Shown here: positions 1-64,000 of the stretch, piece by piece
How positions within the stretch are numbered: the first letter of the stretch is position 1
Layout of the letters: every line of letters starts with the position of its first letter
Source: a virus
Length of the DNA stretch: 64,000 nt
Direction: 5' to 3' (one strand)
IMG/VR virus record: IMGVR_UViG_3300042291_000957
Coordinates: 1 to 64,000 of that record
Translations under genes and position numbers: made by a program
Notes under the pieces: model-generated
What the model was told of the DNA's origin: nothing
The model's database searches: none
Seen by the model: only the letters and a program-made list of their open reading frames with translations

Positions 1-93
1 GCCACACGAAGAATACAGTCCCTACTACGGGGCTTGACACATTGAGCTTTCTTTGCTATAATAGAGACTTACTAACACACAGGAGCGAACAAA

Positions 94-1146
94 ATGGCTA
101 CACTAGTTGAGATTACAGAAGGTGCTTACGGTGCCCGCAAGAACATGATTACTCCAGGCATCCGCTTGCAGATGATCAAGGACTTTGACGGCGAGGCAAT
201 CACCTGCTTGGCTGGCGATGAAATTGAAGGTGGTCGCAACCCCTACAAGAAGATCCGTGTTAAAGTGCCAGGCATTAGTGCCTACCGTGTAGTATCACAC
301 ATTGACGAAGCTCCTGTAGGAGACAACAGTTTGGTTCAGCTCAAGATAGCTGATACGGCTGTAGCACATATTAGCGATGAAGATCTCATCGAGAAGACTC
401 GTGCTCGCTTCCAAGTACTTACAGACATGACTAAGGCTGTTAAGGCTGGTGATGTACGTGCTATGATTGTGACAGGCCCTCCGGGTGTTGGCAAATCGTT
501 TGGCGTAGAAGAAGTGCTGACTAAGGACGACTTGTTCAATACGCTAGGCGAGCGCAAGCCACGCTATGAGATTGTGAAAGGTGCTATGAGTGCCATTGGC
601 TTGTACAGCAAGCTCTACGAGTTCTCAAGCGAGAAGAATGTTATTGTGTTTGATGACTGTGACTCAGTACTGTTAGATGACCTGAGCCTGAACATCTTGA
701 AGGCCGCTTTGGACAGTTCCAAGAAGCGTACTATCTCTTGGAACACTGACAGCCGTATCTTGCGTTCAGAAGGCATCCCAGATCGCTTCGAGTTCAAAGC
801 AGGTGCGATCTTTATTACCAACATCAAGTTTGAGAATGTACGCTCTAAGAAGTTGCAGGATCACTTGGCAGCTTTGGAAAGTCGTTGCCACTACATTGAT
901 CTGCAGATGGACACAGATCGTGAGAAGGTCTTGCGTATCAAGCAGATCGTTGCAGACGGTATGTTGGACGAGTACGAGCTGAGCGATGTGGCCAAGATCG
1001 ATGTTGTGGACTTTGTGTCTAACAACCGTGCTAAACTGCGCGAGCTGAGCCTGCGTACGGTGTTGAAGGTTGCACAATTGCGTAAGGCGTTTGCTAGCAA
1101 CTGGGAAGCAATGGCTGAAGTTACTGTTATGAAGCGAGGTGCCTAA
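94..1146 (+). CDS. AAA+/P-loop ATPase
   Basis: Walker A GPPGVGKS, Walker B VIVFDDCD, SRC arginine-finger-like motif; promoter at 34-62 and RBS AGGAG at 81-85. Confidence 0.85.
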   Translation: MATLVEITEGAYGARKNMITPGIRLQMIKDFDGEAITCLAGDEIEGGRNPYKKIRVKVPGISAYRVVSHIDEAPVGDNSLVQLKIADTAVAHISDEDLIEKTRARFQVLTDMTKAVKAGDVRAMIVTGPPGVGKSFGVEEVLTKDDLFNTLGERKPRYEIVKGAMSAIGLYSKLYEFSSEKNVIVFDDCDSVLLDDLSLNILKAALDSSKKRTISWNTDSRILRSEGIPDRFEFKAGAIFITNIKFENVRSKKLQDHLAALESRCHYIDLQMDTDREKVLRIKQIVADGMLDEYELSDVAKIDVVDFVSNNRAKLRELSLRTVLKVAQLRKAFASNWEAMAEVTVMKRGA

Positions 1147-1376
1147 TGGCAACAGACACCTTAGGGTGCCAGTGGATTGGTTCGGAGCAGACCCAGGCTC
1201 CGTTCCACTCCTGTGGTAAGAAAGTGTTCCCGGGCAAGAGCTACTGTGAAGATCACGTGTGGCTGGTCTACAAAAAGAACACTAACAAAGGCAACAAACG
1301 CAAGATCAATGAGATCGAGAAAGAGTTGGCTGAGATCAAACGTATTGAAGAAGTTGAGGAGATCATAAATGCTTAA
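1146..1376 (+). CDS. GcrA C-terminal-domain-like small protein
   Basis: CQWIG...FHSCG...GKSYCEDH..LVY resembles the GcrA C-terminal pattern C.WP.G...F.FCG...G.PYC..H...AY. Confidence 0.6.
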   Translation: MATDTLGCQWIGSEQTQAPFHSCGKKVFPGKSYCEDHVWLVYKKNTNKGNKRKINEIEKELAEIKRIEEVEEIINA

Positions 1377-1554
1377 AATTATTCTAGTCATTGCCCTAAT
1401 CATCTTCCTGTTGGCTATTGGGCCGTTCCTAGTCATTTGGAGTTGGAACGTGTTGTTTGGGACATCTTTGATGATCGCTTACAATTTGGAGACCTGGGCC
1501 GCTGTGGTTCTGTTGGGAGCCTTCCTTCGAGCTAACGTAACAGTAAAACGGTAA
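1369..1554 (+). CDS. small membrane protein
   Basis: two hydrophobic segments; overlaps upstream stop; RBS GAGGAG. Confidence 0.7.
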   Translation: MLKIILVIALIIFLLAIGPFLVIWSWNVLFGTSLMIAYNLETWAAVVLLGAFLRANVTVKR

Positions 1555-1637
1555 AACTGATCGTTGACCTTAACCGATCAAGACGCTATACTAGTTAAAC
1601 GCTGTTAGGGAACAGCCACAACAAAGGAAACTTAAAA

Positions 1638-1910
1638 ATGAAAAGATTCAATCCAGAAACAAAGACTTTCAAAGTCTTCACCGCACTGTACAATGGTCAG
1701 GCCCTGACCGCCAGTGAAGCCAAGAAGCGTTTTGGCGTAGGTAACTTGGCAGCAGAAGCCAGCCGCATCCGTCAGAGCGGTTATGCTGTTTATGCCAACA
1801 GCCGCAAAGCAGGCAACGGTGTTCAGGTCACTGAGTATGTGATGGGCAAGCCATCACGTGAGATCGTTGCTCTAGGCTACAAGGCCGCCGCAATGGGCAT
1901 CACTCTTTAA
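1638..1910 (+). CDS. putative winged-HTH DNA-binding protein
   Basis: LTASEAKKRFGVGNLAAEASRIRQSGY is HTH-like; own promoter 1564-1592. Confidence 0.6.
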   Translation: MKRFNPETKTFKVFTALYNGQALTASEAKKRFGVGNLAAEASRIRQSGYAVYANSRKAGNGVQVTEYVMGKPSREIVALGYKAAAMGITL

Positions 1911-1920
1911 TTAGGGTTTC

Positions 1921-1953
1921 AAAGACAAGCCGATTCGCTCCCGGGGCGTCTTT
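1921..1953 (+). other. hairpin with conserved CCG-ATTCGCTCC-CGG apex (copy 1)
   Basis: 15-mer 1930-1944 identical to 8831-8845; outer stem AAAGAC/GTCTTT. Confidence 0.75.
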
Positions 1954-1986
1954 GGGGTGTTGTAGAAATACAACACCCTTTCTTTT
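1954..1986 (+). terminator. Rho-independent terminator overlapping a GTGTTG-N8-CAACAC palindrome
   Basis: GGGTGTTGTA-GAAA-TACAACACCC followed by TTTCTTTT. Confidence 0.75.
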
Positions 1987-2046
1987 GGTTGACAGTTTGG
2001 ACTAAAGACAGTATAATAGATACATACAGACACAACAGGAGCCGAG

Positions 2047-2439
2047 ATGACAACATTAGAATTTAGACCCAAGTGTATCAATCATGGTTGCACTAAGCCC
2101 GTAACATATAGTCACAAAGATGAGCAAGGAAACAAACGCTGGAGAATTCATTGCGGGCATTGCCAAGGAGCCAGCTACGGACGGCACGCTCATGCTTCTG
2201 GGGTAACACCATTCAAGACTGGCTACTGCTCTAACAGTGATAGTCATTTAGGGTTTGCTTGTGCTATTAACTACAAGAAAGCTCCTTGGGCAATAGGCAT
2301 GACAGAGATAGATCACAAGAATGGTGATTGCACTGACAATCGTGTTAAGAACTTAGACGAGCTGTGCCCGATGTGCCATAAACGTAAAGGTCGACTACTC
2401 GGAGACTATAACAACATGAAACACTATCGTGTGGCGTAA
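2047..2439 (+). CDS. HNH endonuclease-domain protein
   Basis: EIDHKNGDCTDNRVKNLDELCPMCH HNH motif plus N-terminal Cys pairs. Confidence 0.8.
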   Translation: MTTLEFRPKCINHGCTKPVTYSHKDEQGNKRWRIHCGHCQGASYGRHAHASGVTPFKTGYCSNSDSHLGFACAINYKKAPWAIGMTEIDHKNGDCTDNRVKNLDELCPMCHKRKGRLLGDYNNMKHYRVA

Positions 2440-2529
2440 GAGCCACACTGCCGGCACTCCAATCCCAGGGGTTGACAGTTTGGGCAAGAGGCTATATAAT
2501 AGAGACATACAGCAACAACGGAGCGAACC

Positions 2530-3180
2530 ATGTTTACAGCAGATCAAGTTTGGGGATTAGCGGTAGCGGCAGATCGTATCAATGAGGGCTACTTCAAAGA
2601 GCCTGTGTGGACTCAACCCGACAACGATCTAACAGGTCCTATGGTTCTGGTTAAAGATGCCAACAAGTTGATGGTCAAACAATGGCTCCGCGCCAATAAC
2701 TTTACAGCAGCTTCAGAAGCTGACATCGAGAAGGGTCGTGAGATTCGTCATTACTTCAACGGCTTCTTGCTCAAAGAACTATCGGGCAAGATCAACGACT
2801 TCGAGCGACAGGCACTCCGCATCGCCCAAATAGATGAGTTCACCAACAAGAACCTCCTGGAGTTTGCTATTGTAAGCTGCTTGCCCAGCACTCAACGGCG
2901 TGATGTTGACAAGAATGTCCTGGCTGCTGAAGTTAGGAACAGCACCCAGCTGACGGGCGAAGTTGGTGACAAGATACAGGGCGAGATCGAGATCGTTAAG
3001 AGCTACTACTCACAAGAGTACAATAAATTTAGAATCACAGCTAAACTGGTTGACAGCTTCGTTGATTTCTGGTATAATACTAACATGGACACAGGAAGTA
3101 GGGTGTCTATTAAAGCAAAGATTAAAAGTGTGCGTGGCGACAATACAACACAGTTAAACTTTGTAAAGAGAATTGGTTGA
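2530..3180 (+). CDS. hypothetical protein, possible C-terminal OB-fold
   Basis: 216-aa ORF with promoter and GGAGCGAA RBS; beta-rich C-terminus ending TQLNFVK. Confidence 0.7.
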   Translation: MFTADQVWGLAVAADRINEGYFKEPVWTQPDNDLTGPMVLVKDANKLMVKQWLRANNFTAASEADIEKGREIRHYFNGFLLKELSGKINDFERQALRIAQIDEFTNKNLLEFAIVSCLPSTQRRDVDKNVLAAEVRNSTQLTGEVGDKIQGEIEIVKSYYSQEYNKFRITAKLVDSFVDFWYNTNMDTGSRVSIKAKIKSVRGDNTTQLNFVKRIG

Positions 3181-3240
3181 CACTGAGCTGAGTTGGTGTT
3201 ATACTATTAAAACTGAGAAACAACTTAAAGAGGTCTTAAA

Positions 3241-4326
3241 ATGGCAAAGAGCACAGATATTTCCGTCCGCCAAGTCGGTCCAAAAGCCGCAAAGCGTTCT
3301 ATCCGCAAGGCGATTCAAACACGCCGCCCAGTGTTCCTGTGGGGTCCCCCAGGCATTGGTAAATCCGACATTGTCAAGCAGATTGGCCAGGACGCAGGCC
3401 GTGATGTTATCGACGTTCGACTGGCTCTGTGGGAACCTACAGACATTAAAGGTATTCCTTATTACGATGCCAGCAAGGGCACAATGGTTTGGGCTCCTCC
3501 AGGTGAACTGCCTATGGATCCAGAGAGTACCGCAATCATCTTCTTGGACGAGTTGAACTCCGCTCCTCCAGCTGTTCAGGCCGCTGCCTATCAGTTGATC
3601 CTTAACCGCAAGGTTGGTACTTACCACTTGCCTAAGGGTGTTGACATTGTTGCCGCTGGTAACCGTGAAGGCGATCGTGGCGTGACATATCGTATGCCTG
3701 CTCCGCTGGCTAACCGTTTCATTCACTTGGAAGCCAAGGTAGACTTTGATGACTTCCAAGAGTGGGCTGTGATGAACAATGTGCATCCAGAGGTTGTAGG
3801 CTATGTAGGCTTTGCCAAGCAGGACCTGTACGACTTCGATCCCAAGAGCCCTTCAAAGGCCTTTGCTACTCCACGCTCGTGGGTGTTTGTAAGCGACCTG
3901 CTCTGGGAAGACGACACTGACATTGATACTCTGCACAACCTGATCGCAGGTGCCGTAGGTGATGGCTTGGCTGTGAAGTTCATGGCTCACCGCAAGATTG
4001 CAGGTCGCTTGCCTAAAGCAGAAGACATCCTTAAGGGCAAGGTCAAGGACCTGCAGATTAAGGAAGTGTCAGCGATGTATTCTTTGACTGTTAGCCTGTG
4101 CTACGAGTTGAAGGATCAAGCAGAGAAGAAGGCCAAGGACTTTGATTCTCAGGCTGATAACTTCTTCCGCTACATGATGGATAACTTCCCAACAGAGTTG
4201 GTAGTAATGGGTGCTAAGACAGGCCTGACAAACTACAACCTGCCATTGGATGCAACAAAGATGAAGAGCTTTGACGAGTTCCACAAGCGATTCGGTAAGT
4301 ATGTTTTGAGTGCAATGGAGAATTAA
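3241..4326 (+). CDS. MoxR-like AAA+ ATPase
   Basis: WGPPGIGKS, IIFLDELN, AAGN, PLANRF, TPRSW motifs. Confidence 0.9.
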   Translation: MAKSTDISVRQVGPKAAKRSIRKAIQTRRPVFLWGPPGIGKSDIVKQIGQDAGRDVIDVRLALWEPTDIKGIPYYDASKGTMVWAPPGELPMDPESTAIIFLDELNSAPPAVQAAAYQLILNRKVGTYHLPKGVDIVAAGNREGDRGVTYRMPAPLANRFIHLEAKVDFDDFQEWAVMNNVHPEVVGYVGFAKQDLYDFDPKSPSKAFATPRSWVFVSDLLWEDDTDIDTLHNLIAGAVGDGLAVKFMAHRKIAGRLPKAEDILKGKVKDLQIKEVSAMYSLTVSLCYELKDQAEKKAKDFDSQADNFFRYMMDNFPTELVVMGAKTGLTNYNLPLDATKMKSFDEFHKRFGKYVLSAMEN

Positions 4327-4473
4327 GACCTCGCCCTTGCAGGGGCGGGGAGCTTCTCAGGGCTTGCCCGCCCACCTATAGAGTGCCAGGGTGTTGCGTA
4401 AATACAACATCCTGGCCACTTGACAACTTCGTCGTTTGGTGCTATAATATATACATACTAAGGAGAGCGACAC

Positions 4474-5682
4474 ATGGACCCGATCATCGATAAACTAACT
4501 ACTGCTAGAGTAGGCCTACTGCTCAAAGCACCCTTCTTCGGCAATATGGCAACTCGTATGCAATTGATCGAAGCAGACGACTGGTGCCCGACTGCGGCTA
4601 CTAATGGTCGCAATTTCTATTACAATACCAAGTTCGTGCAGAAGCTCTCAGTCAAGAAGCTGGAGTTCCTATTCGGACACGAGATCTGCCATTGCGTGTT
4701 TGATCACTTTGGTCGTGTAGGTAGCAGAGATCGTATGCTGTCTAACATCGCACAAGACTACGCTGTCAACCAGATACTGGTAGACGAACGCATTGGTGAG
4801 AAGATTACAGAAGTTAAGATCTGCTACGATGCCAAGTACCGCGGTATGGCTTGGGAAGAGATCTACGACGAGCTCTGGGAAAAAGCAGAAAAGATCTCTT
4901 TGCCTGACCTGCTCAAGCAATTGGGCGACTTGTTGGACGAGCACATCAACGAAGATGGTTCGGGCCCAGGCAAAGAAGGTGATGGAGACAAGCAGGGCAA
5001 AGGTATGCCCACTATGACTAAAGAAGAAGCACAACAGATCCGCGATGAGATCAAAGAAGCCATGATCCAAAGTGCCGCGGCAGCAGGTGCAGGCAAGACT
5101 CCTATGGGTATCCAGCGCCTGATCAAAGATATGACTGAACCCAAGATTAGCTGGCGCGATCTTGTGCGTCAAGAGATCCAAAGCATCATCCGCAATGACT
5201 ACACATTCACTCGCCCAAGCCGTAAGGGACAGATGTCAGGTGCTATCCTGCCTGGTATGAAAGAAGCAACTACCATTGACGTAGGCATCTGCATTGATAT
5301 GTCGGGCTCCATTGGTGAAGAGGATGCAACTGTATTCCTTTCAGAAGTCAAAGGCATTATGGATCAATACGAGGACTTCAAGATCAACCTGTGGTGCTTT
5401 GATACTGCTATCTATAATCACAAAGAGATCTCGCAAGACAACAGTCACGATCTTGAAGAGTATGAGCCACAAGGTGGCGGTGGTACTGACTTTGAAGTCA
5501 ACTGGGACTTTATGAAAGATAATGGCATTGCTCCCAAGAAGTTCATTATGTTCACAGACGGCTACCCTTGCGGCAGTTGGGGCGATGAGGATTATTGCGA
5601 CACTATCTTTATTGTCAAAGGCAATACAGAAGCAGAAGCACCTTTTGGCCAGACTGTTATCTACGAGAAAGAAGCGGCATAA
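4474..5682 (+). CDS. vWA-domain metallopeptidase-like protein (DUF2201 type), MoxR partner
   Basis: HEICH (HExxH), MIDAS DMSGS, GGGGTDF, FTDG; adjacent to MoxR ATPase. Confidence 0.88.
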   Translation: MDPIIDKLTTARVGLLLKAPFFGNMATRMQLIEADDWCPTAATNGRNFYYNTKFVQKLSVKKLEFLFGHEICHCVFDHFGRVGSRDRMLSNIAQDYAVNQILVDERIGEKITEVKICYDAKYRGMAWEEIYDELWEKAEKISLPDLLKQLGDLLDEHINEDGSGPGKEGDGDKQGKGMPTMTKEEAQQIRDEIKEAMIQSAAAAGAGKTPMGIQRLIKDMTEPKISWRDLVRQEIQSIIRNDYTFTRPSRKGQMSGAILPGMKEATTIDVGICIDMSGSIGEEDATVFLSEVKGIMDQYEDFKINLWCFDTAIYNHKEISQDNSHDLEEYEPQGGGGTDFEVNWDFMKDNGIAPKKFIMFTDGYPCGSWGDEDYCDTIFIVKGNTEAEAPFGQTVIYEKEAA

Positions 5683-5837
5683 TGGAAGTGCCGGGCTGTG
5701 TGGCTTTTTAGCAACAGGCCCCGCTGCTATACGTGTACAAAGACCCTAGAACTTCTAGGGTTTCTTTTGACTTTGGTTGACGGAATCGCCAAAAGGCATT
5801 ATAATTAATGCTTACACACACTAAACAGGAGCTAGAT

Positions 5838-6191
5838 ATGCAAGCAGTCGCAACAGTTATCACAGAGCAGTTGGTACAGGACGCAACCAACGAGGCAGGC
5901 ATCCAGGCCCGCTCAGCGGCTAAGGCATTCCACGCCAAGCATGGCGATCGTGACGCTTGTGGCTTTGCCTGGGTAAACGTCTACGGTGTTCGTAGCAACT
6001 CTAAGTTGGGCAAGTGGTTGGCAGCCGCAGGCTTCCGCAAAGACTACACGGGTGCATTGTGCCTGTGGAATCCAAGCGGCTTTCCTACACAATCGATCAG
6101 CATCCTGGAAGCAGGCGCTGAGGCCTACGCAGAAGTGATCAAGACCAAGTTGGGCTTGGACAAGGTCTACGCAGGAAGCAGGTTGGATTAA
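5838..6191 (+). CDS. hypothetical protein
   Basis: promoter 5777-5805, RBS CAGGAG, ATG 5838; CGFAWV motif. Confidence 0.75.
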   Translation: MQAVATVITEQLVQDATNEAGIQARSAAKAFHAKHGDRDACGFAWVNVYGVRSNSKLGKWLAAAGFRKDYTGALCLWNPSGFPTQSISILEAGAEAYAEVIKTKLGLDKVYAGSRLD

Positions 6192-6511
6192 TGGAAGCCC
6201 TCCGGGAAACAACCGGGGGTGCCTTTCCCCCGCACATATATCTACTAGATGGAAACAATCTAGTATCGTATATAAAGAGTGGAGAATCAGAACCATTCTA
6301 TTTTAAGAATCCTATTAAAGGGTTTGATAAACGTGGTAGGAAGTTTGCAACTGTAACTCCTAATCCGTTTAAAGTCAAAGTACAAAGTAATTTAATAACA
6401 GTAAAAGGCTCCAATGACAAAGAATACACAATCGATCCAGATGCAAAAACCTGTACCTGTCCAGGGTTCACTTTCCGAGGTGCCTGCAAACACTTGGCCA
6501 GCAATAGTTAA
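6191..6511 (+). CDS. SWIM zinc-finger protein
   Basis: CTCPGFTFRGACKH = CxC-xn-CxH. Confidence 0.8.
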   Translation: MEALRETTGGAFPPHIYLLDGNNLVSYIKSGESEPFYFKNPIKGFDKRGRKFATVTPNPFKVKVQSNLITVKGSNDKEYTIDPDAKTCTCPGFTFRGACKHLASNS

Positions 6512-6529
6512 ACGACTGCTGAGTGGCAA

Positions 6530-6757
6530 ATGAAACGATTCACCTTTTGGCGTAATTCCATCATATCAGAAGTCTACGTGGTTGAGTGCGAGACTGAGGA
6601 GCAGGCCCGAACCATGCTGAACGACGGTGAAGTGGATGTATTCTCAGAGGAGTGGGTGGACTGGGCAACTAGGGACTACGAGCTAGAGCACGAAGAGATC
6701 ATAGACCCTTTGTACCGTATGGTTAAAGACTACGAATCGGTTGACAGTTTGGGCTAA
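6530..6757 (+). CDS. acidic hypothetical protein
   Basis: ORF in cassette array. Confidence 0.6.
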   Translation: MKRFTFWRNSIISEVYVVECETEEQARTMLNDGEVDVFSEEWVDWATRDYELEHEEIIDPLYRMVKDYESVDSLG

Positions 6758-6797
6758 TGGCAGTATAATAAACACATACACACAAACAGGAGCTGAA

Positions 6798-6983
6798 ATG
6801 ATCAAACTCAAAGACATCCGTGAAGGCAGCGTGGTCATCGTGCGTGGCGCATTTGGCAGTGGGCCTGAGGAGCGTGTCAAAGTAGAAGAGGTTCACGCAG
6901 ACGTAAAGAACGGCCGTCCAGGCATTGACTACGAAGGTAGCTGGGCATATCTTACCCAGGTTCAGCGTGTGGTTACCTACTGA
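6798..6983 (+). CDS. hypothetical protein
   Basis: promoter 6741-6769, RBS CAGGAG, ATG 6798. Confidence 0.7.
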   Translation: MIKLKDIREGSVVIVRGAFGSGPEERVKVEEVHADVKNGRPGIDYEGSWAYLTQVQRVVTY

Positions 6984-7043
6984 TTGGTTGACACTTTGGG
7001 CGTTTGGCAGTATAATAAACACATACACACAAAGGAGCGATAG

Positions 7044-7310
7044 ATGAAAGCATTAGAGAAGTTTTTAAAAGACAAGAATCACTGGAACTCATTCTTCAAG
7101 GGTCCCCAGTATAGCCTCAACAGTGCCAAGGACCGTCAGGCTGTGGCAGACATGATTGACTCAGCCTTGAGTCCAGAGAACTTGACCTGCGATGGCGAAC
7201 TGAGCCGTACAGAGGTCAATCGTCGATACAAAGAGTTAATGACTGCGGCCAAGCAACTCAAGAAGTTTGATCCAACAGTAACCTTTTACGAATACGAAAC
7301 GGAGATCTAA
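7044..7310 (+). CDS. hypothetical protein
   Basis: promoter 6988-7016, RBS AAGGAG; LSPENLTCDGE motif. Confidence 0.75.
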   Translation: MKALEKFLKDKNHWNSFFKGPQYSLNSAKDRQAVADMIDSALSPENLTCDGELSRTEVNRRYKELMTAAKQLKKFDPTVTFYEYETEI

Positions 7311-7311
7311 G

Positions 7312-7944
7312 ATGCCTAATTGGTGTTCAAATCATATCACAGTGCGTGGCACTGATCCTGCGGCAATCAAGCGATTAGCCGATGCATTTGACAACGGTGA
7401 GTTCTGCGGTACAGTAGTGCCTATGCCAGAAGAACTCAACATTACATCAGGCTCGTTGGGTGATCCTGTAGAACAGGCTGAACTAGAGGCCAAGAGTGCG
7501 GCCAACTTAGAGAAACATGGATTCGCTAACTGGTATGACTTCAATGTGGCCAAGTGGGGAACCAAGTGGGAGATCGGCGGCAACGGTGATGTTGCAGAGA
7601 TTGATGTGGATGGCTTGAGCTTCTCTGCACCCTTTGAAAGTGCCTGGAGCCCACCCATTGGTGTATGTGAAGCATTGGCTGAACAGGGCTTCGACGTCAC
7701 CCTTTACTACTACGAACCCGGCATGGGCTTTGTGGGCAAGTGGGAAGATGGTTTTGATGACTACTACGAATATGCAGGCGAGAACTCCAAGACTGTGAGA
7801 GCCGCTATTGGTGATGAGCTAGACGATATGTTTGGCATCAGTGAGTCAATGGCTGAATACGAAGCAGAGAATGAAGAAGAGGAAGAACTCACCGAATGGC
7901 TCAAGGATGGCATTGACAAAAAAGCTCAGTTGGTTGCATTATGA
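7312..7944 (+). CDS. DUF1281/YubB-like (ferredoxin-like fold) protein
   Basis: MPNWCSN start; WYDFNVAKWGTKWE, FESAWSPP and YYEPGMGFVG motifs. Confidence 0.75.
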   Translation: MPNWCSNHITVRGTDPAAIKRLADAFDNGEFCGTVVPMPEELNITSGSLGDPVEQAELEAKSAANLEKHGFANWYDFNVAKWGTKWEIGGNGDVAEIDVDGLSFSAPFESAWSPPIGVCEALAEQGFDVTLYYYEPGMGFVGKWEDGFDDYYEYAGENSKTVRAAIGDELDDMFGISESMAEYEAENEEEEELTEWLKDGIDKKAQLVAL

Positions 7945-8234
7945 AAGTAATCAAACTGGATCGACGTTACAGTGGCTACGGCACTTGGACACATAGGACC
8001 AATGGTGGTTATTGGCAGGGTGAAGAAGCTCGTGCCAAAGGACTAATGGACTTCTACGATATGAGATGCTATATGACGCAGATGAATGGCCCGGGTTGTT
8101 TCATACACGAAGCCTGGGCCATTAAGAAGCATGGACAGGCAGTGCCTGATTGGGCTTGGGATACGGACGGCAATGTGTTCTTTCGTGACTCAGCTTTGGT
8201 TAACTTCACTTTGGCAAAGGATAGATGGCAATGA
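7941..8234 (+). CDS. hypothetical protein
   Basis: ATGA-coupled to upstream gene. Confidence 0.6.
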   Translation: MKVIKLDRRYSGYGTWTHRTNGGYWQGEEARAKGLMDFYDMRCYMTQMNGPGCFIHEAWAIKKHGQAVPDWAWDTDGNVFFRDSALVNFTLAKDRWQ

Positions 8235-8410
8235 GTAGACTATACACGTTCGTGTTCACTGTTGAGTGTGCATCAACCGGCTCTCCAGATCTAAGTAGAG
8301 CGGAAGAAATGATACATCTGAACATGCAAGAACTGGTTTATGATGACGAGTTCATCGCGGCCCTAGATGAAAAGGAGAGCGTGACAATTCAAGTTAATTT
8401 GGTAAAATGA
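8225..8410 (+). CDS. hypothetical protein
   Basis: ORF overlapping upstream stop. Confidence 0.55.
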   Translation: MAMSRLYTFVFTVECASTGSPDLSRAEEMIHLNMQELVYDDEFIAALDEKESVTIQVNLVK

Positions 8411-8499
8411 ATGGTTGACGCCAAACCAAATTGGCGTTACAATAGTAATACGCTGCTAACACAGCTAATTTTTAACACACACAGAAAGAGATATTTAAA

Positions 8500-8829
8500 A
8501 TGGCTACAGATAAAAAATTCGCAGTCGCAGGTGCTTCAACGTTTGGTGGTGACACCAAGATCCGATTCGCTAACGATATGATGCGTACCAAGATCCTCCA
8601 GAAGAATGGTCACACTGACATTGACTTGGTTGACCTGCCCAAAGAGATGACCAAGGCTGAAATCGTTCAGCACTTGAAGAGCATCAAGTTCGGTCAAGGC
8701 AATGCCGCTATCGAAGCTGCCATTGCCTACGCAGAGAAAAAGAATCCGTCAAGTACTAAGACGGTCAAGGCCAAGACTGCTACGGTCACGGCCACAGCGA
8801 CTTCTGAATCAGAAGACGCACCGTTCTAA
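8500..8829 (+). CDS. hypothetical protein with Lys/Thr/Ala-rich tail
   Basis: own promoter 8415-8443; followed by hairpin and terminator. Confidence 0.75.
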   Translation: MATDKKFAVAGASTFGGDTKIRFANDMMRTKILQKNGHTDIDLVDLPKEMTKAEIVQHLKSIKFGQGNAAIEAAIAYAEKKNPSSTKTVKAKTATVTATATSESEDAPF

Positions 8830-8852
8830 ACCGATTCGCTCCCGGCTAAGAA
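8824..8852 (+). other. hairpin with conserved CCG-ATTCGCTCC-CGG apex (copy 2)
   Basis: 8831-8845 identical to 1930-1944; outer pairing TTCT/AGAA. Confidence 0.7.
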
Positions 8853-8859
8853 CCTTGAT

Positions 8860-8892
8860 AGAGACCCTACTAACACTAGGGTCTCTTTTTTT
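8860..8892 (+). terminator. Rho-independent terminator containing CCCT-N9-AGGG
   Basis: AGAGACCCTA...TAGGGTCTCT followed by a T run. Confidence 0.8.
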
Positions 8893-8952
8893 GGTTGACA
8901 TTTTGGACATTGTGCGTTATAATAACAGCTTACACACACAAAAGGACACACA

Positions 8953-9204
8953 ATGTTTACAAATTGCATAGCATACGCAAAGCTAGTTTACAACAAAAAA
9001 CTAAAAGCATACAAAGTACAATTTGCTTTTAACGTACACAAAAAGTTAGTAGGCACTGACTACAAATATATATTTCCTGTGCAAAGCAAATGCAACTATG
9101 TTAGTGGGGACTTACTTGCAGACAACTTGCAAAACGAGGTGCAACGCACTGTGGCATCTGCGCAACAAAGTTTGCGTACTACAAACATAGTATTTGTTGA
9201 CTAA
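8953..9204 (+). CDS. hypothetical protein (TC/CC-free island gene 1)
   Basis: promoter 8895-8923, RBS AAGGA. Confidence 0.75.
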   Translation: MFTNCIAYAKLVYNKKLKAYKVQFAFNVHKKLVGTDYKYIFPVQSKCNYVSGDLLADNLQNEVQRTVASAQQSLRTTNIVFVD

Positions 9205-9282
9205 ACTGTAGGGTTATACATAGCGCATTTGACATTTTGGACAAAGTGCGCTATAATAACAACTTAGCAACAAAGGAACACA

Positions 9283-9426
9283 ATGCAAAATACTAAAAGC
9301 AAATTAGACAGTTTAATGTTACAGTTACAAGCAGTGCTAGAACAAGCAGGACTAGACGAACACGAGCGCATACAAAATGCTTTTAATGCACTTGCAATAG
9401 AACTAGACGACACAATTATAGCATAA
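9283..9426 (+). CDS. 47-aa helical peptide (island gene 2; not in ORF track)
   Basis: promoter 9229-9257, RBS AAGGA; MQNTKSKLDSLMLQLQAVLEQAGLDEHERIQNAFNALAIELDDTIIA. Confidence 0.7.
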   Translation: MQNTKSKLDSLMLQLQAVLEQAGLDEHERIQNAFNALAIELDDTIIA

Positions 9427-9513
9427 CACTACAGCGCATAGGGTTATTGCGCACACACTTGACATTTTGGACAGTGTGTGCTATAATTAACACTTAGCAA
9501 CAAAGGAGTGTGT

Positions 9514-9735
9514 ATGCAAGTAGAAGTAGTGGACATTGAGGCGGATGGTTTTTACAAAGACGCTAATGTTAGCGGCAACTGCGTAAAGGTTACACTGCGC
9601 AAAGGCACAGAGGTTGCAAGCTGTAGGCAGATACTTATTTGGGATGAGGAGTACGCAGAGGACTGCTTTGAGGACTGGAAGGACTGCGCACTTGCAGGCG
9701 AAGAGGGATACACTTACACAGAAGGAGCGATATGA
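9514..9735 (+). CDS. acidic small protein (island gene 3)
   Basis: promoter 9459-9487, RBS AAGGAG; 17 D/E vs 6 K/R. Confidence 0.75.
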   Translation: MQVEVVDIEADGFYKDANVSGNCVKVTLRKGTEVASCRQILIWDEEYAEDCFEDWKDCALAGEEGYTYTEGAI

Positions 9736-9914
9736 AGACAGTTTTTGTAGTGCAAGCACAGGGCTTTGGAGATGACGAGGACGCTTTTGAGAACATTGCG
9801 GCGTTTAGTACACTGGCTCTGGCAGACGCACACATTGCGGAACTGCAAGCACAGGACGCAGAGGAAGACAACGAGTTTGTATACAATGTGGACGCAATAA
9901 CCCTGCAGGCCTAA
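9732..9914 (+). CDS. very acidic small protein (island gene 4)
   Basis: RBS AAGGAG, ATGA overlap; 13 D/E vs 1 K. Confidence 0.75.
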   Translation: MKTVFVVQAQGFGDDEDAFENIAAFSTLALADAHIAELQAQDAEEDNEFVYNVDAITLQA

Positions 9915-9986
9915 GGGCCTTTATATTTTGGTTGACAGATTGGCTAAAGTGCGCTATAATTAACACTTAGCAACAAAGGACGTACA

Positions 9987-10325
9987 ATGTACAAAGTTAA
10001 CGCAACACTAAACACAAACGGCAACGGCTATTGGAGCAGGACTGTAGCGGCTGTAGAGATTACACGACTGCAACTTGCGTACACTAACGACGAGTTGGAC
10101 TTTGGCGAACTGCGTGTTTATTTTAACACTGCAACTTGGGATGTAAACAAGCAGGGGCTTATATACACAGACAAGCAGTTTATGCGAGAGCTTAAAGAAC
10201 TGTTAACTAGCAAGGGCTTTGACGCTAGCGATGTAAGCTACAGCGAGCAGGGAATGCAAGGGGACAATTACGTTAGCTGTGACGTTGGCGAGCGTTTTAT
10301 TAATACGTTTATGCAACAGGCATAA
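9987..10325 (+). CDS. hypothetical protein (island gene 5)
   Basis: promoter 9932-9960, RBS AAGGA; GLIYTDKQF and YSEQGMQGDNYVSCD motifs. Confidence 0.8.
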   Translation: MYKVNATLNTNGNGYWSRTVAAVEITRLQLAYTNDELDFGELRVYFNTATWDVNKQGLIYTDKQFMRELKELLTSKGFDASDVSYSEQGMQGDNYVSCDVGERFINTFMQQA

Positions 10326-10418
10326 CAATAGGGGTGTAGGCCCCGCTGCTTAACGCCGGTTGACAGCTAGCCAAAACCCTGCTATAATACATTTACACTA
10401 ACACACTTTGGAGCCAAG

Positions 10419-10709
10419 ATGAACATCACCCAAATCAACACAGCGATCCTGCAAGGTGGCTGGACCAATGATCAACTGTCAAGTATGATCGATGCGGTCA
10501 AGTTCGCCCGAGCACGTCTCACAGAACAGACCAAACGAAACCTGCGTATCGGTGACAATGTCAACTTCAACAGCACCAAACTGGGCCAGAACGTCACCGG
10601 CGTTGTGATCAAGATTGCTATCAAGTTTGTGACTGTTAAGACAGTGTCAGGCCTGTGGCGAGTGCCGGCCAATATGCTTACAGTGATCGAAGACCGAGAA
10701 TATGCGTAA
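10419..10709 (+). CDS. hypothetical protein, SH3/KOW-like C-terminus
   Basis: promoter 10360-10388; LRIGDNVNF...TGVVIKI...WRVPANML. Confidence 0.75.
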   Translation: MNITQINTAILQGGWTNDQLSSMIDAVKFARARLTEQTKRNLRIGDNVNFNSTKLGQNVTGVVIKIAIKFVTVKTVSGLWRVPANMLTVIEDREYA

Positions 10710-10717
10710 ATAAACAT

Positions 10718-10960
10718 ATGAGCAGATTAGAATACTTTAACAGGCCCTTAGTGGCTTTTGATCCTTCCAAGAAAGAACATCGCGGTTTTTATGCAGAGTT
10801 CCTAAAGAAGGGCGGTTGGGGTCAATGTCCAGTAAGGTTCATTGTGCCCGAAGATTGTGGAGGAGACCTGATCTCAATGATTAAGAACAGTCTTATACAA
10901 TACTACATTGAACGAGAGTTTAATATCAAGGCCAGGGTAGGACGCCATTATGGAATTTGA
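10718..10960 (+). CDS. hypothetical protein
   Basis: TAAATA 10707-10712, then N5, then ATG. Confidence 0.65.
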   Translation: MSRLEYFNRPLVAFDPSKKEHRGFYAEFLKKGGWGQCPVRFIVPEDCGGDLISMIKNSLIQYYIEREFNIKARVGRHYGI

Positions 10961-11339
10961 TCTGTTGGCCTTCTTGATCGGCTGTGTGATTGGCGGCATC
11001 GTAGGTTGGCGAGTGTGTGATCGCTTTCATACCTCGCTGACCACAGACCTACTCAAGGCTGTGGGAGTTGGTGAGAGTCAGCTGAAAAAAGCCATAGAGA
11101 ATCTACAGGCCGAACTGCCGCAGGGCACTGAACCAGCACTACCTGGTGTAGAAGTTCGGGTTGAGTCTGTTGACAATCAACTGTATGTGTATCGTTTGGA
11201 CACTATGGAGTTCCTTTGCCAGGGTGCCACTAGGGATGACATCATCAACTGTTTGGCCACAAGGTTCCACAAGGATTTCAAGATTATAGTGAGTGAAGAG
11301 CACGGTGCGCAATATCTAAAACCCAACCCTACTGCCTAA
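10950..11339 (+). CDS. membrane-anchored hypothetical protein
   Basis: N-terminal hydrophobic helix. Confidence 0.7.
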   Translation: MEFDLLAFLIGCVIGGIVGWRVCDRFHTSLTTDLLKAVGVGESQLKKAIENLQAELPQGTEPALPGVEVRVESVDNQLYVYRLDTMEFLCQGATRDDIINCLATRFHKDFKIIVSEEHGAQYLKPNPTA

Positions 11340-11385
11340 AGGGGCTTTGATTGACAGTGTGTCAGAATGGTGCTATAATAAACAC

Positions 11386-11622
11386 ATGACATACAAAAAC
11401 ATAGACAACATATTGCAGTGGACAGGTGCCGTGGCCATTGTGCTGGGACACGCCTTCAACGCCATGGGACCAGTGATGTATCCTTGGAACATCATTGTGT
11501 TTGCCATAGGAACTGTGATGTTTTTGCTGTGGGCTCTGCGAGTAGGCAATCGGCCACAGCTGATGGTCAACGTGGTTTCGTTGGCCATAGGTATTTTGGG
11601 TCTTGTCAAGGCTATCAGTTGA
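11386..11622 (+). CDS. small polytopic membrane protein
   Basis: three hydrophobic segments; ATG follows TATAAT (11374-11379) after 6 nt, no RBS. Confidence 0.7.
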   Translation: MTYKNIDNILQWTGAVAIVLGHAFNAMGPVMYPWNIIVFAIGTVMFLLWALRVGNRPQLMVNVVSLAIGILGLVKAIS

Positions 11623-11656
11623 TATTTGTAAACCAAACCAGCACCAAAGGCGTTAT

Positions 11657-11878
11657 ATGATTACACTAGAAGGTTTAAGTCAGCAACAGGTACAGATCGC
11701 TGAAATGTTGTGGAAATGCAACAGTCTTGAAGATGTTGATAGGTTGGTTAGGAATATGCCGCCTACCTATCGTCAAGATGCTGTGGTTGTGAAAGAGCTG
11801 TTGATAGCCGCTGGTTTGGATGACTACCAAGAAACTGATCTAGCCGAAAGGGCTTTGGTTGACATCTTTGGGCGGTAA
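11657..11878 (+). CDS. hypothetical protein
   Basis: RBS AAGG, ATG 11657. Confidence 0.65.
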   Translation: MITLEGLSQQQVQIAEMLWKCNSLEDVDRLVRNMPPTYRQDAVVVKELLIAAGLDDYQETDLAERALVDIFGR

Positions 11879-11910
11879 TGTTACACTGTAAACACAGTAA
11901 GGAGAACGCA

Positions 11911-12264
11911 ATGAAGAAGTTTGTATTAGCAATCATGATCACGGTCAGTTCTATCGGTTCAGCACAGGCCTGGGGCGATCGCGAACAAGGCGCCCTGGCA
12001 GGCCTAATCGTAGGTGCCATCGCACACAGAGCCTTTAGCCAACCTCAGCAGACGGGCTATCCACCTGTTCAGCAAGGCTTCCCCCAGCAGATGCCTACTC
12101 AGCAGTATCCTGTCTACTCCCCACAGCCACAGATCATTGTACAGGCTCCGGACATAATCTATCAGCCACAGCCTATGCAACGGCAGTGCCATACCTTTCC
12201 ACAGTATGATGTCTACGGCCGCTTTCACGGCAACCGCACTGTGTGCCGTATGGTTCCTTACTGA
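11911..12264 (+). CDS. secreted Gln/Pro-rich protein with glycine-zipper-like segment
   Basis: signal peptide MKKFVLAIM...AQA, GALAGLIVGAI, QP-rich linker. Confidence 0.75.
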   Translation: MKKFVLAIMITVSSIGSAQAWGDREQGALAGLIVGAIAHRAFSQPQQTGYPPVQQGFPQQMPTQQYPVYSPQPQIIVQAPDIIYQPQPMQRQCHTFPQYDVYGRFHGNRTVCRMVPY

Positions 12265-12321
12265 TTGACTAGAATCACTTTTGGCGTTATAATTAACACT
12301 TAGACACACTAGGAGCGCGAT

Positions 12322-12435
12322 ATGTTAAAGCTGATTGGATTCTGCACAGTGATATGGGCCTTGTTCTACTTTGGCATTGCTCAGTTGGCAGCCATCTGGG
12401 GCATGGTGGCCTTGAGTTCTGTGGCTAGTCTGTGA
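12322..12435 (+). CDS. 37-aa membrane peptide (not in ORF track)
   Basis: promoter 12265-12293, RBS AGGAG, hydrophobic. Confidence 0.6.
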   Translation: MLKLIGFCTVIWALFYFGIAQLAAIWGMVALSSVASL

Positions 12436-12836
12436 TGCAGTATCACATAGAAGCTGGCGCTAAGACTCGCCAGTACATAGAAGCAGTCTTGCCCTCCATG
12501 CTCACACAGTTGGGACTGAACAGTAGCCGCAGACTGTTGGTCGTAAAGGTTGATCAAGATCTAGAAGAGATGGGCACCACAGTGCCGCTCACAGGTATAG
12601 ACACATTCCTGGTTGTGCTCAAGCCTACTCGCAACTGGGTGAACCTAGGAGTCACTTTGGCACACGAGTTGACTCACGTGGCGCAGTTTGCCAAAGGTCT
12701 ACTCAAACCCACAGCCAAGGGCAGGTTGTGGAAGGGCAAGCTCTACAAGAACAATCATCCTTATCTTGATCAACCCTGGGAAATACAGGCCTTTGCCAAG
12801 CAGGAAATCATATTCCGTAGGGCAATAGAGTTGTAA
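12435..12836 (+). CDS. zincin-like metallopeptidase
   Basis: LAHELTHVAQ (HExxH) and Y.DQPWEIQA. Confidence 0.8.
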   Translation: MQYHIEAGAKTRQYIEAVLPSMLTQLGLNSSRRLLVVKVDQDLEEMGTTVPLTGIDTFLVVLKPTRNWVNLGVTLAHELTHVAQFAKGLLKPTAKGRLWKGKLYKNNHPYLDQPWEIQAFAKQEIIFRRAIEL

Positions 12837-12917
12837 AAATACAACACCATTTTGGTTGACTGATTGGGCTAATGGCCGTATAATTAACACATACACACAA
12901 ACAAACAGGAACACACA

Positions 12918-13229
12918 ATGGCTAAACTGTTAATCACAACCCAGACATACGAGAACTACGGTGCCCACGATTGGGACGGTGTTGGCGAGTGCCCACAGTA
13001 CTGGAAAGCCAAGGGTGGTTCGGACTACGTGGTCAAGAACATCAACGTCAACAAGGTCACAGAGACCGTGATGGGTGTGCGTGGTCAGATCGAGTGCGAC
13101 AACTACGCTTTCCGCGAAACAATCATTGACTGGACTATCGTGGCTGACGATGCGCTCACAGAGTTTGAGCAGAGCCAGTTGGCTTACGAGGGCAAGATCC
13201 GTTATGGTTCTAAGGAGTTGGCATGGTAA
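12918..13229 (+). CDS. hypothetical protein
   Basis: promoter 12856-12884; ENYGAHDWDG...QYWKAKGG motif. Confidence 0.8.
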   Translation: MAKLLITTQTYENYGAHDWDGVGECPQYWKAKGGSDYVVKNINVNKVTETVMGVRGQIECDNYAFRETIIDWTIVADDALTEFEQSQLAYEGKIRYGSKELAW

Positions 13230-13360
13230 TTGAACAGGCTATTGTAAACCTAATCATAGTGTTTATCCCTGTAATCATTATGGGTATTGCTATCCTAGTG
13301 GTTGACGGATTGGACTAATGATCGTATAATAGATACATACAGACACAAAAGGAACACACG

Positions 13361-13444
13361 ATGACAGATACACAAATTATTGTAACAGTTCTAGTAGTAG
13401 CAGTTGTTTTTGCAGTTAAGGTATGGATTCTTACAAAGATCTAA
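13361..13444 (+). CDS. 27-aa single-TM peptide (not in ORF track)
   Basis: promoter 13302-13330, RBS AAGGA; MTDTQIIVTVLVVAVVFAVKVWILTKI. Confidence 0.6.
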   Translation: MTDTQIIVTVLVVAVVFAVKVWILTKI

Positions 13445-13514
13445 TACACTGACAGGTTAAAGGGTTATTATTTGTTTGGTTGACTGATTGGCAAATTGAA
13501 CATATAATAGATAC

Positions 13515-13838
13515 AAGAAGAAACAAAAAGCAAGGCGATCCTCAAATGTAAGAACCCAGCAGAAATGCAAGCAGGGTTGTAACTAAAGGATACGAAGCGA
13601 GTTTAGAGACTCGGTCTAAGCAGAACAGTTAGAAAAGAGTTAGAGGTTACCTACACCGTTAGGGACTGTAAAGAGAGAAGCGAAGGGGCACCTACGCAAT
13701 CTTACAGTCCAAGAAGGCAAGGCGAAAGCTGAGGTTGACGGATACGGTAGGAAGTAATGACCGGCACGGCCTGTGAGAGATGCGCTTACGGGTAGAGACA
13801 GAGAGTTGACAATGGTTCCTTTAATTCTTTTCTAACTG
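13515..13838 (+). ncRNA. putative large structured non-coding RNA
   Basis: own promoter 13480-13508, no ORF in the track; 21-bp closing helix 13626-13646/13818-13838, nested stems, three GNRA tetraloops. Confidence 0.75.
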
Positions 13839-13897
13839 GTTGACACCTAGCCCAAAAGAACATATAATAGATACATACAGACACAAAGGAGCACACA

Positions 13898-14056
13898 ATG
13901 ACTAATCAACTTACCGTAGCACAACTGATCCAACTCTTGCAAGCCATTCCTAACCAGAACGCTCGTGTAGATATGGCCATGAACCAAGAGTACCAAGATG
14001 CCGTTGAGGCTTCAGACATTAACGACTACGGCGATCTCGTTGTAATCGGCCAATAA
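13898..14056 (+). CDS. 52-aa hypothetical protein (not in ORF track)
   Basis: promoter 13840-13868, RBS AAGGAG; LTVAQLIQLLQAIP. Confidence 0.7.
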   Translation: MTNQLTVAQLIQLLQAIPNQNARVDMAMNQEYQDAVEASDINDYGDLVVIGQ

Positions 14057-14124
14057 CCCAGCGGTTGACTGGGTTATCGTTTGACAGTATAATAGACACA
14101 TACAAACACACTAGGGAACACAAA

Positions 14125-14508
14125 ATGGCCAAAGTAAATTATGACGCATTCCGCTCATTCGACATTAACGAATGCTGTGACCACTTTGACAGTGAGAAGC
14201 AGGCAAACTGGAAGAAGATTGGCAAGTTCATCGTAGCAGATGGACAAGACTACGCCCACATTATGGAGTCAGAATTCGACTTTGAAGACACAGGTGCAGG
14301 CGAGTACGAGGCCTTTGCCGCAGGCGTCAAGTATGCGCTCACAAAGATGAACATTGCATTTGAGGCAGCAGGTCTGGACTTGGAAGTTAAAGAAGCAGAT
14401 TTGGTAGAAAGCATGGGATACATGTTGGTACTTGCTGACGATGAGCCTGAGGACTTTGTGAAACGTGTTATGAAGAAGCCTGTGCTACACGTGGAAAGCT
14501 GGGTCTAA
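14125..14508 (+). CDS. acidic hypothetical protein
   Basis: promoter 14065-14093, RBS AGGGA, ATG 14125. Confidence 0.75.
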   Translation: MAKVNYDAFRSFDINECCDHFDSEKQANWKKIGKFIVADGQDYAHIMESEFDFEDTGAGEYEAFAAGVKYALTKMNIAFEAAGLDLEVKEADLVESMGYMLVLADDEPEDFVKRVMKKPVLHVESWV

Positions 14509-14745
14509 ATGGGTTGGGTAGTATACGATGAGCGCACAGGGCATATGGAGAAGTACTACAAGAAGGCTGCCACTGCCCGGCGCATAGTGACCCAGCACAA
14601 TACAGAACGCCAGTACGATGGATGGACCTATCAGCCAAGTAGGATGTGGGCCTGTTGCTCATACAGAGACTATGAAGGCATCCTACTGGGCCTCAAAGGT
14701 GAAGCACTCAAGATGTGGCAGTTTTGCAACACTCAACTTGGTTGA
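14509..14745 (+). CDS. hypothetical protein
   Basis: abuts upstream stop. Confidence 0.6.
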   Translation: MGWVVYDERTGHMEKYYKKAATARRIVTQHNTERQYDGWTYQPSRMWACCSYRDYEGILLGLKGEALKMWQFCNTQLG

Positions 14746-14800
14746 CTGATTGGCTATCCTTTGCTATAATAGACACATAGCAAGCAAAAAGGTAGCCAAA

Positions 14801-15280
14801 ATGATTAGACTGATTAGCACTGTAATTTTAGCGTTCACAGCATTCACAGCCCAGGCAGCTCAAGAACACATGGAGTTCAAGACAGCACAAGATTGCCAGG
14901 CTGTGTTTACAGGCTTCCACACACAGACCAAACAGCTGGGCTTGACACGCTATGATCACCAAGGTCAAGCCTACTTTGTCAAAGACGGTTATGTGGGCTA
15001 CTGGTCAGCTGGCAATGGCTGTGATCAAGCTGCCAAGTTGACTATGGAACCCGTGGCTGAATTCAAAGCACGATTTGCTGCCAACAACAAGGCACAGGCT
15101 GACGAAGCATTTTGCTCCAGCATGACCTGCAAGGTATTGGTAGGTACAGCGGTAGTGGTTGTACTGGCAGCGGCTCTTAAGGGTGGTGCCAATGTTGGCT
15201 GTGTTCTTCCTAGCGATCGTGCTAGTGATGGTAGCCGTTGCGGTAACCGTGCTAGTTCTGTGCGTCCAGGCGGTAAGTGA
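14801..15280 (+). CDS. secreted/membrane protein with Cys-rich C-terminus
   Basis: signal peptide ...AQA; TM segment; C..PSDRASDGSRCGNRAS. Confidence 0.7.
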   Translation: MIRLISTVILAFTAFTAQAAQEHMEFKTAQDCQAVFTGFHTQTKQLGLTRYDHQGQAYFVKDGYVGYWSAGNGCDQAAKLTMEPVAEFKARFAANNKAQADEAFCSSMTCKVLVGTAVVVVLAAALKGGANVGCVLPSDRASDGSRCGNRASSVRPGGK

Positions 15281-15339
15281 TTGGTTGACAAGTTATCCAA
15301 AAGACAGTATAATAAACACATACAAACAAAGGAGCACAT

Positions 15340-15561
15340 ATGTTTCATACAGACCAACAAGTAGAGTTCAAGCAGACACTGCGCAGGTTCACAGAAGCTG
15401 CCTACAACAACTATGGCGGTCACGCTTATGCCGCAGGCTACCTAGAGAGTATGGCTGTACAGATGCTGGCTGTAATGAGCAAGCGTGAACAGCAGGGCTT
15501 TATCCGTGCTATGCAAGACGCTGTTAAACAGCAACAGGCTCAAGCTAAGGAGCCAGTATGA
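15340..15561 (+). CDS. hypothetical protein
   Basis: promoter 15285-15313, RBS AAGGAG; YAAGYLES motif. Confidence 0.75.
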   Translation: MFHTDQQVEFKQTLRRFTEAAYNNYGGHAYAAGYLESMAVQMLAVMSKREQQGFIRAMQDAVKQQQAQAKEPV

Positions 15562-15758
15562 GCTACACAGTATTCAAACACAACCAAGAGTACGGGCCGC
15601 GCAAGGGACTAGAAGGCCCTTTTCACTACCCTAACGGACAGGTTCTGTACTATGATCCTAAGGCAGGTGAGTACTGGGATCCCCGTACAGACTTCTATGT
15701 GCCTCATGATGATGTCCATCGCCTTCAGAATTCAATCTTCGACTTGGTGAGAGGATGA
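15558..15758 (+). CDS. hypothetical protein
   Basis: GLEGPF...VLYYDPKAGEYWDP.TDFY motif; RBS AAGGAG. Confidence 0.75.
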   Translation: MSYTVFKHNQEYGPRKGLEGPFHYPNGQVLYYDPKAGEYWDPRTDFYVPHDDVHRLQNSIFDLVRG

Positions 15759-15883
15759 AGGTGAGGGGTAGGTTGGTGGTCGGTGACAGGTGGTGAGGGG
15801 TATAGGTTATAGTGTATACTATACTACTACTATTGTACTAGTGGTAGCAAATCACCACCTCAAAAGCAAAAGTACTCCACCCT

Positions 15884-16272
15884 AATTTTTTACGCAGCCT
15901 ATTTTTTATCCCTGTAGACCCATTTGGTACACAAACTATACTATGAATCACTCACTACATCACAGAGACATTGCAGGTGCCCATCTTAATCCTGGAGACC
16001 ACTGTCTAGTCACTGAGCACAATAGACTTATCCTAGCTAGAGTTGTTAAATGCTATGATGCCTCAAATGGCGTACAGCTACAGCCACTTAACAGCACAGC
16101 AGGTGGTCGTAGATCAAAGCCCAATCAAAAGCTGATCAGACGGGAGTGCTACAATGTATATCGTCTAGCGGACACTGAAATCACCATGAGCATACTGAGA
16201 GGCGCAGTATAAATCCCAGATCAAAAAAATTTGCGCAGGATTTTTTTATCACACTAGACCCATTTCGGTTCC
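15884..16272 (+). repeat. imperfect ~45-bp direct repeat pair
   Basis: AATTT..CGCAG..ATTTTTTATC....TAGACCCATTT.GGT at ~15884-15930 and ~16228-16272. Confidence 0.6.
15943..16212 (+). CDS. hypothetical protein
   Basis: ORF flanked by imperfect direct repeats. Confidence 0.55.
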   Translation: MNHSLHHRDIAGAHLNPGDHCLVTEHNRLILARVVKCYDASNGVQLQPLNSTAGGRRSKPNQKLIRRECYNVYRLADTEITMSILRGAV

Positions 16273-16898
16273 ACAGTACTAGCACACTAGATCGAGCACG
16301 ATTGAACAAGAGTGCGGCCAGATCGTGTGCAGAATTAACTACTCTGATAACCCACTGAAAATCTGCTTTTTGCGCGGTGCGCTTCGCGCTCTCAGACTCT
16401 GGCTCCGACCTAATCACGCTAGGTAAATACTCGATGCGAATATTATACTCTTTTCTTAATCTTGCACCAGCACCCTTGTTCTTTCTAGGGTTCATATACA
16501 GCCTACTTGCTCCCAGCTCACATTGTGGGTCGGATTGGAGTATGCCAGCCATGTGGTTTGTCATGTGCCTAGCACATTCATTTCCTTGGGTTTTACGCTT
16601 TCAACAATACTACCTTACCCGGAATTGAAAAACAGCAGTGATAAGCACCGTTGAGCACAGCCCAACTTTCCCAGTAGTAGATCTCCAATAAGTCTTGTCT
16701 ATTGGGGGGACACCATACTAGATCGTGAATCTCAATAACGCCCACGGGGCCCTTGATGGTAACAGTACAATGGTATTCTCCAGTAGTGGTCAACAGTTCA
16801 AGCATTACATACTTATGATCACAGATCGTTCGCTTTCTTGAATCAAATATGATTGCATTTGATATATACTCTAGCATTGTACACTACAAAAACTGAGG

Positions 16899-17744
16899 AT
16901 GCTCAACATGAAAACACTACACACCTTTGGCTGTTCTATAACACAAGGACACGCACTTCCGGACGTGGTACGAGCTCCACCCAATGCTCACGAACTGGCT
17001 GCTTTGGGACGAGCTGCGCATTGGTCAGATGAGCATATACTTGCACCTAGTCAATATGCCTGGCCTCAGTTACTGGCTGATCGATTGGGTATTCCTGTTC
17101 AAAATCATGCTCGTCGTGGCGCATGTTTTCAGCAGATTGCTCGCCAGTGCGCTGTGGCAGCTCCCAGCATTGAATCAGGTGATCTAGTGATTGTGATGTG
17201 GACCTATCTCAGCCGTGTGAGTCTGCAATGGCCCGCTAGAACAGCAGTGCCACTCACACACCTTGTGGACACTGGTTTTTGGCGCACATATGTAAAACCG
17301 GGATTCAACAAGTTGTTTGGACTCAGCGTTTCAGATCGCAGCCACCCGGACATGGATGAACGCATCTATACCTACATACACAATAGTTCAAGATACACAT
17401 TTGATCCCATGGGCATCTACGATAGATACCACAACAGTCTACTGTTACAGACCATGTGTGACGGATTCCTCCAGGCACGTGGTGCCCGAGTCATACATCT
17501 CAGTGTGGAGCCTGAAACATATTTGACACAGCTTGAGGCAGCTAGATCTAATCTGGATCCATCATTGCAAGCACCCTGGGTGATTCCCGATCCAAACACT
17601 TGGTATAACCTTGATGTAGATCATCTCAGCTGTCAAGTGATACATGATCCTAGCATACCCACAGCAGGTGATGACCATCACCCCAGTGTTCAACATCATA
17701 TAAATTTTGCTGATCATATCCGTGAACAGCACTTTTCTAACTGA
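16899..17744 (+). CDS. SGNH/GDSL-like hydrolase-family protein
   Basis: FGCSIT block I, N.ARRGA block II, DDHHP block V. Confidence 0.65.
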   Translation: MLNMKTLHTFGCSITQGHALPDVVRAPPNAHELAALGRAAHWSDEHILAPSQYAWPQLLADRLGIPVQNHARRGACFQQIARQCAVAAPSIESGDLVIVMWTYLSRVSLQWPARTAVPLTHLVDTGFWRTYVKPGFNKLFGLSVSDRSHPDMDERIYTYIHNSSRYTFDPMGIYDRYHNSLLLQTMCDGFLQARGARVIHLSVEPETYLTQLEAARSNLDPSLQAPWVIPDPNTWYNLDVDHLSCQVIHDPSIPTAGDDHHPSVQHHINFADHIREQHFSN

Positions 17745-17747
17745 TCC

Positions 17748-18593
17748 TTATTGACCTAGCAGGTGAGGTATGAAGTGGTGAGCAATTAGCTTGTGCGCTT
17801 CGAGACTATAATGTTCTTCGTCAACTTTCATATGCTCGATATCAACACCTAGCTGTTGGTTGATCCACAGTTCTGCCGGTGTTTCCATAATTTTAATTGC
17901 CTGTAGATCTCTAAACTTGTTGGTCAGCGGAAGATGTACCCTTGCATTAATCCTCCATAGGTACACTGGTATATCTCGTTCTGCACACATTGCATCGATC
18001 AAAGCAATGTCTTTGTGATAGTCTTCGTTGGTAATATGCGTTAGCAGATCGTTAAAGAGTTTAATCTGCATATAATTACGTTCGTATCCTTGCCAAGGAG
18101 TTGCGCCGCTGACTGGATAGTTGTCTTTGTAAGGTTTGATTTTTTCTATCCAATGAGGCTTTTCATTCCACTCTACAATCTTTCCATCAATAGTTTTGTT
18201 GTCCTCGTAGAGAATAAACTTGTCAGACTTCAAGAACTGTTTTGTAAAATACTCCAAGGGCAGGTTAGGAAATCCGAAGCCCGACGTGCCGTCTTCGGCG
18301 AGGTTACAGCCCATTACCCATCTATCCCAGTATGTGCCCTGCAGAGAAACTGCGGAAATATCCTTATGTTGTTCTAACATATGACGAATCCATCTTACAT
18401 ATTTTCTGTTTGGAGCACCGCCTTGAGAATACACATAACACTGACTACTGGCCAAGTGACAGGCATATATTGTAGAGTAGTTGTTCTCGGACCACAACCA
18501 TACTTTATCAACTGATTTGTCGTACCAATACCCGTGACAGTGGCTGTCACCGATAAACAATACCTTTCCTTTATGATTCATAATTTTACTCAT
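17748..18593 (-). CDS. SGNH/GDSL-like hydrolase-family protein
   Basis: FIGDSH, GAPN, DEEHY (DxxH). Confidence 0.65.
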   Translation of the reverse strand: MSKIMNHKGKVLFIGDSHCHGYWYDKSVDKVWLWSENNYSTIYACHLASSQCYVYSQGGAPNRKYVRWIRHMLEQHKDISAVSLQGTYWDRWVMGCNLAEDGTSGFGFPNLPLEYFTKQFLKSDKFILYEDNKTIDGKIVEWNEKPHWIEKIKPYKDNYPVSGATPWQGYERNYMQIKLFNDLLTHITNEDYHKDIALIDAMCAERDIPVYLWRINARVHLPLTNKFRDLQAIKIMETPAELWINQQLGVDIEHMKVDEEHYSLEAHKLIAHHFIPHLLGQ

Positions 18594-18659
18594 TTATACT
18601 TAACTATAACAGATTGCTGCTTTATGGTCAAGAAATATTTAACCACGATAAATAACTGC

Positions 18660-18869
18660 ATGAAAGAACAATATCTACTACCTATGGCCCGAAGCACAGT
18701 CACCGGGCAAACTGTTAAAACACAGGATCTTACTGGCACACGTTTTGCACTCAATCAACGAAGATTGGCACAAGACATGGCCGATCAAACAGCGGCCAAA
18801 ATGTCTGCTAGAACCGGTGAGTCTTGGTTGGGATTCGTGCAACTGTATACCCCAACTCAGCGCCAATAA
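18660..18869 (+). CDS. small hypothetical protein
   Basis: TAAATA(18649-18654)-N5-ATG. Confidence 0.65.
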   Translation: MKEQYLLPMARSTVTGQTVKTQDLTGTRFALNQRRLAQDMADQTAAKMSARTGESWLGFVQLYTPTQRQ

Positions 18870-18992
18870 CTATCTGTACAGATAGTTCACTGAGTCGGGG
18901 TTTTCTCTAAATATTTCCGCACCGTTTTTAAGGTAGAACTTGCCAGCTATTTCAGTCTTTGGGCTCAGAGTCACATCTTTAGCAGCCTTCAT
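18870..18992 (-). pseudogene. possible truncated gene remnant (40 aa)
   Basis: MKAAKDVTLSPKTEIAGKFYLKNGAEIFRENPDSVNYLYR reads like a C-terminal fragment; sits beside the AT-rich halogenase insert. Confidence 0.35.
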
Positions 18993-19046
18993 GATTGCGT
19001 GTGTAAATAATCCATGTTACAAATAATTAATTGTTGAGAAAAAAAT

Positions 19047-20534
19047 ATGAACATTGCAATTTTAGGGGGTGGAAGTGCTGGATGGATCACGGCTCTTTTG
19101 ACTCAAGCGTATCACCCATTTAATAGCATAACTGTAATTGAGAGCGAATCTATTGGAATTTTAGGAGCAGGAGAAGGCACTACTCCACAGTTTATTGATT
19201 TCCTCGATAGGGTTAATATACCCGTATCAGATCTAATTAAGAATTGCAAAGCAACAATTAAAAGTGGAATTAATTTTGAAAATTGGAATGGCGATAATAA
19301 AAAATACTTTCATTCTTTTGGACCAATTGGTCAAATATCAGAATGGAACGATATATTAATTGAAAACGCAATAATAAACAATAATCAAATTGATACCTTA
19401 AGTTTTGCAAAAAAAACTTCTAGTTTAGAAAAAGTTGGATTTTCTTTTAAAGACGTTGTTTCAGACAACAGAAATCCAATTTCAAATTTTAATTATCATT
19501 GCATATATGCTTTGCATTTTGATGCTAGATTGTTAGCACAATACTTTAGAAAAATTGCTGAGGAACGAGGAATTATTAGAGTAGAAGGAGAATTAAAATC
19601 AGTTGTAGCAGATGATTGTGGAAATATAAAACAAATACAATTGAAAAATAACAAACAAATTGACTGTGATTTTGTATTTGATTGTTCTGGGTTTGCAAGA
19701 TTATTGATTGGCAAACATTTTCAAACAGAATGGATTTCTTATAACAAACATTTACCAATGAATACAGCCTTACCATTTTTTATTGAACATGATGATAACG
19801 TATCACCTCAGACTGATGCAATTGCAATGAAGTATGGGTGGATTTGGAAAATACCAGTTCAGGGAAGATATGGTTGTGGTTACGTCTTTGATTCTAATTT
19901 TATAAATGAAGATCAAGCTCTTCAAGAAGCTGAAGAATATTTTAATGTTGAATTAAAATCTCCAAAGACATTTAAATTTGAAGCTGGAACATTTAGAGAT
20001 ACACTAGTTAAAAACTGTATGGCAGTTGGGTTATCTCAGAGTTTTATAGAACCCCTAGAAGCAACATCAATTTTTATAAGTTACTCGAATCTAACAGATT
20101 TTTTAAAGTATGATGGTTTTTCTTCTAAAACAGAATCATTTTATAAAAAATTTAACTCTATTTGTTTAGATAGGAATACTGAAGTTAGAGATTTTGTTTA
20201 CCTTCATTACATAACAAAAAGAAATGATTCAGATTTTTGGCGAAATTTTCAAAGCAACAATCCAATGATAGACACTGTTCATGAAACGTTGGAATGGATG
20301 AAAGAAACCAAAACTCTTGATGTTGATATACAGAAGAAATCTTTTTCAATTCGTGGCTGGATGCAGGTGGCAAATGGATTAGGCTTGTTTAAATACGATA
20401 CTAGAAACAGAAAAACTCATGTATTCAGTCAAGAATATATTAATTCTTATAATTCAAACTTTCTTAAAAATCAAGAAAACATGTTAAAGATTTGTATTTC
20501 CCATAAAGATTTTTTAAATTATTTAAAGCAATAA
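19047..20534 (+). CDS. flavin-dependent (tryptophan-halogenase-family) halogenase
   Basis: GGGSAG FAD motif, GAGEGT, K in CKATIK, GWIWKIP (WxWxIP), FIEPLEAT. Confidence 0.88.
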   Translation: MNIAILGGGSAGWITALLTQAYHPFNSITVIESESIGILGAGEGTTPQFIDFLDRVNIPVSDLIKNCKATIKSGINFENWNGDNKKYFHSFGPIGQISEWNDILIENAIINNNQIDTLSFAKKTSSLEKVGFSFKDVVSDNRNPISNFNYHCIYALHFDARLLAQYFRKIAEERGIIRVEGELKSVVADDCGNIKQIQLKNNKQIDCDFVFDCSGFARLLIGKHFQTEWISYNKHLPMNTALPFFIEHDDNVSPQTDAIAMKYGWIWKIPVQGRYGCGYVFDSNFINEDQALQEAEEYFNVELKSPKTFKFEAGTFRDTLVKNCMAVGLSQSFIEPLEATSIFISYSNLTDFLKYDGFSSKTESFYKKFNSICLDRNTEVRDFVYLHYITKRNDSDFWRNFQSNNPMIDTVHETLEWMKETKTLDVDIQKKSFSIRGWMQVANGLGLFKYDTRNRKTHVFSQEYINSYNSNFLKNQENMLKICISHKDFLNYLKQ

Positions 20535-20644
20535 AATTTCATCTATTGCCGAGATCAAAAAACGTGGTTTTTGACACAATTATATGTTGACTGTGTAAAT
20601 ATTATACTGTATAATTAAACTTATATCAATCACAAGGAGTCCAA

Positions 20645-21340
20645 ATGTTCGGAACAAATTACACTGGCGATATCTCAGATTATCGCTCTGCAGAAGAAAT
20701 CAATTCGGCTATGGGCCGGGTCTATGGTCATATGACCGTGGCTGTGGCCATATCAATGTTGGTCAGCTGGTTTGTGGGCACAACACCCGATCTGCTGGCT
20801 TTCTTTTTTACAGGTGTGCTAAAATGGATTGTGATCTTTGCACCACTGGCAGCTATTCTGGCCTTGACCTTTGCCAGTGAACGATTCAACAAAAGTCAAT
20901 TACAGCTATTCTTACACGGCTTTGCTGCTCTTATGGGACTTAGCATGGCCACCATATTTGCTGTGTTTACAATGGGATCAATTGTGAGTGCCTTTATGGG
21001 TGCGGCCATTCTGTTTGCAGTAATGAGTGGCTATGGCTACTTTACCAAGCGAAGCCTAGACAGCATGGGCAAGTTCATGATTGTGGGTCTAATTGCCATC
21101 ATCATTGCCAGTATTGTTAATATCTTTATTGGATCAACAGTCATGCAAATGGTTATCTCAGCACTGGCTATCATAATCTTTTTGGGTCTTACTGCCTACG
21201 ACACACAAAAGATACGTGAAACTGTATCAGTAGAAGGCGACACAGGACGTGAAGAAGTACTGGGAGCTCTTACACTGTACATGGACTTTATCAATCTGTT
21301 CATCAACCTACTACAGTTGTTCGGCCTAAAGAAAGACTAA
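20645..21340 (+). CDS. Bax inhibitor-1/YccA family membrane protein
   Basis: 7 TM segments, LTAYDTQKI, ALTLYMDFINLF; promoter 20587-20615. Confidence 0.9.
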   Translation: MFGTNYTGDISDYRSAEEINSAMGRVYGHMTVAVAISMLVSWFVGTTPDLLAFFFTGVLKWIVIFAPLAAILALTFASERFNKSQLQLFLHGFAALMGLSMATIFAVFTMGSIVSAFMGAAILFAVMSGYGYFTKRSLDSMGKFMIVGLIAIIIASIVNIFIGSTVMQMVISALAIIIFLGLTAYDTQKIRETVSVEGDTGREEVLGALTLYMDFINLFINLLQLFGLKKD

Positions 21341-21470
21341 TGTGGTGCGTGAGTTATTATCTAGTTGGCGGAACATTCACATCCAAGACCTTTGATAGTC
21401 TGACTGAAGCTACGCATTTTATGGTGTATAAAATCTGCACCTGGAACGTACACGACTGCTATCGTGTAGA

Positions 21471-22178
21471 TTAATTCAAGGGCTGGGTCTGTTCTAGGCT
21501 CAGTTCTTGATCTTCTAGTTCACGTATCAGATCTGTGATTTCGTCAATAAGACCTAGGTTTCGAACAATTTTGAAAACTAGGTTTTCTACTGACCACTCA
21601 CCCGCACGTTCCAAACCTGCCTGACGCATCTTGGTAATCTTGTCCTTGACCACTCTCAGTTGTTCTAGATCTTTGCTCAGCAGAGCTCTTTCGATGTCTC
21701 GCATGACACCATCTTTTTTAGCTTCCACAGCACTATCATCTACTTCTGGTTTGATTTTCTTGGGTTCAACCAGCCATTGACTTTGAACTATGCTATACAC
21801 GCCTGTGCTGTGGTGTGGCTCATCTTCGCCCTGTACATAACATTCTACAGGTAAACCTTTAATGGTAATTGTGTGCTGTTCTGCCCACAGTGCCTTTTTG
21901 GCCGAAAACAGTTCTCGTTCTTCATCGCTAGGTGTCCCGGGCACAATTAGATGCAGATCTAGATCTGAGTAGGCAGTCCACGTATAGTTGGCATTTGAGC
22001 CAGTGATGGTGTAATCAATGATCTTTAGATCAACACCGATGAATTCTTCAAAGGCTCTAGCTATCTGTTTTAGTTTTTCTGTAACTTCAGGCGCTAATTC
22101 TCCATCACGCCATATCTTGGGATTTAATCGACGATTTACTGTGACCACCGATGATTCTGTAAACTCTCTTAGCTTCAC
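21471..22178 (-). CDS. Pol-beta-superfamily nucleotidyltransferase-like protein
   Basis: TGSNANY...SDLDLH (GS...DxD) and VECYV; GTG start 22178 with GGAG RBS. Confidence 0.7.
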   Translation of the reverse strand: MKLREFTESSVVTVNRRLNPKIWRDGELAPEVTEKLKQIARAFEEFIGVDLKIIDYTITGSNANYTWTAYSDLDLHLIVPGTPSDEERELFSAKKALWAEQHTITIKGLPVECYVQGEDEPHHSTGVYSIVQSQWLVEPKKIKPEVDDSAVEAKKDGVMRDIERALLSKDLEQLRVVKDKITKMRQAGLERAGEWSVENLVFKIVRNLGLIDEITDLIRELEDQELSLEQTQPLN

Positions 22179-22179
22179 T

Positions 22180-22521
22180 TTAAACTCCGTACCTGTTGCG
22201 TTTTGCCTGAGCCACAGGGCTAGCTGTAACTGTACTGTCAGTTTCGTGACTGCCACGATCTGCTACTACTTTTCCCTTGTGTCCAGTGGCTCGTTCTCCG
22301 GCACGTATAATTTCTTCTTCTTGTGGAGTATAGGCACTGATAACAGCGTGTTGAGCAGTGACACTAGTTGGCGCAATTTCGTGATTGGCCATAGCAAGTC
22401 CGAATCTATAGGCCTGATAGCCATCACTGCTAGGCATGGAGGGAAACTCAAAAGTGGTTGACATAGGCCCACTTTTTCTTTTTGAAAAACTACGTTCTAC
22501 AATAAATTCTTTGGCTCGCAT
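22180..22521 (-). CDS. hypothetical protein (possibly virion)
   Basis: MRAKEFI N-terminus; in operon. Confidence 0.65.
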   Translation of the reverse strand: MRAKEFIVERSFSKRKSGPMSTTFEFPSMPSSDGYQAYRFGLAMANHEIAPTSVTAQHAVISAYTPQEEEIIRAGERATGHKGKVVADRGSHETDSTVTASPVAQAKRNRYGV

Positions 22522-22524
22522 TCA

Positions 22525-22761
22525 TTATTTAGCCCACATTAAATGATAAATGGTTAATGCTTGTTCATCGTAGAATTCTGCTACTAGGCGGCAGAATATA
22601 TTGTTTCTTTCTAACACCAGCTGGCATACAGTATGCGGTTGACTCAACAGCCATTTAGTCTGATCTAGTCCTAGAGTTTTATGCACCTCGGGCCAACTGA
22701 TTTCGAGGTACTCGTTATTTTCGGGCTGCCATTTTAACAGTTCTACTCGATTATTCTTCAT
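22525..22761 (-). CDS. hypothetical protein
   Basis: overlaps helicase stop. Confidence 0.6.
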   Translation of the reverse strand: MKNNRVELLKWQPENNEYLEISWPEVHKTLGLDQTKWLLSQPHTVCQLVLERNNIFCRLVAEFYDEQALTIYHLMWAK

Positions 22762-24181
22762 CGTTCATTGAGTTTAAAATCTCACGTAGCTTGGTACTTT
22801 GCACACTGCCACGAACTCGACCTAGACTAGAACCCTGCGTAGGATCCGCTATTTCTCCAGTTTCTGGATCTGCTTTTATAGTTGATCTGTTTTTAATGCT
22901 TTCAATTAATGAACTAGACCCACGACTAGTAGCACCGTTAGATTCTTGTTCGTCTTCGGGTAGATCGCTAATTTTAAGAGTTTCAATATTAAACTCTAGA
23001 TCAATTTTCATACCGACGCCACTACTCGAACGTGTTTTCATTAACTGTAATTGATACCTACCACGTTCACGCATTGCACGACTTGTAAAGATACCAATCA
23101 CATTATCTGCCGTTTGAATCTTAGATAGTCCACCTGAAATGTGACTGTGATCAAATTCAACTTCTTCAACTGCACCACGATTTAACTGTGCCGCAGTCAC
23201 GAACACACATTGCTTTTCCATTGCTAGATTACGCAGTTCTTCTGACACATACTTGTCCTTGACAAACAGATTTTCTGCGGAGATCTTTTTGCCAATGGGC
23301 ATTAACAAGTCCATATAGTCTACTAATAGAACATCAACTTTCTTGCTGCATTTGATTTCATATTCTTTTAGATATGCACGGATATCATTTACAGTCTTGC
23401 CACTTGGCATATATTTGACCTGTAGCATACCTGACTTCTTGCCAATCATCTTGACCTTCATTTCGATGTCGTCTAGATTCTTAAAGATTTCTCTAGTGCT
23501 GACTCCAGTCACCATACTGTCAATACGCATACTTACCAATGCTTCTGAAAGTTCCAGGGTTAGGTATACCACATTAAGGCCAGCCAGAGCAAAGTTAACA
23601 CCTAGATTTGCCAAAAACAAACTCTTGCCTGCACCTGATCCACCTGCAAATATGTTAAGCTCTCCACGATTAAATCCTCCAAACAACTTACGATCCATAC
23701 AGGGCCATCCTGTACTGACCTGTCCGTTCTTGTCCTTTAGTCCCATTAGGCGTGCTCTAGGGTCTGCAAAATAATCTGTGCCCATATCGCGAGCAAGTCC
23801 AATCTGAACTGCTTCTTTGATCAAGGCCTCTACTTCACCGTAGTTTTTATTTTCCAATAATTCAGCACTACTAATAATGGCACGTTCTAATGCCTTGTGA
23901 CGAGTAAAGTTTTCAAACTCGTCAAGCAGCCAGTCCATATGACCTTCTTTCATATCTTCAGGCCGTTTAAGATCTGTTCTACAACTGGCATTGACCATGT
24001 CAAAATCTGGCAATACATTATAGCCCTTGGCGTATTCATTCATGAACTCTGCGGCATCTTGCAGTTTACGATCAAATAGTGTATGATCGAAAATACCTTG
24101 ACAACGAACAAATACTTCTGCATCAGCCAGCATTAGTTCAAGGTATAGTTTTTGTACTTCGTATCCGTAATCTTTAATCAT
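22751..24181 (-). CDS. gp41: T4 gp41-like replicative DNA helicase (DnaB family)
   Basis: GGSGAGKS, TLELS, LLVDYMDL, TAAQLNR, KTR. Confidence 0.92.
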   Translation of the reverse strand: MIKDYGYEVQKLYLELMLADAEVFVRCQGIFDHTLFDRKLQDAAEFMNEYAKGYNVLPDFDMVNASCRTDLKRPEDMKEGHMDWLLDEFENFTRHKALERAIISSAELLENKNYGEVEALIKEAVQIGLARDMGTDYFADPRARLMGLKDKNGQVSTGWPCMDRKLFGGFNRGELNIFAGGSGAGKSLFLANLGVNFALAGLNVVYLTLELSEALVSMRIDSMVTGVSTREIFKNLDDIEMKVKMIGKKSGMLQVKYMPSGKTVNDIRAYLKEYEIKCSKKVDVLLVDYMDLLMPIGKKISAENLFVKDKYVSEELRNLAMEKQCVFVTAAQLNRGAVEEVEFDHSHISGGLSKIQTADNVIGIFTSRAMRERGRYQLQLMKTRSSSGVGMKIDLEFNIETLKISDLPEDEQESNGATSRGSSSLIESIKNRSTIKADPETGEIADPTQGSSLGRVRGSVQSTKLREILNSMNDEE

Positions 24182-24198
24182 AATATATTATACACTTT

Positions 24199-25143
24199 TT
24201 ATACACAAATAGCAATATGTTTTACTGGATCCCATTCTTGTTGAACTCGCTGTTTAGTATGATATAAAACAGCACCAATACTGCTGCTAGGGTCTCCGGG
24301 ATTGGGCAATGACCAAATGTATTTGAATTTAGGTTCGACCACTGCTTTGTTTGCTCGGCTGTTCATAGCACATCCGCCCATGTATACTAGGCAATCTGCA
24401 TTTGTTAGTTCTTTTGCCTTGTTCATAATCATTTCAATTTGTTCTTCAAACACTAATTGAACGGCGGCAGCAAGATTGCATTCGTCTTCTATGCTATCTA
24501 TATAAAATTTTTGATCCTTAACACCTTTGTGAAAATTATAATTCAATTCTAAAAGACCTGTAAAATATTTCTTTACTCTGTAATAGAAAAACAAAGGATT
24601 GCCGTTTTCTGCCATTGCCTGTAATTTCCATTCGTCTCGAATTGGGGTCATTCCAAGAGCGCGAGTGAATGCACTGTAAAATAGTCCCAGACTGTGCGGA
24701 TAACTACGGCTCCATACTTTTGTCATTTCGCCGTGAACACAATTCCATATAGTTGCACACTCGAACTCACCAATAGCGTCCAGCACAACAACTGCACAAT
24801 GATTGAACGGACTAGTGTAGTATCCGGCCGCAGCATGACTGCCATGATGAGGAGTATAAGTAACAGGTGCATAGTGAATTTTTATTTTATTTAAATATCT
24901 TCTAGGCAGAACATTCATATCGAATGCTCTATTATATTGTCCAGCACGTAATTGTCTTGCTTTTTTGATCCACGGACGCTCGTACCAAAATATACGATCT
25001 GGAGCTCCGTGACACAGTGCTTCAAAAATTGCAGTTTGCTCTAATTCGTCATTAGAAGAACTTTGATTTGATATTAATTTACCGTTATTGATCACCGCAA
25101 GACTGCTGCCGTGATTAAGAGCGTTAATTCCCCAAGCAATCAT
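24199..25143 (-). CDS. carbamoyltransferase (NodU/CmcH family), N-terminal domain only
   Basis: HHGSHAAAGYYTSPF, VLDAIGE, SLGLFYS, GGCAMN, PNPGD.SSIGA. Confidence 0.85.
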   Translation of the reverse strand: MIAWGINALNHGSSLAVINNGKLISNQSSSNDELEQTAIFEALCHGAPDRIFWYERPWIKKARQLRAGQYNRAFDMNVLPRRYLNKIKIHYAPVTYTPHHGSHAAAGYYTSPFNHCAVVVLDAIGEFECATIWNCVHGEMTKVWSRSYPHSLGLFYSAFTRALGMTPIRDEWKLQAMAENGNPLFFYYRVKKYFTGLLELNYNFHKGVKDQKFYIDSIEDECNLAAAVQLVFEEQIEMIMNKAKELTNADCLVYMGGCAMNSRANKAVVEPKFKYIWSLPNPGDPSSSIGAVLYHTKQRVQQEWDPVKHIAICV

Positions 25144-25256
25144 TTATAGATAAAAGGATCACGTTTTCTTAGTTCTTCCAAACGTTTTTTCATCCTTTGT
25201 TTTTCTTTATACTGATAGAACGGATAGCTTATCCAATACCATATTTTTTTAAACAT
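25140..25256 (-). CDS. 38-aa basic peptide (not in ORF track)
   Basis: MFKKIWYWISYPFYQYKKKQRMKKRLEELRKRDPFIYK; overlaps both neighbours. Confidence 0.6.
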   Translation of the reverse strand: MFKKIWYWISYPFYQYKEKQRMKKRLEELRKRDPFIYK

Positions 25257-26265
25257 TTTCATTCCTTATTTTTATCTTTTGTTCTTGCATTTTCTTTGCC
25301 ATTTCTAATCTAATAGCACCGTGTTGTGCGGTCTTGATAGCATCAACTATCACAAATAATTTACCATATTTTTTCACAGCATCTGCACAATCTTTAATAT
25401 CTTTATCCCAGTTAGGGAATGCCACTGACCAATCGTAGTCTATGGCCTGTTTGATCAAAAGTACTCCAGCTTGATCTTGATCAGGAATAACAATAACTTC
25501 TTTGCCTAATTGATTAATTATGTGTGCCTGTTGTTGTGATATTTCATTAGTCAATAATGCAACTCCGTCGATTGCTAACGCATCAAACGGTCCTTCGCAC
25601 ACAAACACATATTTGTTCAAGGGATCCTGTGCATCAACATTAAACACAAAGAAAGGATGCTGATCTGACAAATACTTAGGTCTGCCTTCTTTGATCTTAC
25701 GTGCAGTATTACCAACTACGACTCCATCATACTTAAAAGGAATAATTACACGATCAATGAATCCAGGGGCGGGACTCCAACAGAAATTACCATCCATAGG
25801 ATCGTATCCTCTGCCTATTAGATAATCAATGACCTTGCCAATGTCTTCGGCAATGTCTGGCAAGTATGCACTATTAACCCACTCTGCAATAGTAAGTGTT
25901 GCTTCAGGTAGATCTTTCTTGGTAAATTTAACCTTCTCAACAAAGTGTTCAGGTTCGTAGTCTAGACTTTCAGTTTTTAGTGCTTCAAAGACCAAATGTT
26001 TGATCTCATCATCATTAGCACCTAGCCATCGACATAATGTTTTAAACTTTTCAGTAAGTGTTCTTCCTGGTTGCCAATTGGCTGTATATTTGCAATTGAA
26101 ACAGTTGTAGACAACTCCTTCACTAAACATTATGCCAGCACGTTTTCGAGTATCTCTTGCGTGACCTCTATGGTGACAACAAGGTGCATTGAAACTAATC
26201 CACCCGCTAGGGCTGGATTTAATCTTGGGCAATAATAAACGGAATCGGTCTAAGACAAGTGTCAT
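25249..26265 (-). CDS. gp61: T4 gp61-like DNA primase
   Basis: Zn-binding CC...CFNC, TOPRIM EGPFD and PDQD. Confidence 0.88.
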   Translation of the reverse strand: MTLVLDRFRLLLPKIKSSPSGWISFNAPCCHHRGHARDTRKRAGIMFSEGVVYNCFNCKYTANWQPGRTLTEKFKTLCRWLGANDDEIKHLVFEALKTESLDYEPEHFVEKVKFTKKDLPEATLTIAEWVNSAYLPDIAEDIGKVIDYLIGRGYDPMDGNFCWSPAPGFIDRVIIPFKYDGVVVGNTARKIKEGRPKYLSDQHPFFVFNVDAQDPLNKYVFVCEGPFDALAIDGVALLTNEISQQQAHIINQLGKEVIVIPDQDQAGVLLIKQAIDYDWSVAFPNWDKDIKDCADAVKKYGKLFVIVDAIKTAQHGAIRLEMAKKMQEQKIKIRNENV

Positions 26266-26277
26266 AGACTTAGTATA

Positions 26278-27081
26278 CTATCTATATAGTACTTTGTCAA
26301 CGGTTCCGGAGGTAGGAGTGTGTTTTATTCTAAACCAATTGTATTTGCCGGTCAAATTGTAATAGTCATTGGTGGCGTTTTCGAAATTCAATGTAGCAAT
26401 ATCAGCCCAAACTTCTGGATTCCCGCCGTCACTGAGACTGCCTTGAATAATCACAGATCCACTATAGTTTGTAAAATACAATTGAAATGTATGCAAAGAG
26501 TTCGGAGCAGTTACTTCTGGTTTAGCATCTATAATGCCGCTAACATAATAATCAGTGAAATCTTCCCCAAAACTCTTGTGCAGGCTAAACACTTTAATAG
26601 AATTGCTGATTGTGGGTGCGCCGTAGATAGAATGTGCTACTTCTATAGTCCCCAGCGTTCCGTACTGACTGTCAGAATACAAAGGAGTTTTTTCAATTAC
26701 TAGGTATTCGTCTGCATTTATAGTAGTTCTAGTTTCTCTATGCAGACTGTATTGATAACTGCCTGTTTCGATATCTAGTAGGTCAGCAGCAGTAAGGGTA
26801 ACGTTAATTTTGCCTGTGACTAGATCAGTGACTGTACAGTCTTTTTCTAAAATTAATTCTTGAGTGTCTCTACCTACTAGGGTAAAAACTACTGTAGATC
26901 CGGTTATATTCAAGGATTTTTGATCGGCATTTTTGACCTGCACTTTGATCCGGTTATCCATTCCGCCGTAGACTTTTATGTTTCGTTGATACACTTTTCG
27001 ATACCTCTCTGTTGTCCAGGCGCCGACATTTGTAAATACATCGATGTTATTTGGGTATAAATAAACTGAAATTTGTTGCAT
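26278..27081 (-). CDS. hypothetical, probable virion structural protein
   Basis: beta-rich; late-type TAAATA upstream. Confidence 0.6.
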   Translation of the reverse strand: MQQISVYLYPNNIDVFTNVGAWTTERYRKVYQRNIKVYGGMDNRIKVQVKNADQKSLNITGSTVVFTLVGRDTQELILEKDCTVTDLVTGKINVTLTAADLLDIETGSYQYSLHRETRTTINADEYLVIEKTPLYSDSQYGTLGTIEVAHSIYGAPTISNSIKVFSLHKSFGEDFTDYYVSGIIDAKPEVTAPNSLHTFQLYFTNYSGSVIIQGSLSDGGNPEVWADIATLNFENATNDYYNLTGKYNWFRIKHTPTSGTVDKVLYR

Positions 27082-27110
27082 ACATTAACGGACCTTTAGC
27101 ATATTTATCT

Positions 27111-27482
27111 ATGAGAATCACAGAAAACCTACAGCAAAACTTTCCATTCATATCCGTGTTAAACCACGTAGATCAAGAATATGTTGGTATTATAATCAAT
27201 CAAGATAATCAGATCACTAGTATGTACGACTATTCGTTGATAAAATCAGACCTAGAAAAAAGTAGGTTTATAGAACTAGGAGAAGCTTGGTGGTGGGAAT
27301 CTAATCGTCAAATACCCATTAGTATTTTTCTTGCTAGAGAAATTTTTACTTACAGATATGCCATAAGAAATTTTGCAACTAAAGATATCAAAGTTATATT
27401 AGGACCAATTACCAGTCTTAATGACATCATAATTAAACGTGTAAAAAGAAAATCTATTACACTGGTAAGAAGAGTACCTTAA
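27111..27482 (+). CDS. hypothetical protein
   Basis: WWWESNRQIPI motif; fills intergenic gap. Confidence 0.7.
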   Translation: MRITENLQQNFPFISVLNHVDQEYVGIIINQDNQITSMYDYSLIKSDLEKSRFIELGEAWWWESNRQIPISIFLAREIFTYRYAIRNFATKDIKVILGPITSLNDIIIKRVKRKSITLVRRVP

Positions 27483-28057
27483 GAGTATCCGTAACTGATA
27501 CCTTCGCAGATCAAATTCATTTGTACTGCTATTGCTACAGCATATGCTGTAGCATGACTTTTCTTAAAGTAATAATCATCGGTCTCTGGTTTTGTCCACA
27601 CTTCTGCCATTACTGTGGTCCAATCTTTTCCTATCAAATAACGCTTGGCTGGACGTATCATCCCCAATACTGCCGCTAGTTGTTCTATGCTTTTCGGCTG
27701 CATTTCTTTGAGTATTGAACCATGCCCGTTGACGTGAAAGAGCAAGCTGGTGAAATCGTCTTGTAATAGCAAATCCCATAATGGCTCCTGATTCATTAGA
27801 TATACTAAATGCTCTTCATCTTTAATGCCGTTGTATAATCCAACATTGAGAAAATCTATTTTAAAATACTCTCGTTGTTCAGCGATATCATAGGGTACTG
27901 CACACAATCCTGTTAGTGCATTAACTGGTACTTCGTGCATGTAGATACCAGTATTATGCTTGACCAACCGATTGTTTTCAACACGGCTGGCTCCTATGTG
28001 TTTAAATAATTTTAGTGCAGAATCTCTGTCTGTAAAATCTATGTCTATATCAGGCAT
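27479..28057 (-). CDS. miniature DNA polymerase III alpha (DnaE)-like protein
   Basis: MPDIDIDF, H.TG, FKIDFL, IRP, YYFKKSHATAY motifs. Confidence 0.8.
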   Translation of the reverse strand: MPDIDIDFTDRDSALKLFKHIGASRVENNRLVKHNTGIYMHEVPVNALTGLCAVPYDIAEQREYFKIDFLNVGLYNGIKDEEHLVYLMNQEPLWDLLLQDDFTSLLFHVNGHGSILKEMQPKSIEQLAAVLGMIRPAKRYLIGKDWTTVMAEVWTKPETDDYYFKKSHATAYAVAIAVQMNLICEGISYGYS

Positions 28058-28238
28058 CTTTACCATCCCAAACTGCTATTTTTTTCCACTGTAATTTTCC
28101 CGAAGTTTCATACGGCACATAAACTTCACCAGTTTCTTTATCAGCCAACATCCACTTACCTGGACATTTTGTTTTGATCTTTAGAGTCACTGGCTTAGCT
28201 AGTTCTTGAGATTCTGTGCCGTCTAATAATTTCCTCAT
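28050..28238 (-). CDS. hypothetical protein
   Basis: TKCPGKW.L.DKETGEVY; coupled ORF. Confidence 0.65.
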   Translation of the reverse strand: MRKLLDGTESQELAKPVTLKIKTKCPGKWMLADKETGEVYVPYETSGKLQWKKIAVWDGKDA

Positions 28239-28477
28239 TAGTTAAGTCTTGTAGTTTCAAACAATAATAATGGCAATGTTTCTGCTAAAAACTGTGCATA
28301 TTCTTCAGCGTCTTCAGAGTCCTCAAATCCGGAAAATTTTACATAAACGTCACTGGAGTCTTCAGCTACAACTACTTCAATGTCAATGTCGTCTCTTGAT
28401 ATATGTTCTTCATTGTCCTTAAGTTCTTCTTCAACGATTTCTGGTTCCGGCTCTTCTCGTCGTTTTTTAAAAATCAT
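28238..28477 (-). CDS. acidic hypothetical protein
   Basis: coupled ORF. Confidence 0.65.
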   Translation of the reverse strand: MIFKKRREEPEPEIVEEELKDNEEHISRDDIDIEVVVAEDSSDVYVKFSGFEDSEDAEEYAQFLAETLPLLLFETTRLN

Positions 28478-29160
28478 AATATTTTTGCCTCCTTAATGAC
28501 ATCTTTTATTAATTCAACATCAGCAGGCAGTGCTTTAAATCGTTTCATCCAAAATTGCGGATCAATATATGGCTCAACAATGGCCAATTGTTCGTCATTC
28601 ATTTTTGTCAACATCTCTTTGCCTGCTTTTGTATTTAACACCAGCCAAGGACTAATTGTGCCTTCTTTAATATCATGAGTGGCTCGATTGAGATTGACAT
28701 AGGCAAAATAGTGTTCCCATTGTGCATTGTTCACGTTAGCCCAATCCATCATGGTTTTAATCGATCTTTGAATAGCACCGTCTGCGGGTTCTATTTTTAT
28801 CAATTCAGAAACATAGGTATCATAAAGTTCATCACGACACCAATGGTCTAGTTTGATACCACTCTTGATCACATAGTCTATAAATCTTTCTGGATATATC
28901 GGCGATGTATTAATTAGAAAACTTCCGAATTTAACAAAAGCAGTATAGTATGGACTACTAGCAAAATCATCAAAATTTTTATTAGACTTTGTTGATTGGG
29001 TAATTTCATAAAACCTTTGATAGGTTAGGAGTCCTGCCTGAACATGTTTTTCTGTCTTTGACATATGGCGACGTTTTTGTTCGCAGACATGAACAAAGAG
29101 TGTTTTTTCTTTGGCAAATAGTTTTTCACAAAATTCGCATTTATAATTTAAGTTCTGCAA
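28474..29160 (-). CDS. C2H2-like Zn-finger-containing hypothetical protein
   Basis: YKCEFCEKLF...HVC; start uncertain (TTG 29160 or upstream). Confidence 0.7.
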   Translation of the reverse strand: MQNLNYKCEFCEKLFAKEKTLFVHVCEQKRRHMSKTEKHVQAGLLTYQRFYEITQSTKSNKNFDDFASSPYYTAFVKFGSFLINTSPIYPERFIDYVIKSGIKLDHWCRDELYDTYVSELIKIEPADGAIQRSIKTMMDWANVNNAQWEHYFAYVNLNRATHDIKEGTISPWLVLNTKAGKEMLTKMNDEQLAIVEPYIDPQFWMKRFKALPADVELIKDVIKEAKIL

Positions 29161-29620
29161 TTTGTTTTTTATCCCAACCAAGGTCTTGGCAGTATTCTTT
29201 GATTTCTTTGTCTGTGGTAATTGCGGCAAGAGTTTCAATATCATTGTGTTTCATATTAGGAAAGAATTGACTAATTATTTCTTCTTTTTTATTCTTGGAT
29301 TTTTTTAAGGGTATGTATTCGTGAAAATGTGTTTTACCATTACCATAGCTGCATAGGCACAACAACATCCAAACCAATTTGGGATGTTGCTGTATCACGG
29401 CCCAATTCTTATTGTAAATTTCATTTGTGATTTCTACAAAATGTTCTTGGATTTCTCTGTTAGAACTTTTAACACCACTAATGTAGCGATTTAAATTCCA
29501 AAAGTCTCCTTTGATTTCTTTGCGACCTTCGTCTGTAGTAGCATCCCAAAGTTCTTTGACTCCTAGATCTACAGCAGGAATTATGTCTTTAAAAAGGTCT
29601 ACGTGTTTATTTTTTGCCAT
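29141..29620 (-). CDS. possible clamp-loader small subunit (gp62-like)
   Basis: LNRYIS...NEIYN...WMLL pattern and replication-gene context; weak. Confidence 0.5.
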   Translation of the reverse strand: MAKNKHVDLFKDIIPAVDLGVKELWDATTDEGRKEIKGDFWNLNRYISGVKSSNREIQEHFVEITNEIYNKNWAVIQQHPKLVWMLLCLCSYGNGKTHFHEYIPLKKSKNKKEEIISQFFPNMKHNDIETLAAITTDKEIKEYCQDLGWDKKQIAELKL

Positions 29621-29888
29621 TGTCTTTGCTTAAATGATATACTATTATAGCACGATCTAACACAGATTGCAATGTCTTATTTGTCCTAGCGGCTCGCCGA
29701 ATTTCTCCCCAAAGTTGATCTTCTTTCATATGCTCATATAACGGACGACCGTCGTGAGTTCTTGGATCTATTTTGTTTTCATACTGATATCCAATTAACT
29801 TACGATCAGTTTTGCCGGGTTCTCTAGCGTAGATCTCCTCGCCATTACGTTCGTAGACATAGGTAGTGCCTGGTTTAAGTGTTCCCAT
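29607..29888 (-). CDS. hypothetical protein
   Basis: YVYER....IYARE motif. Confidence 0.65.
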   Translation of the reverse strand: MGTLKPGTTYVYERNGEEIYAREPGKTDRKLIGYQYENKIDPRTHDGRPLYEHMKEDQLWGEIRRAARTNKTLQSVLDRAIIVYHLSKDNGKK

Positions 29889-30444
29889 GATCAATTTCTG
29901 CAAGAATAAAATATTTTTTTATCAGCATTGGTGTTTTCTGTCCTTTGGGGATTTTGGTATTTTCCAAGTATTGTTCGTCTAAAATTTTATAACCTAAATT
30001 TAAAAATTTTTGGCGCCACCATTCTTTAGATTCTAATATTAAGTGAGCATTTCGTCCATCGGGTAAAATTAATTTTGCCGGGCTAAGAGCTATTAAATGA
30101 TAAATGTATCGACTTCTTTTAGAAAGATATTCTAAAGTTTGATCTACAAATTCAGGTTCAATGTGTTCTAAAACATCTGTAGACATTAACAGATCCACAT
30201 ATACATCATCTAGAGAAGAATCAAACTTACAATTTCCTGGATCATACCCTTGTATTATTTTGTCTGGATATTGTTCTTTTAATTTATCTACTAACCTTCC
30301 TTTACCGCATCCAAAATCTAAAATGCTGTTAGGTTTGATTTTAGCAATAAAGTCTTCAGCGAATTTTGGAATTTTAGATCTTTTGCCAAACGGAGTATCG
30401 GCATGTATGTCTGTTAGAATTTTTTTATATTTGTCGCTAATCAT
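29875..30444 (-). CDS. class I SAM-dependent methyltransferase
   Basis: ILDFGCGKG, DVLEHIEP. Confidence 0.85.
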   Translation of the reverse strand: MISDKYKKILTDIHADTPFGKRSKIPKFAEDFIAKIKPNSILDFGCGKGRLVDKLKEQYPDKIIQGYDPGNCKFDSSLDDVYVDLLMSTDVLEHIEPEFVDQTLEYLSKRSRYIYHLIALSPAKLILPDGRNAHLILESKEWWRQKFLNLGYKILDEQYLENTKIPKGQKTPMLIKKYFILAEIDHGNT

Positions 30445-31277
30445 TTTACTCTTAATAACTCTTGTATAGTATATAATTGTTGCATAAACGGAGACGGAGT
30501 ATCAAGCACACTAGATTCAAGATCACCCGCCCTTCTTGGGCATATGTTAACTTTAAAATCACAATTATTAACTTTCTTATACAAGTTAATCATTTGTTTT
30601 ACTGTTGTGCCTACGCCGTGGCCTAAGTTTTCAATTTGATTTGTCGAACGATCAATTGCTTGTTCTAGAGCATGACAAATTTCATTGACATGCGTATAGT
30701 CTCGAACAGCCGAGCCATCTAGAGTATTATAATCATTGCCGAACAAGTTAAATTCACCAGTCTTTTCAGCATTCATTAAATTCCACATTAGCCCATCTGG
30801 ATTAGTTGGATTAATGCCGTCACTGCCTGTAACATTATAAAATCTAAAAATAGTAAACGGTATACTTCGTTCTTTACAATATTGATCTACAATTTGTTCA
30901 GACGCTCGTTTGCTAATACCGTAGGGATTATTCATTGGACCTGCTGACCCTGTACTAGCATGAACAAATCTCTTGTATTTTAACTCTTGGAGTATTCGTA
31001 GTGTGCCTAGAGTATTTGTTTTATAATACACTATGGGATTTTTTACACTTCGTCCTACAGCAACTTCTGCTGCCAAATGAATTACACAATCAAATTCAAA
31101 ATCAGTATCCCATAAGAAGTATCCGGGCATTGTGATATCGTTTCGAGCCTGTTCTTTAACTGGCAGTTGTGGTACTTTTCTATCTAGACCGTAGAGTTCT
31201 AGATCGGTTCGCTTACCTAAGAACTTGGTTAGGTGCGAACCAATATATCCGGCATTACCTGTTATTAATATTTTCAT
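30441..31277 (-). CDS. NAD-dependent epimerase/dehydratase (GalE-like)
   Basis: TGNAGYIG, HLAA, YGISK, RFYNV, DGSAVRDY.HV. Confidence 0.88.
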   Translation of the reverse strand: MKILITGNAGYIGSHLTKFLGKRTDLELYGLDRKVPQLPVKEQARNDITMPGYFLWDTDFEFDCVIHLAAEVAVGRSVKNPIVYYKTNTLGTLRILQELKYKRFVHASTGSAGPMNNPYGISKRASEQIVDQYCKERSIPFTIFRFYNVTGSDGINPTNPDGLMWNLMNAEKTGEFNLFGNDYNTLDGSAVRDYTHVNEICHALEQAIDRSTNQIENLGHGVGTTVKQMINLYKKVNNCDFKVNICPRRAGDLESSVLDTPSPFMQQLYTIQELLRVK

Positions 31278-31807
31278 TTTTCTAATACAAGAAATCCACA
31301 GTCATCATTGTCGTGATATTTTATACGCCACTGCGGATTATTGGCCCACCATTTTCTTATACCTGCATAGGTTTCAAATCTAGGTTCTGCTACATCATGA
31401 AATACCAAGTATCTCGAAACTTTGTCTGCGTGTAATCTTAGTTCATTATAAGTATGCTCTTCGGTATGCATAGTATCTATGAATAATAATTCACAGGGTT
31501 CGATTTCTATTTCTAAATCATTACCTAACACAAATTGAAATTCAACTCCGGCTTCTTCTGCTGCTTGTTGAAATAACTCTTTGTCTAATGTTGTACCTTG
31601 ATCAACAGTAACGAATTTTTTTGGTCTCAACATTAACCAGGCAGATGTTGAACATCCTTGGAATGGACCAAATTCTGTAATAGTTTCTACACCCTGAAAT
31701 GTCTGCTGTATGTAATCCATTCGACGATACATATCACCGACCATTTTCCAGCGAACACCCTCTCTAGTTTTGTTTTTAAAACTGTTAAAAATTTCTTCAA
31801 TTATCAT
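31274..31807 (-). CDS. SAM-dependent methyltransferase (Methyltransf_24-like)
   Basis: EFG...GCST, LLFIDTMH, VFHD. Confidence 0.75.
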   Translation of the reverse strand: MIIEEIFNSFKNKTREGVRWKMVGDMYRRMDYIQQTFQGVETITEFGPFQGCSTSAWLMLRPKKFVTVDQGTTLDKELFQQAAEEAGVEFQFVLGNDLEIEIEPCELLFIDTMHTEEHTYNELRLHADKVSRYLVFHDVAEPRFETYAGIRKWWANNPQWRIKYHDNDDCGFLVLEK

Positions 31808-31830
31808 AAATTTTCCTGTTATTAAAACTT

Positions 31831-32385
31831 TCATTCTATAAATTTTAACACAAGTTCTGAACCCTGCCAATCTTTAAATTGTTCTTTCCACCAATCTGGG
31901 TCTAATCTATCTGCTTTGAAATATTCGGCTAGTGTATGATCGCCTTTTGATGATTTTCCTTTTTTTAGTCGATTGCCTATAAAACAGAATTTTGTAGCCA
32001 TCTGCATTAGTTGATTAACTACCGTTGGAAAATCTGCATCGGGAATTCCGGTCAGAGATTGAATTGCAATTATGCTGTCAAATTTAGCATCTTGTTCGGG
32101 ATGCTTAGAATATTCATCAACACAGGGATCAAACAGATAAAACGAATCCAGGCCTAGCCATTTATCAAAGGACGCTCCGTTAAACCATTCTTTATATTTT
32201 TCTTCATTATAATAATGAAATGCCTTGCCGCAGCCATAGTCTAATAATGTCTTAGCATTGTGTTTCTCAACAAGTGCTTTGATATCGGAATGATAACCTA
32301 AGGTCGCTACTCCCGAGTAGACTTCTTTTTTAAGATGATATTGTTTTACTCGATCAATTGTTTGATAGTATACATTGCTATACAT
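31831..32385 (-). CDS. class I SAM-dependent methyltransferase
   Basis: LLDYGCGKA; paralogous to 29875-30444. Confidence 0.8.
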   Translation of the reverse strand: MYSNVYYQTIDRVKQYHLKKEVYSGVATLGYHSDIKALVEKHNAKTLLDYGCGKAFHYYNEEKYKEWFNGASFDKWLGLDSFYLFDPCVDEYSKHPEQDAKFDSIIAIQSLTGIPDADFPTVVNQLMQMATKFCFIGNRLKKGKSSKGDHTLAEYFKADRLDPDWWKEQFKDWQGSELVLKFIE

Positions 32386-33016
32386 TTTTTAAAATTTCCT
32401 TATATATTCCTAAATACCATTCTGCAGTTTTTTGATCTCCTTTAAGAGTTAAAAATGTGCCGCTGCCTTGGCCAAAACTCATCCAATCACCTACATTTAA
32501 TTTTTTATAGTGATATTTGTTATCTAATATATTTAAAATATCTTGATCCCAACCATATTGCCAATTTTCTAAAGGCATTGATAATAGTTGTTCTCTAAAT
32601 TCATTTCTAAATTTAGAATCACTACCGTAGGTAACTAATCCGGCCATCCATCTTATATTTTTTTGATGTCGTTGTACGTGTATTGTGGATATAATTATAT
32701 GCAACTCGTCTCTTGTAAATTGTCTAGTACACAGCGTGTCGCAATCTAGTGTCATGACTAATTCGTCGTTAGGAAATAGTTCTGCACATTTTAAAAATCG
32801 AACCGCCTGATAATATGGAACTTTACAAGATTCGTTTGGAAAGTCAACAATGTCTTCGTGGTATGTTACTCCTGAAATTTTATAATAAGAATTTCTAGGA
32901 TTTACAATAACGATGTGTACATTTAGCCAAGGAGTAAATTTTTGTATGCTTCTTGCACAATTTATGGCCCAGGTGTCGTAATATGCAGAATCACAGGCTA
33001 GTAAAATATTATACAT
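32378..33016 (-). CDS. putative GT-A glycosyltransferase
   Basis: VRF, LDCD (DxD), WDQDIL. Confidence 0.6.
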   Translation of the reverse strand: MYNILLACDSAYYDTWAINCARSIQKFTPWLNVHIVIVNPRNSYYKISGVTYHEDIVDFPNESCKVPYYQAVRFLKCAELFPNDELVMTLDCDTLCTRQFTRDELHIIISTIHVQRHQKNIRWMAGLVTYGSDSKFRNEFREQLLSMPLENWQYGWDQDILNILDNKYHYKKLNVGDWMSFGQGSGTFLTLKGDQKTAEWYLGIYKEILKNV

Positions 33017-33017
33017 A

Positions 33018-33833
33018 TTAAAAGTTTTTCATTTCCAATAACATAACATCATACGAAGGTATTTTAAAGTCAATAAGTTTTCTAGTATCGATCAATATTT
33101 TATTAACTGGCTTAGGCCCTTGCGTTCTTAATATTGTTTTTTCTAATTGATACACTTCGTTTATTTTTGACACTAGATCATACTTAGTGATTTTGTTTTC
33201 ATTATTAACCACGTGATATACACCTGTTATTATGGGATTACACATATATTTTTCAATGCACTTTGCAAGTTCTAATGTAGTAATACCATTCCACCAAGCA
33301 TTGTCCCATCCTTGTAATTCTTGCTGTGGGTTAGTTACAATCCATTGAAATAATCCAGTGCCCGTTGATTTAATTTCTGGCCCAATAATGCTCATTCTAA
33401 ATGTAACATCTTTATCATTGTTAATTTCGCCTAGAGATTTTGACTTGCCATACAAGTTAGTTTCGGTGTGTGTATCCGATTCAACATAGTTTCCTTTTTT
33501 GCCATCAAACACACAATCAGTTGATAAGTGAACTACTCGTGTCTTGCTGTTTAAAAAGGTATGCTCTAAGAAGTGTGGGAACCATCCATTGATTAATGCA
33601 GCACGATCCGGACGATCGTTACTATCTTTGACTAACAATCCTACACAATTAATTACAAAGTCAAACATATTTGTAAATTCATTGAGACGCTGTACTTCTG
33701 CAAGATTCTCAACATCCATGATAAGATCTGCATCAGACCTTGCCATTGTACTTACATTGTGTCCCTGCTGTTTGAGATATCGCGTGATAACATGACCAGC
33801 CATACCGTTGCTGCCAACTACTAAGACTTTCAT
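33018..33833 (-). CDS. RmlD-family NDP-4-keto-6-deoxysugar reductase
   Basis: GSNGMAG, STDCVFDG, YGKSK. Confidence 0.85.
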   Translation of the reverse strand: MKVLVVGSNGMAGHVITRYLKQQGHNVSTMARSDADLIMDVENLAEVQRLNEFTNMFDFVINCVGLLVKDSNDRPDRAALINGWFPHFLEHTFLNSKTRVVHLSTDCVFDGKKGNYVESDTHTETNLYGKSKSLGEINNDKDVTFRMSIIGPEIKSTGTGLFQWIVTNPQQELQGWDNAWWNGITTLELAKCIEKYMCNPIITGVYHVVNNENKITKYDLVSKINEVYQLEKTILRTQGPKPVNKILIDTRKLIDFKIPSYDVMLLEMKNF

Positions 33834-34822
33834 ATAAAATTACCCTTCTTGAGCATTTCTTTAATGGCATCGTGTTGCATAATAAATGTTTTAGAACTAA
33901 ATTCTTCTTGTGAAAACTTTTCTAAATTACTATATTTGTCTACTAATGTTTGTTTAGGATTAAATGGCAGTATCACAAAGTATGCATCGTCATATTTGTA
34001 AGACATCACTGCTTCGTGTTTTGATATCAACATCTCATCTAATTTTTCGCCCGGCTTACTGCCCATCTCTGTAATTTCTGCATTACCGTAGACACTTATT
34101 AATATGTCTGCAATGTCTTTGATGTATGCCGCTGGCATATTCATTACAAATGTTTCACCGCCTATACTTTCTTCGGCAGCTTTAAATAGTAAACCAATTG
34201 CTTCTTCAAGTGTTAAAAAGAATCGAGTCATTCTTAGATCAGTAATAGTAACTGGGCCACCACTGCGAATCTGTTCAATAAAGTACGGAATAACACTGCC
34301 ATTAGACCCCATGACATTTCCGCCACGAACGCAGACAAATCTAGTATGGTCCGTTAGATCGTTTGCCTGAATAATTAATTTTTCACCTACTGCTTTAGTC
34401 ATTCCATATAAATTCAATGGTTCAACGGCCTTGTCAGTGGATACATCGATAACTTTTTTAACACGATTTTCAATCGCAGCATTAACAACATTTGTTGTGC
34501 CTATTACATTTGTTTTAATAGCTTCCTGAGGCTGATCTTCGCAGATAGGTACATGTTTAAGAGCTGCCATGTGAAAAATATAATCAACATTTTTAGTAGC
34601 AAACTTAACTGCTTCGTAGTCTCTAACATCACCTATGATGTATTTGATCTTGGGATTTTTAAACTTGCGTTGCATTAATACCTGCTGAAGTTCACCTCTT
34701 GAGAAAATAATAATCTCTTTAGGATTGTGTTTTTCAAGCATTAATCGAGTCAGTGTTTGTCCCCACGACCCGGTGCCGCCGGTAATTAAAATTCGTGCGT
34801 TGTCAAAAATACTGTTATTCAT
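33830..34822 (-). CDS. UDP-GlcNAc 4,6-dehydratase (FnlA/WbjB/PseB-like)
   Basis: TGGTGSWG, AALKHVP, STDKAV, YGMTK, GNVMGSNGSVIP, MTRF. Confidence 0.9.
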   Translation of the reverse strand: MNNSIFDNARILITGGTGSWGQTLTRLMLEKHNPKEIIIFSRGELQQVLMQRKFKNPKIKYIIGDVRDYEAVKFATKNVDYIFHMAALKHVPICEDQPQEAIKTNVIGTTNVVNAAIENRVKKVIDVSTDKAVEPLNLYGMTKAVGEKLIIQANDLTDHTRFVCVRGGNVMGSNGSVIPYFIEQIRSGGPVTITDLRMTRFFLTLEEAIGLLFKAAEESIGGETFVMNMPAAYIKDIADILISVYGNAEITEMGSKPGEKLDEMLISKHEAVMSYKYDDAYFVILPFNPKQTLVDKYSNLEKFSQEEFSSKTFIMQHDAIKEMLKKGNFI

Positions 34823-35573
34823 ATTTTACTCCAATATCATCTGGGTTGTGGAACAGTGCTCTATGTTTGTTATCTAGGGATTCCACTTCTTCTGCAGGTC
34901 TTGTATTTGTATAGTAATATAAAATTAATGATCTACGACTTCTATCCTCTGGGCACTTTAACGGAGTAGGATGTCCGTGAAAACTAAAATCGTCAGTTCT
35001 AAATACAACCAGTCTGTTGAGTAATGGACTAATCTTGTCAACACACACGTCCGGTTTGTTGTTTGGGGTCCTTGACCACATTTCTAAATGGCCTCCCCAT
35101 TCTTCTTGCCAATCATCGTTTAGATATAGGATAACATTTAATCTTCGGTGTACTCCCATTAGATCGTGCCAGTTGCCGTCTGCGTGTACTGCTAGTGTGC
35201 CGCCTGTATTAATCTGATTAAATCCACCGCCTGTTAGATACGGATCGGGAATAAGTCCATCAACGCCAGTTAGCTTAGATAGGAATCTTAAAAATGTTCC
35301 ACCATTTAAAAAATTAATTAAATTTAATGTGTTAGCGGGAACATCACTGTCATCCTTCCAATCACTGCGCCATTTAATCTGAATTTTATCGTGGTTGCGT
35401 TTGTCCCAACTTTCAAAATTTTCATTGTTAAAGTCAGTTAGTGTTTCATTAATAACTTCTTGTGTAAAAAAATTATCTATAGCAATATAGTTAAACGGTT
35501 GCTTAGATTGAAATTTACTAGACAGATCTTCTAGATTAAATTTATCAAATTCTACATATTTCTTTTTCATCAA
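34815..35573 (-). CDS. 2OG-Fe(II) oxygenase
   Basis: HAD, LYLN, GGHLE, HGHP, RRS. Confidence 0.85.
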   Translation of the reverse strand: MMKKKYVEFDKFNLEDLSSKFQSKQPFNYIAIDNFFTQEVINETLTDFNNENFESWDKRNHDKIQIKWRSDWKDDSDVPANTLNLINFLNGGTFLRFLSKLTGVDGLIPDPYLTGGGFNQINTGGTLAVHADGNWHDLMGVHRRLNVILYLNDDWQEEWGGHLEMWSRTPNNKPDVCVDKISPLLNRLVVFRTDDFSFHGHPTPLKCPEDRSRRSLILYYYTNTRPAEEVESLDNKHRALFHNPDDIGVKYE

Positions 35574-35579
35574 TCGTCC

Positions 35580-36647
35580 TTAGTTTGACAGTAGTATGTT
35601 AACAACTACGTCTGATACATTATTTTGATCGTACTCTGCAGGTACTTTCCAGTTTCGGTCAGCTGACTTCATTCTGTTAAAGCAGGCAACAATATTGTCT
35701 TTATCTAACCCACTAATTACATTAGAACCACACCAAACAGTTTCAGGACGCTCAGTAGTATCTCTAATTGTAACAGTTGGTATTTTAAATAAACACATTT
35801 CTTCTTGCACAGTGCCCGAATCTGAGATTGCCATAAAACTGTTTTGTTCAAGATTTACAAAATCAAAAAATCCAAACGGTTCTAAAATAATAATGTTGTC
35901 AGTGTTTACATTAAATTTTTGTATTTTATCTCGAGTTCTAGGATGACAACTAAACACAATTTTATATTCTTTAGAAATTTCTTGTAATGCTGCAAAAATA
36001 CTTTTAAGTCTATGATCATCGTCAACATTCTCAGCTCGATGCGCGGTTACAATAATGTATTTGTTTGGTTCTAGATTTAATTTATTAAGTATCGACGATT
36101 GTGAAATTTTACTTTGATATTTGTTGATAACTTCTTTAATAGGGTTGCCAGTAACTGCAATTCTATTGTTAGGAACACCTTCTCTTAGCAAGTTTTGTCT
36201 ACTTAATTCTGTATAGGGCAAGTTGTACGTACTAATTGCATCAATAACTTTTCTATTTTTTTCTTCGGGAACTTTTAAATCGTTACATCTATTTCCAGCT
36301 TCCATATGGTACACTGGGATGTTAAATCTTTCAGCAACAAACGCAGACAATCCTGAATTAGTATCGCCTAGTACTAAAACTCGTGTGGGGTTAAACTCGT
36401 TGATTGCCTGTTCTACACCGGTAAAAATTTTACCAAGTTGTTCACCAAATGACGCAGATTTGCTGTCAATAATTTTATTAGGGTGACGTAATTCTAATTC
36501 TTGAAAAAATATTTCATTAAGATTAGGATCATAATTTTGCCCGGTGTGTAACACATAATGCTCGCAGGCTGCGTCAAGTTTAGGGATAATACAAGACAAT
36601 CTTATAATTTCAGGTCTTGTTCCTAAAATTGTTAAAATTTTAGCCAT
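35580..36647 (-). CDS. UDP-N-acetylhexosamine 2-epimerase (FnlC/WbjD-like)
   Basis: GTRPEII, HTGQNYD, GDTNS, HMEAGNR, PEE.NR, DSGTVQEE, TERPE. Confidence 0.92.
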   Translation of the reverse strand: MAKILTILGTRPEIIRLSCIIPKLDAACEHYVLHTGQNYDPNLNEIFFQELELRHPNKIIDSKSASFGEQLGKIFTGVEQAINEFNPTRVLVLGDTNSGLSAFVAERFNIPVYHMEAGNRCNDLKVPEEKNRKVIDAISTYNLPYTELSRQNLLREGVPNNRIAVTGNPIKEVINKYQSKISQSSILNKLNLEPNKYIIVTAHRAENVDDDHRLKSIFAALQEISKEYKIVFSCHPRTRDKIQKFNVNTDNIIILEPFGFFDFVNLEQNSFMAISDSGTVQEEMCLFKIPTVTIRDTTERPETVWCGSNVISGLDKDNIVACFNRMKSADRNWKVPAEYDQNNVSDVVVNILLSN

Positions 36648-37173
36648 TAGAGAATGCGCCTACAAAGTATTGGTTAAGGCCTTTTAAGTTTAAGTGTTCC
36701 CAGTCAGCAAAATCTTGCCTGTGCCATAGACTTTTATGTATATCAAAATTATTACCATAACACCACAGTGATGGATCATTTACATTTTTATGATTGTCAT
36801 CCCATATTTCTTCTAGAGGAGTTAATAAAATAATTTTCTTTTTAGTTATTTTTTTAACGTCATTAATTAACTGTAAGCCAGCTGCTTTATCTAAATGTTC
36901 AATAAAATCGATCATTAACACATAGTCAAATTGTTCGTTTTTAACTACGTCTAATATATTATCTGTTTCTAGATTTGCAACGATATCAGGATTAACATCG
37001 GCCCAGGCGTCAACAGTTAAGATTCTACTGCATTTGTTAATAAATGGATTGGAGTACAACTTAGGGCCGCATCCTAGATCTAATAATGTACTACCTTGTT
37101 CAATTATACTGTGTAGGTAATTAATGAGTTGATCATTAGAACTTGCACGTTTTCCGTTAATTATGTGTTTCAT
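36640..37173 (-). CDS. class I SAM-dependent methyltransferase
   Basis: LLDLGCG, DFIEHL. Confidence 0.8.
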   Translation of the reverse strand: MKHIINGKRASSNDQLINYLHSIIEQGSTLLDLGCGPKLYSNPFINKCSRILTVDAWADVNPDIVANLETDNILDVVKNEQFDYVLMIDFIEHLDKAAGLQLINDVKKITKKKIILLTPLEEIWDDNHKNVNDPSLWCYGNNFDIHKSLWHRQDFADWEHLNLKGLNQYFVGAFSNG

Positions 37174-37928
37174 TTTATATCTTCCTTATTGTTTGCTCTA
37201 ATAGACAGATTTTTAATATTTTCATTGTGAAAGACAGCGTTATCTTGAGTAGCTGCAGGATTCAACGGATTGTTAAATCCTTTACCGTGATATTGATGTA
37301 CAACCCAGGGCTTTTCTACAAACTGTATCTGCAGTTCTTTCTTTTTAATTCTTTGAATAAATTCGTCATCGTCATAATTAAAGCCAGCAGCGTATCTTTC
37401 ATCAAATCCATTTAACTCTATTAAATTTTTTCTAGTTATTGCTGTGGTAAAATGATAAGATGCAGGTCGATGCACACTGTGATTATACCAACGGCCTGCT
37501 GAAGTTGTTACATCCAGATAGTTGTTCTTGTGCAAATCAGTTAGTTCCCGTTTGCCGCTAGCAAAGCAATGAAACGAAAGATATACATCATCGTTTAGAT
37601 TATTTTCAGTATAAGAAATAACATCGCCCATATGACAACATTCTGGATTTTGAATAATTATTTTATCGCCTTTACTAGCTCTAAATCCTATGTTATAAGG
37701 TATCGACGGACCAACATACGATTTTTTTGAATTGATTGTCTGCATCTTAATAATTTTAAAATTTAAAGATGGAAATTCTTTTGGCAAGTTATCTACAGAA
37801 TGTGCTGCGGCACTATAATCGTCTACAATAACAATTTCAAAATTTTTAGATAGGCTTTTTTCAAAAGTTGTTAGAGTATACCGCAATTGCGGTAATCGAT
37901 TATAGTAGGCCATTACTATGGATATCAT
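37170..37928 (-). CDS. GT2-family glycosyltransferase
   Basis: ISIVMAYYNR, IVIVDD.S, GFDERY, DDDEF. Confidence 0.85.
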   Translation of the reverse strand: MISIVMAYYNRLPQLRYTLTTFEKSLSKNFEIVIVDDYSAAAHSVDNLPKEFPSLNFKIIKMQTINSKKSYVGPSIPYNIGFRASKGDKIIIQNPECCHMGDVISYTENNLNDDVYLSFHCFASGKRELTDLHKNNYLDVTTSAGRWYNHSVHRPASYHFTTAITRKNLIELNGFDERYAAGFNYDDDEFIQRIKKKELQIQFVEKPWVVHQYHGKGFNNPLNPAATQDNAVFHNENIKNLSIRANNKEDIK

Positions 37929-38542
37929 GATAATTCTAATTCCGCCATTACATACTTAGGCCTTCGATTGAAAGTATTAATAATTTTTACACCTTCTTCA
38001 GCTTCGGGCGTGCCTGTTTTTTTGTACATGACTCGTAAATCCATCACAATTCGTGTTCCTGGATGGGAATGTTTTAAAATTAAATCTCGATAGGTGTTCA
38101 CCGGATAATGAAATCCGCAAGATACCCATGAAGTAATCAAATCGAATTTAACATCTGCTGGAATATTGATATTATTACAATCAATTAGATGATAATTAGT
38201 AGTTCCTAATTTTTTTAATTCTATATCTAAATTTTCTAAAGGATGATAAAATAAAAAGTCATCAACATTTGTGTGATATTTTCCAGTCACTGCTGTAAGC
38301 GATTTAGATTCATTATCGCGAGTATCGCCGTCTAACAACCATAATTCGGAGTTGTATTTCTCATTGAACAATCTAGATTCCCAAGCAAGTCCACATCCAA
38401 TGTCTAAAATTTTCAATGGAGGCGTAGTTAAGTGCTTGTCTAATATTTCAAAGTTTTCAATTTTGTATTGTTGATATGCTTCTGTATCCCAAAGACCGCC
38501 ATCGCCGATCCATTTTTTTGGTTCTCTTTTTTCTTCTGTCAT
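37925..38542 (-). CDS. class I SAM-dependent methyltransferase
   Basis: ILDIGCGLA, FDLITS..SCGFHYP. Confidence 0.8.
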   Translation of the reverse strand: MTEEKREPKKWIGDGGLWDTEAYQQYKIENFEILDKHLTTPPLKILDIGCGLAWESRLFNEKYNSELWLLDGDTRDNESKSLTAVTGKYHTNVDDFLFYHPLENLDIELKKLGTTNYHLIDCNNINIPADVKFDLITSWVSCGFHYPVNTYRDLILKHSHPGTRIVMDLRVMYKKTGTPEAEEGVKIINTFNRRPKYVMAELELS

Positions 38543-38883
38543 TTAGAATATCCCACGGTTTCTCTTGCAATATCATCGTGGTCAAATTCAGCCCAATATA
38601 ATTCAAAGGCAACACAATCAGTAACTGCTTCAAACTGATGATATTCGCCCGGAGCAACTTTGGTATACTGTCCAGGTTTTAATAGTGTTTCGTCAACTAG
38701 ATCATAATTATTCTTCCATACACGAATAATCATTTCTCCTTGTTCAACAAAAAATCCATTCCATTTAAATTTGTGTTTGTGTTTTGAACATACGCCGCCT
38801 GCACGAGCTTCGATGCGATGAAATTCTAATACACCGTTTGCTTCAAGGAGTTCTGTTTGACCCCATACTTTTCCTTGTTTCAT
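38539..38883 (-). CDS. cupin-domain protein
   Basis: CSKHKH..K, PGEYHQF. Confidence 0.8.
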   Translation of the reverse strand: MKQGKVWGQTELLEANGVLEFHRIEARAGGVCSKHKHKFKWNGFFVEQGEMIIRVWKNNYDLVDETLLKPGQYTKVAPGEYHQFEAVTDCVAFELYWAEFDHDDIARETVGYSK

Positions 38884-38906
38884 ATAATATCCTTATTTTT
38901 TACTTA

Positions 38907-39413
38907 TCACAAAACTTTGTCCAGTTGCAGTATTTCACTTTGTCTGCTGACTTCTTTGACAAAATAAGCACACGGCGGGTTAGGATCATCGTGTAAAGGA
39001 ACAGTTAATAACTGTCCGTTTTTCATTTTGGGAAAATACCAACGCACATCTTGATAAATGTTAACGATCTCTATAGGCATGTATTCACATTTAAATCCTT
39101 TTACTGGATTAAAAATAAATGCATCAAATCCACGTTCATTAATGCTGGTCAACGGTAATACTTCCGGATCCATACCGCAGTCACGATCTCCTACTATCAT
39201 ACACCAGTCTAGGGGCATCTGTATTTCATATCCGCCAATGTTTAACAATATTGCAGGGCTATTAAATGATTCAAGAAAAATCAACGGCATAAAGAAGAAA
39301 TCAGGCTCGCTAGGATTTGAATTATCTAGTACTGAAAATCTTGTATCTTCATCTACCTCATCTGGCAATTCGTTTAGATCAAAAGATCTATTGTTTAGTG
39401 TTAGTATTTTCAT
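38907..39413 (-). CDS. hypothetical protein
   Basis: 168-aa ORF in operon. Confidence 0.7.
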   Translation of the reverse strand: MKILTLNNRSFDLNELPDEVDEDTRFSVLDNSNPSEPDFFFMPLIFLESFNSPAILLNIGGYEIQMPLDWCMIVGDRDCGMDPEVLPLTSINERGFDAFIFNPVKGFKCEYMPIEIVNIYQDVRWYFPKMKNGQLLTVPLHDDPNPPCAYFVKEVSRQSEILQLDKVL

Positions 39414-39466
39414 AATTTCTTATTGATCCTTTATATTTCTAATAATTTTTTAAGATATCTACAATT

Positions 39467-40114
39467 TCATCTATTAACATTGTTAGCTTGCTCCTTGGCT
39501 AATCTAATACATTCCATATTAGGGTTTTTTCTTTTTCCATTACCCCAAGTATGACAAAACCAAGGTCCGGTGTTTTTTGCATTAAATTTAGCATTCATAT
39601 ATTCTATTTTTACTTTAGAATCATCTACACAATTTCCTAGTGCGGTATTATCGTGATGCGGTAATGGAATATCAAATCTATATTTTAAGTATGGCAACAT
39701 GTGATCTCTACTGGCCTTGTTTAATATGAATACACCAGCATTAAATTCACCGTTATCAGGAACACCATATCTGACCACACTCCAATGAGTACAAACTTTG
39801 AAACTATCTAATGATGGATACATTTCGAAAATACTAGGACTATCATGATATATTAAAACATCGGAATCTAAATATAAAATTTGATCATATTCATCAGTCC
39901 ACTTTGATTCTTCAAATAATCTAAATCTTTCGTAAGTAGGATGTATATAATTTATATATGGATCTGTCAATAATATATAATCGGCATCTATTCTTTTAGC
40001 ATACTGTCTAGCCAATGTAAATGATATTTCGCTTAAAGTATCAAAACTTGGTAGAAGATTTGGATTCCCGTATTTTTTAGTGTCAATATATATTTGGACA
40101 ATTAAATTTTTCAT
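39467..40114 (-). CDS. GT-A glycosyltransferase (GT8-like)
   Basis: YDQILYLDSD, FNAGV. Confidence 0.75.
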   Translation of the reverse strand: MKNLIVQIYIDTKKYGNPNLLPSFDTLSEISFTLARQYAKRIDADYILLTDPYINYIHPTYERFRLFEESKWTDEYDQILYLDSDVLIYHDSPSIFEMYPSLDSFKVCTHWSVVRYGVPDNGEFNAGVFILNKASRDHMLPYLKYRFDIPLPHHDNTALGNCVDDSKVKIEYMNAKFNAKNTGPWFCHTWGNGKRKNPNMECIRLAKEQANNVNR

Positions 40115-41565
40115 ATATTGACCTTTGTTATCACGAAGGGGTACTTCGCTTCTTTATAAAATTTCTTACGTTCCGTAAGATGTCTTTTAGCGTATTTGCA
40201 GGCGCTGGTGATATCCCAGATTTCCACGTGGTCTTTGTCTTCGGCTCTCCGAATACCCCGTCCAATGCTTTGTATAACTCGAACAAAGCTCTTTCCGGGC
40301 TCAATAAGAACCAAATTAAAAATACGGGGGATATTAATACCCACAGCGGCCACACCGTAAGTCGCCACAATAATCTTATCAGCACTAGTTTTAATTTCAT
40401 CATATTCTTCTTTTCTGTCAGTTAATTTAACTGCTCCGCTAATGAACACACTGTCTGGCAACATTGCAGTTAGTTTGTCGCCTGTGTCAATTCTATTCAC
40501 TAGTACAAGAGTGTTGCCGGTCTGAGAAATTTCTTTGATTTTATTCCCCATCCAACTGATACGATGATCGTCAGTGACTAGAAAGCTATATTCTTCTTGA
40601 TAATTACGGAAAACCTGCACGTCATTGGTTTGTAGAATATTGATCTGTAAATTAGCCAACACGCCTTTTTCTTGTAGATCGTGTGCAGATACTTGATTGA
40701 TTACTGGACCTATACTGGCAAGAATTCCTTGAAATTCCCATGCTTCTTTAGGCACAGTACCTGTAAGTCCCCAACGTATGGCGCAGTTGCTAAAATTCTG
40801 TGTAAGAAGTTTTGTTAACACGTCTGCTTTGGCCTGATGTACTTCGTCTATGATAATAGCTGCTACACCCTCGATAAACTCTGCCAAGCTAAGTGTAGCA
40901 TCGTCATAACTTTTCTTATCAAGTACGTTGAGACTTTGCCACGTACAGATAGTATGAGTACGACCTAGTTCTTTCCTATCACCAAAGTACACGCCAACGT
41001 CTAGTCCAAGATTTCGATAATCTTCTTCAGTCTGTACTACTAGACTTTTGTTAGGTACGATAACCATGGTGCGACCATAGGGCTCGCACAAGTGGCTGAG
41101 CGTGGCAGTGGTAATGGTCTTGCCAGCACCTGTAGCCACTTCTTGCAAGGCCTGTGTATTTTCTAAAAATTTGTTGACAACATCAAATTGATAATCACGC
41201 AGTACAATGGGCGTGCCAGCTTCAGGATGTCCCTTGGGCCAAGTCTTGCCTTGATCGGCCCAGTAATTTTCTGTGATAGGTTCAAATTCTATTCGACTGT
41301 GTTGTCTTAGATCTTCTATGTCAATTTCATATCCTGCATCTTCAATTATAGGCAGTATTACATCTAGATGTGCAAGATATCCCGTCCCGCCAATACCAAA
41401 ATAAGTTTTAGTTCCATCCCATCTGCCCAGCTTGTAAGAAGGCATATGACGTGCGTAAGGCAAATCAAACTTTAATTTGTTGGCGATCTTTCGACGTGTT
41501 TCTACTGCAAGTCCTTCGAACTTGATATTTACTTCGTCTTTAATTATAAGTCTACAAGATGTCAA
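40111..41565 (-). CDS. uvsW: UvsW-like SF2 DNA helicase
   Basis: LRDYQ, ATGAGKT, DEVH, GLTGT, QSIGRGIR. Confidence 0.92.
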   Translation of the reverse strand: MTSCRLIIKDEVNIKFEGLAVETRRKIANKLKFDLPYARHMPSYKLGRWDGTKTYFGIGGTGYLAHLDVILPIIEDAGYEIDIEDLRQHSRIEFEPITENYWADQGKTWPKGHPEAGTPIVLRDYQFDVVNKFLENTQALQEVATGAGKTITTATLSHLCEPYGRTMVIVPNKSLVVQTEEDYRNLGLDVGVYFGDRKELGRTHTICTWQSLNVLDKKSYDDATLSLAEFIEGVAAIIIDEVHQAKADVLTKLLTQNFSNCAIRWGLTGTVPKEAWEFQGILASIGPVINQVSAHDLQEKGVLANLQINILQTNDVQVFRNYQEEYSFLVTDDHRISWMGNKIKEISQTGNTLVLVNRIDTGDKLTAMLPDSVFISGAVKLTDRKEEYDEIKTSADKIIVATYGVAAVGINIPRIFNLVLIEPGKSFVRVIQSIGRGIRRAEDKDHVEIWDITSACKYAKRHLTERKKFYKEAKYPFVITKVNI

Positions 41566-42748
41566 ATGATGTTGCCCCTTTGGGTAGAGTTGGTTTTATT
41601 TCACCTAGATAAATTACACATGGATGACTAGTCATCCAGTCGTTTACATAGGTATTGGGATTGATATATAAGTTATTTGTAACAACAATTTTAACATCAA
41701 TGTTATTTTTAAACAACCACTTAGCCGGTTTATGTTCAAATATAAAAATTTTTCCGTCTTCAACAGGTCTCCCAAGATCATTGTCTTTGATCCATTGATT
41801 AAGCCCAGTGTTAGATTCTTTACTTTCTCTAAAACAAATTCTAATATCAGACCTTGAAATTTGACATTTTTCAGAATCTTTTATAAATGTTTCTAACCAT
41901 TGTTCTTTGTTGGATGCACGATCTAACACTATAGAAATTTTACCATCTATTTTTTTATATACATCAAACAATTTTTCGTTGCTATCAATCCAAAAAATAT
42001 TGTTGTTACTTGATGCAATTTTTTCCACAATTTCTTGTGATTTTGAAACAAGTTTTAAAGGAAACTGCATGGCTTTTGCTAACAACATATCGTGGTATAT
42101 ATCACCAGTTGAATTTTTTTCAAAGTATGCATCTGCATATTCATTGCTGTTTATCAAGACCAATTGATTTTCAAAAATTGTACTGTGAGGCACGAAATCT
42201 TCCTGATTGGCCCATATTTCTTCCACCAATTCTACTGCCTCTAAAAAAGAATCATCTATTTCAAAATTATGTTTTTGTAAAAATTCATACAGAGCCACAA
42301 CATTGATTTCTGAAAATTTTACTTCTCTCAGTTTCTTTTCTTGATTCCACTTCGAATGCCTAAAATGGTCTTTTTCAGTTGAAAATTCTCGGTCAAATGT
42401 TTCTTTCATACTAAACGGGAATTTTAAAAATATCAAAAGTTCTCCAGTCTCATCTTTTTCTACAAATATTTTTTTGGTGAGATCTAGTATTCTAAATTCA
42501 TTTTTCCATACTGGATTTTCAATTTGATCAGAATAGTCAAAATTATATTTTTGTGCTATGACCTTGTGTTTTTTTAGTATTTTTACAATCAGTCCAGCCT
42601 GACTCTGAGTCAACAGTGATCCATTTGATATCAACGAATAAAAATTATAAGTGGCACTTTGATCTTGACCAGTCAAGGCAAAACCGTGACGTACCATAAG
42701 ATTATAAAATTCTAAAAAGATGTCTTCAGTGTATTGATACGGTACCAT
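41552..42748 (-). CDS. hypothetical protein
   Basis: long ORF; promoter TTGATT-17-TATAAT ending 6 nt before ATG 42748. Confidence 0.7.
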   Translation of the reverse strand: MVPYQYTEDIFLEFYNLMVRHGFALTGQDQSATYNFYSLISNGSLLTQSQAGLIVKILKKHKVIAQKYNFDYSDQIENPVWKNEFRILDLTKKIFVEKDETGELLIFLKFPFSMKETFDREFSTEKDHFRHSKWNQEKKLREVKFSEINVVALYEFLQKHNFEIDDSFLEAVELVEEIWANQEDFVPHSTIFENQLVLINSNEYADAYFEKNSTGDIYHDMLLAKAMQFPLKLVSKSQEIVEKIASSNNNIFWIDSNEKLFDVYKKIDGKISIVLDRASNKEQWLETFIKDSEKCQISRSDIRICFRESKESNTGLNQWIKDNDLGRPVEDGKIFIFEHKPAKWLFKNNIDVKIVVTNNLYINPNTYVNDWMTSHPCVIYLGEIKPTLPKGATSFDIL

Positions 42749-42779
42749 TGTTATATTATAACACCGATAATTTTTAAAA

Positions 42780-43634
42780 TCAACTATGTGTTTGTAATAG
42801 ATGCTCGATGTGTTTCTGTAGTCTAAGAATTGGCATTCCCTGACCAATCTCTTCCACAGTCCACTCACTATGACAGAGTTTTAAAAACCATTCATCTCGA
42901 TCCAGCAGTTGAGGATTCTCCAAATTTTCCCATTTTTCACTAACCGGATGTGCCAAACTTGATGTATCGCATATTACAGGAATTCCATTTATAGCTGCCT
43001 GCACGGCCGGTCCGCTATTATGATTTATTACACAATGGTAATTGTAATTAATGTCAAAATCGTCATAACTGTTTTGTATTTTTCTTGGCGTCTCAACCAC
43101 AGCGTCTACAAATTTCTCACGAATTTGTGATCTTGGGTGGGGCCTAACCACGATTTTTCTATCACTGTATTTCTTTATTTCGAGAATGGTTTGCTTGACC
43201 CATTGTTCCATTGATGGTTGATCGCACCATTGCAAACTAGCACTATGTTGGCAGGCAATTAGAATTTCTTGCCTTCGATGATGATTTACAGGTTGTAGTG
43301 AAACCCCTAAAATTTGTGGTCTTGCTAGATCTAAATCTTGTTGATTGCCAAATATACCAAAATTGTTGATATGGTTTAGTCCTATTCGCCAGGTCATTCC
43401 TCTTTTTAAATTTCCCACCTCGATGATTATAATAGGTCTGTGATTTTTAATAGAATTTTCATAGATCAACTTATTTGGCCGCATTCTCCCTTGCCATAGC
43501 ACAGACCAAATCACACCTACATCTTCATCCCTATCTACTACTGAATGTCCTAGTTTTTTTAAGCCTGCAGAAAAGGCTGCAAATACAGGAGTGCTGTTTA
43601 GTGCTCCATTTTCTTGATAAATTCTAAAACGCAT
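42780..43634 (-). CDS. capsule-synthesis (KpsS/KpsC-like) GT-B glycosyltransferase paralog
   Basis: VVRPHP, NSGPAVQAAINGIPV. Confidence 0.65.
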   Translation of the reverse strand: MRFRIYQENGALNSTPVFAAFSAGLKKLGHSVVDRDEDVGVIWSVLWQGRMRPNKLIYENSIKNHRPIIIIEVGNLKRGMTWRIGLNHINNFGIFGNQQDLDLARPQILGVSLQPVNHHRRQEILIACQHSASLQWCDQPSMEQWVKQTILEIKKYSDRKIVVRPHPRSQIREKFVDAVVETPRKIQNSYDDFDINYNYHCVINHNSGPAVQAAINGIPVICDTSSLAHPVSEKWENLENPQLLDRDEWFLKLCHSEWTVEEIGQGMPILRLQKHIEHLLQTHS

Positions 43635-43663
43635 TTTCTTTGAAATAAATATATGAGTATTTA

Positions 43664-44071
43664 ATGAAACGTATGAACAAATTTATTAAAAGAATTAGTA
43701 AATCAAAAAAAAATATTAGAAATATTCTAGTAGTAGGCACCGGATGGGAGAAACTACCAAATCTTTGTAATGGATTTGCCAGTGTGTTTGTAATTTCTAC
43801 CGGAACGCAAGACTTTCGAAGAAAAAATCTCATATATAAAGAAAGTTTCGATCAAATAGAAACATTGCCAGACATAGACGCTATTGTGATGGATAGAGAT
43901 CAAGACATACATGTGTCTAAATTGCTCCCGTTACTTCAAAGGTATCAATCAGTTATACTAGTTCAAGGTGTTGAGTTGTTTGCCAAGACAGAATACAAGT
44001 TTTTGAAAACATACGGATATGCTGTCACAGAAATGTTCGGAGATTCTCATATATGGAAAAAAATAAATTGA
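43664..44071 (+). CDS. hypothetical protein
   Basis: ORF in divergent pair. Confidence 0.6.
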   Translation: MKRMNKFIKRISKSKKNIRNILVVGTGWEKLPNLCNGFASVFVISTGTQDFRRKNLIYKESFDQIETLPDIDAIVMDRDQDIHVSKLLPLLQRYQSVILVQGVELFAKTEYKFLKTYGYAVTEMFGDSHIWKKIN

Positions 44072-44901
44072 AAATTGCAGTCGTAACTACCTTTCACGGA
44101 GAAGGTCTAGAAAAGTATGCACAACGTATGATCAATACTTTTTGCACTAACTGGCCTGCTGAAGTTGTTCTTCATCTCTATCCGGAAAACTGTAATCCTG
44201 CAATCAGTGATCACAGTCACGTTACGCTGAAAAGGTTAGAAGAAGTTGAAGAATTGATGGCTTTCAAAAACACATGGCAAGGTGTACCTAAAGCCAACGG
44301 CGACGTCAGCGCCGACCCGGTGAGATCACTAAGAAAGGATGCCGGCAAAGGATTCAAATGGCACGCAGTAAGATTTGCACACAAAGTCTATGCTATTTTT
44401 GACTGTGCAAGGACTACCGATGCAGATATCTTGGTATGGATGGACGCAGACACTATTTGCCATAGTCCTATATCCATGCAAAACTTGTACAGAATGATTC
44501 CTGCAGATTCAGAACTGTGTTATCTTGGAAGAAAAGGCAAATATTCAGAGTGTGGATTATATTCTATGAACCTACGCAGTCCTAATGTACAGGCATTCTT
44601 GAAAGAATTTCAAAGATTCTATGATCAAGCAGAACAGGGAATTTTTCAGTTAGCCGAATGGCATGACAGTTTTGTTTTTGATGCTGTGCGTGTGAAATTT
44701 CCACAAATGAGGCAGTTAGATTGGGCTGCTCATCTACATGATATTCGTCCTAGATTAGGAAGTTCACAAGGTGAAGGCCATCCGTTAATCAACAGCGAAT
44801 GGGGTGCCTGGTTAGATCATCTTAAGGGAGGCCGAAAGAAATTAGGTCGTAGTAAGTTAGAAGATCTAAAGGTTAAAAGAACGGAAGCCTACTGGAGCTA
44901 G
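44053..44901 (+). CDS. putative GT-A glycosyltransferase
   Basis: RFAHKVYA, WMDAD (DxD), EWHDSFVFD, HLKG. Confidence 0.7.
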   Translation: MEKNKLKIAVVTTFHGEGLEKYAQRMINTFCTNWPAEVVLHLYPENCNPAISDHSHVTLKRLEEVEELMAFKNTWQGVPKANGDVSADPVRSLRKDAGKGFKWHAVRFAHKVYAIFDCARTTDADILVWMDADTICHSPISMQNLYRMIPADSELCYLGRKGKYSECGLYSMNLRSPNVQAFLKEFQRFYDQAEQGIFQLAEWHDSFVFDAVRVKFPQMRQLDWAAHLHDIRPRLGSSQGEGHPLINSEWGAWLDHLKGGRKKLGRSKLEDLKVKRTEAYWS

Positions 44902-45821
44902 ATATATTGTTTAAAAAATTTCCAAGCTTCGCCGGATCGGAGTTCATCAAAATTCCAATGACACATACTAATTTTTTCAACCCAGGCTTGGCGTTCTAGC
45001 AAAACTGGATTTTCTATATTACTTAGATCAATATTGGCTACTGCAACTGTTTGACTGTGTTCTGGTATAGGATCAGTTAAAAAAATTGGAATTCCTTCAA
45101 TTACACTAGCTACACTAGGACTACTATTGTAAACTACTGTAGCCCAGGCATTATGTAAATCTTCTTTGAGCTCGGTTCTAGTACTAAGTGAAACTGCCTT
45201 GTGATTTATCTTGAGATAGCCCATAATTTTTTTATCTCCAGGATGCGCTCTGACAACTATCGGCCTCTGGCTATATTTTCTTATTTCTAAGATAGTGGAA
45301 TTCATCCATTGTATAACATCTAGCCCTCCCATACTCCATCCGCCATTACGTTGAAGACATAATAGAATATGATTACCAGTTTTACGATATGGTTTTAGTG
45401 AAATATTTAAATTTTGACTAATTTTTTGCCACCTAGTATGATCAACATCTTTATCAAAATAAAATCCTGTGGTAGGAAATACTCCGTCGAAGCTATATCT
45501 CAGATAATGCCAAGGATTAGCTTTATTTGAAAACAAAAAAAGACTGCTGTCTACTATTAGCGATCTTTTATTTTGACTTTTTTGCAGATTTACCACATTT
45601 TTTCTTAATTGCAGATGCGGTGCAGATTTACCCTGATCATGTACAAAACCTTGTATCAGTGCAACGTCACAAGGAACAACATTTGTTCCATAGTGTGCCA
45701 CAGCGGTATCACCTATAGTTGTAACACCTTGACAAAAATAATCTAATATTTGGGGTTTTTCTAAATTTTTGTTATTAGGTGGTATACCAGCATAGTAAGC
45801 CACTGCTGTGATATTAGACAC
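44898..45821 (-). CDS. KpsS/KpsC-like glycosyltransferase paralog
   Basis: VVRAHP, YNSSPSVASVIEGIP. Confidence 0.65.
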   Translation of the reverse strand: MSNITAVAYYAGIPPNNKNLEKPQILDYFCQGVTTIGDTAVAHYGTNVVPCDVALIQGFVHDQGKSAPHLQLRKNVVNLQKSQNKRSLIVDSSLFLFSNKANPWHYLRYSFDGVFPTTGFYFDKDVDHTRWQKISQNLNISLKPYRKTGNHILLCLQRNGGWSMGGLDVIQWMNSTILEIRKYSQRPIVVRAHPGDKKIMGYLKINHKAVSLSTRTELKEDLHNAWATVVYNSSPSVASVIEGIPIFLTDPIPEHSQTVAVANIDLSNIENPVLLERQAWVEKISMCHWNFDELRSGEAWKFFKQYI

Positions 45822-46908
45822 CGTGATATTCCTTCACAATATTCAATGCAGTGCCGTCCATTAGTTCATCGTAAGTAAATTGACAATAGCTGAGCCACGC
45901 TAGCCAATCTCCTAGTGGTCCATAATATAAATCGTTGACCTGTGCAAGATTGTTTCTAGTTACAGAATTACTCACGTGCTTGTTAAGGGTAATAGCAGGT
46001 ATACCAGCCCAAATAGATTCTACAGCACTATTGGAATTGATGCTGACTGTGCAATAGTAATCCCCTTGCATTAATGTTTTATATAGACTAGTTCGACTTT
46101 TTTTATTGACCTTGGATCTAATTTCTATAGGTCGGTCTGTGTGTTTTTTTAATTCCAGTATAACAGATTCTGTCCAAGATTTTGCTTCTACGTGCATGAT
46201 GCTAGCAGCAAATTCTCCCGGTTCAACAATCAATATCTTCTTACCCTCTTTACGCCAGGGACTAGGAAATTCTGTAAAATTTTTTAACCTATCTGCAGGT
46301 GCAATAAATTGATTATTAAAATGCAAGTGATTTCTTGTGAGCCTATGCCACTTTTTATTGGATTCAATAAAATTTGTATATCCGCTATCTATAAACCAAA
46401 ACGGGAGATTGTTATCAATTTTATCTACAATGATATGTTCATTACCCACAGTGTTTCTTAACAGGCAATCTTCTACACTGTTTATGAAATCTTTCCGTCT
46501 AACCATAGTTGCTGTAGGATCAATTTGTTGTCCAACAGTTTTGATAAAATATTGTCGATTACTTTTCATATAAGAGTCAATAATATTGTTGACTCCTAAT
46601 TTTTCTATTACATATTCTGTTTGTTTATGTATTTGACCAAAATAATTTTTTCTATAGTTTTCTAAAATTGTATTGACTTTACTGCGCCATTCTGTAGTAT
46701 CTGCAGTTACTCCCCTTAGCAATTTTTGTTTAAATTTATCACGGAATTTTTCAATGTCAAATTTATGATGATTTCTTTTGTCAATAACAAAATCTATTGC
46801 TTCGGCGGTTTTTAATTCATTTAACTCAATATGAGAACAATGATCTTTTAGATCTATAAGACTTATAAGATAGTGTGCAATTTCTTTGTCGTTTACTAGT
46901 AGTTTCAT
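45814..46908 (-). CDS. KpsS/KpsC-like glycosyltransferase paralog
   Basis: FIDSGY, NSNSAVESIWAGIP, YCQFT..E. Confidence 0.65.
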   Translation of the reverse strand: MKLLVNDKEIAHYLISLIDLKDHCSHIELNELKTAEAIDFVIDKRNHHKFDIEKFRDKFKQKLLRGVTADTTEWRSKVNTILENYRKNYFGQIHKQTEYVIEKLGVNNIIDSYMKSNRQYFIKTVGQQIDPTATMVRRKDFINSVEDCLLRNTVGNEHIIVDKIDNNLPFWFIDSGYTNFIESNKKWHRLTRNHLHFNNQFIAPADRLKNFTEFPSPWRKEGKKILIVEPGEFAASIMHVEAKSWTESVILELKKHTDRPIEIRSKVNKKSRTSLYKTLMQGDYYCTVSINSNSAVESIWAGIPAITLNKHVSNSVTRNNLAQVNDLYYGPLGDWLAWLSYCQFTYDELMDGTALNIVKEYHGV

Positions 46909-47675
46909 TGGTTTAATATTTTCCAGGCTGTGCCGTTGGCAATTTCTTCATTAGTGAATTGACCATAAGACAAGGTCTTACACATCTTAGTTATATCTTC
47001 TAATAGTGGTCTATACGGATTTTTAAGTGTGGACAGATCAGTAGATGCCAATGTGCTGGCTGCGCAAGGCACTGAAATAAATGCAGGAATACCGTATAGT
47101 ACACTTTCCAAAGATGCTATACTATTAAAAGAAACAGTGGCATAGACTCCGCTATCAAAAGCATTATAGATAGAATATCCGTGATTTCTTTCGCTTCTTG
47201 CACCCTTGACCCTAACTTCAACAGGAAGATCTGAATAAGTTTTGATTTTTTCTGTAGTTTCTACAATCCAAGCATCGCAGTCTATATCATAATATCTACA
47301 GGCTTTAGGATTAGGTAATACTAACAAAATTTTCTTATTGTGATTTTTCCATCCTTGCCATACTAGTCTAGGATCTTGTTTCTGTAATTTTTCCCATCTA
47401 TCAGAATCTACATTTTTAGGAAGTGAATGTTGTAGATTGTTTTTAACTACTCTGTGCCATATTTTTTTCCCGGAAGTATTTCCTGGACTAGGAAAATTCC
47501 CCAAATAACCAGTATCTATATAATAGAAATCTCTTTGCGTTTTTTGACATTCAACTATTTCACTTTTGCTAGTTACACCACGAACTACCATAGGCTTAGA
47601 AAATTCTTCCATTTTTGTTGTACAGTAATTAGTTGACCCTTGTACCAAAGCTTCTTCTAAAGATATTTCTTTCAT
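46905..47675 (-). CDS. KpsS/KpsC-like glycosyltransferase paralog
   Basis: YIDTGYLGN, FNSIASLESVLYGIP, YGQFT..E. Confidence 0.65.
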   Translation of the reverse strand: MKEISLEEALVQGSTNYCTTKMEEFSKPMVVRGVTSKSEIVECQKTQRDFYYIDTGYLGNFPSPGNTSGKKIWHRVVKNNLQHSLPKNVDSDRWEKLQKQDPRLVWQGWKNHNKKILLVLPNPKACRYYDIDCDAWIVETTEKIKTYSDLPVEVRVKGARSERNHGYSIYNAFDSGVYATVSFNSIASLESVLYGIPAFISVPCAASTLASTDLSTLKNPYRPLLEDITKMCKTLSYGQFTNEEIANGTAWKILNQ

Positions 47676-48463
47676 TGTGTTAATAGTTCCATTGCTTTGC
47701 CGTTTTTTAATTCGTTGTTGTGAAACTGCCCGTAGGCTAGATGACAGGCCCAGGCATATAATTTATCTTGATCAGGGTAGTAAGGAGTTTGGATCTTACT
47801 GATATCTTGAAGACTTACTGGACTTGCTGCATTTGTGGGAGCAAGAGTAAATGCTGGAATACCATGAAATATACTTTCTATTGCTGCAACACTGTTGAAT
47901 GTTACTAGAGCAAATACATCATTATCAAGCGCCTGCTGTAATGTGTCTGTGACAATTCTATCTATTCTTTTAGGTGCTCGCTCTCTAACTATTACTGGTC
48001 TATCAGTGTGTTCTTTGATTTTTGCAACAGTTTCATGAACCCATTGATCCTTAGTAACTCCGTAGAATTTGCAAGGTTTTTCGTCTGGCGCTGCAACCAG
48101 TATCTTTCTGCCGTCTTTTTTCCAGGGACGAAAAGTTTTATTAAATTTTTTAAAACGATCGTCTGGTCGCGAAATAATCTCACTGTGTTGTAGATCGTTT
48201 TTTACTATGCGATGCCAAAGTTTCCAACCGTTAGGATTAGATGCAGTTCTCTCATTGCCAAAATATCCCGTGTCCATATAATAAAATGTGCGGCCGTCTT
48301 TCCAACAACGTTTCATTATTTTGTGTTTAAGAATTCCTCTTAAAATAATTGGATCTTGAGAATCTGTATAAACAAAATCTTCTGTTGACACTGGTACAGT
48401 TTTGCATCCCGAGGCAAACAAGTTAATGTATTCGTCCTCACCTTCTTTACTTAGAAAAATCAT
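47672..48463 (-). CDS. KpsS/KpsC-like glycosyltransferase paralog
   Basis: YMDTGYFGN, FNSVAAIESIFHGIP, YGQF...E. Confidence 0.65.
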   Translation of the reverse strand: MIFLSKEGEDEYINLFASGCKTVPVSTEDFVYTDSQDPIILRGILKHKIMKRCWKDGRTFYYMDTGYFGNERTASNPNGWKLWHRIVKNDLQHSEIISRPDDRFKKFNKTFRPWKKDGRKILVAAPDEKPCKFYGVTKDQWVHETVAKIKEHTDRPVIVRERAPKRIDRIVTDTLQQALDNDVFALVTFNSVAAIESIFHGIPAFTLAPTNAASPVSLQDISKIQTPYYPDQDKLYAWACHLAYGQFHNNELKNGKAMELLTQ

Positions 48464-49137
48464 AGATTGCGTTGTAGACAGTAATCTGTATAAATGCGTT
48501 CACGGTGCCATTCATCTCCCATAGGAGTTGTAGCAAAGTCGTGAAAACTTGGAGTACCTAAGGTGTAGTGTAACAGCTTTGCATCTTGATTTGCGCCGAA
48601 CTCATCAGGCAACCAGTTCCATACTTTAGGTAATTCTCCAACCAATTCATCAGCAAGCCAAGTAAATCTATGAAGTTGAGCGCCTGTGGCAGTTTCAATA
48701 AATTCAGGTGTTACTACTTTATTTGCGGAATGACCGCAATTCCAAAGAATAACACTTGACCAATTCTTTCGAGGATAATTTTCGTTTTTAGCACCGAGGT
48801 ACTTTTCTGTCATTTTAGTTTTGTAGTCGTGTTTAACTACCATTACTGCTTTGCTGTCGTCTCGAAGAGCCCATAACTTTTCAATATCATCTCTAACTAG
48901 CATGTCGCCATCCATAAAGATTGCCCAGCCTTTATATTCCATTAGGTGTGGAACTAAGAAGCGACTGTATATAAACTGATTACTACCGTCGGTATGTGTT
49001 TCTTGATAATCTTGCATATTTGTTAACGCAAGTGGTGTAAACGAAATTGGTTTACTAGAATGTCTAATAATACTGTTGGCACATACATGGTATGCTATTG
49101 CTTCTCTATGGTCATAACCGATAAAAATATTAATCAT
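48460..49137 (-). CDS. GT-A glycosyltransferase (GT8-like)
   Basis: IFIGYD, SRFLVP, FMDGD, YPRKNWSS, HYTLGTP. Confidence 0.8.
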   Translation of the reverse strand: MINIFIGYDHREAIAYHVCANSIIRHSSKPISFTPLALTNMQDYQETHTDGSNQFIYSRFLVPHLMEYKGWAIFMDGDMLVRDDIEKLWALRDDSKAVMVVKHDYKTKMTEKYLGAKNENYPRKNWSSVILWNCGHSANKVVTPEFIETATGAQLHRFTWLADELVGELPKVWNWLPDEFGANQDAKLLHYTLGTPSFHDFATTPMGDEWHRERIYTDYCLQRNL

Positions 49138-49898
49138 TTTCTTTCTATGTCCTCTTCTACACAGTTTTCACCATATTGAATTTCAATAACTCGCAAGGGT
49201 TGATCTGTCTCATTACATAACTTATGCCATTGAGTTTTATTGATATGTATGTGTTGATGCTGTGTATATTCACCTAATAAATCCATGTCTGAGCTTTGAT
49301 CTATTGTATAGACTGTAGCTATGCCTTCAGCTACAAACCAATGTTCTGCACGGTCTTGGTGACGTTGCATACTGAGACAAGTTTTAGGATTGACTGTTAG
49401 TTCTTTGAGTTTAACATGATTGCCAACTTCATGTAGTACTCGATAGTACCCCCAGGCTCTACCAGTTTTAGGTGCTTTCCATTCTTGAAGAATCCACGAA
49501 CTAGAATTCTTTTTATCTTCACCACCCACACCAAACACAAATTCTAGGTTGTTGTCTTGAATATCCATTTCTGGAATATTCTTATCTGTTCTATCGCCAC
49601 CGTTGGCAAAGATGATTGTATCTTCTGGAAAATCTTTTCTAACTTCTAGTATAGCACCTTTTGATGAGCCGTCGGCATCGTCAAAATCATAAACAATACC
49701 GTCTACGCATTTAATATTGTCTACGATATATGATCGTTCAGAAAAAGGCATAAAGGCTGCACCTTTTTTACGAACAAGCCATTCATCGGAATTGAGCCCT
49801 ACAAGGAGTATGTCTCCTAGTTCTTTGGCTGCTTGGAAGTAGGCAATGTGCCCGGAATGTAGAGGATCAAATCCACCTGTGACTAATATTATTTTCAT
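49134..49898 (-). CDS. cytidylyltransferase fused to a mannose-6-phosphate-isomerase-type cupin
   Basis: GGFDPLHSGH (HxGH), NGGDR; C-terminal WG.Y..L, SMQRH..RAEHW, IEIQYG. Confidence 0.85.
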   Translation of the reverse strand: MKIILVTGGFDPLHSGHIAYFQAAKELGDILLVGLNSDEWLVRKKGAAFMPFSERSYIVDNIKCVDGIVYDFDDADGSSKGAILEVRKDFPEDTIIFANGGDRTDKNIPEMDIQDNNLEFVFGVGGEDKKNSSSWILQEWKAPKTGRAWGYYRVLHEVGNHVKLKELTVNPKTCLSMQRHQDRAEHWFVAEGIATVYTIDQSSDMDLLGEYTQHQHIHINKTQWHKLCNETDQPLRVIEIQYGENCVEEDIERK

Positions 49899-49931
49899 GC
49901 AGATATTTATCTGCGTATATAATGAACTAGT

Positions 49932-50387
49932 TCAAAGAGTGGCGTCTTCTAACCCGGCTGTGCGTAGTTTTACAATATTGCTTAATTGCCACTGCTTTAT
50001 ATCTAGAGCCTTGATAATGCCCAACCATTTATTTCTAAGTAGGGCGAAATCGTTAATAATCTTTTCGAAATCTACAACGTCAGCTTCGCCTTCGACAAAC
50101 TTTTCACAGTCTCTACTGCTTAACTGACGTTGATAGGTTTCAAGATACTTGCGAAAGTGTTGACTACGAAGTCTACGAAGTTCAATATTGAGATATTCTA
50201 AAATACCTTCAATTTCTTGAAGTTGGTTAAATCGATTTTCTACAATGCCGGGCATCTGCGCAGAGGCTTTTTCAATGTTACCTGCTACACGGACATCTTG
50301 TTTTGCATGAATTAATTCAGCTTCATAATAGGCCACAGCATCCGGAATATTTGAAATATCTTTAGAAACACGATCGTACCAATTCAT
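49932..50387 (-). CDS. uvsY: UvsY-like recombination mediator
   Basis: helical 151 aa near uvsX; C-terminal ALDIKQWQLSNIVK pattern. Confidence 0.7.
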   Translation of the reverse strand: MNWYDRVSKDISNIPDAVAYYEAELIHAKQDVRVAGNIEKASAQMPGIVENRFNQLQEIEGILEYLNIELRRLRSQHFRKYLETYQRQLSSRDCEKFVEGEADVVDFEKIINDFALLRNKWLGIIKALDIKQWQLSNIVKLRTAGLEDATL

Positions 50388-50618
50388 TTATTCCTCATCT
50401 TCGTAGCTATCTTCATCCTCAATTTCTTCACCATCGATGACATAGTTAATTGCATCATCAAGATATGAGTCAACTCCTTTGAGACTGTCAAGCACACTTT
50501 CTTTAATACCATAATCCATTAGTGTATTAACAAAATCTGCTGCCACATCTTTGCGATGTTTCTCTGGTATGTGTTCTAATACCAATGTCCAAATATCTGC
50601 AATTAAATCTTCTTTCAT
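50388..50618 (-). CDS. acidic hypothetical protein
   Basis: between uvsX and uvsY. Confidence 0.7.
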   Translation of the reverse strand: MKEDLIADIWTLVLEHIPEKHRKDVAADFVNTLMDYGIKESVLDSLKGVDSYLDDAINYVIDGEEIEDEDSYEDEE

Positions 50619-51694
50619 TCGGTGACCTCCAAGTCTGGTTCAACTGTAGTAGTTATCTCAGAAGTGGAAATTTCACCGTGTTTAGAAATGTCTGCCATTG
50701 CAATGTCTAGGCCGTCTTTCTCATTCTTTTCCCAAGCCTTGCGGAACTGTTTGATGATCTCACCGTCTTTGGTTGTGTAGACAAGGCTGTTACCTTCTTT
50801 CTTGAGCATGCCTTTAGCTTCGAACAGGTCGACTAATCCACTATATGGACTCATACCTGTTTCATAAGGAATCTCAACCTGTACACTTTCAAACGGCTTT
50901 GCATAACGAGTTTTCATAATCTTACAGGCTGCACGAATACCCTGTACGGTTGTGGTCTTATTGCCGTCTGCATCAAGTTTCAATTTCAACTTACGCATGG
51001 CAACAACGATTGAACTTGCGTAGATAAAACCTTGACCACCACTAATCTTGTCATCCGGATCAAACATGTCTTGACTTGCGTATGTGTGATTGGTACATAC
51101 CATACCAATATTGTAGGCGCCGAACATATTAACACAGTTGCGAACCAGTGCTGTCAGTGCCTTAGGCTTACGGCCCATGTCACCTTTCATGTCGCCTGCT
51201 TGAAACTGATTAACGTCTGTAGGAGTCAACAACATACCTAACGAATCAATAATGAACAAGATCTTAGGACGATCTGCTTCATCCATAGTTTTATATTCTG
51301 CAATAAACTCTGTAATAGTCTTTGCCACGTCATCAATCATAGCCATATTAAGTTTTAACAACTTATCTGGACTTGTGTCAACGCCAAGAGCGTGTAACCA
51401 TTTTTCGTCAAGTGCGTTTTCTGTATCGATTAAGATAGGATAAATGCCTGCTTTCTGTGCGTTTGCTACAAGATTGCCTGAACAGATAAATGATTTACCT
51501 GCACCACTTTCTCCTGCAAACACAGTTACCTTGCCTAACGGAATACCACGATCAAAATATCCGCTGATAAGATAGTTTAATGCGTAGTTGTTTGTACTGA
51601 CCCAGTCAGTTGGGTCGTTGAAGCCAATACTTAAACCGTCGATAGATTTAGTAATTGACTTTCTAAATTTAGAAATATCAAATGCTTTTGCCAT
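50615..51694 (-). CDS. uvsX: UvsX/RecA-like recombinase
   Basis: AGESGAGKS, DTENA, IIDSLG, NHTY, SGG, KTR. Confidence 0.92.
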   Translation of the reverse strand: MAKAFDISKFRKSITKSIDGLSIGFNDPTDWVSTNNYALNYLISGYFDRGIPLGKVTVFAGESGAGKSFICSGNLVANAQKAGIYPILIDTENALDEKWLHALGVDTSPDKLLKLNMAMIDDVAKTITEFIAEYKTMDEADRPKILFIIDSLGMLLTPTDVNQFQAGDMKGDMGRKPKALTALVRNCVNMFGAYNIGMVCTNHTYASQDMFDPDDKISGGQGFIYASSIVVAMRKLKLKLDADGNKTTTVQGIRAACKIMKTRYAKPFESVQVEIPYETGMSPYSGLVDLFEAKGMLKKEGNSLVYTTKDGEIIKQFRKAWEKNEKDGLDIAMADISKHGEISTSEITTTVEPDLEVTE

Positions 51695-51758
51695 ATTATT
51701 TTTTTTGCCCTGTTGAGAAATAGAGTGTGAGTTGCCCCACACTCTATGTTTAGTCTAA

Positions 51759-52754
51759 TTACTTTTGACGATTGCGAATCATGGCAAGGATGTCTTGCGC
51801 ACGACTTGCACTTTCACCAGTAGGTGCTGCTGGTGCTGCCTTCACTGCCGGAGTAGCAGGTTCTTCCCAAGGAGCATCTTCTTCAACTGCTGAAGCGGCT
51901 ACTGGAGCGGCCACTGCGGCACGTGGTGCGGCAGATTTATTAGGATCACCTGTTGCTTGACCCATTCCAGCTGGTTTGAAGTACTGACCCCAACGTTCCA
52001 TATCATATGCTTCACCGTCAACTGACGCTTCAAACATTTCCTTCATAACCTTAAGCTCAACATCTGTTGGCTTCTTAGGTAGGAAGTCGCTTAGATTGTG
52101 TAATCCAAACTGTTCAATTGCTGCCTTGTCGGCGTCGGAAATAGCACGTTCACGACGGCTCCACTTTGATGTAGAGTAGTCAGCAAATCCGCCTTTGCTG
52201 GTCTTAGCAATACGGAAGTCAACACCACGCATAAAGTCAGTTGGCAATTCTTCCAACTCTGGATCCATCAATGCTGAACGGATAATTTGATAGATTTGAG
52301 GACCGATGATAAATCTACGAATTGGATTTTCTGGTGTCTTATCTTCCTTAATAGGATCTTCAACAACAAAGCCTTGGAAAATGTACGAACGCTTTTTCCA
52401 ATACTTACGCCCCATTTCTTCTAGAGCTTTGTCTTTAAACCAGCCACGAACTTCTGTAAGAATTGGACAGGCCGTACCGTCATTGTACATTTCTACACAA
52501 GGAACCTGTACCTGCACAGCTCGTGAATCTGTTTCGCCTTTGATACCTGCAAACGGCAATTTGATCATTGCACGTTCTACCCAAAAGAATGTATTGGCAG
52601 AGTTGCCGTCTGGTAGTAAGCGAATTACTGCTTCCTTACCTTCCTGCATATTCCAATGTGGGTAAATTGCGTTGTCTCCACCGCCGGTGGATTGTCCTGT
52701 GGACTTTGATTGTGCTTCTTGAAGTTTCGCACGAATTTCTGCTAATGTTGCCAT
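51759..52754 (-). CDS. gp32: T4 gp32-like single-stranded DNA-binding protein
   Basis: IRLLP, Cys pair, YWKKRSY, ADYSTSKW; adjacent to uvsX. Confidence 0.85.
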   Translation of the reverse strand: MATLAEIRAKLQEAQSKSTGQSTGGGDNAIYPHWNMQEGKEAVIRLLPDGNSANTFFWVERAMIKLPFAGIKGETDSRAVQVQVPCVEMYNDGTACPILTEVRGWFKDKALEEMGRKYWKKRSYIFQGFVVEDPIKEDKTPENPIRRFIIGPQIYQIIRSALMDPELEELPTDFMRGVDFRIAKTSKGGFADYSTSKWSRRERAISDADKAAIEQFGLHNLSDFLPKKPTDVELKVMKEMFEASVDGEAYDMERWGQYFKPAGMGQATGDPNKSAAPRAAVAAPVAASAVEEDAPWEEPATPAVKAAPAAPTGESASRAQDILAMIRNRQK

Positions 52755-53068
52755 TTTAAATGCCTCCTATGTTATGCCTAAAATGTTTATATGCCTTATG
52801 CACATATGTTATTATGCGCTTTTTATTTAGCAAGGTCAATGATTTTTTGTTTATTTTTGATTTTATTTTGCCAATAAAAAAGCCCAGGGCTTAACCGTGA
52901 GCTTTTCTATATTTGGCCAATGCCATTTGTCTAGCTAGCCATAATCTAAACTTTACATAGTCTGATAGGTCATCATCTTCAACTAACTTACCAAACTCTG
53001 CGCTTCGTCGATTACGGCCATAAGTGATCTCATCATCAAGGACAAGATCACTATCTTCTAAATCAAAT

Positions 53069-53287
53069 TTACTTCGCTGGAACAGCGGCTGGCTTTGCGT
53101 CTGCTTTAGGTGCGTCTTTCTTAGCACTGTCACTTTTTGCAGGCTTTTTCTCTTCCTTCTTAACTTCAGCCTTGGCAGGTGCTGTTGCAACCGGGGCTGC
53201 TGGCTTGGCTTCTTCTTTCTTGGCAGGTGCTTGTGCAAATGCTGATACTGCGAACACGGTAGCGAGGATTGCGATTACTGATTTCAT
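53069..53287 (-). CDS. small secreted Ala/Lys/Pro-rich protein
   Basis: signal peptide MKSVIAILATVFAVSAFA, low-complexity PAK repeats, RBS AAGGA. Confidence 0.75.
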   Translation of the reverse strand: MKSVIAILATVFAVSAFAQAPAKKEEAKPAAPVATAPAKAEVKKEEKKPAKSDSAKKDAPKADAKPAAVPAK

Positions 53288-53421
53288 TTTAAAGTTTCCT
53301 TTGGTTATGTAGGAATTTCTACCCCTACATATATATAACGCGGTAGCCTATGAACTCGTTGACAAGCAATTTAGCCAAAAAGAAAGGGCACCTAAGTGCC
53401 CGATCTAGTTGATATTATATC

Positions 53422-55416
53422 TTAATAGCCTGCAAGTTCTCTAATACGAGCAAGTTCTGCAATCTGCGGATCTTGCTGTTGTGGAGCCATTCTTTCTACC
53501 ATTTTGCGAGCAACCATTTCTGCCTGTTCGCCAAACTTCTTGCCTACCATAATAGCAACGCCTTCTGGGCCTTTAGGGAATGTGCCTGATTCACGATCAT
53601 AAAATGTATGAACAAATTCTGCTAACTCTTGAACATTCATTTTAGACTGCATGCCTCGTTGTGCTAATGCTTTAGCACTATCTTGACCTGTTCGGTTCGG
53701 ATTGTTGGGCTTTTTAAAATTTGACTTTTCATCATCTGCATCCCAAGGAGGAGAATTGTCATCGTCGTCTTTTTTAGACGGTTCAGTGTCAGCTTCTCCC
53801 ATACCTAGTTCTTGTTTTCTACGTGCTAGACCAGCGGAGCTAGTTGGCGATTTTGTTTTCTCGTCATCTATATCCTTGGTGCTCATTTTCCAATCATCGT
53901 CGCCTTTGGCTTTTCTCATAAAAGCAGGAACATCACTTTTATTTGGACCATCGGATCCTTCTTGTGGTGCTTCTGGCGCTGTTATATCACCCCCTTGGTC
54001 AGTCGCCGGCGCTTCACCTTCTGGCGGAACAAAATCTCCAAAGTCTAGTTGTTCTAGAGTATCCGGCGCATTTTGTTCTAACCATTCTTTTACTAGACCC
54101 CTTACACAACTGTCCGGGTCTTGTTTTGATTGTTCTTTTATTTCTTGAAATAATTGTGGATCTTCAATTATGCCTTTTAGGCTTTCAATAGCATTTGTGC
54201 CATCGACACCTGCTGGAAAATGTTGTCCTACTAATTCTTGTAATTCTTTTATGGCTGCTGATTTTTCTTCTTCATCTTCGCTGGAAATTGCCGAAGCTTC
54301 TCCTAGCCCCATTGCCCAAGTTTCAAATCTAGCAAATGGATCGTTGTAATTTACACTAACCTCGTTTTCTACTACGTCTGGTTGTGTCATTTCGACTATG
54401 TCGTCATAGCCTATTTCGCTTTCTTTCATTAGTCTATATAGAACAGGAAATACTGATTTGATATCTTCTTTGAAATTTCTTACTGTGAATTGATCTGTGT
54501 ACTGTTCTACTACGTCTTGTGGAATCTCTACGGGTTCCATTGCCTGGAAATTTTCTTTGTATGCCTCGTAATGACCTTGTTTGGCCAGTGCTTTGATTTG
54601 TTCTCTTAGACCATTTAGATACTGCGACGATCTTTCTACAATAGAGTTGTTCATTGAATTCATTAGGTCATTGCGCACGACATAACTTTCAAAACTTTTT
54701 AGTTGCGCAATTTCTTCACTCATACCTACAATACTTTTTCCAAGGTCATCGTAAGGTAATCCACCATTGGCCACGTGACGTTGCATTGCACGAGCGCCAG
54801 CTAGATGGATAAAGGGATATTTGAATCTTTCACCGTCTTGATTTTCCACAAACAATGCGCCGATGTTTCTTGTTCTACTACCAGGGGCAGTGTCGTCCAT
54901 AACTGCTTTGCTGTGTTTGATGATTAGACGTGTGTCCATTAATTTTTGGAAGCTGACGTTCTTGCTGCCATACATTGCGCTTTCGCTCATAATTGATTCT
55001 CCAACAGTGGGGGATGTATTTGGTTGTGATTGTTTGGGCGTATTATACTGACTTAGAAATGCAAAGTCTCTACGATCTAAATTGTCTTTGGCAATATCTC
55101 TAGTATCAAAGCTCATCAATCTTCTTTTTGCAAATAACCGTAATTCTTTTAGAAATCCATACCATCCTTCTTTCTGGGTGGTGTCCATGCTTTCTGTAAT
55201 ACCTGTACTAAAATAAACTTTGATAGAATTATTTTCAGCAAGACTAATACTTACATGGCCAATTGCCGCTTCACCGTCTTTGTAATCAAAATCAAAGAAT
55301 CTTGCTTCTTCGGGATTGATAGTGATAGCACCGGTATCATTTCCTAATTTTAGGCCAGAAAATCTACTACGTATTTTGTAGAATAGATCAGTGGCAATGT
55401 TGTTTGTTGCATCCAT
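53422..55416 (-). CDS. large acidic hypothetical protein (probable virion protein)
   Basis: TAAATA-N5-ATG late start; ends RIRELAGY. Confidence 0.75.
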   Translation of the reverse strand: MDATNNIATDLFYKIRSRFSGLKLGNDTGAITINPEEARFFDFDYKDGEAAIGHVSISLAENNSIKVYFSTGITESMDTTQKEGWYGFLKELRLFAKRRLMSFDTRDIAKDNLDRRDFAFLSQYNTPKQSQPNTSPTVGESIMSESAMYGSKNVSFQKLMDTRLIIKHSKAVMDDTAPGSRTRNIGALFVENQDGERFKYPFIHLAGARAMQRHVANGGLPYDDLGKSIVGMSEEIAQLKSFESYVVRNDLMNSMNNSIVERSSQYLNGLREQIKALAKQGHYEAYKENFQAMEPVEIPQDVVEQYTDQFTVRNFKEDIKSVFPVLYRLMKESEIGYDDIVEMTQPDVVENEVSVNYNDPFARFETWAMGLGEASAISSEDEEEKSAAIKELQELVGQHFPAGVDGTNAIESLKGIIEDPQLFQEIKEQSKQDPDSCVRGLVKEWLEQNAPDTLEQLDFGDFVPPEGEAPATDQGGDITAPEAPQEGSDGPNKSDVPAFMRKAKGDDDWKMSTKDIDDEKTKSPTSSAGLARRKQELGMGEADTEPSKKDDDDNSPPWDADDEKSNFKKPNNPNRTGQDSAKALAQRGMQSKMNVQELAEFVHTFYDRESGTFPKGPEGVAIMVGKKFGEQAEMVARKMVERMAPQQQDPQIAELARIRELAGY

Positions 55417-55427
55417 AGTTATATTTA

Positions 55428-57017
55428 TCAAAACCCGCTACTGACAAAGATCGGCATTGGCATTTGATCTTCTGTGAGTTTTTCTGTCATTTTTTCGTAG
55501 ATTTTAGGATCCCAATCGCTGAGAATAGTGGCCATACGCAGTATTAGTAATGTTGCACTCACAAGATCGTCGTGTTCTCCGGTCTTGGCTCCAAATCCTA
55601 CTCCGTGAGCTACAAAAGTTTTTAATTCGGAAATCAAAGGCTTACTATTGATCTTCATCTTTTGTGTTTCTAGCATATGCTTGAGCTGACTGCAGGTGGT
55701 TATTTTTGTACGGTGTGTAGTGTTAAATCCCTTACGGAATTTTCGAACATGACCTTTACGTATAGGCTCACTTAGGAACAGTCCAGGAAAGTTTTCTTCA
55801 CCTATATTATTGATCACAATTAATGCAGCTTCACCTAAGGTGTTATTTTCTACACTGTAGTAGATCTGCGAACTTGCACCACCTAGTTCTGTGCTTCTGT
55901 CTTGAATATATTTGCAGACTTCTCTTAGGTGTTTTACTTGAGTTTGTATAGGAGTTAGATTGTGACGCCACTCGGCTACCTGAATCATACTAGGCATTTC
56001 AAACACCTGGATGGCAGCATAGTCTCCACCAGTACCAAGACTGGGATCTAATGATACTAGATAGGTGCATCTAGAATCAATTTCTTTATACCAACGTGTT
56101 TGGCCCATGGTCATTATGGGATCGACACCTTTAAGTTCTGCAAGTTTAACAGCATTGATCAGTGTTTCATCAAAGATTAAAAATTCGCAATCAAATTCTC
56201 TACGAAATCGCTCGTCCCCTATTTTGGCTCGTTCTGTTTGTGCCCAGGCATCGTCGCGATCAGGGTGTTCATTCCAGTGTGCAAAAAAACTGTGAAATCC
56301 GTTGGCTCCTAATGGAGTTTCATTGCCAAATTCATCAAAACGTTTTTGAGCTTCTGTCCAAATAAGTGCAAACTGATCTTCGTCTGAGTTTGGAGTTGAT
56401 GTAATAATACATTTACCACCAGTTGACAGGGTTGGTGATAATGCAGTCCAAAACTCTTTGGCTTTTTCTGGGGGTTGTACAAATGCAAACTCATCGCAAT
56501 AGATCAATGAAAGAGATTTACCACGACCTGTATTTTCTGTAGTTGTCACTGCCTGTATACGAGCGCCGTTGTCATATTCGATGGTATTTCTGTTATACGA
56601 ATAAACGCCAGCACGAATAAAGTCTGGCAAGTTTTCATAGCCGAATCGATAACGATTCATAATATCCTGCGCACCTTCATATTTGTGAGCGGCAATAAGC
56701 ACTTGTGCTTCTGGAACAAACTGTGTGTACCATAATAGGTATCCTGTGGCACAGGTAGTTTTGCCCATCTGACGAGGTAGCATACCAATAGACTGTTTAT
56801 AGTTGTGGTATGATTGAATCAATCGTTCTTGATACTCGTAGGGTACAAAAGGAATTGATCCTCGTACAGGATGTTGAATCTTTAAAAAGTTTTTACAAAA
56901 ATACAGCGGACCGTTAACAGGATCCATACAGGCTTCTAGATGCTTGACTTCCTCTAACGTGTATCGTTGAGGTGCGTGTGCTTTCTTAATTAAATTACCG
57001 TCTAGTGATTTTGCCAT
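55428..57017 (-). CDS. gp17: terminase large subunit (T4 gp17-like)
   Basis: PRQMGKTT, IYCDEFAFV, ITSTPN, LDPSLGTGGDY, HDDLV. Confidence 0.95.
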   Translation of the reverse strand: MAKSLDGNLIKKAHAPQRYTLEEVKHLEACMDPVNGPLYFCKNFLKIQHPVRGSIPFVPYEYQERLIQSYHNYKQSIGMLPRQMGKTTCATGYLLWYTQFVPEAQVLIAAHKYEGAQDIMNRYRFGYENLPDFIRAGVYSYNRNTIEYDNGARIQAVTTTENTGRGKSLSLIYCDEFAFVQPPEKAKEFWTALSPTLSTGGKCIITSTPNSDEDQFALIWTEAQKRFDEFGNETPLGANGFHSFFAHWNEHPDRDDAWAQTERAKIGDERFRREFDCEFLIFDETLINAVKLAELKGVDPIMTMGQTRWYKEIDSRCTYLVSLDPSLGTGGDYAAIQVFEMPSMIQVAEWRHNLTPIQTQVKHLREVCKYIQDRSTELGGASSQIYYSVENNTLGEAALIVINNIGEENFPGLFLSEPIRKGHVRKFRKGFNTTHRTKITTCSQLKHMLETQKMKINSKPLISELKTFVAHGVGFGAKTGEHDDLVSATLLILRMATILSDWDPKIYEKMTEKLTEDQMPMPIFVSSGF

Positions 57018-57032
57018 ACTGTTATTTACTGA

Positions 57033-57060
57033 AAAAAATAGGCTCCGAAGAGCCTATTTG
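57033..57060 (-). terminator. Rho-independent terminator
   Basis: AAAAAATAGGCTC-CGAA-GAGCCTATTT on +, giving a U-tail on -. Confidence 0.8.
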
Positions 57061-57076
57061 AGTTTATGTTGTTATA

Positions 57077-57430
57077 TTAAGCAACAGTAATACTTGTTGC
57101 TGCTGTAACGGTAGTTCCTGTAACGTCAACATCATTAGGGCCAACTACTGTACCTAGGTTTCTAATCCTAGTTTGAATATCTGCTGCTGAAAGACTTAAA
57201 TCAGTAACAATGTGTATTGTTCCTGCCGATGAATCAGTTACCAAAAACATCAAAGGATTAATTTCTTTAACAATCATTTCAACTGTTTCGTCTACAGCAT
57301 CATCTTCTGCTCTTAGATCTCGTGCGCTTGCTGCTGCATTTTTCACCGTGATTAAAAATGCATTAGCATTTAAATTATACAGGGTGGCTACGGTACAGTT
57401 GAGTCCGTTAGTTCTTGTAAATGATCCCAT
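57077..57430 (-). CDS. small probable structural protein
   Basis: Thr/Ala/Val-rich; RBS AAGGAG. Confidence 0.7.
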   Translation of the reverse strand: MGSFTRTNGLNCTVATLYNLNANAFLITVKNAAASARDLRAEDDAVDETVEMIVKEINPLMFLVTDSSAGTIHIVTDLSLSAADIQTRIRNLGTVVGPNDVDVTGTTVTAATSITVA

Positions 57431-57440
57431 TTATAGCTCC

Positions 57441-58316
57441 TTAATCTTTTAATCTACCATCAGCTTCAGCTGACTTTAACATTGCTGCACGGTCTGGATA
57501 GCTACCACGCTTGACATCTTTGGCAGCAGCCTTTTCACCTTTAGTAGGATTCTTAACGTGCTTTAATGCGTCAAACTTTTCAGATTTAGCTTCTGCTAAA
57601 CGATTACGTAGTTCGTTTCTAATAGAAGTTCTTAAATCAACAGCTTCAACACGTTGCATAGGGTTGTCGCCGCCTGCTACTTTAGGGTATGTGCCTTTAG
57701 GTCCGTTCATACCGCCAGCAAGTTTGTTCACCATGTAGTCAATGTCTTTGTATTTTTCTTCCGGCTCGTTGGCATATTCATTTTTCTTTTCGTCATCTTT
57801 TTCCATGCCGCGATCATCGTCTTGATCATCTTTATCGCTTGAGACTTTGTCAATGTCATTGTCGTCAGGCATATTGTCAGAGTCCATGTCGCTTGGGCCG
57901 CCCATATTATCTGCATCTGGCTCATCGTGTGGTTTGTCCATGTCTAGATCTGGCAACATTTTTAATGGTCCAGCATCTAGGTTACCGAGATCACCTATAG
58001 CAGATATGCTAGGTCCTGGAGGAGTCAACGATGGCATTGCAGTCATGGTAGGCATTGGCATCATCTTGGATGGCTGGTTAATCATATCTGGATTAACTTT
58101 AGTCATAAGTTTCATTAAACTTTCAATGTTGTCCATACCTTGTGCATTAAGATTCACACTCATACTAGGATGACTTGGCGGTGGTGTTTGACTAGTCACC
58201 GACGGTGGCATACTCATAGGCATAGGTGCATCACCGCAGGCTTCTGTAGCAGGCATTGATTGTGTAGTTGGTTGATCCAAGTCTCTCATCTTGGCTAACA
58301 GTTGATTAAAGTCCAT
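57441..58316 (-). CDS. Met/Pro/Asp-rich hypothetical protein
   Basis: ORF in late operon. Confidence 0.7.
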   Translation of the reverse strand: MDFNQLLAKMRDLDQPTTQSMPATEACGDAPMPMSMPPSVTSQTPPPSHPSMSVNLNAQGMDNIESLMKLMTKVNPDMINQPSKMMPMPTMTAMPSLTPPGPSISAIGDLGNLDAGPLKMLPDLDMDKPHDEPDADNMGGPSDMDSDNMPDDNDIDKVSSDKDDQDDDRGMEKDDEKKNEYANEPEEKYKDIDYMVNKLAGGMNGPKGTYPKVAGGDNPMQRVEAVDLRTSIRNELRNRLAEAKSEKFDALKHVKNPTKGEKAAAKDVKRGSYPDRAAMLKSAEADGRLKD

Positions 58317-58885
58317 TATTTACTCCCCATTGCGCTTTTAAGGCCTAACTTGTCGGTCTTGCCTTTGGGCAGCTTATATTCTGTTGGCCCAGTTTGATCT
58401 TTTTTACGTTGTTTTGCAGTTTTTTCAAGGTCTTTTAAAAAGCCTTTGTTGAAGTCATCACCAAAATAGTCTTTGTGTTTGGCATTTGTATTTTCTTTGT
58501 AGTTGGAATCTGTTAACAGTGCTTGTCCTGATGGTTCGTTGTCTAGCAGAACTTGATCAGCTTCTGTTGGTTCACTACCACCTCGTACACGAAAGCTGGA
58601 TTCGTCGAGTCCCAGTGCCTTGACATCATTAGTTATTTCTGGTCCTGTAATAGGATATTCACAAATTACTTCGAACACAGTTACTTCACAATTTTTCATT
58701 GTGGGGAAGTCCAGAGGCAATGCCTGTATTGGTGTGGTCTTGATTTTTTCTAACTTGATACATTTGCAGCGATCTAGTGCTGTCTTCAAGTTTTCTTGAA
58801 AAGCCTCGGGCAATTCTCCAGCCACTTTGACTTTAAAGTTATAGATTTTTTTGCTTTCGGCAAGATATTCTGTAAATGGTTTCAT
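58316..58885 (-). CDS. hypothetical protein
   Basis: MKPFTEYLAES start; TAAATA-N5-ATG. Confidence 0.75.
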   Translation of the reverse strand: MKPFTEYLAESKKIYNFKVKVAGELPEAFQENLKTALDRCKCIKLEKIKTTPIQALPLDFPTMKNCEVTVFEVICEYPITGPEITNDVKALGLDESSFRVRGGSEPTEADQVLLDNEPSGQALLTDSNYKENTNAKHKDYFGDDFNKGFLKDLEKTAKQRKKDQTGPTEYKLPKGKTDKLGLKSAMGSK

Positions 58886-58893
58886 GTTAGTAT

Positions 58894-59382
58894 TTATGCT
58901 TTGCCGCTTAATTTCTTAATGAGCTCGTTGCGATCTGTAATTACATAACCCTGTCCGTTGATTACATCATTTGGATCTTCGTTATTGTCTTTGTCAATCT
59001 TGTATTTTTTAAGCTGTAGATCTATGGCTTTGAGCTTTTTATCAATCTTTGCTGCTTTTGCTGTAATAGCATTGCCCATCATAGAACTTGCCACTTCAAA
59101 TATGCGGCCGCTGTAACGAACTTCAACATTCATACCTAGATCCATTAGATCGTCGTAGGCTTTTTCTGCTTTACTAGCAAGATTGTCTAACTCATTATCG
59201 TTTAAATCATTTAATTCAACTATCTGCGGCAGATTTCTAGTAATTTGATTAACAGCTTCAATGCTTTCATCTAGTGTTTTTACTTCCGTGGCTTTTTCTA
59301 CTAATTCTTCGTTAATAGATTTAGGAACAATGTTTATTTGTTTATCGTCTAAATTAAATAATTCTTCAAGTTTCTTGGTCAT
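58894..59382 (-). CDS. probable terminase small subunit (gp16-like)
   Basis: helical; RIFEVA and DRNELIK patterns; packaging-gene context. Confidence 0.55.
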   Translation of the reverse strand: MTKKLEELFNLDDKQINIVPKSINEELVEKATEVKTLDESIEAVNQITRNLPQIVELNDLNDNELDNLASKAEKAYDDLMDLGMNVEVRYSGRIFEVASSMMGNAITAKAAKIDKKLKAIDLQLKKYKIDKDNNEDPNDVINGQGYVITDRNELIKKLSGKA

Positions 59383-59393
59383 AGCAATACTTA

Positions 59394-59831
59394 TCAGCGT
59401 TTTGAACCTTGATGGAAAATATGTTCCTCGTTGACCACACGAAATTTTATACCTTGCTGCTTACACCATTTAGTAGCAGCTTCCCATTTGGCCATATTCT
59501 TTATATATTGTTGTTGATTATAAACGCTCTTGCCAACATTGGCCAGCAGCGTTTGACTAGCTGGCTTTACTTCAACCACTTCCGCATGTTTTGCTCCGTT
59601 CTTGTCGACGTAGGTAATAAAAAAATCAGGAACATATATAGTATATTTTCCTGTTAGCGGATCTCTGTAGGGTATTTGTATGCTTTCGCTGGCCCATTTT
59701 TCTACCCCTTGATGCTCGTCTAGCATACGCATGAATACAAATTCCCAACTTGATCTTGCCAATGGTGTTTTGATCCCAACATATTTGCCAGGATTTTTCA
59801 TTTCGAATCTTCCTTGAGCAAATTTGGCCAT
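59394..59831 (-). CDS. head completion nuclease (T4 gp4-like, TnsA-N fold)
   Basis: RSSWE, WASE.I.IPY, YVPDF, EVKP, N.AKWEAA. Confidence 0.85.
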   Translation of the reverse strand: MAKFAQGRFEMKNPGKYVGIKTPLARSSWEFVFMRMLDEHQGVEKWASESIQIPYRDPLTGKYTIYVPDFFITYVDKNGAKHAEVVEVKPASQTLLANVGKSVYNQQQYIKNMAKWEAATKWCKQQGIKFRVVNEEHIFHQGSKR

Positions 59832-60202
59832 TATGGTAAAATATTTCTTGTTTGATTTATCTTGATGACATTCACAGCTCTAAATCCCAATGAAGATGTA
59901 TTAGGACGATATTTGTTGAGAATCTGTGCGACTACTGCACTAAGTTGGGTACCGTTGAGTTCTTTCAAGGTGTCTAGTATTTCAAAAACTTGGACACCAT
60001 CAACTTTGGCTTGACGCAGTATAGTCATTGCTGTGGTTGTAGCAGCTTCTTTTTCAAATCCCTTACTTGTAAAAAATCCTATGCTGGCAGAGACTTCATT
60101 GGCTCCGAATTCTAAAGGTCGGCGGCCGTAGGTATCAAAAAATAATTTTGTACTTGCAGCACTGTCTGTTTTTGTAACTGCTGGTAAATTAATTGAGCTC
60201 AT
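59831..60202 (-). CDS. hypothetical protein
   Basis: coupled ORF. Confidence 0.7.
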   Translation of the reverse strand: MSSINLPAVTKTDSAASTKLFFDTYGRRPLEFGANEVSASIGFFTSKGFEKEAATTTAMTILRQAKVDGVQVFEILDTLKELNGTQLSAVVAQILNKYRPNTSSLGFRAVNVIKINQTRNILP

Positions 60203-61281
60203 GGAAATTCCACCGGGCTTTCATTACTGCTGCCTGATGACTGTGGGAATGTGTTATTAGCTGACTGCGTTTGCAAAACTTTTCTAGTGGCGGTAGTGGC
60301 TGCAATAGATCCCAATGCTGCTCCTATTTTAGGAAAGCTGGCTCCTACAATGCCGCCAACGGTGTTGGCCGCTGTTAAAATATTTGCAGGATTTTTTAAT
60401 TCTCCAATAACTCCGTCTACTGTAGGGAATTGTCCCCCATTGTTTTTGTAGGTATTGATTTGAGAAATTGCTGTGCTTATAAAGCCACCTGGATTTTTTA
60501 ATATATTCTTTTTAGTTACATCACCAAATACCGATTCAATACCACCTAGCACATCACCGATTGGGCCAAGCACATTACCCAGTCCCAGCGAGCCACCTAA
60601 GACATTTGGACTCTGTACAACATCGTAGGATAGGCTAGCAAATCCATCGGGCTGTCCATAGGCCACACTGCCCGAAAGATATTTTACGCCTTCGTATTCA
60701 ACGGTCATTGTGTTATCTAGTGGTTCATTTGACGAATAGTCCACTTGCCCGTGAGACCAAGATTTAATTCTAGGCGCCATTAGTTCATATCCGTTAAATC
60801 TATGCCTACTTAAAGTATATAGAGATATTTTTTTAAAAAAGTTTGTTGGAGTAGCAAATCCCATCCCGTATGCTCCAGAATAATTGAACAGACTCATGGG
60901 ATGATTGATTTGATCGTTTCCTCCGTCATAGGCATAGTGTGCATAGTAGGCCGAATACAATGAATGCATCAAACCGGCATTGTCATCGTGGAATGTTAAA
61001 CTAATAGGTTCGTAATTTATTTTCTTATAAACGTGTTTGGTACGATTGTACACATTTTTAGTTGACGTGTCAAAGTTAAATTTAGGCAGGTCGGTTGATT
61101 TGATTAGTAGGCTAACTTCACGTTCAGCTCCCGAGAATACAGCATAATAAAGAAATTTGGTTCTAGGAGTCAGTCGATAGTTGTTGTCAACAAATATTCG
61201 TGTGGCATGCTGAAAATTCCCAACTACTCCTTTGGGTCCTCTGAGAGCACTATTTAAAAATCTTGTAAACTTATTGGCCAT
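60199..61281 (-). CDS. tail-tube-related baseplate protein (gp48/gp54-like)
   Basis: DLPK, YEPISLTFHDD tube-fold motif; next to tail tube. Confidence 0.65.
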   Translation of the reverse strand: MANKFTRFLNSALRGPKGVVGNFQHATRIFVDNNYRLTPRTKFLYYAVFSGAEREVSLLIKSTDLPKFNFDTSTKNVYNRTKHVYKKINYEPISLTFHDDNAGLMHSLYSAYYAHYAYDGGNDQINHPMSLFNYSGAYGMGFATPTNFFKKISLYTLSRHRFNGYELMAPRIKSWSHGQVDYSSNEPLDNTMTVEYEGVKYLSGSVAYGQPDGFASLSYDVVQSPNVLGGSLGLGNVLGPIGDVLGGIESVFGDVTKKNILKNPGGFISTAISQINTYKNNGGQFPTVDGVIGELKNPANILTAANTVGGIVGASFPKIGAALGSIAATTATRKVLQTQSANNTFPQSSGSSNESPVEFP

Positions 61282-61296
61282 ATAATTATTTAGTCA

Positions 61297-61327
61297 TAAA
61301 AAAAGCCCGATATATTCGGGCTTTTTT
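61297..61327. terminator. bidirectional terminator
   Basis: AAAAAAGCCCGA-TATAT-TCGGGCTTTTTT. Confidence 0.8.
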
Positions 61328-61343
61328 GGGATTATGATATTAA

Positions 61344-61979
61344 TCAACCAGGATTGCTACCTACTGCTAGAGCACTAGCGGCTGATCTAGCTGCGCCGGC
61401 GGTGCCTATGCCAATAACTCCAACTGAATCTGGTGTATTCATTGCATTATCATAGACAATAGTCAGAGCCACTGTGGCTGGTTCGTTAGTTGTATAGTTT
61501 AAATCACCGTAGTCAGTGTTTTGCAAGAAACATCCATAACATTCCCAGGTTTCTAAAACTACAGGAGCAGCAGCACCGTTACCACCGTCTAGTATTTCAA
61601 TACGTGTGGTAAACTTGTAGTCAATACCAGAGCGGGCGCTAGCCTGCTCATGAAAATCAAACTGTTTCTGAATCTGTTGACCAACTAACTTGATAACATT
61701 ACTGCTGGCATCGTCTCTGAGATTCAACGTGATGTTTTCCCAAGTGTACTTGCCTGCAATTTTAATCTTGGAATTGTAAATTTCGATTGGAATTTCCTCA
61801 AAGGAAACTTTTGGTCGAGTAACGTCCATGACCTGTTTGGTAAGTTCTGTACTAGCCGATGTGCCGAAACCCAGTAAAGTAACACGAAAGCGATACTTTA
61901 GTTTCGGCATCAACATACCGGTATTTGAACCAGGACCAGATGGGTTAATCGAGTAGTTTGTTAATGATGTAATTGCCAT
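61344..61979 (-). CDS. gp19: tail tube protein (T4 gp19-like)
   Basis: PKLKYRFRV, AGKYTWENITL..RDD, YDNA; downstream of sheath. Confidence 0.85.
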   Translation of the reverse strand: MAITSLTNYSINPSGPGSNTGMLMPKLKYRFRVTLLGFGTSASTELTKQVMDVTRPKVSFEEIPIEIYNSKIKIAGKYTWENITLNLRDDASSNVIKLVGQQIQKQFDFHEQASARSGIDYKFTTRIEILDGGNGAAAPVVLETWECYGCFLQNTDYGDLNYTTNEPATVALTIVYDNAMNTPDSVGVIGIGTAGAARSAASALAVGSNPG

Positions 61980-62009
61980 TGTCTTATGCTCCGATATTGT
62001 ATTTATTCA

Positions 62010-64000
62010 TTAAATTTCACCTGTGTTCTTGAGACGCAATGGTATGTAAATAAATTCAACGGCCTTGGTTGGCTCAATGGCAACATCTACATATAATTCA
62101 TTACGATCAATTCTACTTGGTGTGTTGTTGGTTTCGTCGCATACTACTGCAAAGTCATAGATAGCTCTTAGACCCACTAGTTCCAGCAACAAACTTTCTA
62201 CAGCTTGTTTGATCTCGTCACGGGTGATAGAATCATTTGGCTCAAAGATATATGGGCGAGCTAGTTTTGTTAGTTGACTACGTAGATATACAACTAAACG
62301 AGCTACGTTAATACGATCCAGTGCTGATGCATTTCTTGCACGAGTCTTTTGACCATAAGCTACCAGTCCTGTGCCAACAAAGAACGGAATTGGATTAACC
62401 TTTAGATCATACAGTGTATCTCTTTGACCGTTGTTTAAAGCAACGCTTTGGAATTCACCGGTCAACGAATCAATGTATCCCACTGCTGTGGCATTAGTAA
62501 TACCACCACGGCGTGTACCTGCTGGGGCAAACCAAGGAAAGCTCACTTGGTCGCTTAGAGCAATAGTTCTTAGCATCATGTGACTGGCTGGAACCACAGC
62601 ATTTGCGCCTGTAAGATCAGTGGTAAATCCATTTGGATAGTAAACCGCTGCATATTCGTCATAGGTAACAATACCATTGTCTCCGTTGTCCAGTGCTAGA
62701 TTAGCATTGGTACCCCAGGTAGTTAGACTTGTTGCATCACTCTTTAGACGCAATGGTGTATCACCGACCACAAAAGCTGTGACCTTGCGATCCAGATTCA
62801 AGTTGATTAGATTGCTGAGTGCTTCTGGATATCCAGGGCAAGCAATTAGGTTGAAGTTTCTGCGTTCTTCATCACGAGCTTCTTCGCTGGTGTCAATGGC
62901 GCTCTTCAATGCAGCAACCACAGCTGATCTCTGGGCCTTGCGACCAAAGCTGCCTGAACCATCTTCATTGTTAGGGCTAGCAGTGGTCCAACGATCTGGC
63001 CAGTATGCTTCCATACTTGGTGATCCTGATTGTCTTTCGTTGTCTGCTGTAGTATCAATATAACCATCGTTGTATTTCTTGACGTTTCCACCGCTTCTAC
63101 GTAGGTTCCACAGCAACATGCCTTTGGGATATAGATCTGGATCCGGTGCATCTGGATCTAAAAAGTTGTTGGTCAACAAGTCTTTGATTGATCCAGTAGG
63201 CGCAGCCGTAGTCGAGCCTCCAGTTGTACCTGCACGAGCATCTGCAAATAACACACCTTCTTCTGTGGTTTGATCGGTTTTGTCAACCAGAACCCATTTT
63301 AGTGCAAGTTTTGTGCCTGCGTCAGGATTGAATTTGTATATGCTTGGGAAATTTTCTAGATCTGCTGTGCTGATCCAAATATCACCGCTGACCAGCGCAG
63401 TGCCGTCAGTTTGTGTTTCAGGCATTGTTGCGGATACAAGTGGACCTTCTGGATCAGTGCCAGTGTATCCTGTGAAGTTTTGATAGCCCACCCAGGTTGT
63501 GCCATTGTGAATCATTAGATCTACATCGCCAAAGGCAGGATTGTACCATAGTTGTCCGTCTGCTGGCTCTTCTAATGGAGCATCCGGAGTGGCAGCAAAC
63601 ACATCACCAACCAATGGAATCCATAAGGAAGCCAAATAACCTTCTTGTGCTCCTGTGGCCAAGCCACCTGACAATGCGTAGAAATTACTGGTGCCAGCAC
63701 CTGTTTCTAGGTTGTAGGCTGTAAACAATGTACTAACAGCAGTACCTGTGACATCAGTTAGTCTGATGTCGCCACCGGTCTTGTGTGTGATCACTAATTC
63801 GTTGCTGGTAGTAACACTAGCAACTACGTTGTTTGTGATAGCATCGCCAGCTGAATCAGTGTAACTAGCAGCGTTAATTAATCCTGCGATTGTAAACGCA
63901 TCGTCTGCTGTGCCTGCTGCTGTGAATGTAAATGAAGCTGCTGTGCTCAGTGCAGTATCTCCAACAATCGACTGTTTGATTGTGAAGGTTCTTGCTACTG
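62010..64000 (-). CDS. gp18: tail sheath protein (T4 gp18-like), 5' end outside window
   Basis: WFAPAG..RG, KVNPI, GQKT, DRINVARL, FEPND, CDETNNT, P.KAVEFIYI. Confidence 0.93.
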   Translation of the reverse strand, partial: VARTFTIKQSIVGDTALSTAASFTFTAAGTADDAFTIAGLINAASYTDSAGDAITNNVVASVTTSNELVITHKTGGDIRLTDVTGTAVSTLFTAYNLETGAGTSNFYALSGGLATGAQEGYLASLWIPLVGDVFAATPDAPLEEPADGQLWYNPAFGDVDLMIHNGTTWVGYQNFTGYTGTDPEGPLVSATMPETQTDGTALVSGDIWISTADLENFPSIYKFNPDAGTKLALKWVLVDKTDQTTEEGVLFADARAGTTGGSTTAAPTGSIKDLLTNNFLDPDAPDPDLYPKGMLLWNLRRSGGNVKKYNDGYIDTTADNERQSGSPSMEAYWPDRWTTASPNNEDGSGSFGRKAQRSAVVAALKSAIDTSEEARDEERRNFNLIACPGYPEALSNLINLNLDRKVTAFVVGDTPLRLKSDATSLTTWGTNANLALDNGDNGIVTYDEYAAVYYPNGFTTDLTGANAVVPASHMMLRTIALSDQVSFPWFAPAGTRRGGITNATAVGYIDSLTGEFQSVALNNGQRDTLYDLKVNPIPFFVGTGLVAYGQKTRARNASALDRINVARLVVYLRSQLTKLARPYIFEPNDSITRDEIKQAVESLLLELVGLRAIYDFAVVCDETNNTPSRIDRNELYVDVAIEPTKAVEFIYIPLRLKNTGEI

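Follow-up and report, generated by a model that had tools for sequence, protein, structure and literature searches.

Twin 3' UTR hairpins of an uncultured giant phage display a loop complementary to a lineage-specific ribosome-site tag and may belong to an anti-ribosome-site RNA

Two small early genes (A and B) of an uncultured giant freshwater phage end in hairpins with an identical loop, which raises the question of what this loop pairs with and whether it could govern the translation of other phage genes. The DNA analysed, hereafter the window, was a stretch of 64,000 nucleotides belonging to a 90-kb record. An NrdC.10-like AAA ATPase gene is located at positions 94-1146, and its homology to T4 nrdC.10 places the phage in the wider T4-type group. 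When positions 1-9000 were searched at the nucleotide level against sequenced phages, no match was obtained; the gene B protein likewise gave none, and the sole match of the gene A protein was a weak one to Pelagibacter phage HTVC008M. Nearly all early genes have their own promoter. The two units of interest are laid out below, where "tag" refers to the ribosome-site word GGAGCGAA or its shorter form GGAGCGA.

1564-1592, plus strand: sigma-70-type promoter of gene A, TTGACC-17-TATACT, matching the consensus at 10 of 12 positions
1601-1616, plus strand: 5'-terminal stem-loop of the gene A transcript, GCUGUU-AGGG-AACAGC, conserved through compensatory substitutions in A homologues
1638-1910, plus strand: gene A, encoding a winged-helix protein of 90 aa (Pfam HTH_39); weak ribosome site AAGGAAA, untagged
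1920-1954, plus strand: hairpin A (predicted fold); outer stem 1920-1926/1948-1954, inner stem 1930-1932/1942-1944, loop 1933-1941 AUUCGCUCC
1954-1986, plus strand: intrinsic terminator closing the gene A unit (terminator-like hairpin and U-run at 1954-1979), directly 3' of hairpin A
8415-8443, plus strand: sigma-70-type promoter of gene B, TTGACG-17-TACAAT, matching the consensus at 10 of 12 positions
8452-8465, plus strand: 5'-terminal stem-loop of the gene B transcript, GCUG-CUAACA-CAGC, with covarying equivalents in B homologues
8500-8829, plus strand: gene B, encoding a 109-aa protein; weak ribosome site AGAGA, untagged
8823-8853, plus strand: hairpin B (predicted fold); outer stem 8823-8827/8849-8853, inner stem 8831-8833/8843-8845, loop 8834-8842 AUUCGCUCC
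8860-8893, plus strand: intrinsic terminator closing the gene B unit (terminator-like hairpin and U-run at 8860-8886), 3' of hairpin B

The preliminary description of this DNA had placed the 15-mer CCGATTCGCTCCCGG at 1930-1944 and 8831-8845, and both copies were present, the first starting 19 nt past the TAA of gene A and the second 1 nt past that of gene B. Their differing outer stems and their placement after a stop codon and ahead of a terminator were confirmed as well, and the outer stem of hairpin B takes in the first base of the stop codon. A search allowing up to two mismatches recovered no further copy in the window (0 expected in shuffles) or in the 90-kb record. Both hairpins are predicted to share one architecture, consisting of an outer stem, an internal loop, a 3-bp CCG/CGG stem, and a 9-nt loop that is unpaired in the minimum-energy folds and contains CUCC, a pyrimidine-rich anti-Shine-Dalgarno motif; there are two such hairpins per genome. 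When positions 1-16000 of the window were searched against Rfam with E values up to 1, no family was matched, C4 included.

Conservation was then examined in more than 100 related phage contigs, in which the stems co-varied and the loop core UUCGCUCC was nearly invariant. Compensatory changes were found at 6 of the 9 pairs of hairpin A (40 relatives), and both sides had changed in 9 of the 10 pairs of hairpin B (18 homologues), a result reached by 0 of 500 shuffles. The inner CCG/CGG stem was replaced in relatives by CUG/CAG, UCA/UGA, UCG/CGA, or CCUAGG/CCUAGG, the placement between stop codon and terminator was kept, and two relatives carried a tandem pair of such hairpins. Judged by these compensatory stem changes and the near-invariant loop core, the hairpin is an RNA-type structure. 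Further matches to TCGCTC[CT] within related loci were ordinary coding sequence, and additional exact 13-mer copies in near-complete relatives were also not hairpins; these were the reverse complement of tagged ribosome sites and were followed by ATG. A 10-nt direct repeat of the 15-mer within gene B (8561-8570, codons R-F-A) is attributed to chance, because its nucleotides are not conserved in homologues.

The loop had been described as antisense to the ribosome sites of early genes, and all of the matches claimed for it were recovered: GGAGCGAA at 82 and 2520, GGAGCGA at 7034 and 9724, GGAGCG at 12312, and GGAGC at 2038, 5828, 6789, 10410, 13888, and 15331. The sites with the longest matches, together with a bulged variant, are as follows.

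82-89, plus strand: GGAGCGAA, ribosome site of the NrdC.10-like AAA ATPase gene (94-1146); 8-bp loop match, -13.1 kcal/mol
2520-2527, plus strand: GGAGCGAA, ribosome site of gene 2530-3180; -13.2 kcal/mol, with the tag present in most orthologues
4462-4470, plus strand: bulged variant GGAGAGCGA, DUF2201 (VWA-like) gene 4474-5682; the variant recurs in relatives
7034-7040, plus strand: GGAGCGA, ribosome site of gene 7044-7310; -12.4 kcal/mol
9724-9730, plus strand: GGAGCGA, ribosome site of gene 9732-9914; -12.4 kcal/mol
12312-12317, plus strand: GGAGCG, a partly tagged site; about -10 kcal/mol

On the plus strand of the 90-kb record, GGAGCGA occurred only at 82, 2520, 7034, and 9724, and all four copies were ribosome sites. 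The predicted duplex energies of these four strongest sites (-12.4 to -13.2 kcal/mol) were equalled by only 1-2 of 300 shuffled loops. The reported preference of early sites for GGAGC over GGAGG also held, the base after GGAG being C in 11 cases, A in 4, T in 2, and G in none. Complementarity of 7-8 nt was found at only 4 of about 35 sites in the window; two further sites had a 6-nt or bulged match, and the GGAGC class matched over only 5 nt. The tag is thus eroded in the window, most early sites having GGAGC only or no GGAG. Leaders of tagged genes were C/A-rich and apparently unstructured. As had been noted, genes A and B lack GGAGC, and their immunity, proposed on that ground, stands as a prediction, their own sites being predicted not to pair with the loop (-2.6 and -2.8 kcal/mol). 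Their distinct leader hairpins, at the positions given above, were likewise verified and are conserved with covariation in relatives; that of the gene A transcript is probably a stabilizer. For the gene B protein, no Pfam, PHROG, or NCBIfam family was found, and its structure model (pLDDT 75) had no significant match among solved structures; given the lack of a family or fold match, a role as an RNA chaperone cannot be claimed.

Across this lineage, GGAGCGA was present in 153 of 867 distinct ribosome sites and GAGGGCA in none of the 867. Among 512 distinct GGAG sites of the lineage, 194 had GGAGCGA and 125 had GGAGCGAA, and in a ranking of 8-mers over 1020 distinct sites AGGAGCGA came first and GGAGCGAA second. 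The tag was found in 61 of 201 crude gene families. Conservation of the sites ended with the loop core, the next base being C or A and not U, the partner of the loop's first A. In a 353-kb relative, 17 of 26 GGAGCGA copies were sense-oriented ribosome sites and only 2 of 26 lay in a hairpin; a relative that is 98% complete had 17 tagged sites, of which 7 lay outside the early array. Because the spacing of the tag to the ATG is fixed (SD of about 1 nt, versus 4.8 nt to the -10 box) and the copies are mostly sense-oriented ribosome sites, the tag is taken to act at the RNA level. These observations bear on the proposal of a double-stranded DNA site, GGAGCGAA/TTCGCTCC, that would be bound by a protein such as the gene A product and lie in opposite orientations in the leaders and behind genes A and B. 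Gene A does encode a winged-helix protein, and the two motifs would be one duplex site, inverted. However, the distance of the tag is fixed to the ATG and not to the promoter, the tag is found at internal and late genes too, its orientation to genes is strict, and the compensatory stem changes favour a folded single strand. We regard a DNA site as highly improbable.

The distribution of tagged sites also bears on whether the loops act only in cis, masking the ribosome site of the next gene or of their own gene as an insulator or self-regulator. The gene that follows hairpin A, the orthologue of gene 2530, is tagged in most relatives, and a 3' UTR motif that pairs with the Shine-Dalgarno region of its own message is documented for icaR (PMC3868564). 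Against action in cis, genes A and B have no tag, the gene downstream of hairpin B mostly has none either (AAAGGACACAC in the window, and likewise in relatives), strong terminators stand immediately 3' of both hairpins, and in a complete relative the tagged sites are dispersed over tens of kilobases and on both strands. An explanation by cis action alone is therefore judged quite unlikely, even with the sister-lineage arrangement described next in its favour.

Whether the loop tracks the ribosome site across relatives had been set beforehand as the decisive check, and it was borne out: in a sister lineage both partners have changed, the sites to GAGGGCA and the loops to UGCCCUC. In this lineage, which includes one complete 357-kb genome, GAGGGCA was present in 108 of 320 ribosome sites and GGAGCGA in 0 of 320. 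Its hairpins, 2-5 in number and with (U)GCCCUC loops, are found behind the early NrdC.10-like ATPase gene, and 106 of 117 GCCCU motifs (41 elements) fell in predicted hairpin loops. The ATPase gene carrying the array is itself tagged, so intramolecular pairing is possible there, and this is the point that favours cis action. A third lineage, represented by seven loci, had neither hairpin nor tag, and several of its early promoters lead directly into the ATG. A search for a third tag-loop pair among short loci of a more distant group, whose leaders are of the TAGGCAAA type, was negative. Since the compared lineages differ in many other respects, the switch is counted as two independent pairs and one absence, not as many events. 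Taken together, these comparisons support the loop and the ribosome-site motif as a co-evolving complementary pair, and, given the concerted switch in the sister lineage, pairing between them very probably controls protein synthesis.

The joint change also bears on the idea that the hairpin is a protein-binding RNA signal (nut/boxB-like antitermination, processing, or stability) and that its complementarity to ribosome sites is incidental. Hairpins recognized by proteins typically combine an invariant loop with variable stems, the hairpin is always just upstream of an intrinsic terminator, and the loop contains CGCUC, which we take to resemble boxA. Nevertheless, a protein signal leaves unexplained that the loop is the complement of the top ribosome-site word, that both changed jointly in the sister lineage, and that both are absent from the third lineage; antitermination, moreover, would hardly be needed where nearly every early gene has its own promoter. 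We consider such a signal an improbable explanation.

Our preferred reading, to which we assign a probability of about 0.6, is that the hairpins form the display elements of an anti-ribosome-site RNA made by the phage, which would pair with tagged phage messages and most likely repress them. Genes A and B would be transcribed by the host sigma-70 polymerase as single-gene messages, probably made long-lived by the 5' stem-loop and the structured 3' end. Each two-tier hairpin in the 3' UTR would present UUCGCUCC in its open 9-nt loop, which could form an 8-bp loop-to-strand duplex with GGAGCGAA, a putative private Shine-Dalgarno extension on many promoter-proximal phage genes. As the duplex would mask the Shine-Dalgarno sequence, accumulating hairpin RNA should compete with the 30S subunit and lower the translation of tagged messages, and the untagged genes A and B would escape. 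From this arrangement we infer action in trans, processing to a small RNA, a repressive rather than activating effect, and its timing. The earlier proposal of a small-RNA seed shutting off a whole early regulon was upheld for the seed-like complementary pair and not for the word "whole", with only 4 of about 35 sites pairing strongly and some tagged genes of a near-complete relative located elsewhere than in the early array. Found in common with 3'-UTR-derived small RNAs were the location in a 3' UTR, the shared intrinsic terminator, and a conserved seed matched to conserved target sites. Weighed against the mechanism, the tag is eroded in the window, and a loop contact of 8 bp is short and may need a helper protein to outcompete the 30S subunit. 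No strong internal promoter was seen. Parts of the region were present in 14 freshwater RNA runs as assembled contigs, a form uninformative on ends, strand, and level.

The same complementarity and covariation would also fit a pairing that protects or activates, for example by shielding GGAG from a RegB-type endoribonuclease or from host RNases. RegB of T4-type phages attacks GGAG in early messages, and the nrdC.10-like ATPase puts this phage in the wider T4 group. On the other side, the tagged leaders look unstructured and would not need opening, and a duplex over the Shine-Dalgarno sequence would of itself obstruct the 30S subunit. Searches of the window's record and of two near-complete relatives gave no match to the RegB or RegA Pfam families, a weak point given that control genomes were silent too. 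We hold protection or activation to be unlikely, and return to repression by an anti-ribosome-site RNA.

RegB and RegA of T4 are proteins that shut off early messages post-transcriptionally. The logic of a T4-related phage acting on GGAG sites of early messages would be shared, and the effector proposed here is RNA. This suggests a possible route for timing early expression in T4-related giant phages that show no RegB/RegA homologue. More tentatively, and at somewhat less than even odds, uncultured giant phages related to T4 may, as a large group, use a private translation code in which a lineage-specific Shine-Dalgarno tag on a gene set is read by RNA hairpin loops; this would be an RNA-only orthogonal switch for a gene class, with tag and loop co-evolving, and may replace T4 RegB/RegA. 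If loop and tag do pair, a virulent phage can set the translation of dozens of unrelated genes by one short RNA motif, and host messages would be spared because the tag exceeds the generic ribosome-binding sequence. The existence of at least two natural orthogonal tag-loop pairs provides evolutionary evidence for pairing, as well as ready-made orthogonal parts for translation control, and conserved 3' UTR structures of uncultured phages gain a concrete, testable candidate function. No published description was found; a search with the motif words gave only unrelated papers, and a topical search gave papers on phage and 3'-UTR small RNAs, none on the present system.

Several known systems resemble parts of this arrangement. 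The c4 antisense RNA of phages P1 and P7 is a structured RNA whose loops base-pair with a phage message around its ribosome site and repress it; loop and target differ jointly between P1 and P7. It serves a single target operon (icd-ant) in the immunity circuit of a temperate phage, whereas dozens of unrelated genes are tagged here, and the likeness is one of mechanism only, with no match to Rfam C4. Staphylococcus aureus RsaE and its relatives in Gram-positive bacteria are anti-Shine-Dalgarno small RNAs with C-rich loops, whose pairing blocks formation of the initiation complex (PMC2790875). Like the phage hairpins, they have a conserved unpaired pyrimidine-rich loop motif complementary to the Shine-Dalgarno region of several messages. 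In contrast, they are free-standing cellular genes rather than part of a message's 3' UTR, and their UCCC matches the generic Shine-Dalgarno sequence, whereas the 8-nt phage loop sequence matches an extension, GGAG plus CGAA, that is private to genes of the phage itself and, unlike the RsaE type, co-evolves with it; neither sequence homology nor an Rfam match links the two. In S. aureus icaR, a 3' UTR motif complementary to the Shine-Dalgarno region, as in the phage, prevents initiation and generates a substrate for RNase III (PMC3868564). It targets its own message, whereas the phage carrier genes lack the target motif and many other genes are the candidate targets. The Cuckoo/CcsR RNAs of Alphaproteobacteria are built of 2 to 4 neighbouring hairpins whose stems vary and whose loops all bear one anti-Shine-Dalgarno-like motif (PMC4615179). 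They are cellular, have the motif CCUCCUCCC, and show no homology to the phage elements; the sister-lineage arrays and the tandem pairs of two relatives share their architecture, whereas the hairpins in the window are single and lie on two separate messages.

The window makes up the initial 64 kb of a virus record of 90 kb, which is estimated to hold about 25% of a genome, the near-complete relatives being 353-357 kb. Its first ~16 kb were found to hold a + strand array of short genes, almost all with a C/A-rich leader and a consensus sigma-70 promoter (TTGACA-17-TATAAT) of their own. The array includes:

94-1146, + strand: AAA ATPase gene with homologues in T4 (nrdC.10) and in PA5oct (a gene without known function)
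1638-1910, + strand: gene A, encoding a 90-aa winged-helix protein

The homology of the ATPase to T4 nrdC.10 and to the gene of the Pseudomonas giant phage PA5oct places this phage in the wider T4-related group. Between the terminator of gene A and the next unit, a gene for an HNH endonuclease (2047-2439), which has a consensus promoter of its own, lies within a segment (1989-2448) that looks like a mobile homing-endonuclease cassette; the HNH gene is absent from most relatives and is skipped in one RNA-library contig, where 1981 is followed directly by 2489. A conserved box, C(C/T)GGCACUCC, which includes a CUCC-like core, follows at 2449-2458, immediately upstream of the -35 element of the gene 2530 promoter, and occupies the equivalent place before 2530 orthologues in many gene A loci, L036 and L041 among them.

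The preliminary description had reported an identical 15-mer 3' of gene A and of a second array gene, gene B (8500-8829), for whose protein no family match and no fold match were returned by family and structure searches. The 15-mer was indeed present in exactly two copies, which start at 1930 and 8831; the rest of the 90-kb record has none. Both copies were predicted to fold into hairpins in which an outer stem and an internal loop lead to a 3-bp CCG/CGG stem capped by the open 9-nt loop AUUCGCUCC, with a terminator directly 3' of each hairpin. Genes A and B were also found to share a distinct build: a transcript-start stem-loop, a weak ribosome site lacking the tag (the word GGAGCGA or GGAGCGAA, complement of the loop core UUCGCUCC), the hairpin, and a terminator. 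The promoters of these two genes are slightly weaker, with 10/12 matches.

Hairpin conservation was examined in 31 loci containing a gene B homologue and 80 containing a gene A homologue. The inner stem 3' of gene B homologues was CCG/CGG, CUG/CAG, UCA/UGA, or UCG/CGA. When the outer stem of hairpin B was taken to include the last codons of the gene, both sides had changed in 9 of 10 pairs of the structure, a result matched by 0/500 shuffles, and for hairpin A compensatory changes were found in 6 of 9 pairs. Two relatives carry tandem double hairpins, one of these hairpins having a CCUAGG/CCUAGG stem, and in a 98%-complete relative the hairpin is present exactly twice. Across these stem changes the loop core UUCGCUCC was nearly invariant, its rare variants being a change of the last C to U (a G-U pair is still possible) and of U to C at the opposite end. 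The hairpin is conserved as an RNA structure.

All of the array ribosome sites for which complementarity to the loop had been proposed were found at their assigned positions in the window. On the + strand, GGAGCGA occurs only four times in 90 kb, each time at a ribosome site (4/4). When 512 distinct GGAG sites from relatives were compared, GGAGCGA was found at 194, GGAGCGAA at 125, and the bulged form GGAGAGCG at 37; moreover, when 1020 distinct translation start regions were taken without preselection, no other 8-mers were as common as AGGAGCGA and GGAGCGAA. The tag was present in 61 of 201 crude gene families, and hence is not a single inherited site counted repeatedly; it was located chiefly at the first gene 3' of a promoter. 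Given that the base after GGAGCGAA is C or A, complementarity stops at the end of the invariant loop core. The distance from tag to ATG was fixed (standard deviation ~1 nt) and that from tag to -10 box variable (4.8 nt), and in a near-complete 353-kb relative 17 of the 26 GGAGCGA words were sense-oriented ribosome sites. This spacing and orientation, together with the stem covariation, argue against a duplex-DNA operator.

Pairing strength was then compared among sites. The predicted loop-site duplexes were strongest at gene 2530 (-13.2 kcal/mol), gene 94 (-13.1), and genes 7044 and 9732 (both -12.4), and only 1-2 of 300 shuffled loops scored as well as these four sites. Values were about -10 near 12312 and at 4462 (bulged), -8 to -9.5 for the GGAGC class, and -2.6 and -2.8 for the sites of genes A and B, respectively. 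Many leaders in the window read AAAGGA(A/C)ACAC, without any loop match. The earlier suggestion that a whole early regulon would be shut off is thus too strong for the window genome, since many leaders are unmatched and the tag looks partly eroded there. In the 353-kb relative, 7 of the 17 tagged sites lay outside the early array, among them those of two tail-fibre-like proteins and of two small membrane/secreted proteins, the latter being (coordinates of G001, the 353-kb relative, within locus L120):

40294-40304, + strand: ribosome site CCGGGAGCGAATCG of a small membrane/secreted protein gene, preceded by TAAATA
49815-49825, - strand: ribosome site CCGGGAGCGAACCG of a small membrane/secreted protein gene, preceded by TAAATA

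At both, the hairpin match runs on into the stem (14 nt for CCGGGAGCGAATCG), and these genes may be special high-affinity targets.

The hairpin was missing from eight gene A loci, in which 0 of 25 GGAG sites were tagged; these loci form two groups, of which the first consists of a complete 357-kb genome (G005) with an analogous early array, a different leader, and the ribosome site (A)GAGGGCAA. Directly 3' of its NrdC.10-like ATPase gene are four hairpins with the loops UAAGCCCUC, AUGCCCUC, UGCCCU(C), and UGCCCUC, the last hairpin being the terminator; the folding z-score of this element was -9. The same 3' UTR, with 2-5 hairpins, was found in 41 non-redundant relatives of the 357-kb genome, where 106 of 117 GCCCU motifs lay in predicted hairpin loops. 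GAGGGCA was present in 108/320 start regions of this sister lineage and 0/867 of the window lineage; GGAGCGA was present in 0/320 and 153/867, respectively. In the second group (seven loci), the tag was found in 0/117 start regions and no hairpin was found 3' of gene A; several early promoters of this lineage (loci L060, L062, L079, and L085) are followed by ATG within 5-7 nt, which suggests that early messages are leaderless. A loop that fails to track the ribosome site across relatives had been named as a refuting outcome, and the idea passed this test: the two were switched together in the sister lineage and are both absent from the second group, indicating that tag and loop changed together. 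It was also observed that sister-lineage early leaders (L136 11600-20000 and L137 1-3400, i.e. G005 11.6-23.4 kb) carry AGGGCAAAC twice, ~8 nt past the -10 box and a second time at the ribosome site, giving two possible pairing sites per leader for the four-loop RNA.

Taken together, the best-supported reading, predicted from sequence, is that the hairpins act as an anti-ribosome-site RNA, whose loop would pair with the tagged Shine-Dalgarno region and compete with the 30S subunit. Pairing might instead protect or activate tagged messages; repression is the likeliest sign of the effect, given that the leaders seem to lack structure and that the Shine-Dalgarno sequence lies within the duplex. 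A slowly accumulating shut-off would be in keeping with the weaker promoters and the protected ends of the carrier messages. If the loops worked in cis only, hairpin A would be accommodated; hairpin B would not, since the gene downstream of it is mostly untagged. Two further rivals, a protein-binding or antitermination hairpin and a DNA site, leave the covariation unexplained. The outer stem of hairpin B (8823-8853) is made partly of the last codons, with the stop codon in or beside the internal loop, and in sister-lineage arrays the carrier-gene stop codon lies within the first loop (L136 19755-19775). A terminating ribosome would consequently have to melt the hairpin in these cases, and the availability of the loop may in this way be tied to translation.

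Phages P1 and P7 have an RNA, c4, whose mechanism is similar to that proposed here. The mechanism is also like that of RsaE, an anti-Shine-Dalgarno RNA with C-rich loops (PMC2790875), the architecture is near that of the multi-hairpin cuckoo RNAs (PMC4615179), and pairing of a 3' UTR with a Shine-Dalgarno region has been documented for icaR (PMC3868564). The hairpin element had no match in Rfam and falls outside the RsaE, cuckoo, icaR, and c4 families; literature searches by motif words and by topic found no paper on the phage loop-tag system. This system differs from the known ones in that the seed fits a private ribosome-site extension carried by genes of the phage itself, different matched loop-tag pairs occur in different lineages, and the carriers are early-message 3' UTRs of virulent T4-related giant phages.

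Follow-up and report, generated by a model that had tools for sequence, protein, structure and literature searches.

A strand-bound near-absence of TC and CC in early-gene cassettes of a lake jumbo phage

We report that 1455 bp of early genes (8886-10340, + strand; here the island) are nearly devoid of the dinucleotides TC and CC (together YC). The island lies in the window, i.e. the whole 64,000-nucleotide stretch of DNA that was analysed, which belongs to an uncultured lake jumbo T4-type myovirus (Mimasvirus-like). The purge is strand-, gene- and transcript-bound and is kept by purifying selection. A near-complete ban on a dinucleotide class that is paid for in protein sequence is among the cleanest footprints of a molecular reader. 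In our best reading, to which we give a probability of roughly one in three, the reader is the host termination factor Rho and the island carries Rho-proof messages.

The island is best explained as a set of immediate-early cassettes with host sigma70 promoters, strong ribosome sites and tiny orphan proteins, situated within the phage's hyperplastic early region. Its parts, and the elements that border it, are as follows.

8860..8892, + strand: intrinsic terminator of the upstream gene, with a 10-bp stem (8860-8886) and a T7 tail; the last YC before the island is at 8884
8895..8923, + strand: promoter P1, TTGACA-17-TATAAT, 12/12 matches, YC-free
8953..9204, + strand: g1, 83 aa, basic (pI 9.5), with a conserved FP(V/T)Q..C.YVSGD motif
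9229..9257, + strand: promoter P2, 12/12 matches, YC-free
9283..9426, + strand: g2, 47 aa, acidic, helical, zero YC
9459..9487, + strand: promoter P3, 12/12 matches, extended -10 TG, YC-free
9514..9735, + strand: g3, 73 aa, acidic (pI 4.05), zero YC
9732..9914, + strand: g4, 60 aa, very acidic (13 D+E, 1 K+R), overlapping the g3 stop
9907..9930, + strand: intrinsic terminator, AGGCC-TAAG-GGCCT and a T-rich tail, holding two of the five CC (9910, 9918)
9932..9960, + strand: promoter P4, 12/12 matches, YC-free
9987..10325, + strand: g5, 112 aa, zero YC
10331..10344, + strand: 3' boundary; the first YC after the island is at 10341, where a GGGG-N6-CCCC hairpin has its CCCC arm, 16 nt past the g5 stop

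The four 12/12 sigma70 promoters of the island share spacer sequence, and upstream of P2 lies a stem-loop relic, TAGGGTTAT, which has lost its C-rich 5' arm. Three of the eight residual YC are in g1, namely those of TTT-CCT (an invariant Phe-Pro) and the one at 9157. In g4 they comprise 9818 and the terminator-stem CCs within the last codons, while the CCs at 9901 and 9902 lie just upstream of the terminator in the CCCT arm of a CCCT-N9-AGGG dyad. YC is at normal levels in the next promoter after the island (10360-10388) and in the gene behind it. On the + strand, 28 promoter-like sites were counted in the early region (1-21.5 kb), and 20-odd neighbouring cassettes have equally perfect promoters, yet are unpurged. 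That these are first-needed genes, as originally predicted, is supported by the perfect sigma70 promoters in front of the cassettes, which speak for first expression; moreover, the island is covered by contigs assembled from lake metatranscriptomes, which weakly suggests its expression.

None of g1-g5 had a match in Pfam or PHROGs, and in the ESM Atlas they matched only unnamed viral clusters. AlphaFold2 (AF2) models were obtained for g5 (pLDDT 94.8) and g1 (pLDDT 89.0), and these gave no convincing match in the PDB (Foldseek E ≥0.19, VIA Z ≤5.2), which is no proof of new folds. In the Pfam, PHROG and fold searches no known inhibitor resembled any of g1-g5. The most widespread island family is g5, with 121 relatives in IMG/VR.

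Recounting gave three TC (9075, 9157 and 9818) and five CC (9076, 9901, 9902, 9910 and 9918) in the island, a list identical to that of the original prediction, and base composition leads to an expectation of 64 TC and 49 CC (approximately 113 YC against the 8 observed), in line with the predicted order of 100. On the same strand GA (86 vs 118 expected) and GG (80 vs 84 expected) are near normal, so the effect is strand-specific, as had been claimed. AC (148 vs 90 expected) and GC (111 vs 64 expected) are both enriched, which shows that C as such is tolerated and is avoided only after a pyrimidine; TT is in excess (128 vs 84 expected). The YC-free runs measure 661 bp (9157-9818), 423 bp (9918-10341) and 191 bp (8884-9075), the first two agreeing with the approximately 660 and 420 bp of the original prediction, and the longest such run outside the island in the 64-kb window is 128 bp. 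When all 16 dinucleotides were scanned in 300-bp windows along the full 90.4-kb contig, TC or CC fell below 0.2 of expectation nowhere but in the island, and the only other low windows concern CG (three, at 14.6-15.8 kb) and GA (one, at 73.8 kb). TC (0.27 of normal) and CC (0.24) are purged equally whatever the flanking bases, GCC being the least purged CC context. The antisense RNA of the island would carry 166 YC, compared with 8 on the sense RNA. Purine content is 56-61% in the island units and 45-64% in neighbouring units, and C content 17-21% and 18-27%, respectively, C being kept in the RC context; T makes up 24% of the island compared with a genome mean of 32%.

The depletion goes beyond codon composition. 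When the five island proteins were recoded with the synonymous codon usage of 27 other early ORFs, 66.8 ± 7.0 YC resulted (minimum 45 in 2000 draws) as against the 7 observed. At codon junctions there are 3 YC, compared with 27.3 ± 3.5 when the order of each gene's own codons is shuffled (0 of 5000 shuffles reached 3), and the non-coding DNA of the island has one YC in 319 bp, so that the predicted purge of junctions and intergenic DNA is borne out. A codon- or tRNA-level cause such as an anticodon nuclease was rejected, since the purge is no weaker at junctions and in non-coding DNA than within codons. The proteins are reshaped as had been noted: one Pro in 375 residues (12.5 expected), AGY for 14 of 15 Ser codons and TTT for all 19 Phe codons.

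Selection rather than mutation is indicated by the replacements found, by the intact ORFs and by the absence of newly created YC. Of the positions that are YC in relatives, only 28% are YT in the window (unpolarised spectrum); the remaining replacements are changes of the 5' pyrimidine to a purine, of C to A or G, or of Ser TCN to AGY at conserved Ser columns, and the 5' pyrimidine has changed as often as YT has arisen. YC-free g5 alleles differ from one another at 38-96 nucleotides with zero YC created (P = 2e-5 to 8e-12), YC-free alleles with 71-89% DNA identity all remain at zero YC, and the five island ORFs are conserved and intact, with neither stop codons nor decay. The earlier claim that selection keeps these genes YC-free is supported by the divergence without new YC, by the substitution spectrum and by the recoding and shuffling results.

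Phages of this group are very abundant in lakes, and more than 8000 homologues of one of their proteins were found. Eighteen DNA runs each contain 74% or more of the words sampled from the stretch. At the nucleotide level the island and its flanks had no match among 50,697 phage records, near and distant. Close relatives have exactly one island, and three large relatives have at most one each; among approximately 90 loci no purged stretch exceeds approximately 1.5 kb. The purge follows the sense strand in at least 14 small early-gene families, including a g1-like gene in the opposite orientation, and a purged stretch on the antisense strand was never found across the relatives' loci examined. 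The order of g1-g5 differs in the relatives L042, L038, L075 and L089, some contigs are without the g2 or g4 cassette, and a membrane-protein gene next to the cassettes is partly purged when inside an island. Homologues of g5 in IMG/VR form a gradient from zero YC up to expectation, many relatives showing a stable partial depletion (4-14 YC in g5), and close sisters differ (4 of 29 expected in L047, 21 of 37 in L075). Deep-branching homologues have normal YC, so the purge is a derived state. No island was found in the cultured kin XbC2 and GAP32, at the g5-like locus of Xanthomonas phage X1 or in the complete lake relative G003.

Several observations suggest that selection probably acts at the level of the RNA. 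In the relatives L075, L008, L083, L009 and L061, YC is present in the terminator and the promoter spacer and is gone from about -10/+1. Promoter cores upstream of purged bodies have 0.46 YC compared with 1.55 in other promoters, and the purged gene bodies have approximately 5% of the expected YC. Residual YC are predicted to be paired with a probability of 0.76, compared with 0.62 for relocated controls (p = 2e-6), and of the five CC, four are found within or next to the g4 terminator dyad (two of them in the stem). Since residual YC favour predicted RNA helices, the reader would appear to be single-strand specific. The purge tolerates hairpins, and a need for unstructured RNA was rejected as the main cause because the island folds only slightly more weakly (-0.14 to -0.26 vs -0.19 to -0.36 kcal/mol per nt). 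The onset at -10/+1, the YC in helices and the purge of all YC contexts lean towards one option of the original prediction, an effector on single-stranded DNA or RNA that recognises TC/CC, with RNA as its more probable target. Residual YC along g5 showed no 3' bias and did not separate the readings.

The Rho reading would work as follows. Rho has six primary binding clefts, each of which takes up one UC or CC of naked nascent RNA, so a message without YC would give Rho no loading (rut) site and could be transcribed to its end even when no ribosomes are close behind the polymerase, as might be the case at the very start of infection or when the host is slow, starved or blocked in translation; selection on the transcript would then have cleared these messages of all exposed 5'-pyrimidine-C-3' steps. 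The primary binding site of Rho is specific for 5'-YC (PMC12360218), Rho binds "up to six CC or UC dinucleotides" (PMC13323073), and in bacteria whose RNA polymerase outruns the ribosomes, entire genomes are shaped by avoiding Rho through their base composition (PMC13323073). Silencing of phage and foreign transcription by Rho is described in PMC3526286. With TC and CC purged equally in any context and AC and GC enriched, the motif fits this specificity. The dose fits as well: 65% of 80-nt sense windows outside the island have at least six YC, compared with none inside, where 76% have zero. The nearest cultured kin infect Xanthomonas, Pectobacterium, Cronobacter, Agrobacterium and Vibrio. These hosts are Proteobacteria, which possess Rho, and we count this in favour.

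Against Rho stands its near-universality, given that XbC2, GAP32 and G003 are without an island, and the 20-odd neighbouring perfect-promoter cassettes that are unpurged. Moreover, a near-absolute, site-by-site ban exceeds the need of a factor that requires several YC, C content and the C-versus-G balance are only mildly shifted, and the missing 3' bias in g5 and the lability of the trait between close relatives also count against it. For the partial purge of the membrane-protein gene inside islands a cis-acting cut or block is simpler. If the Rho reading is right, the island would provide the first natural messages composed so that Rho overlooks them, and phages would counter silencing by Rho through sequence in addition to antiterminator proteins. 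The bacterial "purine code" would then extend to viruses, and the messages would offer a design rule for Rho-proof synthetic genes.

There is somewhat less than an even chance that the ban is instead the negative image of an undescribed site-by-site reader, either a YC-specific mRNA effector or a hypermodification of guanine in GA/GG that stops the polymerase. With that same likelihood the at least 14 YC-free families would be antidotes or bootstrapping factors needed before all else. The island would then be a direct lead to an enzyme with a new specificity and to a reservoir of new counter-defence proteins. If the reader is not Rho, the island gives its recognition motif before the enzyme is known and flags small early proteins as likely counter-measures.

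Taken singly, the first of these, which we regard as unlikely, is an effector that attacks YC in single-stranded RNA site by site, i.e. a host-defence endoribonuclease or RNA-modifying enzyme or a phage shut-off enzyme; the island genes, on a footing just as doubtful, would be antidotes or first-needed factors that stay translatable while other messages are hit. A site-by-site reader accounts for the near-absolute ban and its cost in protein sequence, and since one cut exposes the whole RNA, also for the partly purged, co-transcribed membrane-protein gene. A variable repertoire of host defences fits the lability and the absence from cultured kin, the difference between L047 and L075 being what an arms race against a variable host factor would produce. 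The genes themselves are anti-defence-like (tiny, orphan, mostly acidic early cassettes, at least 14 families), and the -10/+1 onset and paired residual YC support such an effector equally. On the other hand, an agent hitting every YC would strike all other phage messages too, none of g1-g5 resembles a known inhibitor, and the partial depletion in g5 of many relatives would be of little help unless cleavage per site is rare. We know of no enzyme with YC specificity on RNA. A precedent for dinucleotide-specific attack on mRNA exists in CmdT, which ADP-ribosylates GA in the single-stranded mRNA of T-even phages (PMC11618068).

The second, which we hold to be rather improbable, is that the phage marks guanine in GA/GG (7-deazaguanine-type or other) and that the mark on the template strand slows or blocks host RNA polymerase. 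By the same rather long odds the island would be a "launch pad", a mark-free template whose first genes can be read from incoming virion DNA. The ban does equal an absence of GA/GG on the template that starts where templated synthesis starts, and stalling of the polymerase would affect the entire unit in cis. Motif-specific guanine modification is real, as shown by preQ0 at GA and GGC in phage CAjan (PMC7544227). The near-complete relative G001 encodes FolE, QueD, a radical SAM enzyme resembling QueE and an ORF with weak similarity to QueC; beside these it has a purine phosphoribosyltransferase and an ORF resembling an HhH-GPD glycosylase. However, FolE and QueD are also present in the island-less G003, and no preQ0 pathway gene was found in the 90-kb contig. 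No TGT/DpdA-family gene was found in the six clade genomes G000-G005: PF01702 (TGT) had no match there and matched 14 of 14 control genomes, although 75% of G000 is missing, and an enzyme encoded in that part, or a very divergent one, could escape. A disguised DpdA beside FolE in G001 was considered and rejected, because this 367-aa neighbour had no PADLOC or PDB sequence match and has many homologues without a TGT domain, some sources calling it a glycosyltransferase. Neither G000 nor G001 was found to have a C5-methyltransferase or a member of the thymidylate-synthase (dCMP-hydroxymethylase) family. CC is purged in every context and least in GCC, which does not resemble the GA and GGC of CAjan; four template GG lie in or beside the dyad at the end of g4 (two in its last codons), and GA/GG persists on the template strand of all other early genes, which are read from that incoming DNA too. 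To our knowledge, 7-deazaguanine and other major-groove modifications (such as the glucosyl-hmC of T4) are not known to stop RNA polymerase. The original prediction of a hypermodified base keeps the preQ0-type genes of G001 on its side and has the lack of DpdA and the FolE/QueD of G003 against it, and the link that it drew to modification genes at 24-50 kb was not upheld: the ORFs there (sugar-nucleotide enzymes, glycosyltransferases, methyltransferases, a 2OG oxygenase and a carbamoyltransferase) are glycan enzymes interleaved with replication genes.

We consider it very unlikely that a host APOBEC-like TC/CC-specific cytosine deaminase acts on the displaced, single-stranded non-template strand of strongly transcribed units, leaving a footprint of mutation and selection. 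APOBEC3 enzymes prefer the YC context, the purge is on the non-template strand from the transcription start, the TT excess (128 vs 84) would be in keeping, and any gene brought into the unit would be affected as well. This is countered by the low share of YT (28%), with the 5' pyrimidine changed equally often and conserved Ser moved from TCN to AGY, by the T content below the genome mean, by five conserved ORFs without stops or decay and by equally strong neighbouring promoters that show no effect; we know of no bacterial APOBEC-like defence of this kind. Least credible of all is that the cassettes have no present function in this respect and were imported from a globally YC-biased donor, their signature now decaying: cassette mobility and the g5 gradient from zero to expectation would suit it, but it is already contradicted by 71-89% identical alleles that are all still at zero, and the 1.5-kb limit among approximately 90 loci, the single island at most in each of three large relatives, the normal deep-branching homologues (the purge being derived) and a resident gene family that becomes purged once inside an island also stand against it. 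Avoidance of restriction sites or other duplex words, including the palindrome removal already judged weak in the original prediction, was rejected, since selection against a duplex word should deplete both strands, yet 86 GA and 80 GG remain on the + strand; avoidance of UV photoproducts was dismissed in view of the TT enrichment and of the abundant dipyrimidines on the template strand.

Comparison with known systems places the island among several phenomena. Viruses of eukaryotes suppress CpG in response to ZAP and UpA in response to RNase L, and APOBEC3 leaves TC/CC footprints. As would hold for the island, a host two-letter single-strand reader drives recoding there, junctions and synonymous positions included; the resulting depletion extends over the genome and is incomplete (observed/expected about 0.3-0.8), whereas the phage island is local, strand-bound and nearly complete. 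The phage DNA that enters first (the early regions of T7 and T5) avoids restriction sites, and ACA-less mRNAs resist MazF. Here too, a nuclease finds no target in early or essential genes, but restriction-site avoidance affects both duplex strands alike and involves words of 4-6 bp, compared with one strand and a two-letter step in the island, and ACA-less messages are engineered or anecdotal and concern a 3-nt word.

The PeSL cassettes of T4-type phages (PMC2839356, PMC4122927) are likewise small orphan early genes in terminator and sigma70 promoter modules within a hyperplastic region, and the island shares both their modular build (four 12/12 promoters, stem-loops at 8860 and 9907) and their shuffling, given that cassette order and presence vary between relatives. 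The PeSL papers describe shuffling and no compositional ban (PMC2839356, PMC4122927), and in contrast to PeSL the stem-loops inside the island have lost their C-rich arm. The CAjan DpdA system (PMC7544227) targets guanine followed by a purine, the complement of TC/CC, and preQ0 genes occur in a close relative of our phage; in the island clade, however, no DpdA/TGT was detected, all CC rather than preferentially GCC is banned, and only one strand is affected. CmdTAC (PMC11618068) is a bacterial defence that acts dinucleotide-specifically on mRNA and blocks translation, but its motif GA is common in the island messages (86 copies) and no escape by recoding has been described.

Finally, rut sites and the avoidance of Rho (PMC13323073, PMC12360218; for YC-dimer descriptors PMC6144790) share with the island the steps UC/CC and the sense RNA. 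The logic is also shared with bacterial Rho avoidance, in which the coding strand blocks Rho loading when ribosomes lag and the antisense is YC-rich. In bacteria, however, this amounts to a mild genome-wide skew (54% vs 46% purine), while in the phage it is near-absolute over approximately 1.5 kb, and unlike the bacterial purine bias the island is enriched in RC rather than depleted of C and is surrounded by unpurged neighbours, its cultured relatives being unpurged as well.

The 1455-bp island at 8886-10340, which carries five early genes (g1-g5), is almost free of YC (TC or CC) on its sense strand. The original prediction counted three TC (9075, 9157, 9818) and five CC (9076, 9901, 9902, 9910, 9918), and our count agrees exactly; base composition predicts 64 and 49, respectively. 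GA (86) and GG (80) are ordinary on the same + strand, as expected for a strand-specific effect, and AC (148 vs. 90 expected) and GC (111 vs. 64) are enriched, so C itself is tolerated and avoided only after a pyrimidine. YC-free runs in the island reach 661, 423 and 191 bp, the longest elsewhere in the window being 128 bp. When all sixteen dinucleotides were scanned across the 90.4-kb contig, TC or CC depletion was confined to windows inside the island; the rest of the contig yielded just a handful of isolated windows poor in CG or GA. The features of the island are as follows.

Features of the island (positions in the window)
8860-8892, intrinsic terminator of the upstream gene, left limit of the island
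8895, 9229, 9459 and 9932, four promoters, all perfect (TTGACA-17-TATAAT)
8953-9204, g1, basic product
9283-9426, g2, acidic product
9514-9735, g3, acidic product
9732-9914, g4, acidic product
9907-9930, internal terminator, the sole one in the island
9987-10325, g5, acidic product
6 nt past the g5 stop, GGGG-N6-CCCC hairpin, right limit of the island

The leader is similar at all four promoters and the spacer near-identical in three of them; the ribosome sites of g1-g5 are AAGGA/GGAG. YC returns in the CCCC arm of the right-hand hairpin, 16 nt past the g5 stop. As anticipated, some exceptions look forced: four of the five CC lie in or beside the dyad of the 9907-9930 terminator (two in the stem), and the invariant Phe-Pro of g1 dictates another two of the eight residual YC. 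The usual CCC...GGG stem-loop is reduced to its G-rich 3' arm (TAGGGTTAT) at two places that separate YC-free cassettes, 9210-9218 and 9441-9449; the full hairpin, e.g. CAGCCC-GTAA-GGGCTT, is present at island borders of relatives. The ban thus seems to have cost the island its internal terminators, in which case the island should form one read-through unit. Lake metatranscriptome contigs bridging 9217-9451 and 9722-9950 reveal variants without the g2 or the g4 cassette, with break points inside the repeated promoter modules, as recombination of the PeSL (promoter-early stem-loop) type would predict. No Pfam or PHROG family matched the g1-g5 proteins, and the confident AlphaFold models of g5 (pLDDT 94.8) and g1 (pLDDT 89.0) gave no convincing PDB match.

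Amino-acid or codon composition does not account for the depletion. Recoding the g1-g5 proteins with synonymous codons at the frequencies seen in 27 other early ORFs gave 66.8 +/- 7.0 YC (minimum 45 in 2000 draws), compared with seven observed. Codon junctions hold three YC, compared with 27.3 +/- 3.5 when each gene's own codons were shuffled in order (as few in 0 of 5000 shuffles), and the 319 non-coding bases hold one. The predicted protein cost is borne out, with one Pro in 375 residues (12.5 expected), AGY for 14 of 15 Ser and TTT for all 19 Phe. Moreover, C-ending codons are favoured after a purine at 8953-10325 (GAC 25:GAT 5, TAC 14:TAT 4, GGC 10:GGT 1, AGC 10:AGT 4), while the same pairs are near parity in other early genes; the bias either makes up for the lost C or constitutes a second signal (a highly expressed codon set or RT avoidance).

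The contig, an IMG/VR virus record, is 25% complete by the CheckV estimate. Its UvsX-like recombinase shares 64-68% identity with those of XbC2, CBB, GAP32 (genus Mimasvirus), Atu_ph07 and Phosso, which are T4-type jumbo myoviruses of 350-490 kb infecting Proteobacteria; contigs of IMG/VR relatives reach 524 kb, and many lake-water metagenomes contain the phage's DNA. IMG/VR contains 121 relatives of the g5 protein. The depletion recurs among them, many loci containing purged stretches of at most about 1.5 kb, on the sense strand in every case and never on the antisense strand. A single island is present in the whole genome of G001, a close relative (353 kb, 98% complete), and one in G002 (280 kb), whereas none was found in the more distant complete lake phage G003 or in cultured XbC2 and GAP32. 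The g1-g5 genes are depleted at any location and in any order (loci L042, L038, L075, L089), and in a g1-like gene of reversed orientation the depletion follows its own sense strand; the genes flanking g1-g5 (up1, up2, dn1, dn2) have YC at expectation throughout. Just upstream of the island, the early ORF at 7312-7944 encodes a DUF1281_C/Api92-like ferredoxin-like domain, of a family that occurs in plasmid leading regions, and has normal YC. In total, 42 distinct small YC-free proteins fall into 14 families (about 90 loci). In the g5 tree the deep clades are normal (22-36 YC vs. 22-29 expected), and depletion, to anywhere from 0 to 14 YC, affects at least two or three clades; two sister sequences have 4 vs. 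29 expected (L047) and 21 vs. 37 (L075). Judged from sequence comparison, the purge is a derived state and a selected trait, tied to gene and transcript.

Selection rather than mutational bias is what the alignments show to have produced the purge, because of the replacement spectrum, the intact ORFs and the diverged alleles. Of the positions at which relatives carry YC, only 28% read YT in the window; replacement of the 5' pyrimidine by a purine, or of C by A/G, is equally frequent. At five conserved serines, the TCN codons of some homologues correspond to AGY in purged ones, and no ORF is disrupted, all five being conserved. The g5 alleles entirely devoid of YC, four in number, differ pairwise at 38-96 nucleotides; a random single change creates YC in a quarter of cases, and zero YC among them has P = 2e-5 to 8e-12. 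TC and CC are equally purged in all flanking contexts, GCC least. A deaminase footprint is accordingly very improbable and a decaying signature of foreign origin scarcely credible, both being contradicted by the 28% YT and the YC-free diverged alleles.

If the word were read in duplex DNA, both strands would lack it; the reader therefore sees a single strand, which is either the RNA or the strand under transcription. Five left borders, independent of one another (L075, L008, L083, L009, L061), still have YC in the terminator and promoter spacer, and there YC end at about -10/+1. Across all promoters, untranscribed cores have 0.46 YC before purged bodies vs. 1.55 before normal ones, and purged bodies retain about 5% of the expected YC. 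In predicted folds of the sense RNA, pairing is commoner for residual YC than for YC relocated to randomly chosen RC sites (0.76 vs. 0.62, p = 2e-6), although many of the residual YC belong to homologous terminator hairpins, so that the loci do not count as independent in this test. A family of small membrane proteins with two or three helices and a conserved N(K/R)PQ motif is informative here.

Members of the membrane-protein family
11389-11622 of the window
6803-7024 of L042
6365-6586 of L077
897-1115 of L008
4408-4626 of L047

In the window and 17 relatives, 18 loci in all, the gene has normal YC, while it has 2 YC vs. 14 expected in L042 and about half of the expected number in L077, L008 and L047, and these four copies sit within or directly behind an island. 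Hence the transcription unit is under the pressure, not just particular proteins, and the purge extends to anything co-transcribed. Lake metatranscriptome contigs cover the island, which is compatible with its expression but a weak sign of it. We consider it rather probable that the reader, whatever its kind, acts on RNA.

To our knowledge, Rho is the only bacterial factor with exactly YC specificity, and it is our best reading, with a probability of about 0.35. Each primary binding cleft of Rho takes one 5'-YC dinucleotide, and a loading site comprises up to six interspersed UC/CC (PMC12360218; PMC13323073); 80-nt sense windows with at least six YC make up 65% outside the island and none inside, and antisense RNA of the island would carry 166 YC. 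Composition-based escape from Rho was recently shown to mould the coding strands of bacteria whose polymerase runs ahead of the ribosomes (PMC13323073). However, Rho is near-universal, yet the island is limited to one lake clade and the purge to a few of about 25 early units with equally good promoters; the ban is stricter than a multi-site binder should require, the trait is labile among close relatives and the residual sites lack 3' bias.

An as yet undescribed effector acting on mRNA at YC would account better than Rho for the clade and unit restriction, the strictness, the lability and the missing 3' bias, but we know of no such effector and regard it as a doubtful candidate. The existence of dinucleotide-specific mRNA enzymes is shown by CmdT, whose target for modification is GA in the single-stranded mRNA that T-even phages produce (PMC11618068).

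The explanation favoured by the original prediction, a modified G at GA/GG of the template strand, we hold to be unlikely. Motif-specific deazaguanine exists in phage CAjan, at GA and GGC (PMC7544227), and G001 encodes FolE, QueD, a QueE-like and a weak QueC-like gene; but the context pattern of the island does not match GA+GGC, no DpdA/TGT-family gene was found in six genomes of the clade, no C5-methyltransferase or hydroxymethylase family was found in the two genomes tested, and G003, which lacks an island, has FolE and QueD as well. Nor do we know of any base of the deazaguanine type that halts RNA polymerase. The "modification genes at 24-50 kb" proved to be of another kind, interleaved with replication genes.

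Gene sets considered for modification
24199-50387 (-) of the window, sugar-nucleotide/glycan set: UDP-GlcNAc 2-epimerase, 4,6-dehydratase, RmlD-like reductase, GT2 and GT8 glycosyltransferases, methyltransferases, 2OG oxygenase, carbamoyltransferase, nucleotidyltransferase-cupin
7127-14346 of L100 (G001:140001-160000), G001:97715-98128 and G001:71437-71634, pathway genes of G001: FolE, QueE-like radical SAM gene, QueD/PTPS, weak QueC-like ORF

Adjoining FolE in G001 are a purine phosphoribosyltransferase, an HhH-GPD glycosylase-like ORF and a 367-aa glycosyltransferase-like protein of a very abundant type (>8000 homologues). The glycan set of the window may act on virion proteins, DNA or the host surface, and the G001 set could be a deazapurine pathway serving DNA, tRNA or the nucleotide pool.

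A literature search found no published counterpart in phages to a compositional ban like that of the island. Its gene organisation matches that of the PeSL cassettes of T4-type phages, including shuffling and presence/absence variants (PMC2839356, PMC4122927). The ban itself is nearest in kind to the purine code by which bacteria evade Rho and to the suppression of CpG, UpA or TC in eukaryotic viruses, and we group it with these as motif avoidance that evades a factor reading single-stranded nucleic acid, in this instance perhaps Rho.

Follow-up and report, generated by a model that had tools for sequence, protein, structure and literature searches.

The locus and its promoter array

The window, by which we mean the whole 64,000-nt stretch of DNA analysed here, covers the first 64 of the 90 kb of an IMG/VR contig whose completeness is estimated at 25%. 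Genes for a tail sheath, a large terminase, a DnaB-like helicase, and a DNA helicase in the contig mark the source phage as a myophage; its relatives have genomes of 320 to 383 kb, and the nearest cultured one is the Pseudomonas jumbo phage PA5oct, whose TerL is 53% identical. The source is an uncultured giant lake phage. Fourteen lake-water DNA runs, each of a separate study and one perhaps the source itself, were found to contain nearly the whole stretch, and six lake metatranscriptomes contain parts of it. From 34 to 15316, the window holds about 25 near-consensus sigma70-type promoters, all co-oriented and each followed by between one and three small genes; promoter pattern matches totalled 27, compared to 0.8 expected by chance. 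Further along, a 495-aa ORF at 19047-20534 has a match (E = 2e-106) to phrog_2928, a phage family labelled "tryptophan halogenase".

One cassette of the promoter array had been singled out in a sequence-only reading as expressing a single structured non-coding RNA of about 320 nt instead of a protein. Its main features are as follows.

13480-13508, + strand: cassette promoter TTGACT-17-TATAAT (-10 box at 13503-13508), agreeing with 11 of 12 consensus positions
13509-13529, + strand: purine-rich unstructured leader from the -10 box to module A, variable among relatives while module A is constant
13530-13621, + strand: module A, a three-way junction of about 92 nt, from a 34-sequence alignment and a match to its covariance model R2
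13626-13838, + strand: module B as a whole, 213 nt with its stem, seven helices
13646-13815, + strand: core of module B, about 170 nt, suggested as the stable product by RNA contigs and supported as a structure by a match to its covariance model R1 and covariation in every helix
13840-13868, + strand: promoter of the next cassette, TTGACA-17-TATAAT, a promoter pattern match outside the RNA

The promoter is where the sequence-only reading had placed it and, judged by promoter spacing only, would start transcription near 13515. As that reading had also proposed, about 330 nt pass without a credible ORF before the 13840 promoter: no + strand ORF of at least 20 aa with a Shine-Dalgarno sequence was found after the likely transcription start in the cassette, and the sole + strand frames of at least 20 aa are a 23-aa one starting within the -35 box and one of 20 aa that starts with GTG at 13773. 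The 13840 promoter begins one base past the 3' arm of the module B stem, and we found no terminator-like site in 12800-14600, including the interval between B and this promoter. On balance, we regard the cassette as a composite non-coding transcription unit consisting of a host-type early promoter, a short leader, module A, and module B.

All of the helices that had been proposed for the RNA are found in the sequence. The arms of the 21-bp helix (13626-13646 with 13818-13838) are 90% complementary as DNA, the two mismatches becoming G-U pairs in RNA, and GGACTGTAA at 13663-71 is the exact complement of TTACAGTCC at 13702-10. Of the listed helices, the MFE fold lacks CCTAC/GTAGG and part of CCGT/ACGG, both recovered by RNAalifold on the relatives, and contains all the others. 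The three GNRA tetraloops claimed are reduced to two clear ones (GAAA at 13562-65 and GAAA at 13724-27), since GGCA is not a GNRA loop. The cassette folds with an MFE of -102 kcal/mol (z = -5.0 on the + strand versus z = -2.3 on the - strand), and each module folded alone gives a z of about -2.2; much of the score comes from the 21-bp stem, and covariation in the relatives is therefore better evidence of structure than the energy. The RNA strand is the + strand, as indicated by the promoter direction, the invariant U-G pairs, and the difference in z between the strands.

The claim that this is no tRNA, tmRNA, or other known RNA was corroborated by the Rfam search that the sequence-only reading had suggested. 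Rfam 15 covariance models, among them those for tRNA, tmRNA, RNase P, 6S, SRP, Y RNA, GOLLD, ROOL, HEARO, introns, riboswitches, and ribozymes, gave no match at the gathering score in the whole window and no match at E values of up to 10 in 13300-14000, and ARAGORN found no tRNA and no tmRNA in the window. A blastn search of 13300-14100 against 50,697 GenBank phages gave no match, and the exact 19-mer GGTTACCTACACCGTTAGG from module B is absent from 185,579 prokaryote species genomes. The covariance models of module B (R1) and module A (R2) match the window at 13642-13822 (132 bits) and 13522-13633, respectively, and also match among the related genomes G000 to G005, while neither finds anything in T4 (at E values of up to 10), PA5oct, or the Sinorhizobium phage Phosso. 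A published IMG/VR screen (PMC10690425) describes 8,495 unnamed RNA candidates of 29 to 151 nt, which may include fragments of A or B. The locus is a real, uncatalogued, two-module non-coding locus.

Modules A and B are independent conserved RNAs

We gathered 80 related loci via a neighbouring 103-aa protein, and BLAST of the region against them split the cassette into modules A and B, of which pattern scans of IMG/VR supplied many further copies. The two modules adjoin in the window's clade and several others and lie kilobases apart in L019/L160, L142/L164, L190, and L088. Each of five near-complete genomes (G000, G001, G002, G003, and G005) has exactly one R1 match, and module A occurs once in each of G000 to G002 and is missing from G003 and G005, both of which have B. 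The "5' domain" and "3' domain" of the supposed single RNA are thus separate modules, kilobases apart in many relatives, and whole genomes with the 3' module can lack the 5' one. It is improbable that A and B are nonetheless two domains of one bipartite RNA of about 320 nt: their separation, the two genomes that keep B without A, and the RNA contigs described below, where one run reaches a depth of 264 on the B core with none on A and where B contigs of two studies start at 13646 and not at A, all speak against it, even though A stands directly before B in the window and about 10 to 12 relatives, far more commonly than before other cargo, and a 70-nt RNA contig spans the junction. Our results show two conserved RNA modules that are independent of each other and are exchanged between promoter cassettes by recombination.

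Individual loci vary in their arrangement. The order in L212 is promoter, A, B, tRNA-Asp, and an exception to the single copy of B is found at L145:96-511 (- strand), where two copies stand in tandem, the upstream one having a shortened P7 with an AGG loop rather than GACGK.

The alignment of module A, which comprises 33 distinct copies and the window, gives the following helices.

13530-31 (GC) with 13620-21, and 13534-36 (GGC) with 13614-16 (GTC), + strand: A P1
13538-42 (ATCCT) with 13587-91 (AGGAT), + strand: A P2a
13553-57 (AACCC) with 13574-78 (GGGTT), + strand: A P2b
13559-68 (GCA-GAAA-TGC), + strand: A P2c
13598-603 (CGAGTT) with 13608-13 (GACTCG), + strand: A P3

The mean column identity is 85%, a figure that overstates the invariance of A because the collection pattern fixes part of its sequence and the invariance is partly by construction. 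Across the 24 pairs, 99.9% of the cells are paired, compared to 23 to 52% when partners are slid. Compensatory changes were seen in four of the pairs, one turning from AU into GC (11 sequences) and another from CG into AU (10 sequences). The tetraloop stays GNRA throughout (GAAA, GAGA, GUGA, GCGA, or GUAA). All 33 distinct copies have a promoter match just upstream of A, across the variable purine-rich leader, and the 3' boundary of the module is sharp. The internal loop contains ATG-TAA, a start followed by a stop, at 13547-13552 in 34 of 34 copies, and both loop strands read GTAA; this invariant element is probably structural, a minimal ORF being the alternative. A contact between the GAAA tetraloop and an 11-nt receptor (CCUAAG/CAAGG) inside A was considered and rejected, as the tetraloop and the receptor-like sequence vary independently.

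What follows module A differs widely: it may be one of no fewer than six unrelated small genes, the B RNA, a further promoter, or other non-coding sequence. In L015, L016, and L019, A lies directly before the Shine-Dalgarno sequence and ATG of a gene of about 98 aa, and in L014, L021, and L039, it lies directly before another promoter. This position in a 5' leader in several relatives, together with the compact and highly conserved three-way junction and its GNRA loop, is what would be expected of a riboswitch or another ligand-sensing cis-regulator of the cargo. We consider that reading unlikely, because no Rfam family matched, the cargo (at least six unrelated small genes, ncRNA, or the next promoter) forms no coherent gene set, and no expression platform was seen: there is no terminator in the window, and in six gene-linked leaders that we folded, A was autonomous in most, and the Shine-Dalgarno sequence and AUG were mostly unpaired, with no consistent sequestration. 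The mixed cargo, the lack of consistent masking, and the lack of a terminator all argue against a riboswitch. The data would fit either a free small RNA or a portable leader whose target is the transcript or the polymerase.

For module B, an alignment of 25 sequences yielded seven helices, which in the window are as follows.

13626-13646, + strand: 5' arm of B P1, 21 bp with 13818-13838, including two G-U pairs
13818-13838, + strand: 3' arm of B P1, pairing with 13626-13646
13650-54 with 13747-51, + strand: B P2, from covariation
13656-60 with 13737-41, + strand: B P3, from covariation
13663-71 with 13702-10, apical hairpin at 13680-97, + strand: B P4, from covariation
13721-30, + strand: B P5 with its GAAA loop, from covariation
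13753-59, + strand: junction AGTAATG, from the alignment
13759-62 with 13814-17 and 13763-66 with 13807-10, + strand: B P6, from covariation
13770-77 with 13785-92, loop AGATGCG, + strand: B P7, from covariation

Compensatory double changes were found in 30 of 46 pairs and affect all seven helices, 93% of the cells are paired compared to 38 to 44% with the partners slid, and none of 500 shuffles was as good. The sequence of P1 differs wholly between clades (CAGTTAGAAAAGAGTTAGAGG versus CTATATTAAAATGTATTAAAGG) with the pairing kept, and in divergent members P2 changes from CCTAC/GTAGG to ACTAG/CTAGT and P3 from CCGTT/GGCGG to CCACT/GGTGG, an invariant U-G pairing being kept in P3. The positions that do not vary are mostly in junctions (GGTTACC..., ATGAA, and AGTAATGA). 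These compensatory changes bear out the earlier claim of selection on RNA structure. The claim of a structured non-coding RNA in place of a protein is likewise supported.

The window copy aligns over its full length and has P1 to P7 together with GGTTACCTACACCGTTAGG, A(T/A)GAA, and AGTAATGA; it reads AAGAA where most members have ATGAA. About 60 of 70 members have GACGK as the apical loop of P7; the small clade of the window has AGAUGCG, which keeps GAY-G. One P6 pair is broken in the window by G13764, where the close relatives L119 and L174 have T; since an RNA contig with no mismatches (from run X15, below) also carries the G, the variant is genuine and no artefact of assembly. B is shown to be a member of an uncatalogued RNA family found in giant freshwater myophages. 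To look for pseudoknots and tertiary pairs, we applied pairwise column statistics to 75 sequences; this returned the nested helices alone, the rest being phylogenetic noise. We also considered whether the P7 loop (GACGG) might pair with the CCGUU strand of P3 and discarded the idea, because the clade with CCACU keeps GACGU.

RNA contigs and genomic context of module B

The sequence-only reading had proposed RNA-seq as a check, and this was borne out in part: B is found in lake RNA libraries, but as contigs, which do not show its strand, true ends, or level. We compared the contigs of four metatranscriptome runs with the stretch. In run X15, a 185-nt contig with a depth of 264 equals 13646-13815 with no mismatches, with Illumina adapter letters directly before 13646, and in X16, from a different study, an entire 168-nt contig equals 13646-13813. 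X20 has an RNA contig at 13664-13814, and X17 has pieces reaching 13838 and one 70-nt piece over the A/B junction (38 + 29 nt), the sole contig to span it, with 29 nt on the B side. No RNA contigs were seen on 13840-14100 in the four runs, and those on the upstream gene had depths of 3 to 10. Module A was without cover in X15; a depth on A of up to 495 in X17 was discarded as a sign of accumulation, because A is so highly conserved that the reads of many strains collapse onto it, which makes its depth unusable.

The contigs of two studies thus begin at 13646 and end at 13813-13815, ends that may partly reflect branching of the assembly graph by strain divergence. The shared ends and the adapter junction hint that B matures to a stable core of about 170 nt, from 13646 to about 13815, without the 21-bp helix, and this again departs from a single RNA of about 320 nt. 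A core without P1 would make P1 a processing stem. We also looked for a circular form of B and found no back-joint in the contigs of the four RNA runs, although contigs are poor evidence either way.

The genomic context was counted over 72 distinct B cores. A promoter lies no more than 160 nt upstream in 39 of them, and the -10 box often ends 27 nt before the core, so that P1 starts at about the transcription start. Module A is upstream in 10 cores, and the next promoter is downstream in 15. In total, P1 is at least 19 bp long in about 45 members and no more than 9 bp in about 22; beyond the 4 bp counted in the core, it adds 15 to 25 bp or at most 5 bp, respectively. The 21 bp of the window suffice for an RNase III stem, for which about 20 uninterrupted bp are needed, whereas the short stems indicate that RNase III is not a universal route. 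No gene for TROVE/Ro60, RtcB, or RNase III was found in the five near-complete relatives, and processing would therefore fall to host enzymes.

B often heads a tRNA array in the related phages. A tRNA stands directly behind P1 in 23 of the 72 cores (tRNA-Asp in 15 of the 23), and in L019 B is alone behind its own promoter and runs straight into tRNA-Asp. Found in only 23 of 72 members, adjacency to a tRNA does not define the family, and in the window, which has no tRNA, B is not at a tRNA array. The close relative G001 has an array of 29 tRNAs and a tmRNA, the array being at 58-66 kb and the A-B pair at 312 kb, so in the clade of the window B has left the tRNA operon for the early promoter array. 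In the clade with B at the tRNA array, the leader consists of a promoter, a hairpin, a boxA-like TGTTCTTTAAAAA, a GCAA hairpin, and a long P1 around B, followed by a tRNA. This leader is seen at L107:7007-7130 (- strand) and also in L105, L094, L244, L096, and L084, and its TGTTCTTTAAAAA is close to the boxA of the E. coli rrn operons. Phage tmRNAs were found at L296:4882-5318 (in G001) and L094:3059-3603; the tag in L094 is ANDEQFALAA, whose proteobacterial style suggests a freshwater proteobacterium as a likely host, and the other predicted tag is unusually long at 28 residues.

Possible roles and known systems

Novelty here lies at the level of the RNA family; the broad class of stable phage RNAs near tRNAs has precedents in T4 rnaC/rnaD, GOLLD, and ROOL. 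The T4 RNAs rnaC and rnaD are stable RNAs (species 1 and 2) of unknown function that are released by RNA processing, annotated in T4 at 139 and 119 nt within the tRNA cluster. Like the B family, they are small phage RNAs in transcription units shared with tRNAs, but there is no detectable homology, with R1 and R2 matching nothing in T4, and B is larger, has seven helices, and in the window lies outside a tRNA array in an early promoter cassette. GOLLD and ROOL are ornate, uncharacterised RNAs of 500 to 800 nt from phages and prophages, often beside tRNA genes; they share the phage and tRNA context with B but are far larger and are in Rfam, while B is 170 to 213 nt long and has no Rfam match. 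Bacterial Y RNAs (YrlA) partner Ro60/Rsr, and some are phage encoded and near tRNAs. The long stem of 5' and 3' ends that closes a structured module is common to these RNAs and B, but B matches no Rfam model, and none of the five related near-complete genomes has a TROVE/Ro60 gene.

The tRNA-array clade also resembles an rRNA operon, with the boxA-like TGTTCTTTAAAAA, a stem of up to about 28 bp, and tRNAs, and with B standing in the position of the 16S rRNA. The likeness is one of layout and probable processing alone, as B matches no rRNA model, and the window cassette differs from an rRNA operon in having no boxA and in having module A in the leader position.

As a best guess, B works in trans, as a core that is freed from a processing stem and binds a protein or tRNA. 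P1 would form a double-stranded stem that is cut by host RNase III, with trimming as in rRNA precursors, and the released core would act in trans early in infection. Its partner could be a protein or RNA from the translation or tRNA machinery of the host, contacted via the invariant junctions and the conserved P7 loop; that B acts in trans on this machinery through these elements (GACGK, or GAUG in the window) seems to us quite possible, if short of probable. Giant phages carry large sets of translation-related genes, here 25 to 30 tRNAs and a tmRNA, and the single copy, complex fold, conservation, and deep RNA contig of B, which is seen in early or rrn-like operons, suggest a role in host takeover that is exerted by the RNA itself and is absent from the catalogues.

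A more specific proposal is that B acts directly on tRNA, while A would be a portable RNA close to the promoter, conditioning either transcript or polymerase, and we hold this to be a long shot. One version has B as a trans-acting, T-box-like binder of the tRNA-Asp anticodon, in which the P7 loop would present an Asp codon followed by a purine (GAC-G, which in the window is GAU-G); tRNA-Asp is the partner proposed because it is the tRNA most often encoded right behind B. In the other version, B would be a new class of ribozyme working on phage tRNA precursors.

The broader suggestion that B or A is a ribozyme, releasing itself or processing phage tRNA precursors, has a small chance of being right. 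The conserved nucleotides of B are in junctions, in contrast to its variable peripheral helices and GNRA loops, the tandem U-G pairs of P3 are invariant, the ends of the B RNA look discrete, and B lies within tRNA transcripts. All of this would suit a catalytic RNA, but no Rfam ribozyme or RNase P model matched, the search for pseudoknots and other long-range covariation was negative, and host nucleases explain the ends of B equally well.

Module A may, and we say this with low confidence, act in cis rather than as a metabolite sensor. It would then act on the transcript that it heads, through protection, processing, or the passage of RNA polymerase. The put RNAs of HK022 are promoter-proximal, cis-acting antitermination RNAs, and they share with A the placement of a structured RNA just downstream of an early promoter, whatever the cargo. 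The fold of A is different, and it has no terminators nearby, so the analogy is one of function and not of membership. A structured leader able to move from one promoter cassette to another is unusual in itself, and the alignments, consensus structures, and covariance models of A and B make both modules testable.

It is very improbable that there is no functional RNA here and that the locus is a decayed coding cassette or a DNA-level recombination or regulatory repeat, as might be supposed from an array of repeated and clearly recombining promoter modules, given the compensatory changes in four A pairs and every one of the seven B helices, the G-U pairs that exist just in the + strand RNA, the single-copy conservation in genomes of 320 to 383 kb, and the RNA contig with a depth of 264 on the B core, compared to no RNA contig on 13840-14100.

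Some relatives may hold further ncRNAs in ORF-poor stretches that follow A or B. Examples are the GC-rich L170:6435-6540 after B and stretches after A in L195 and L209; ORF-poor stretches also follow A in L171, L197, and L207, and a "CCTCCGC..." continuation is shared downstream of A.
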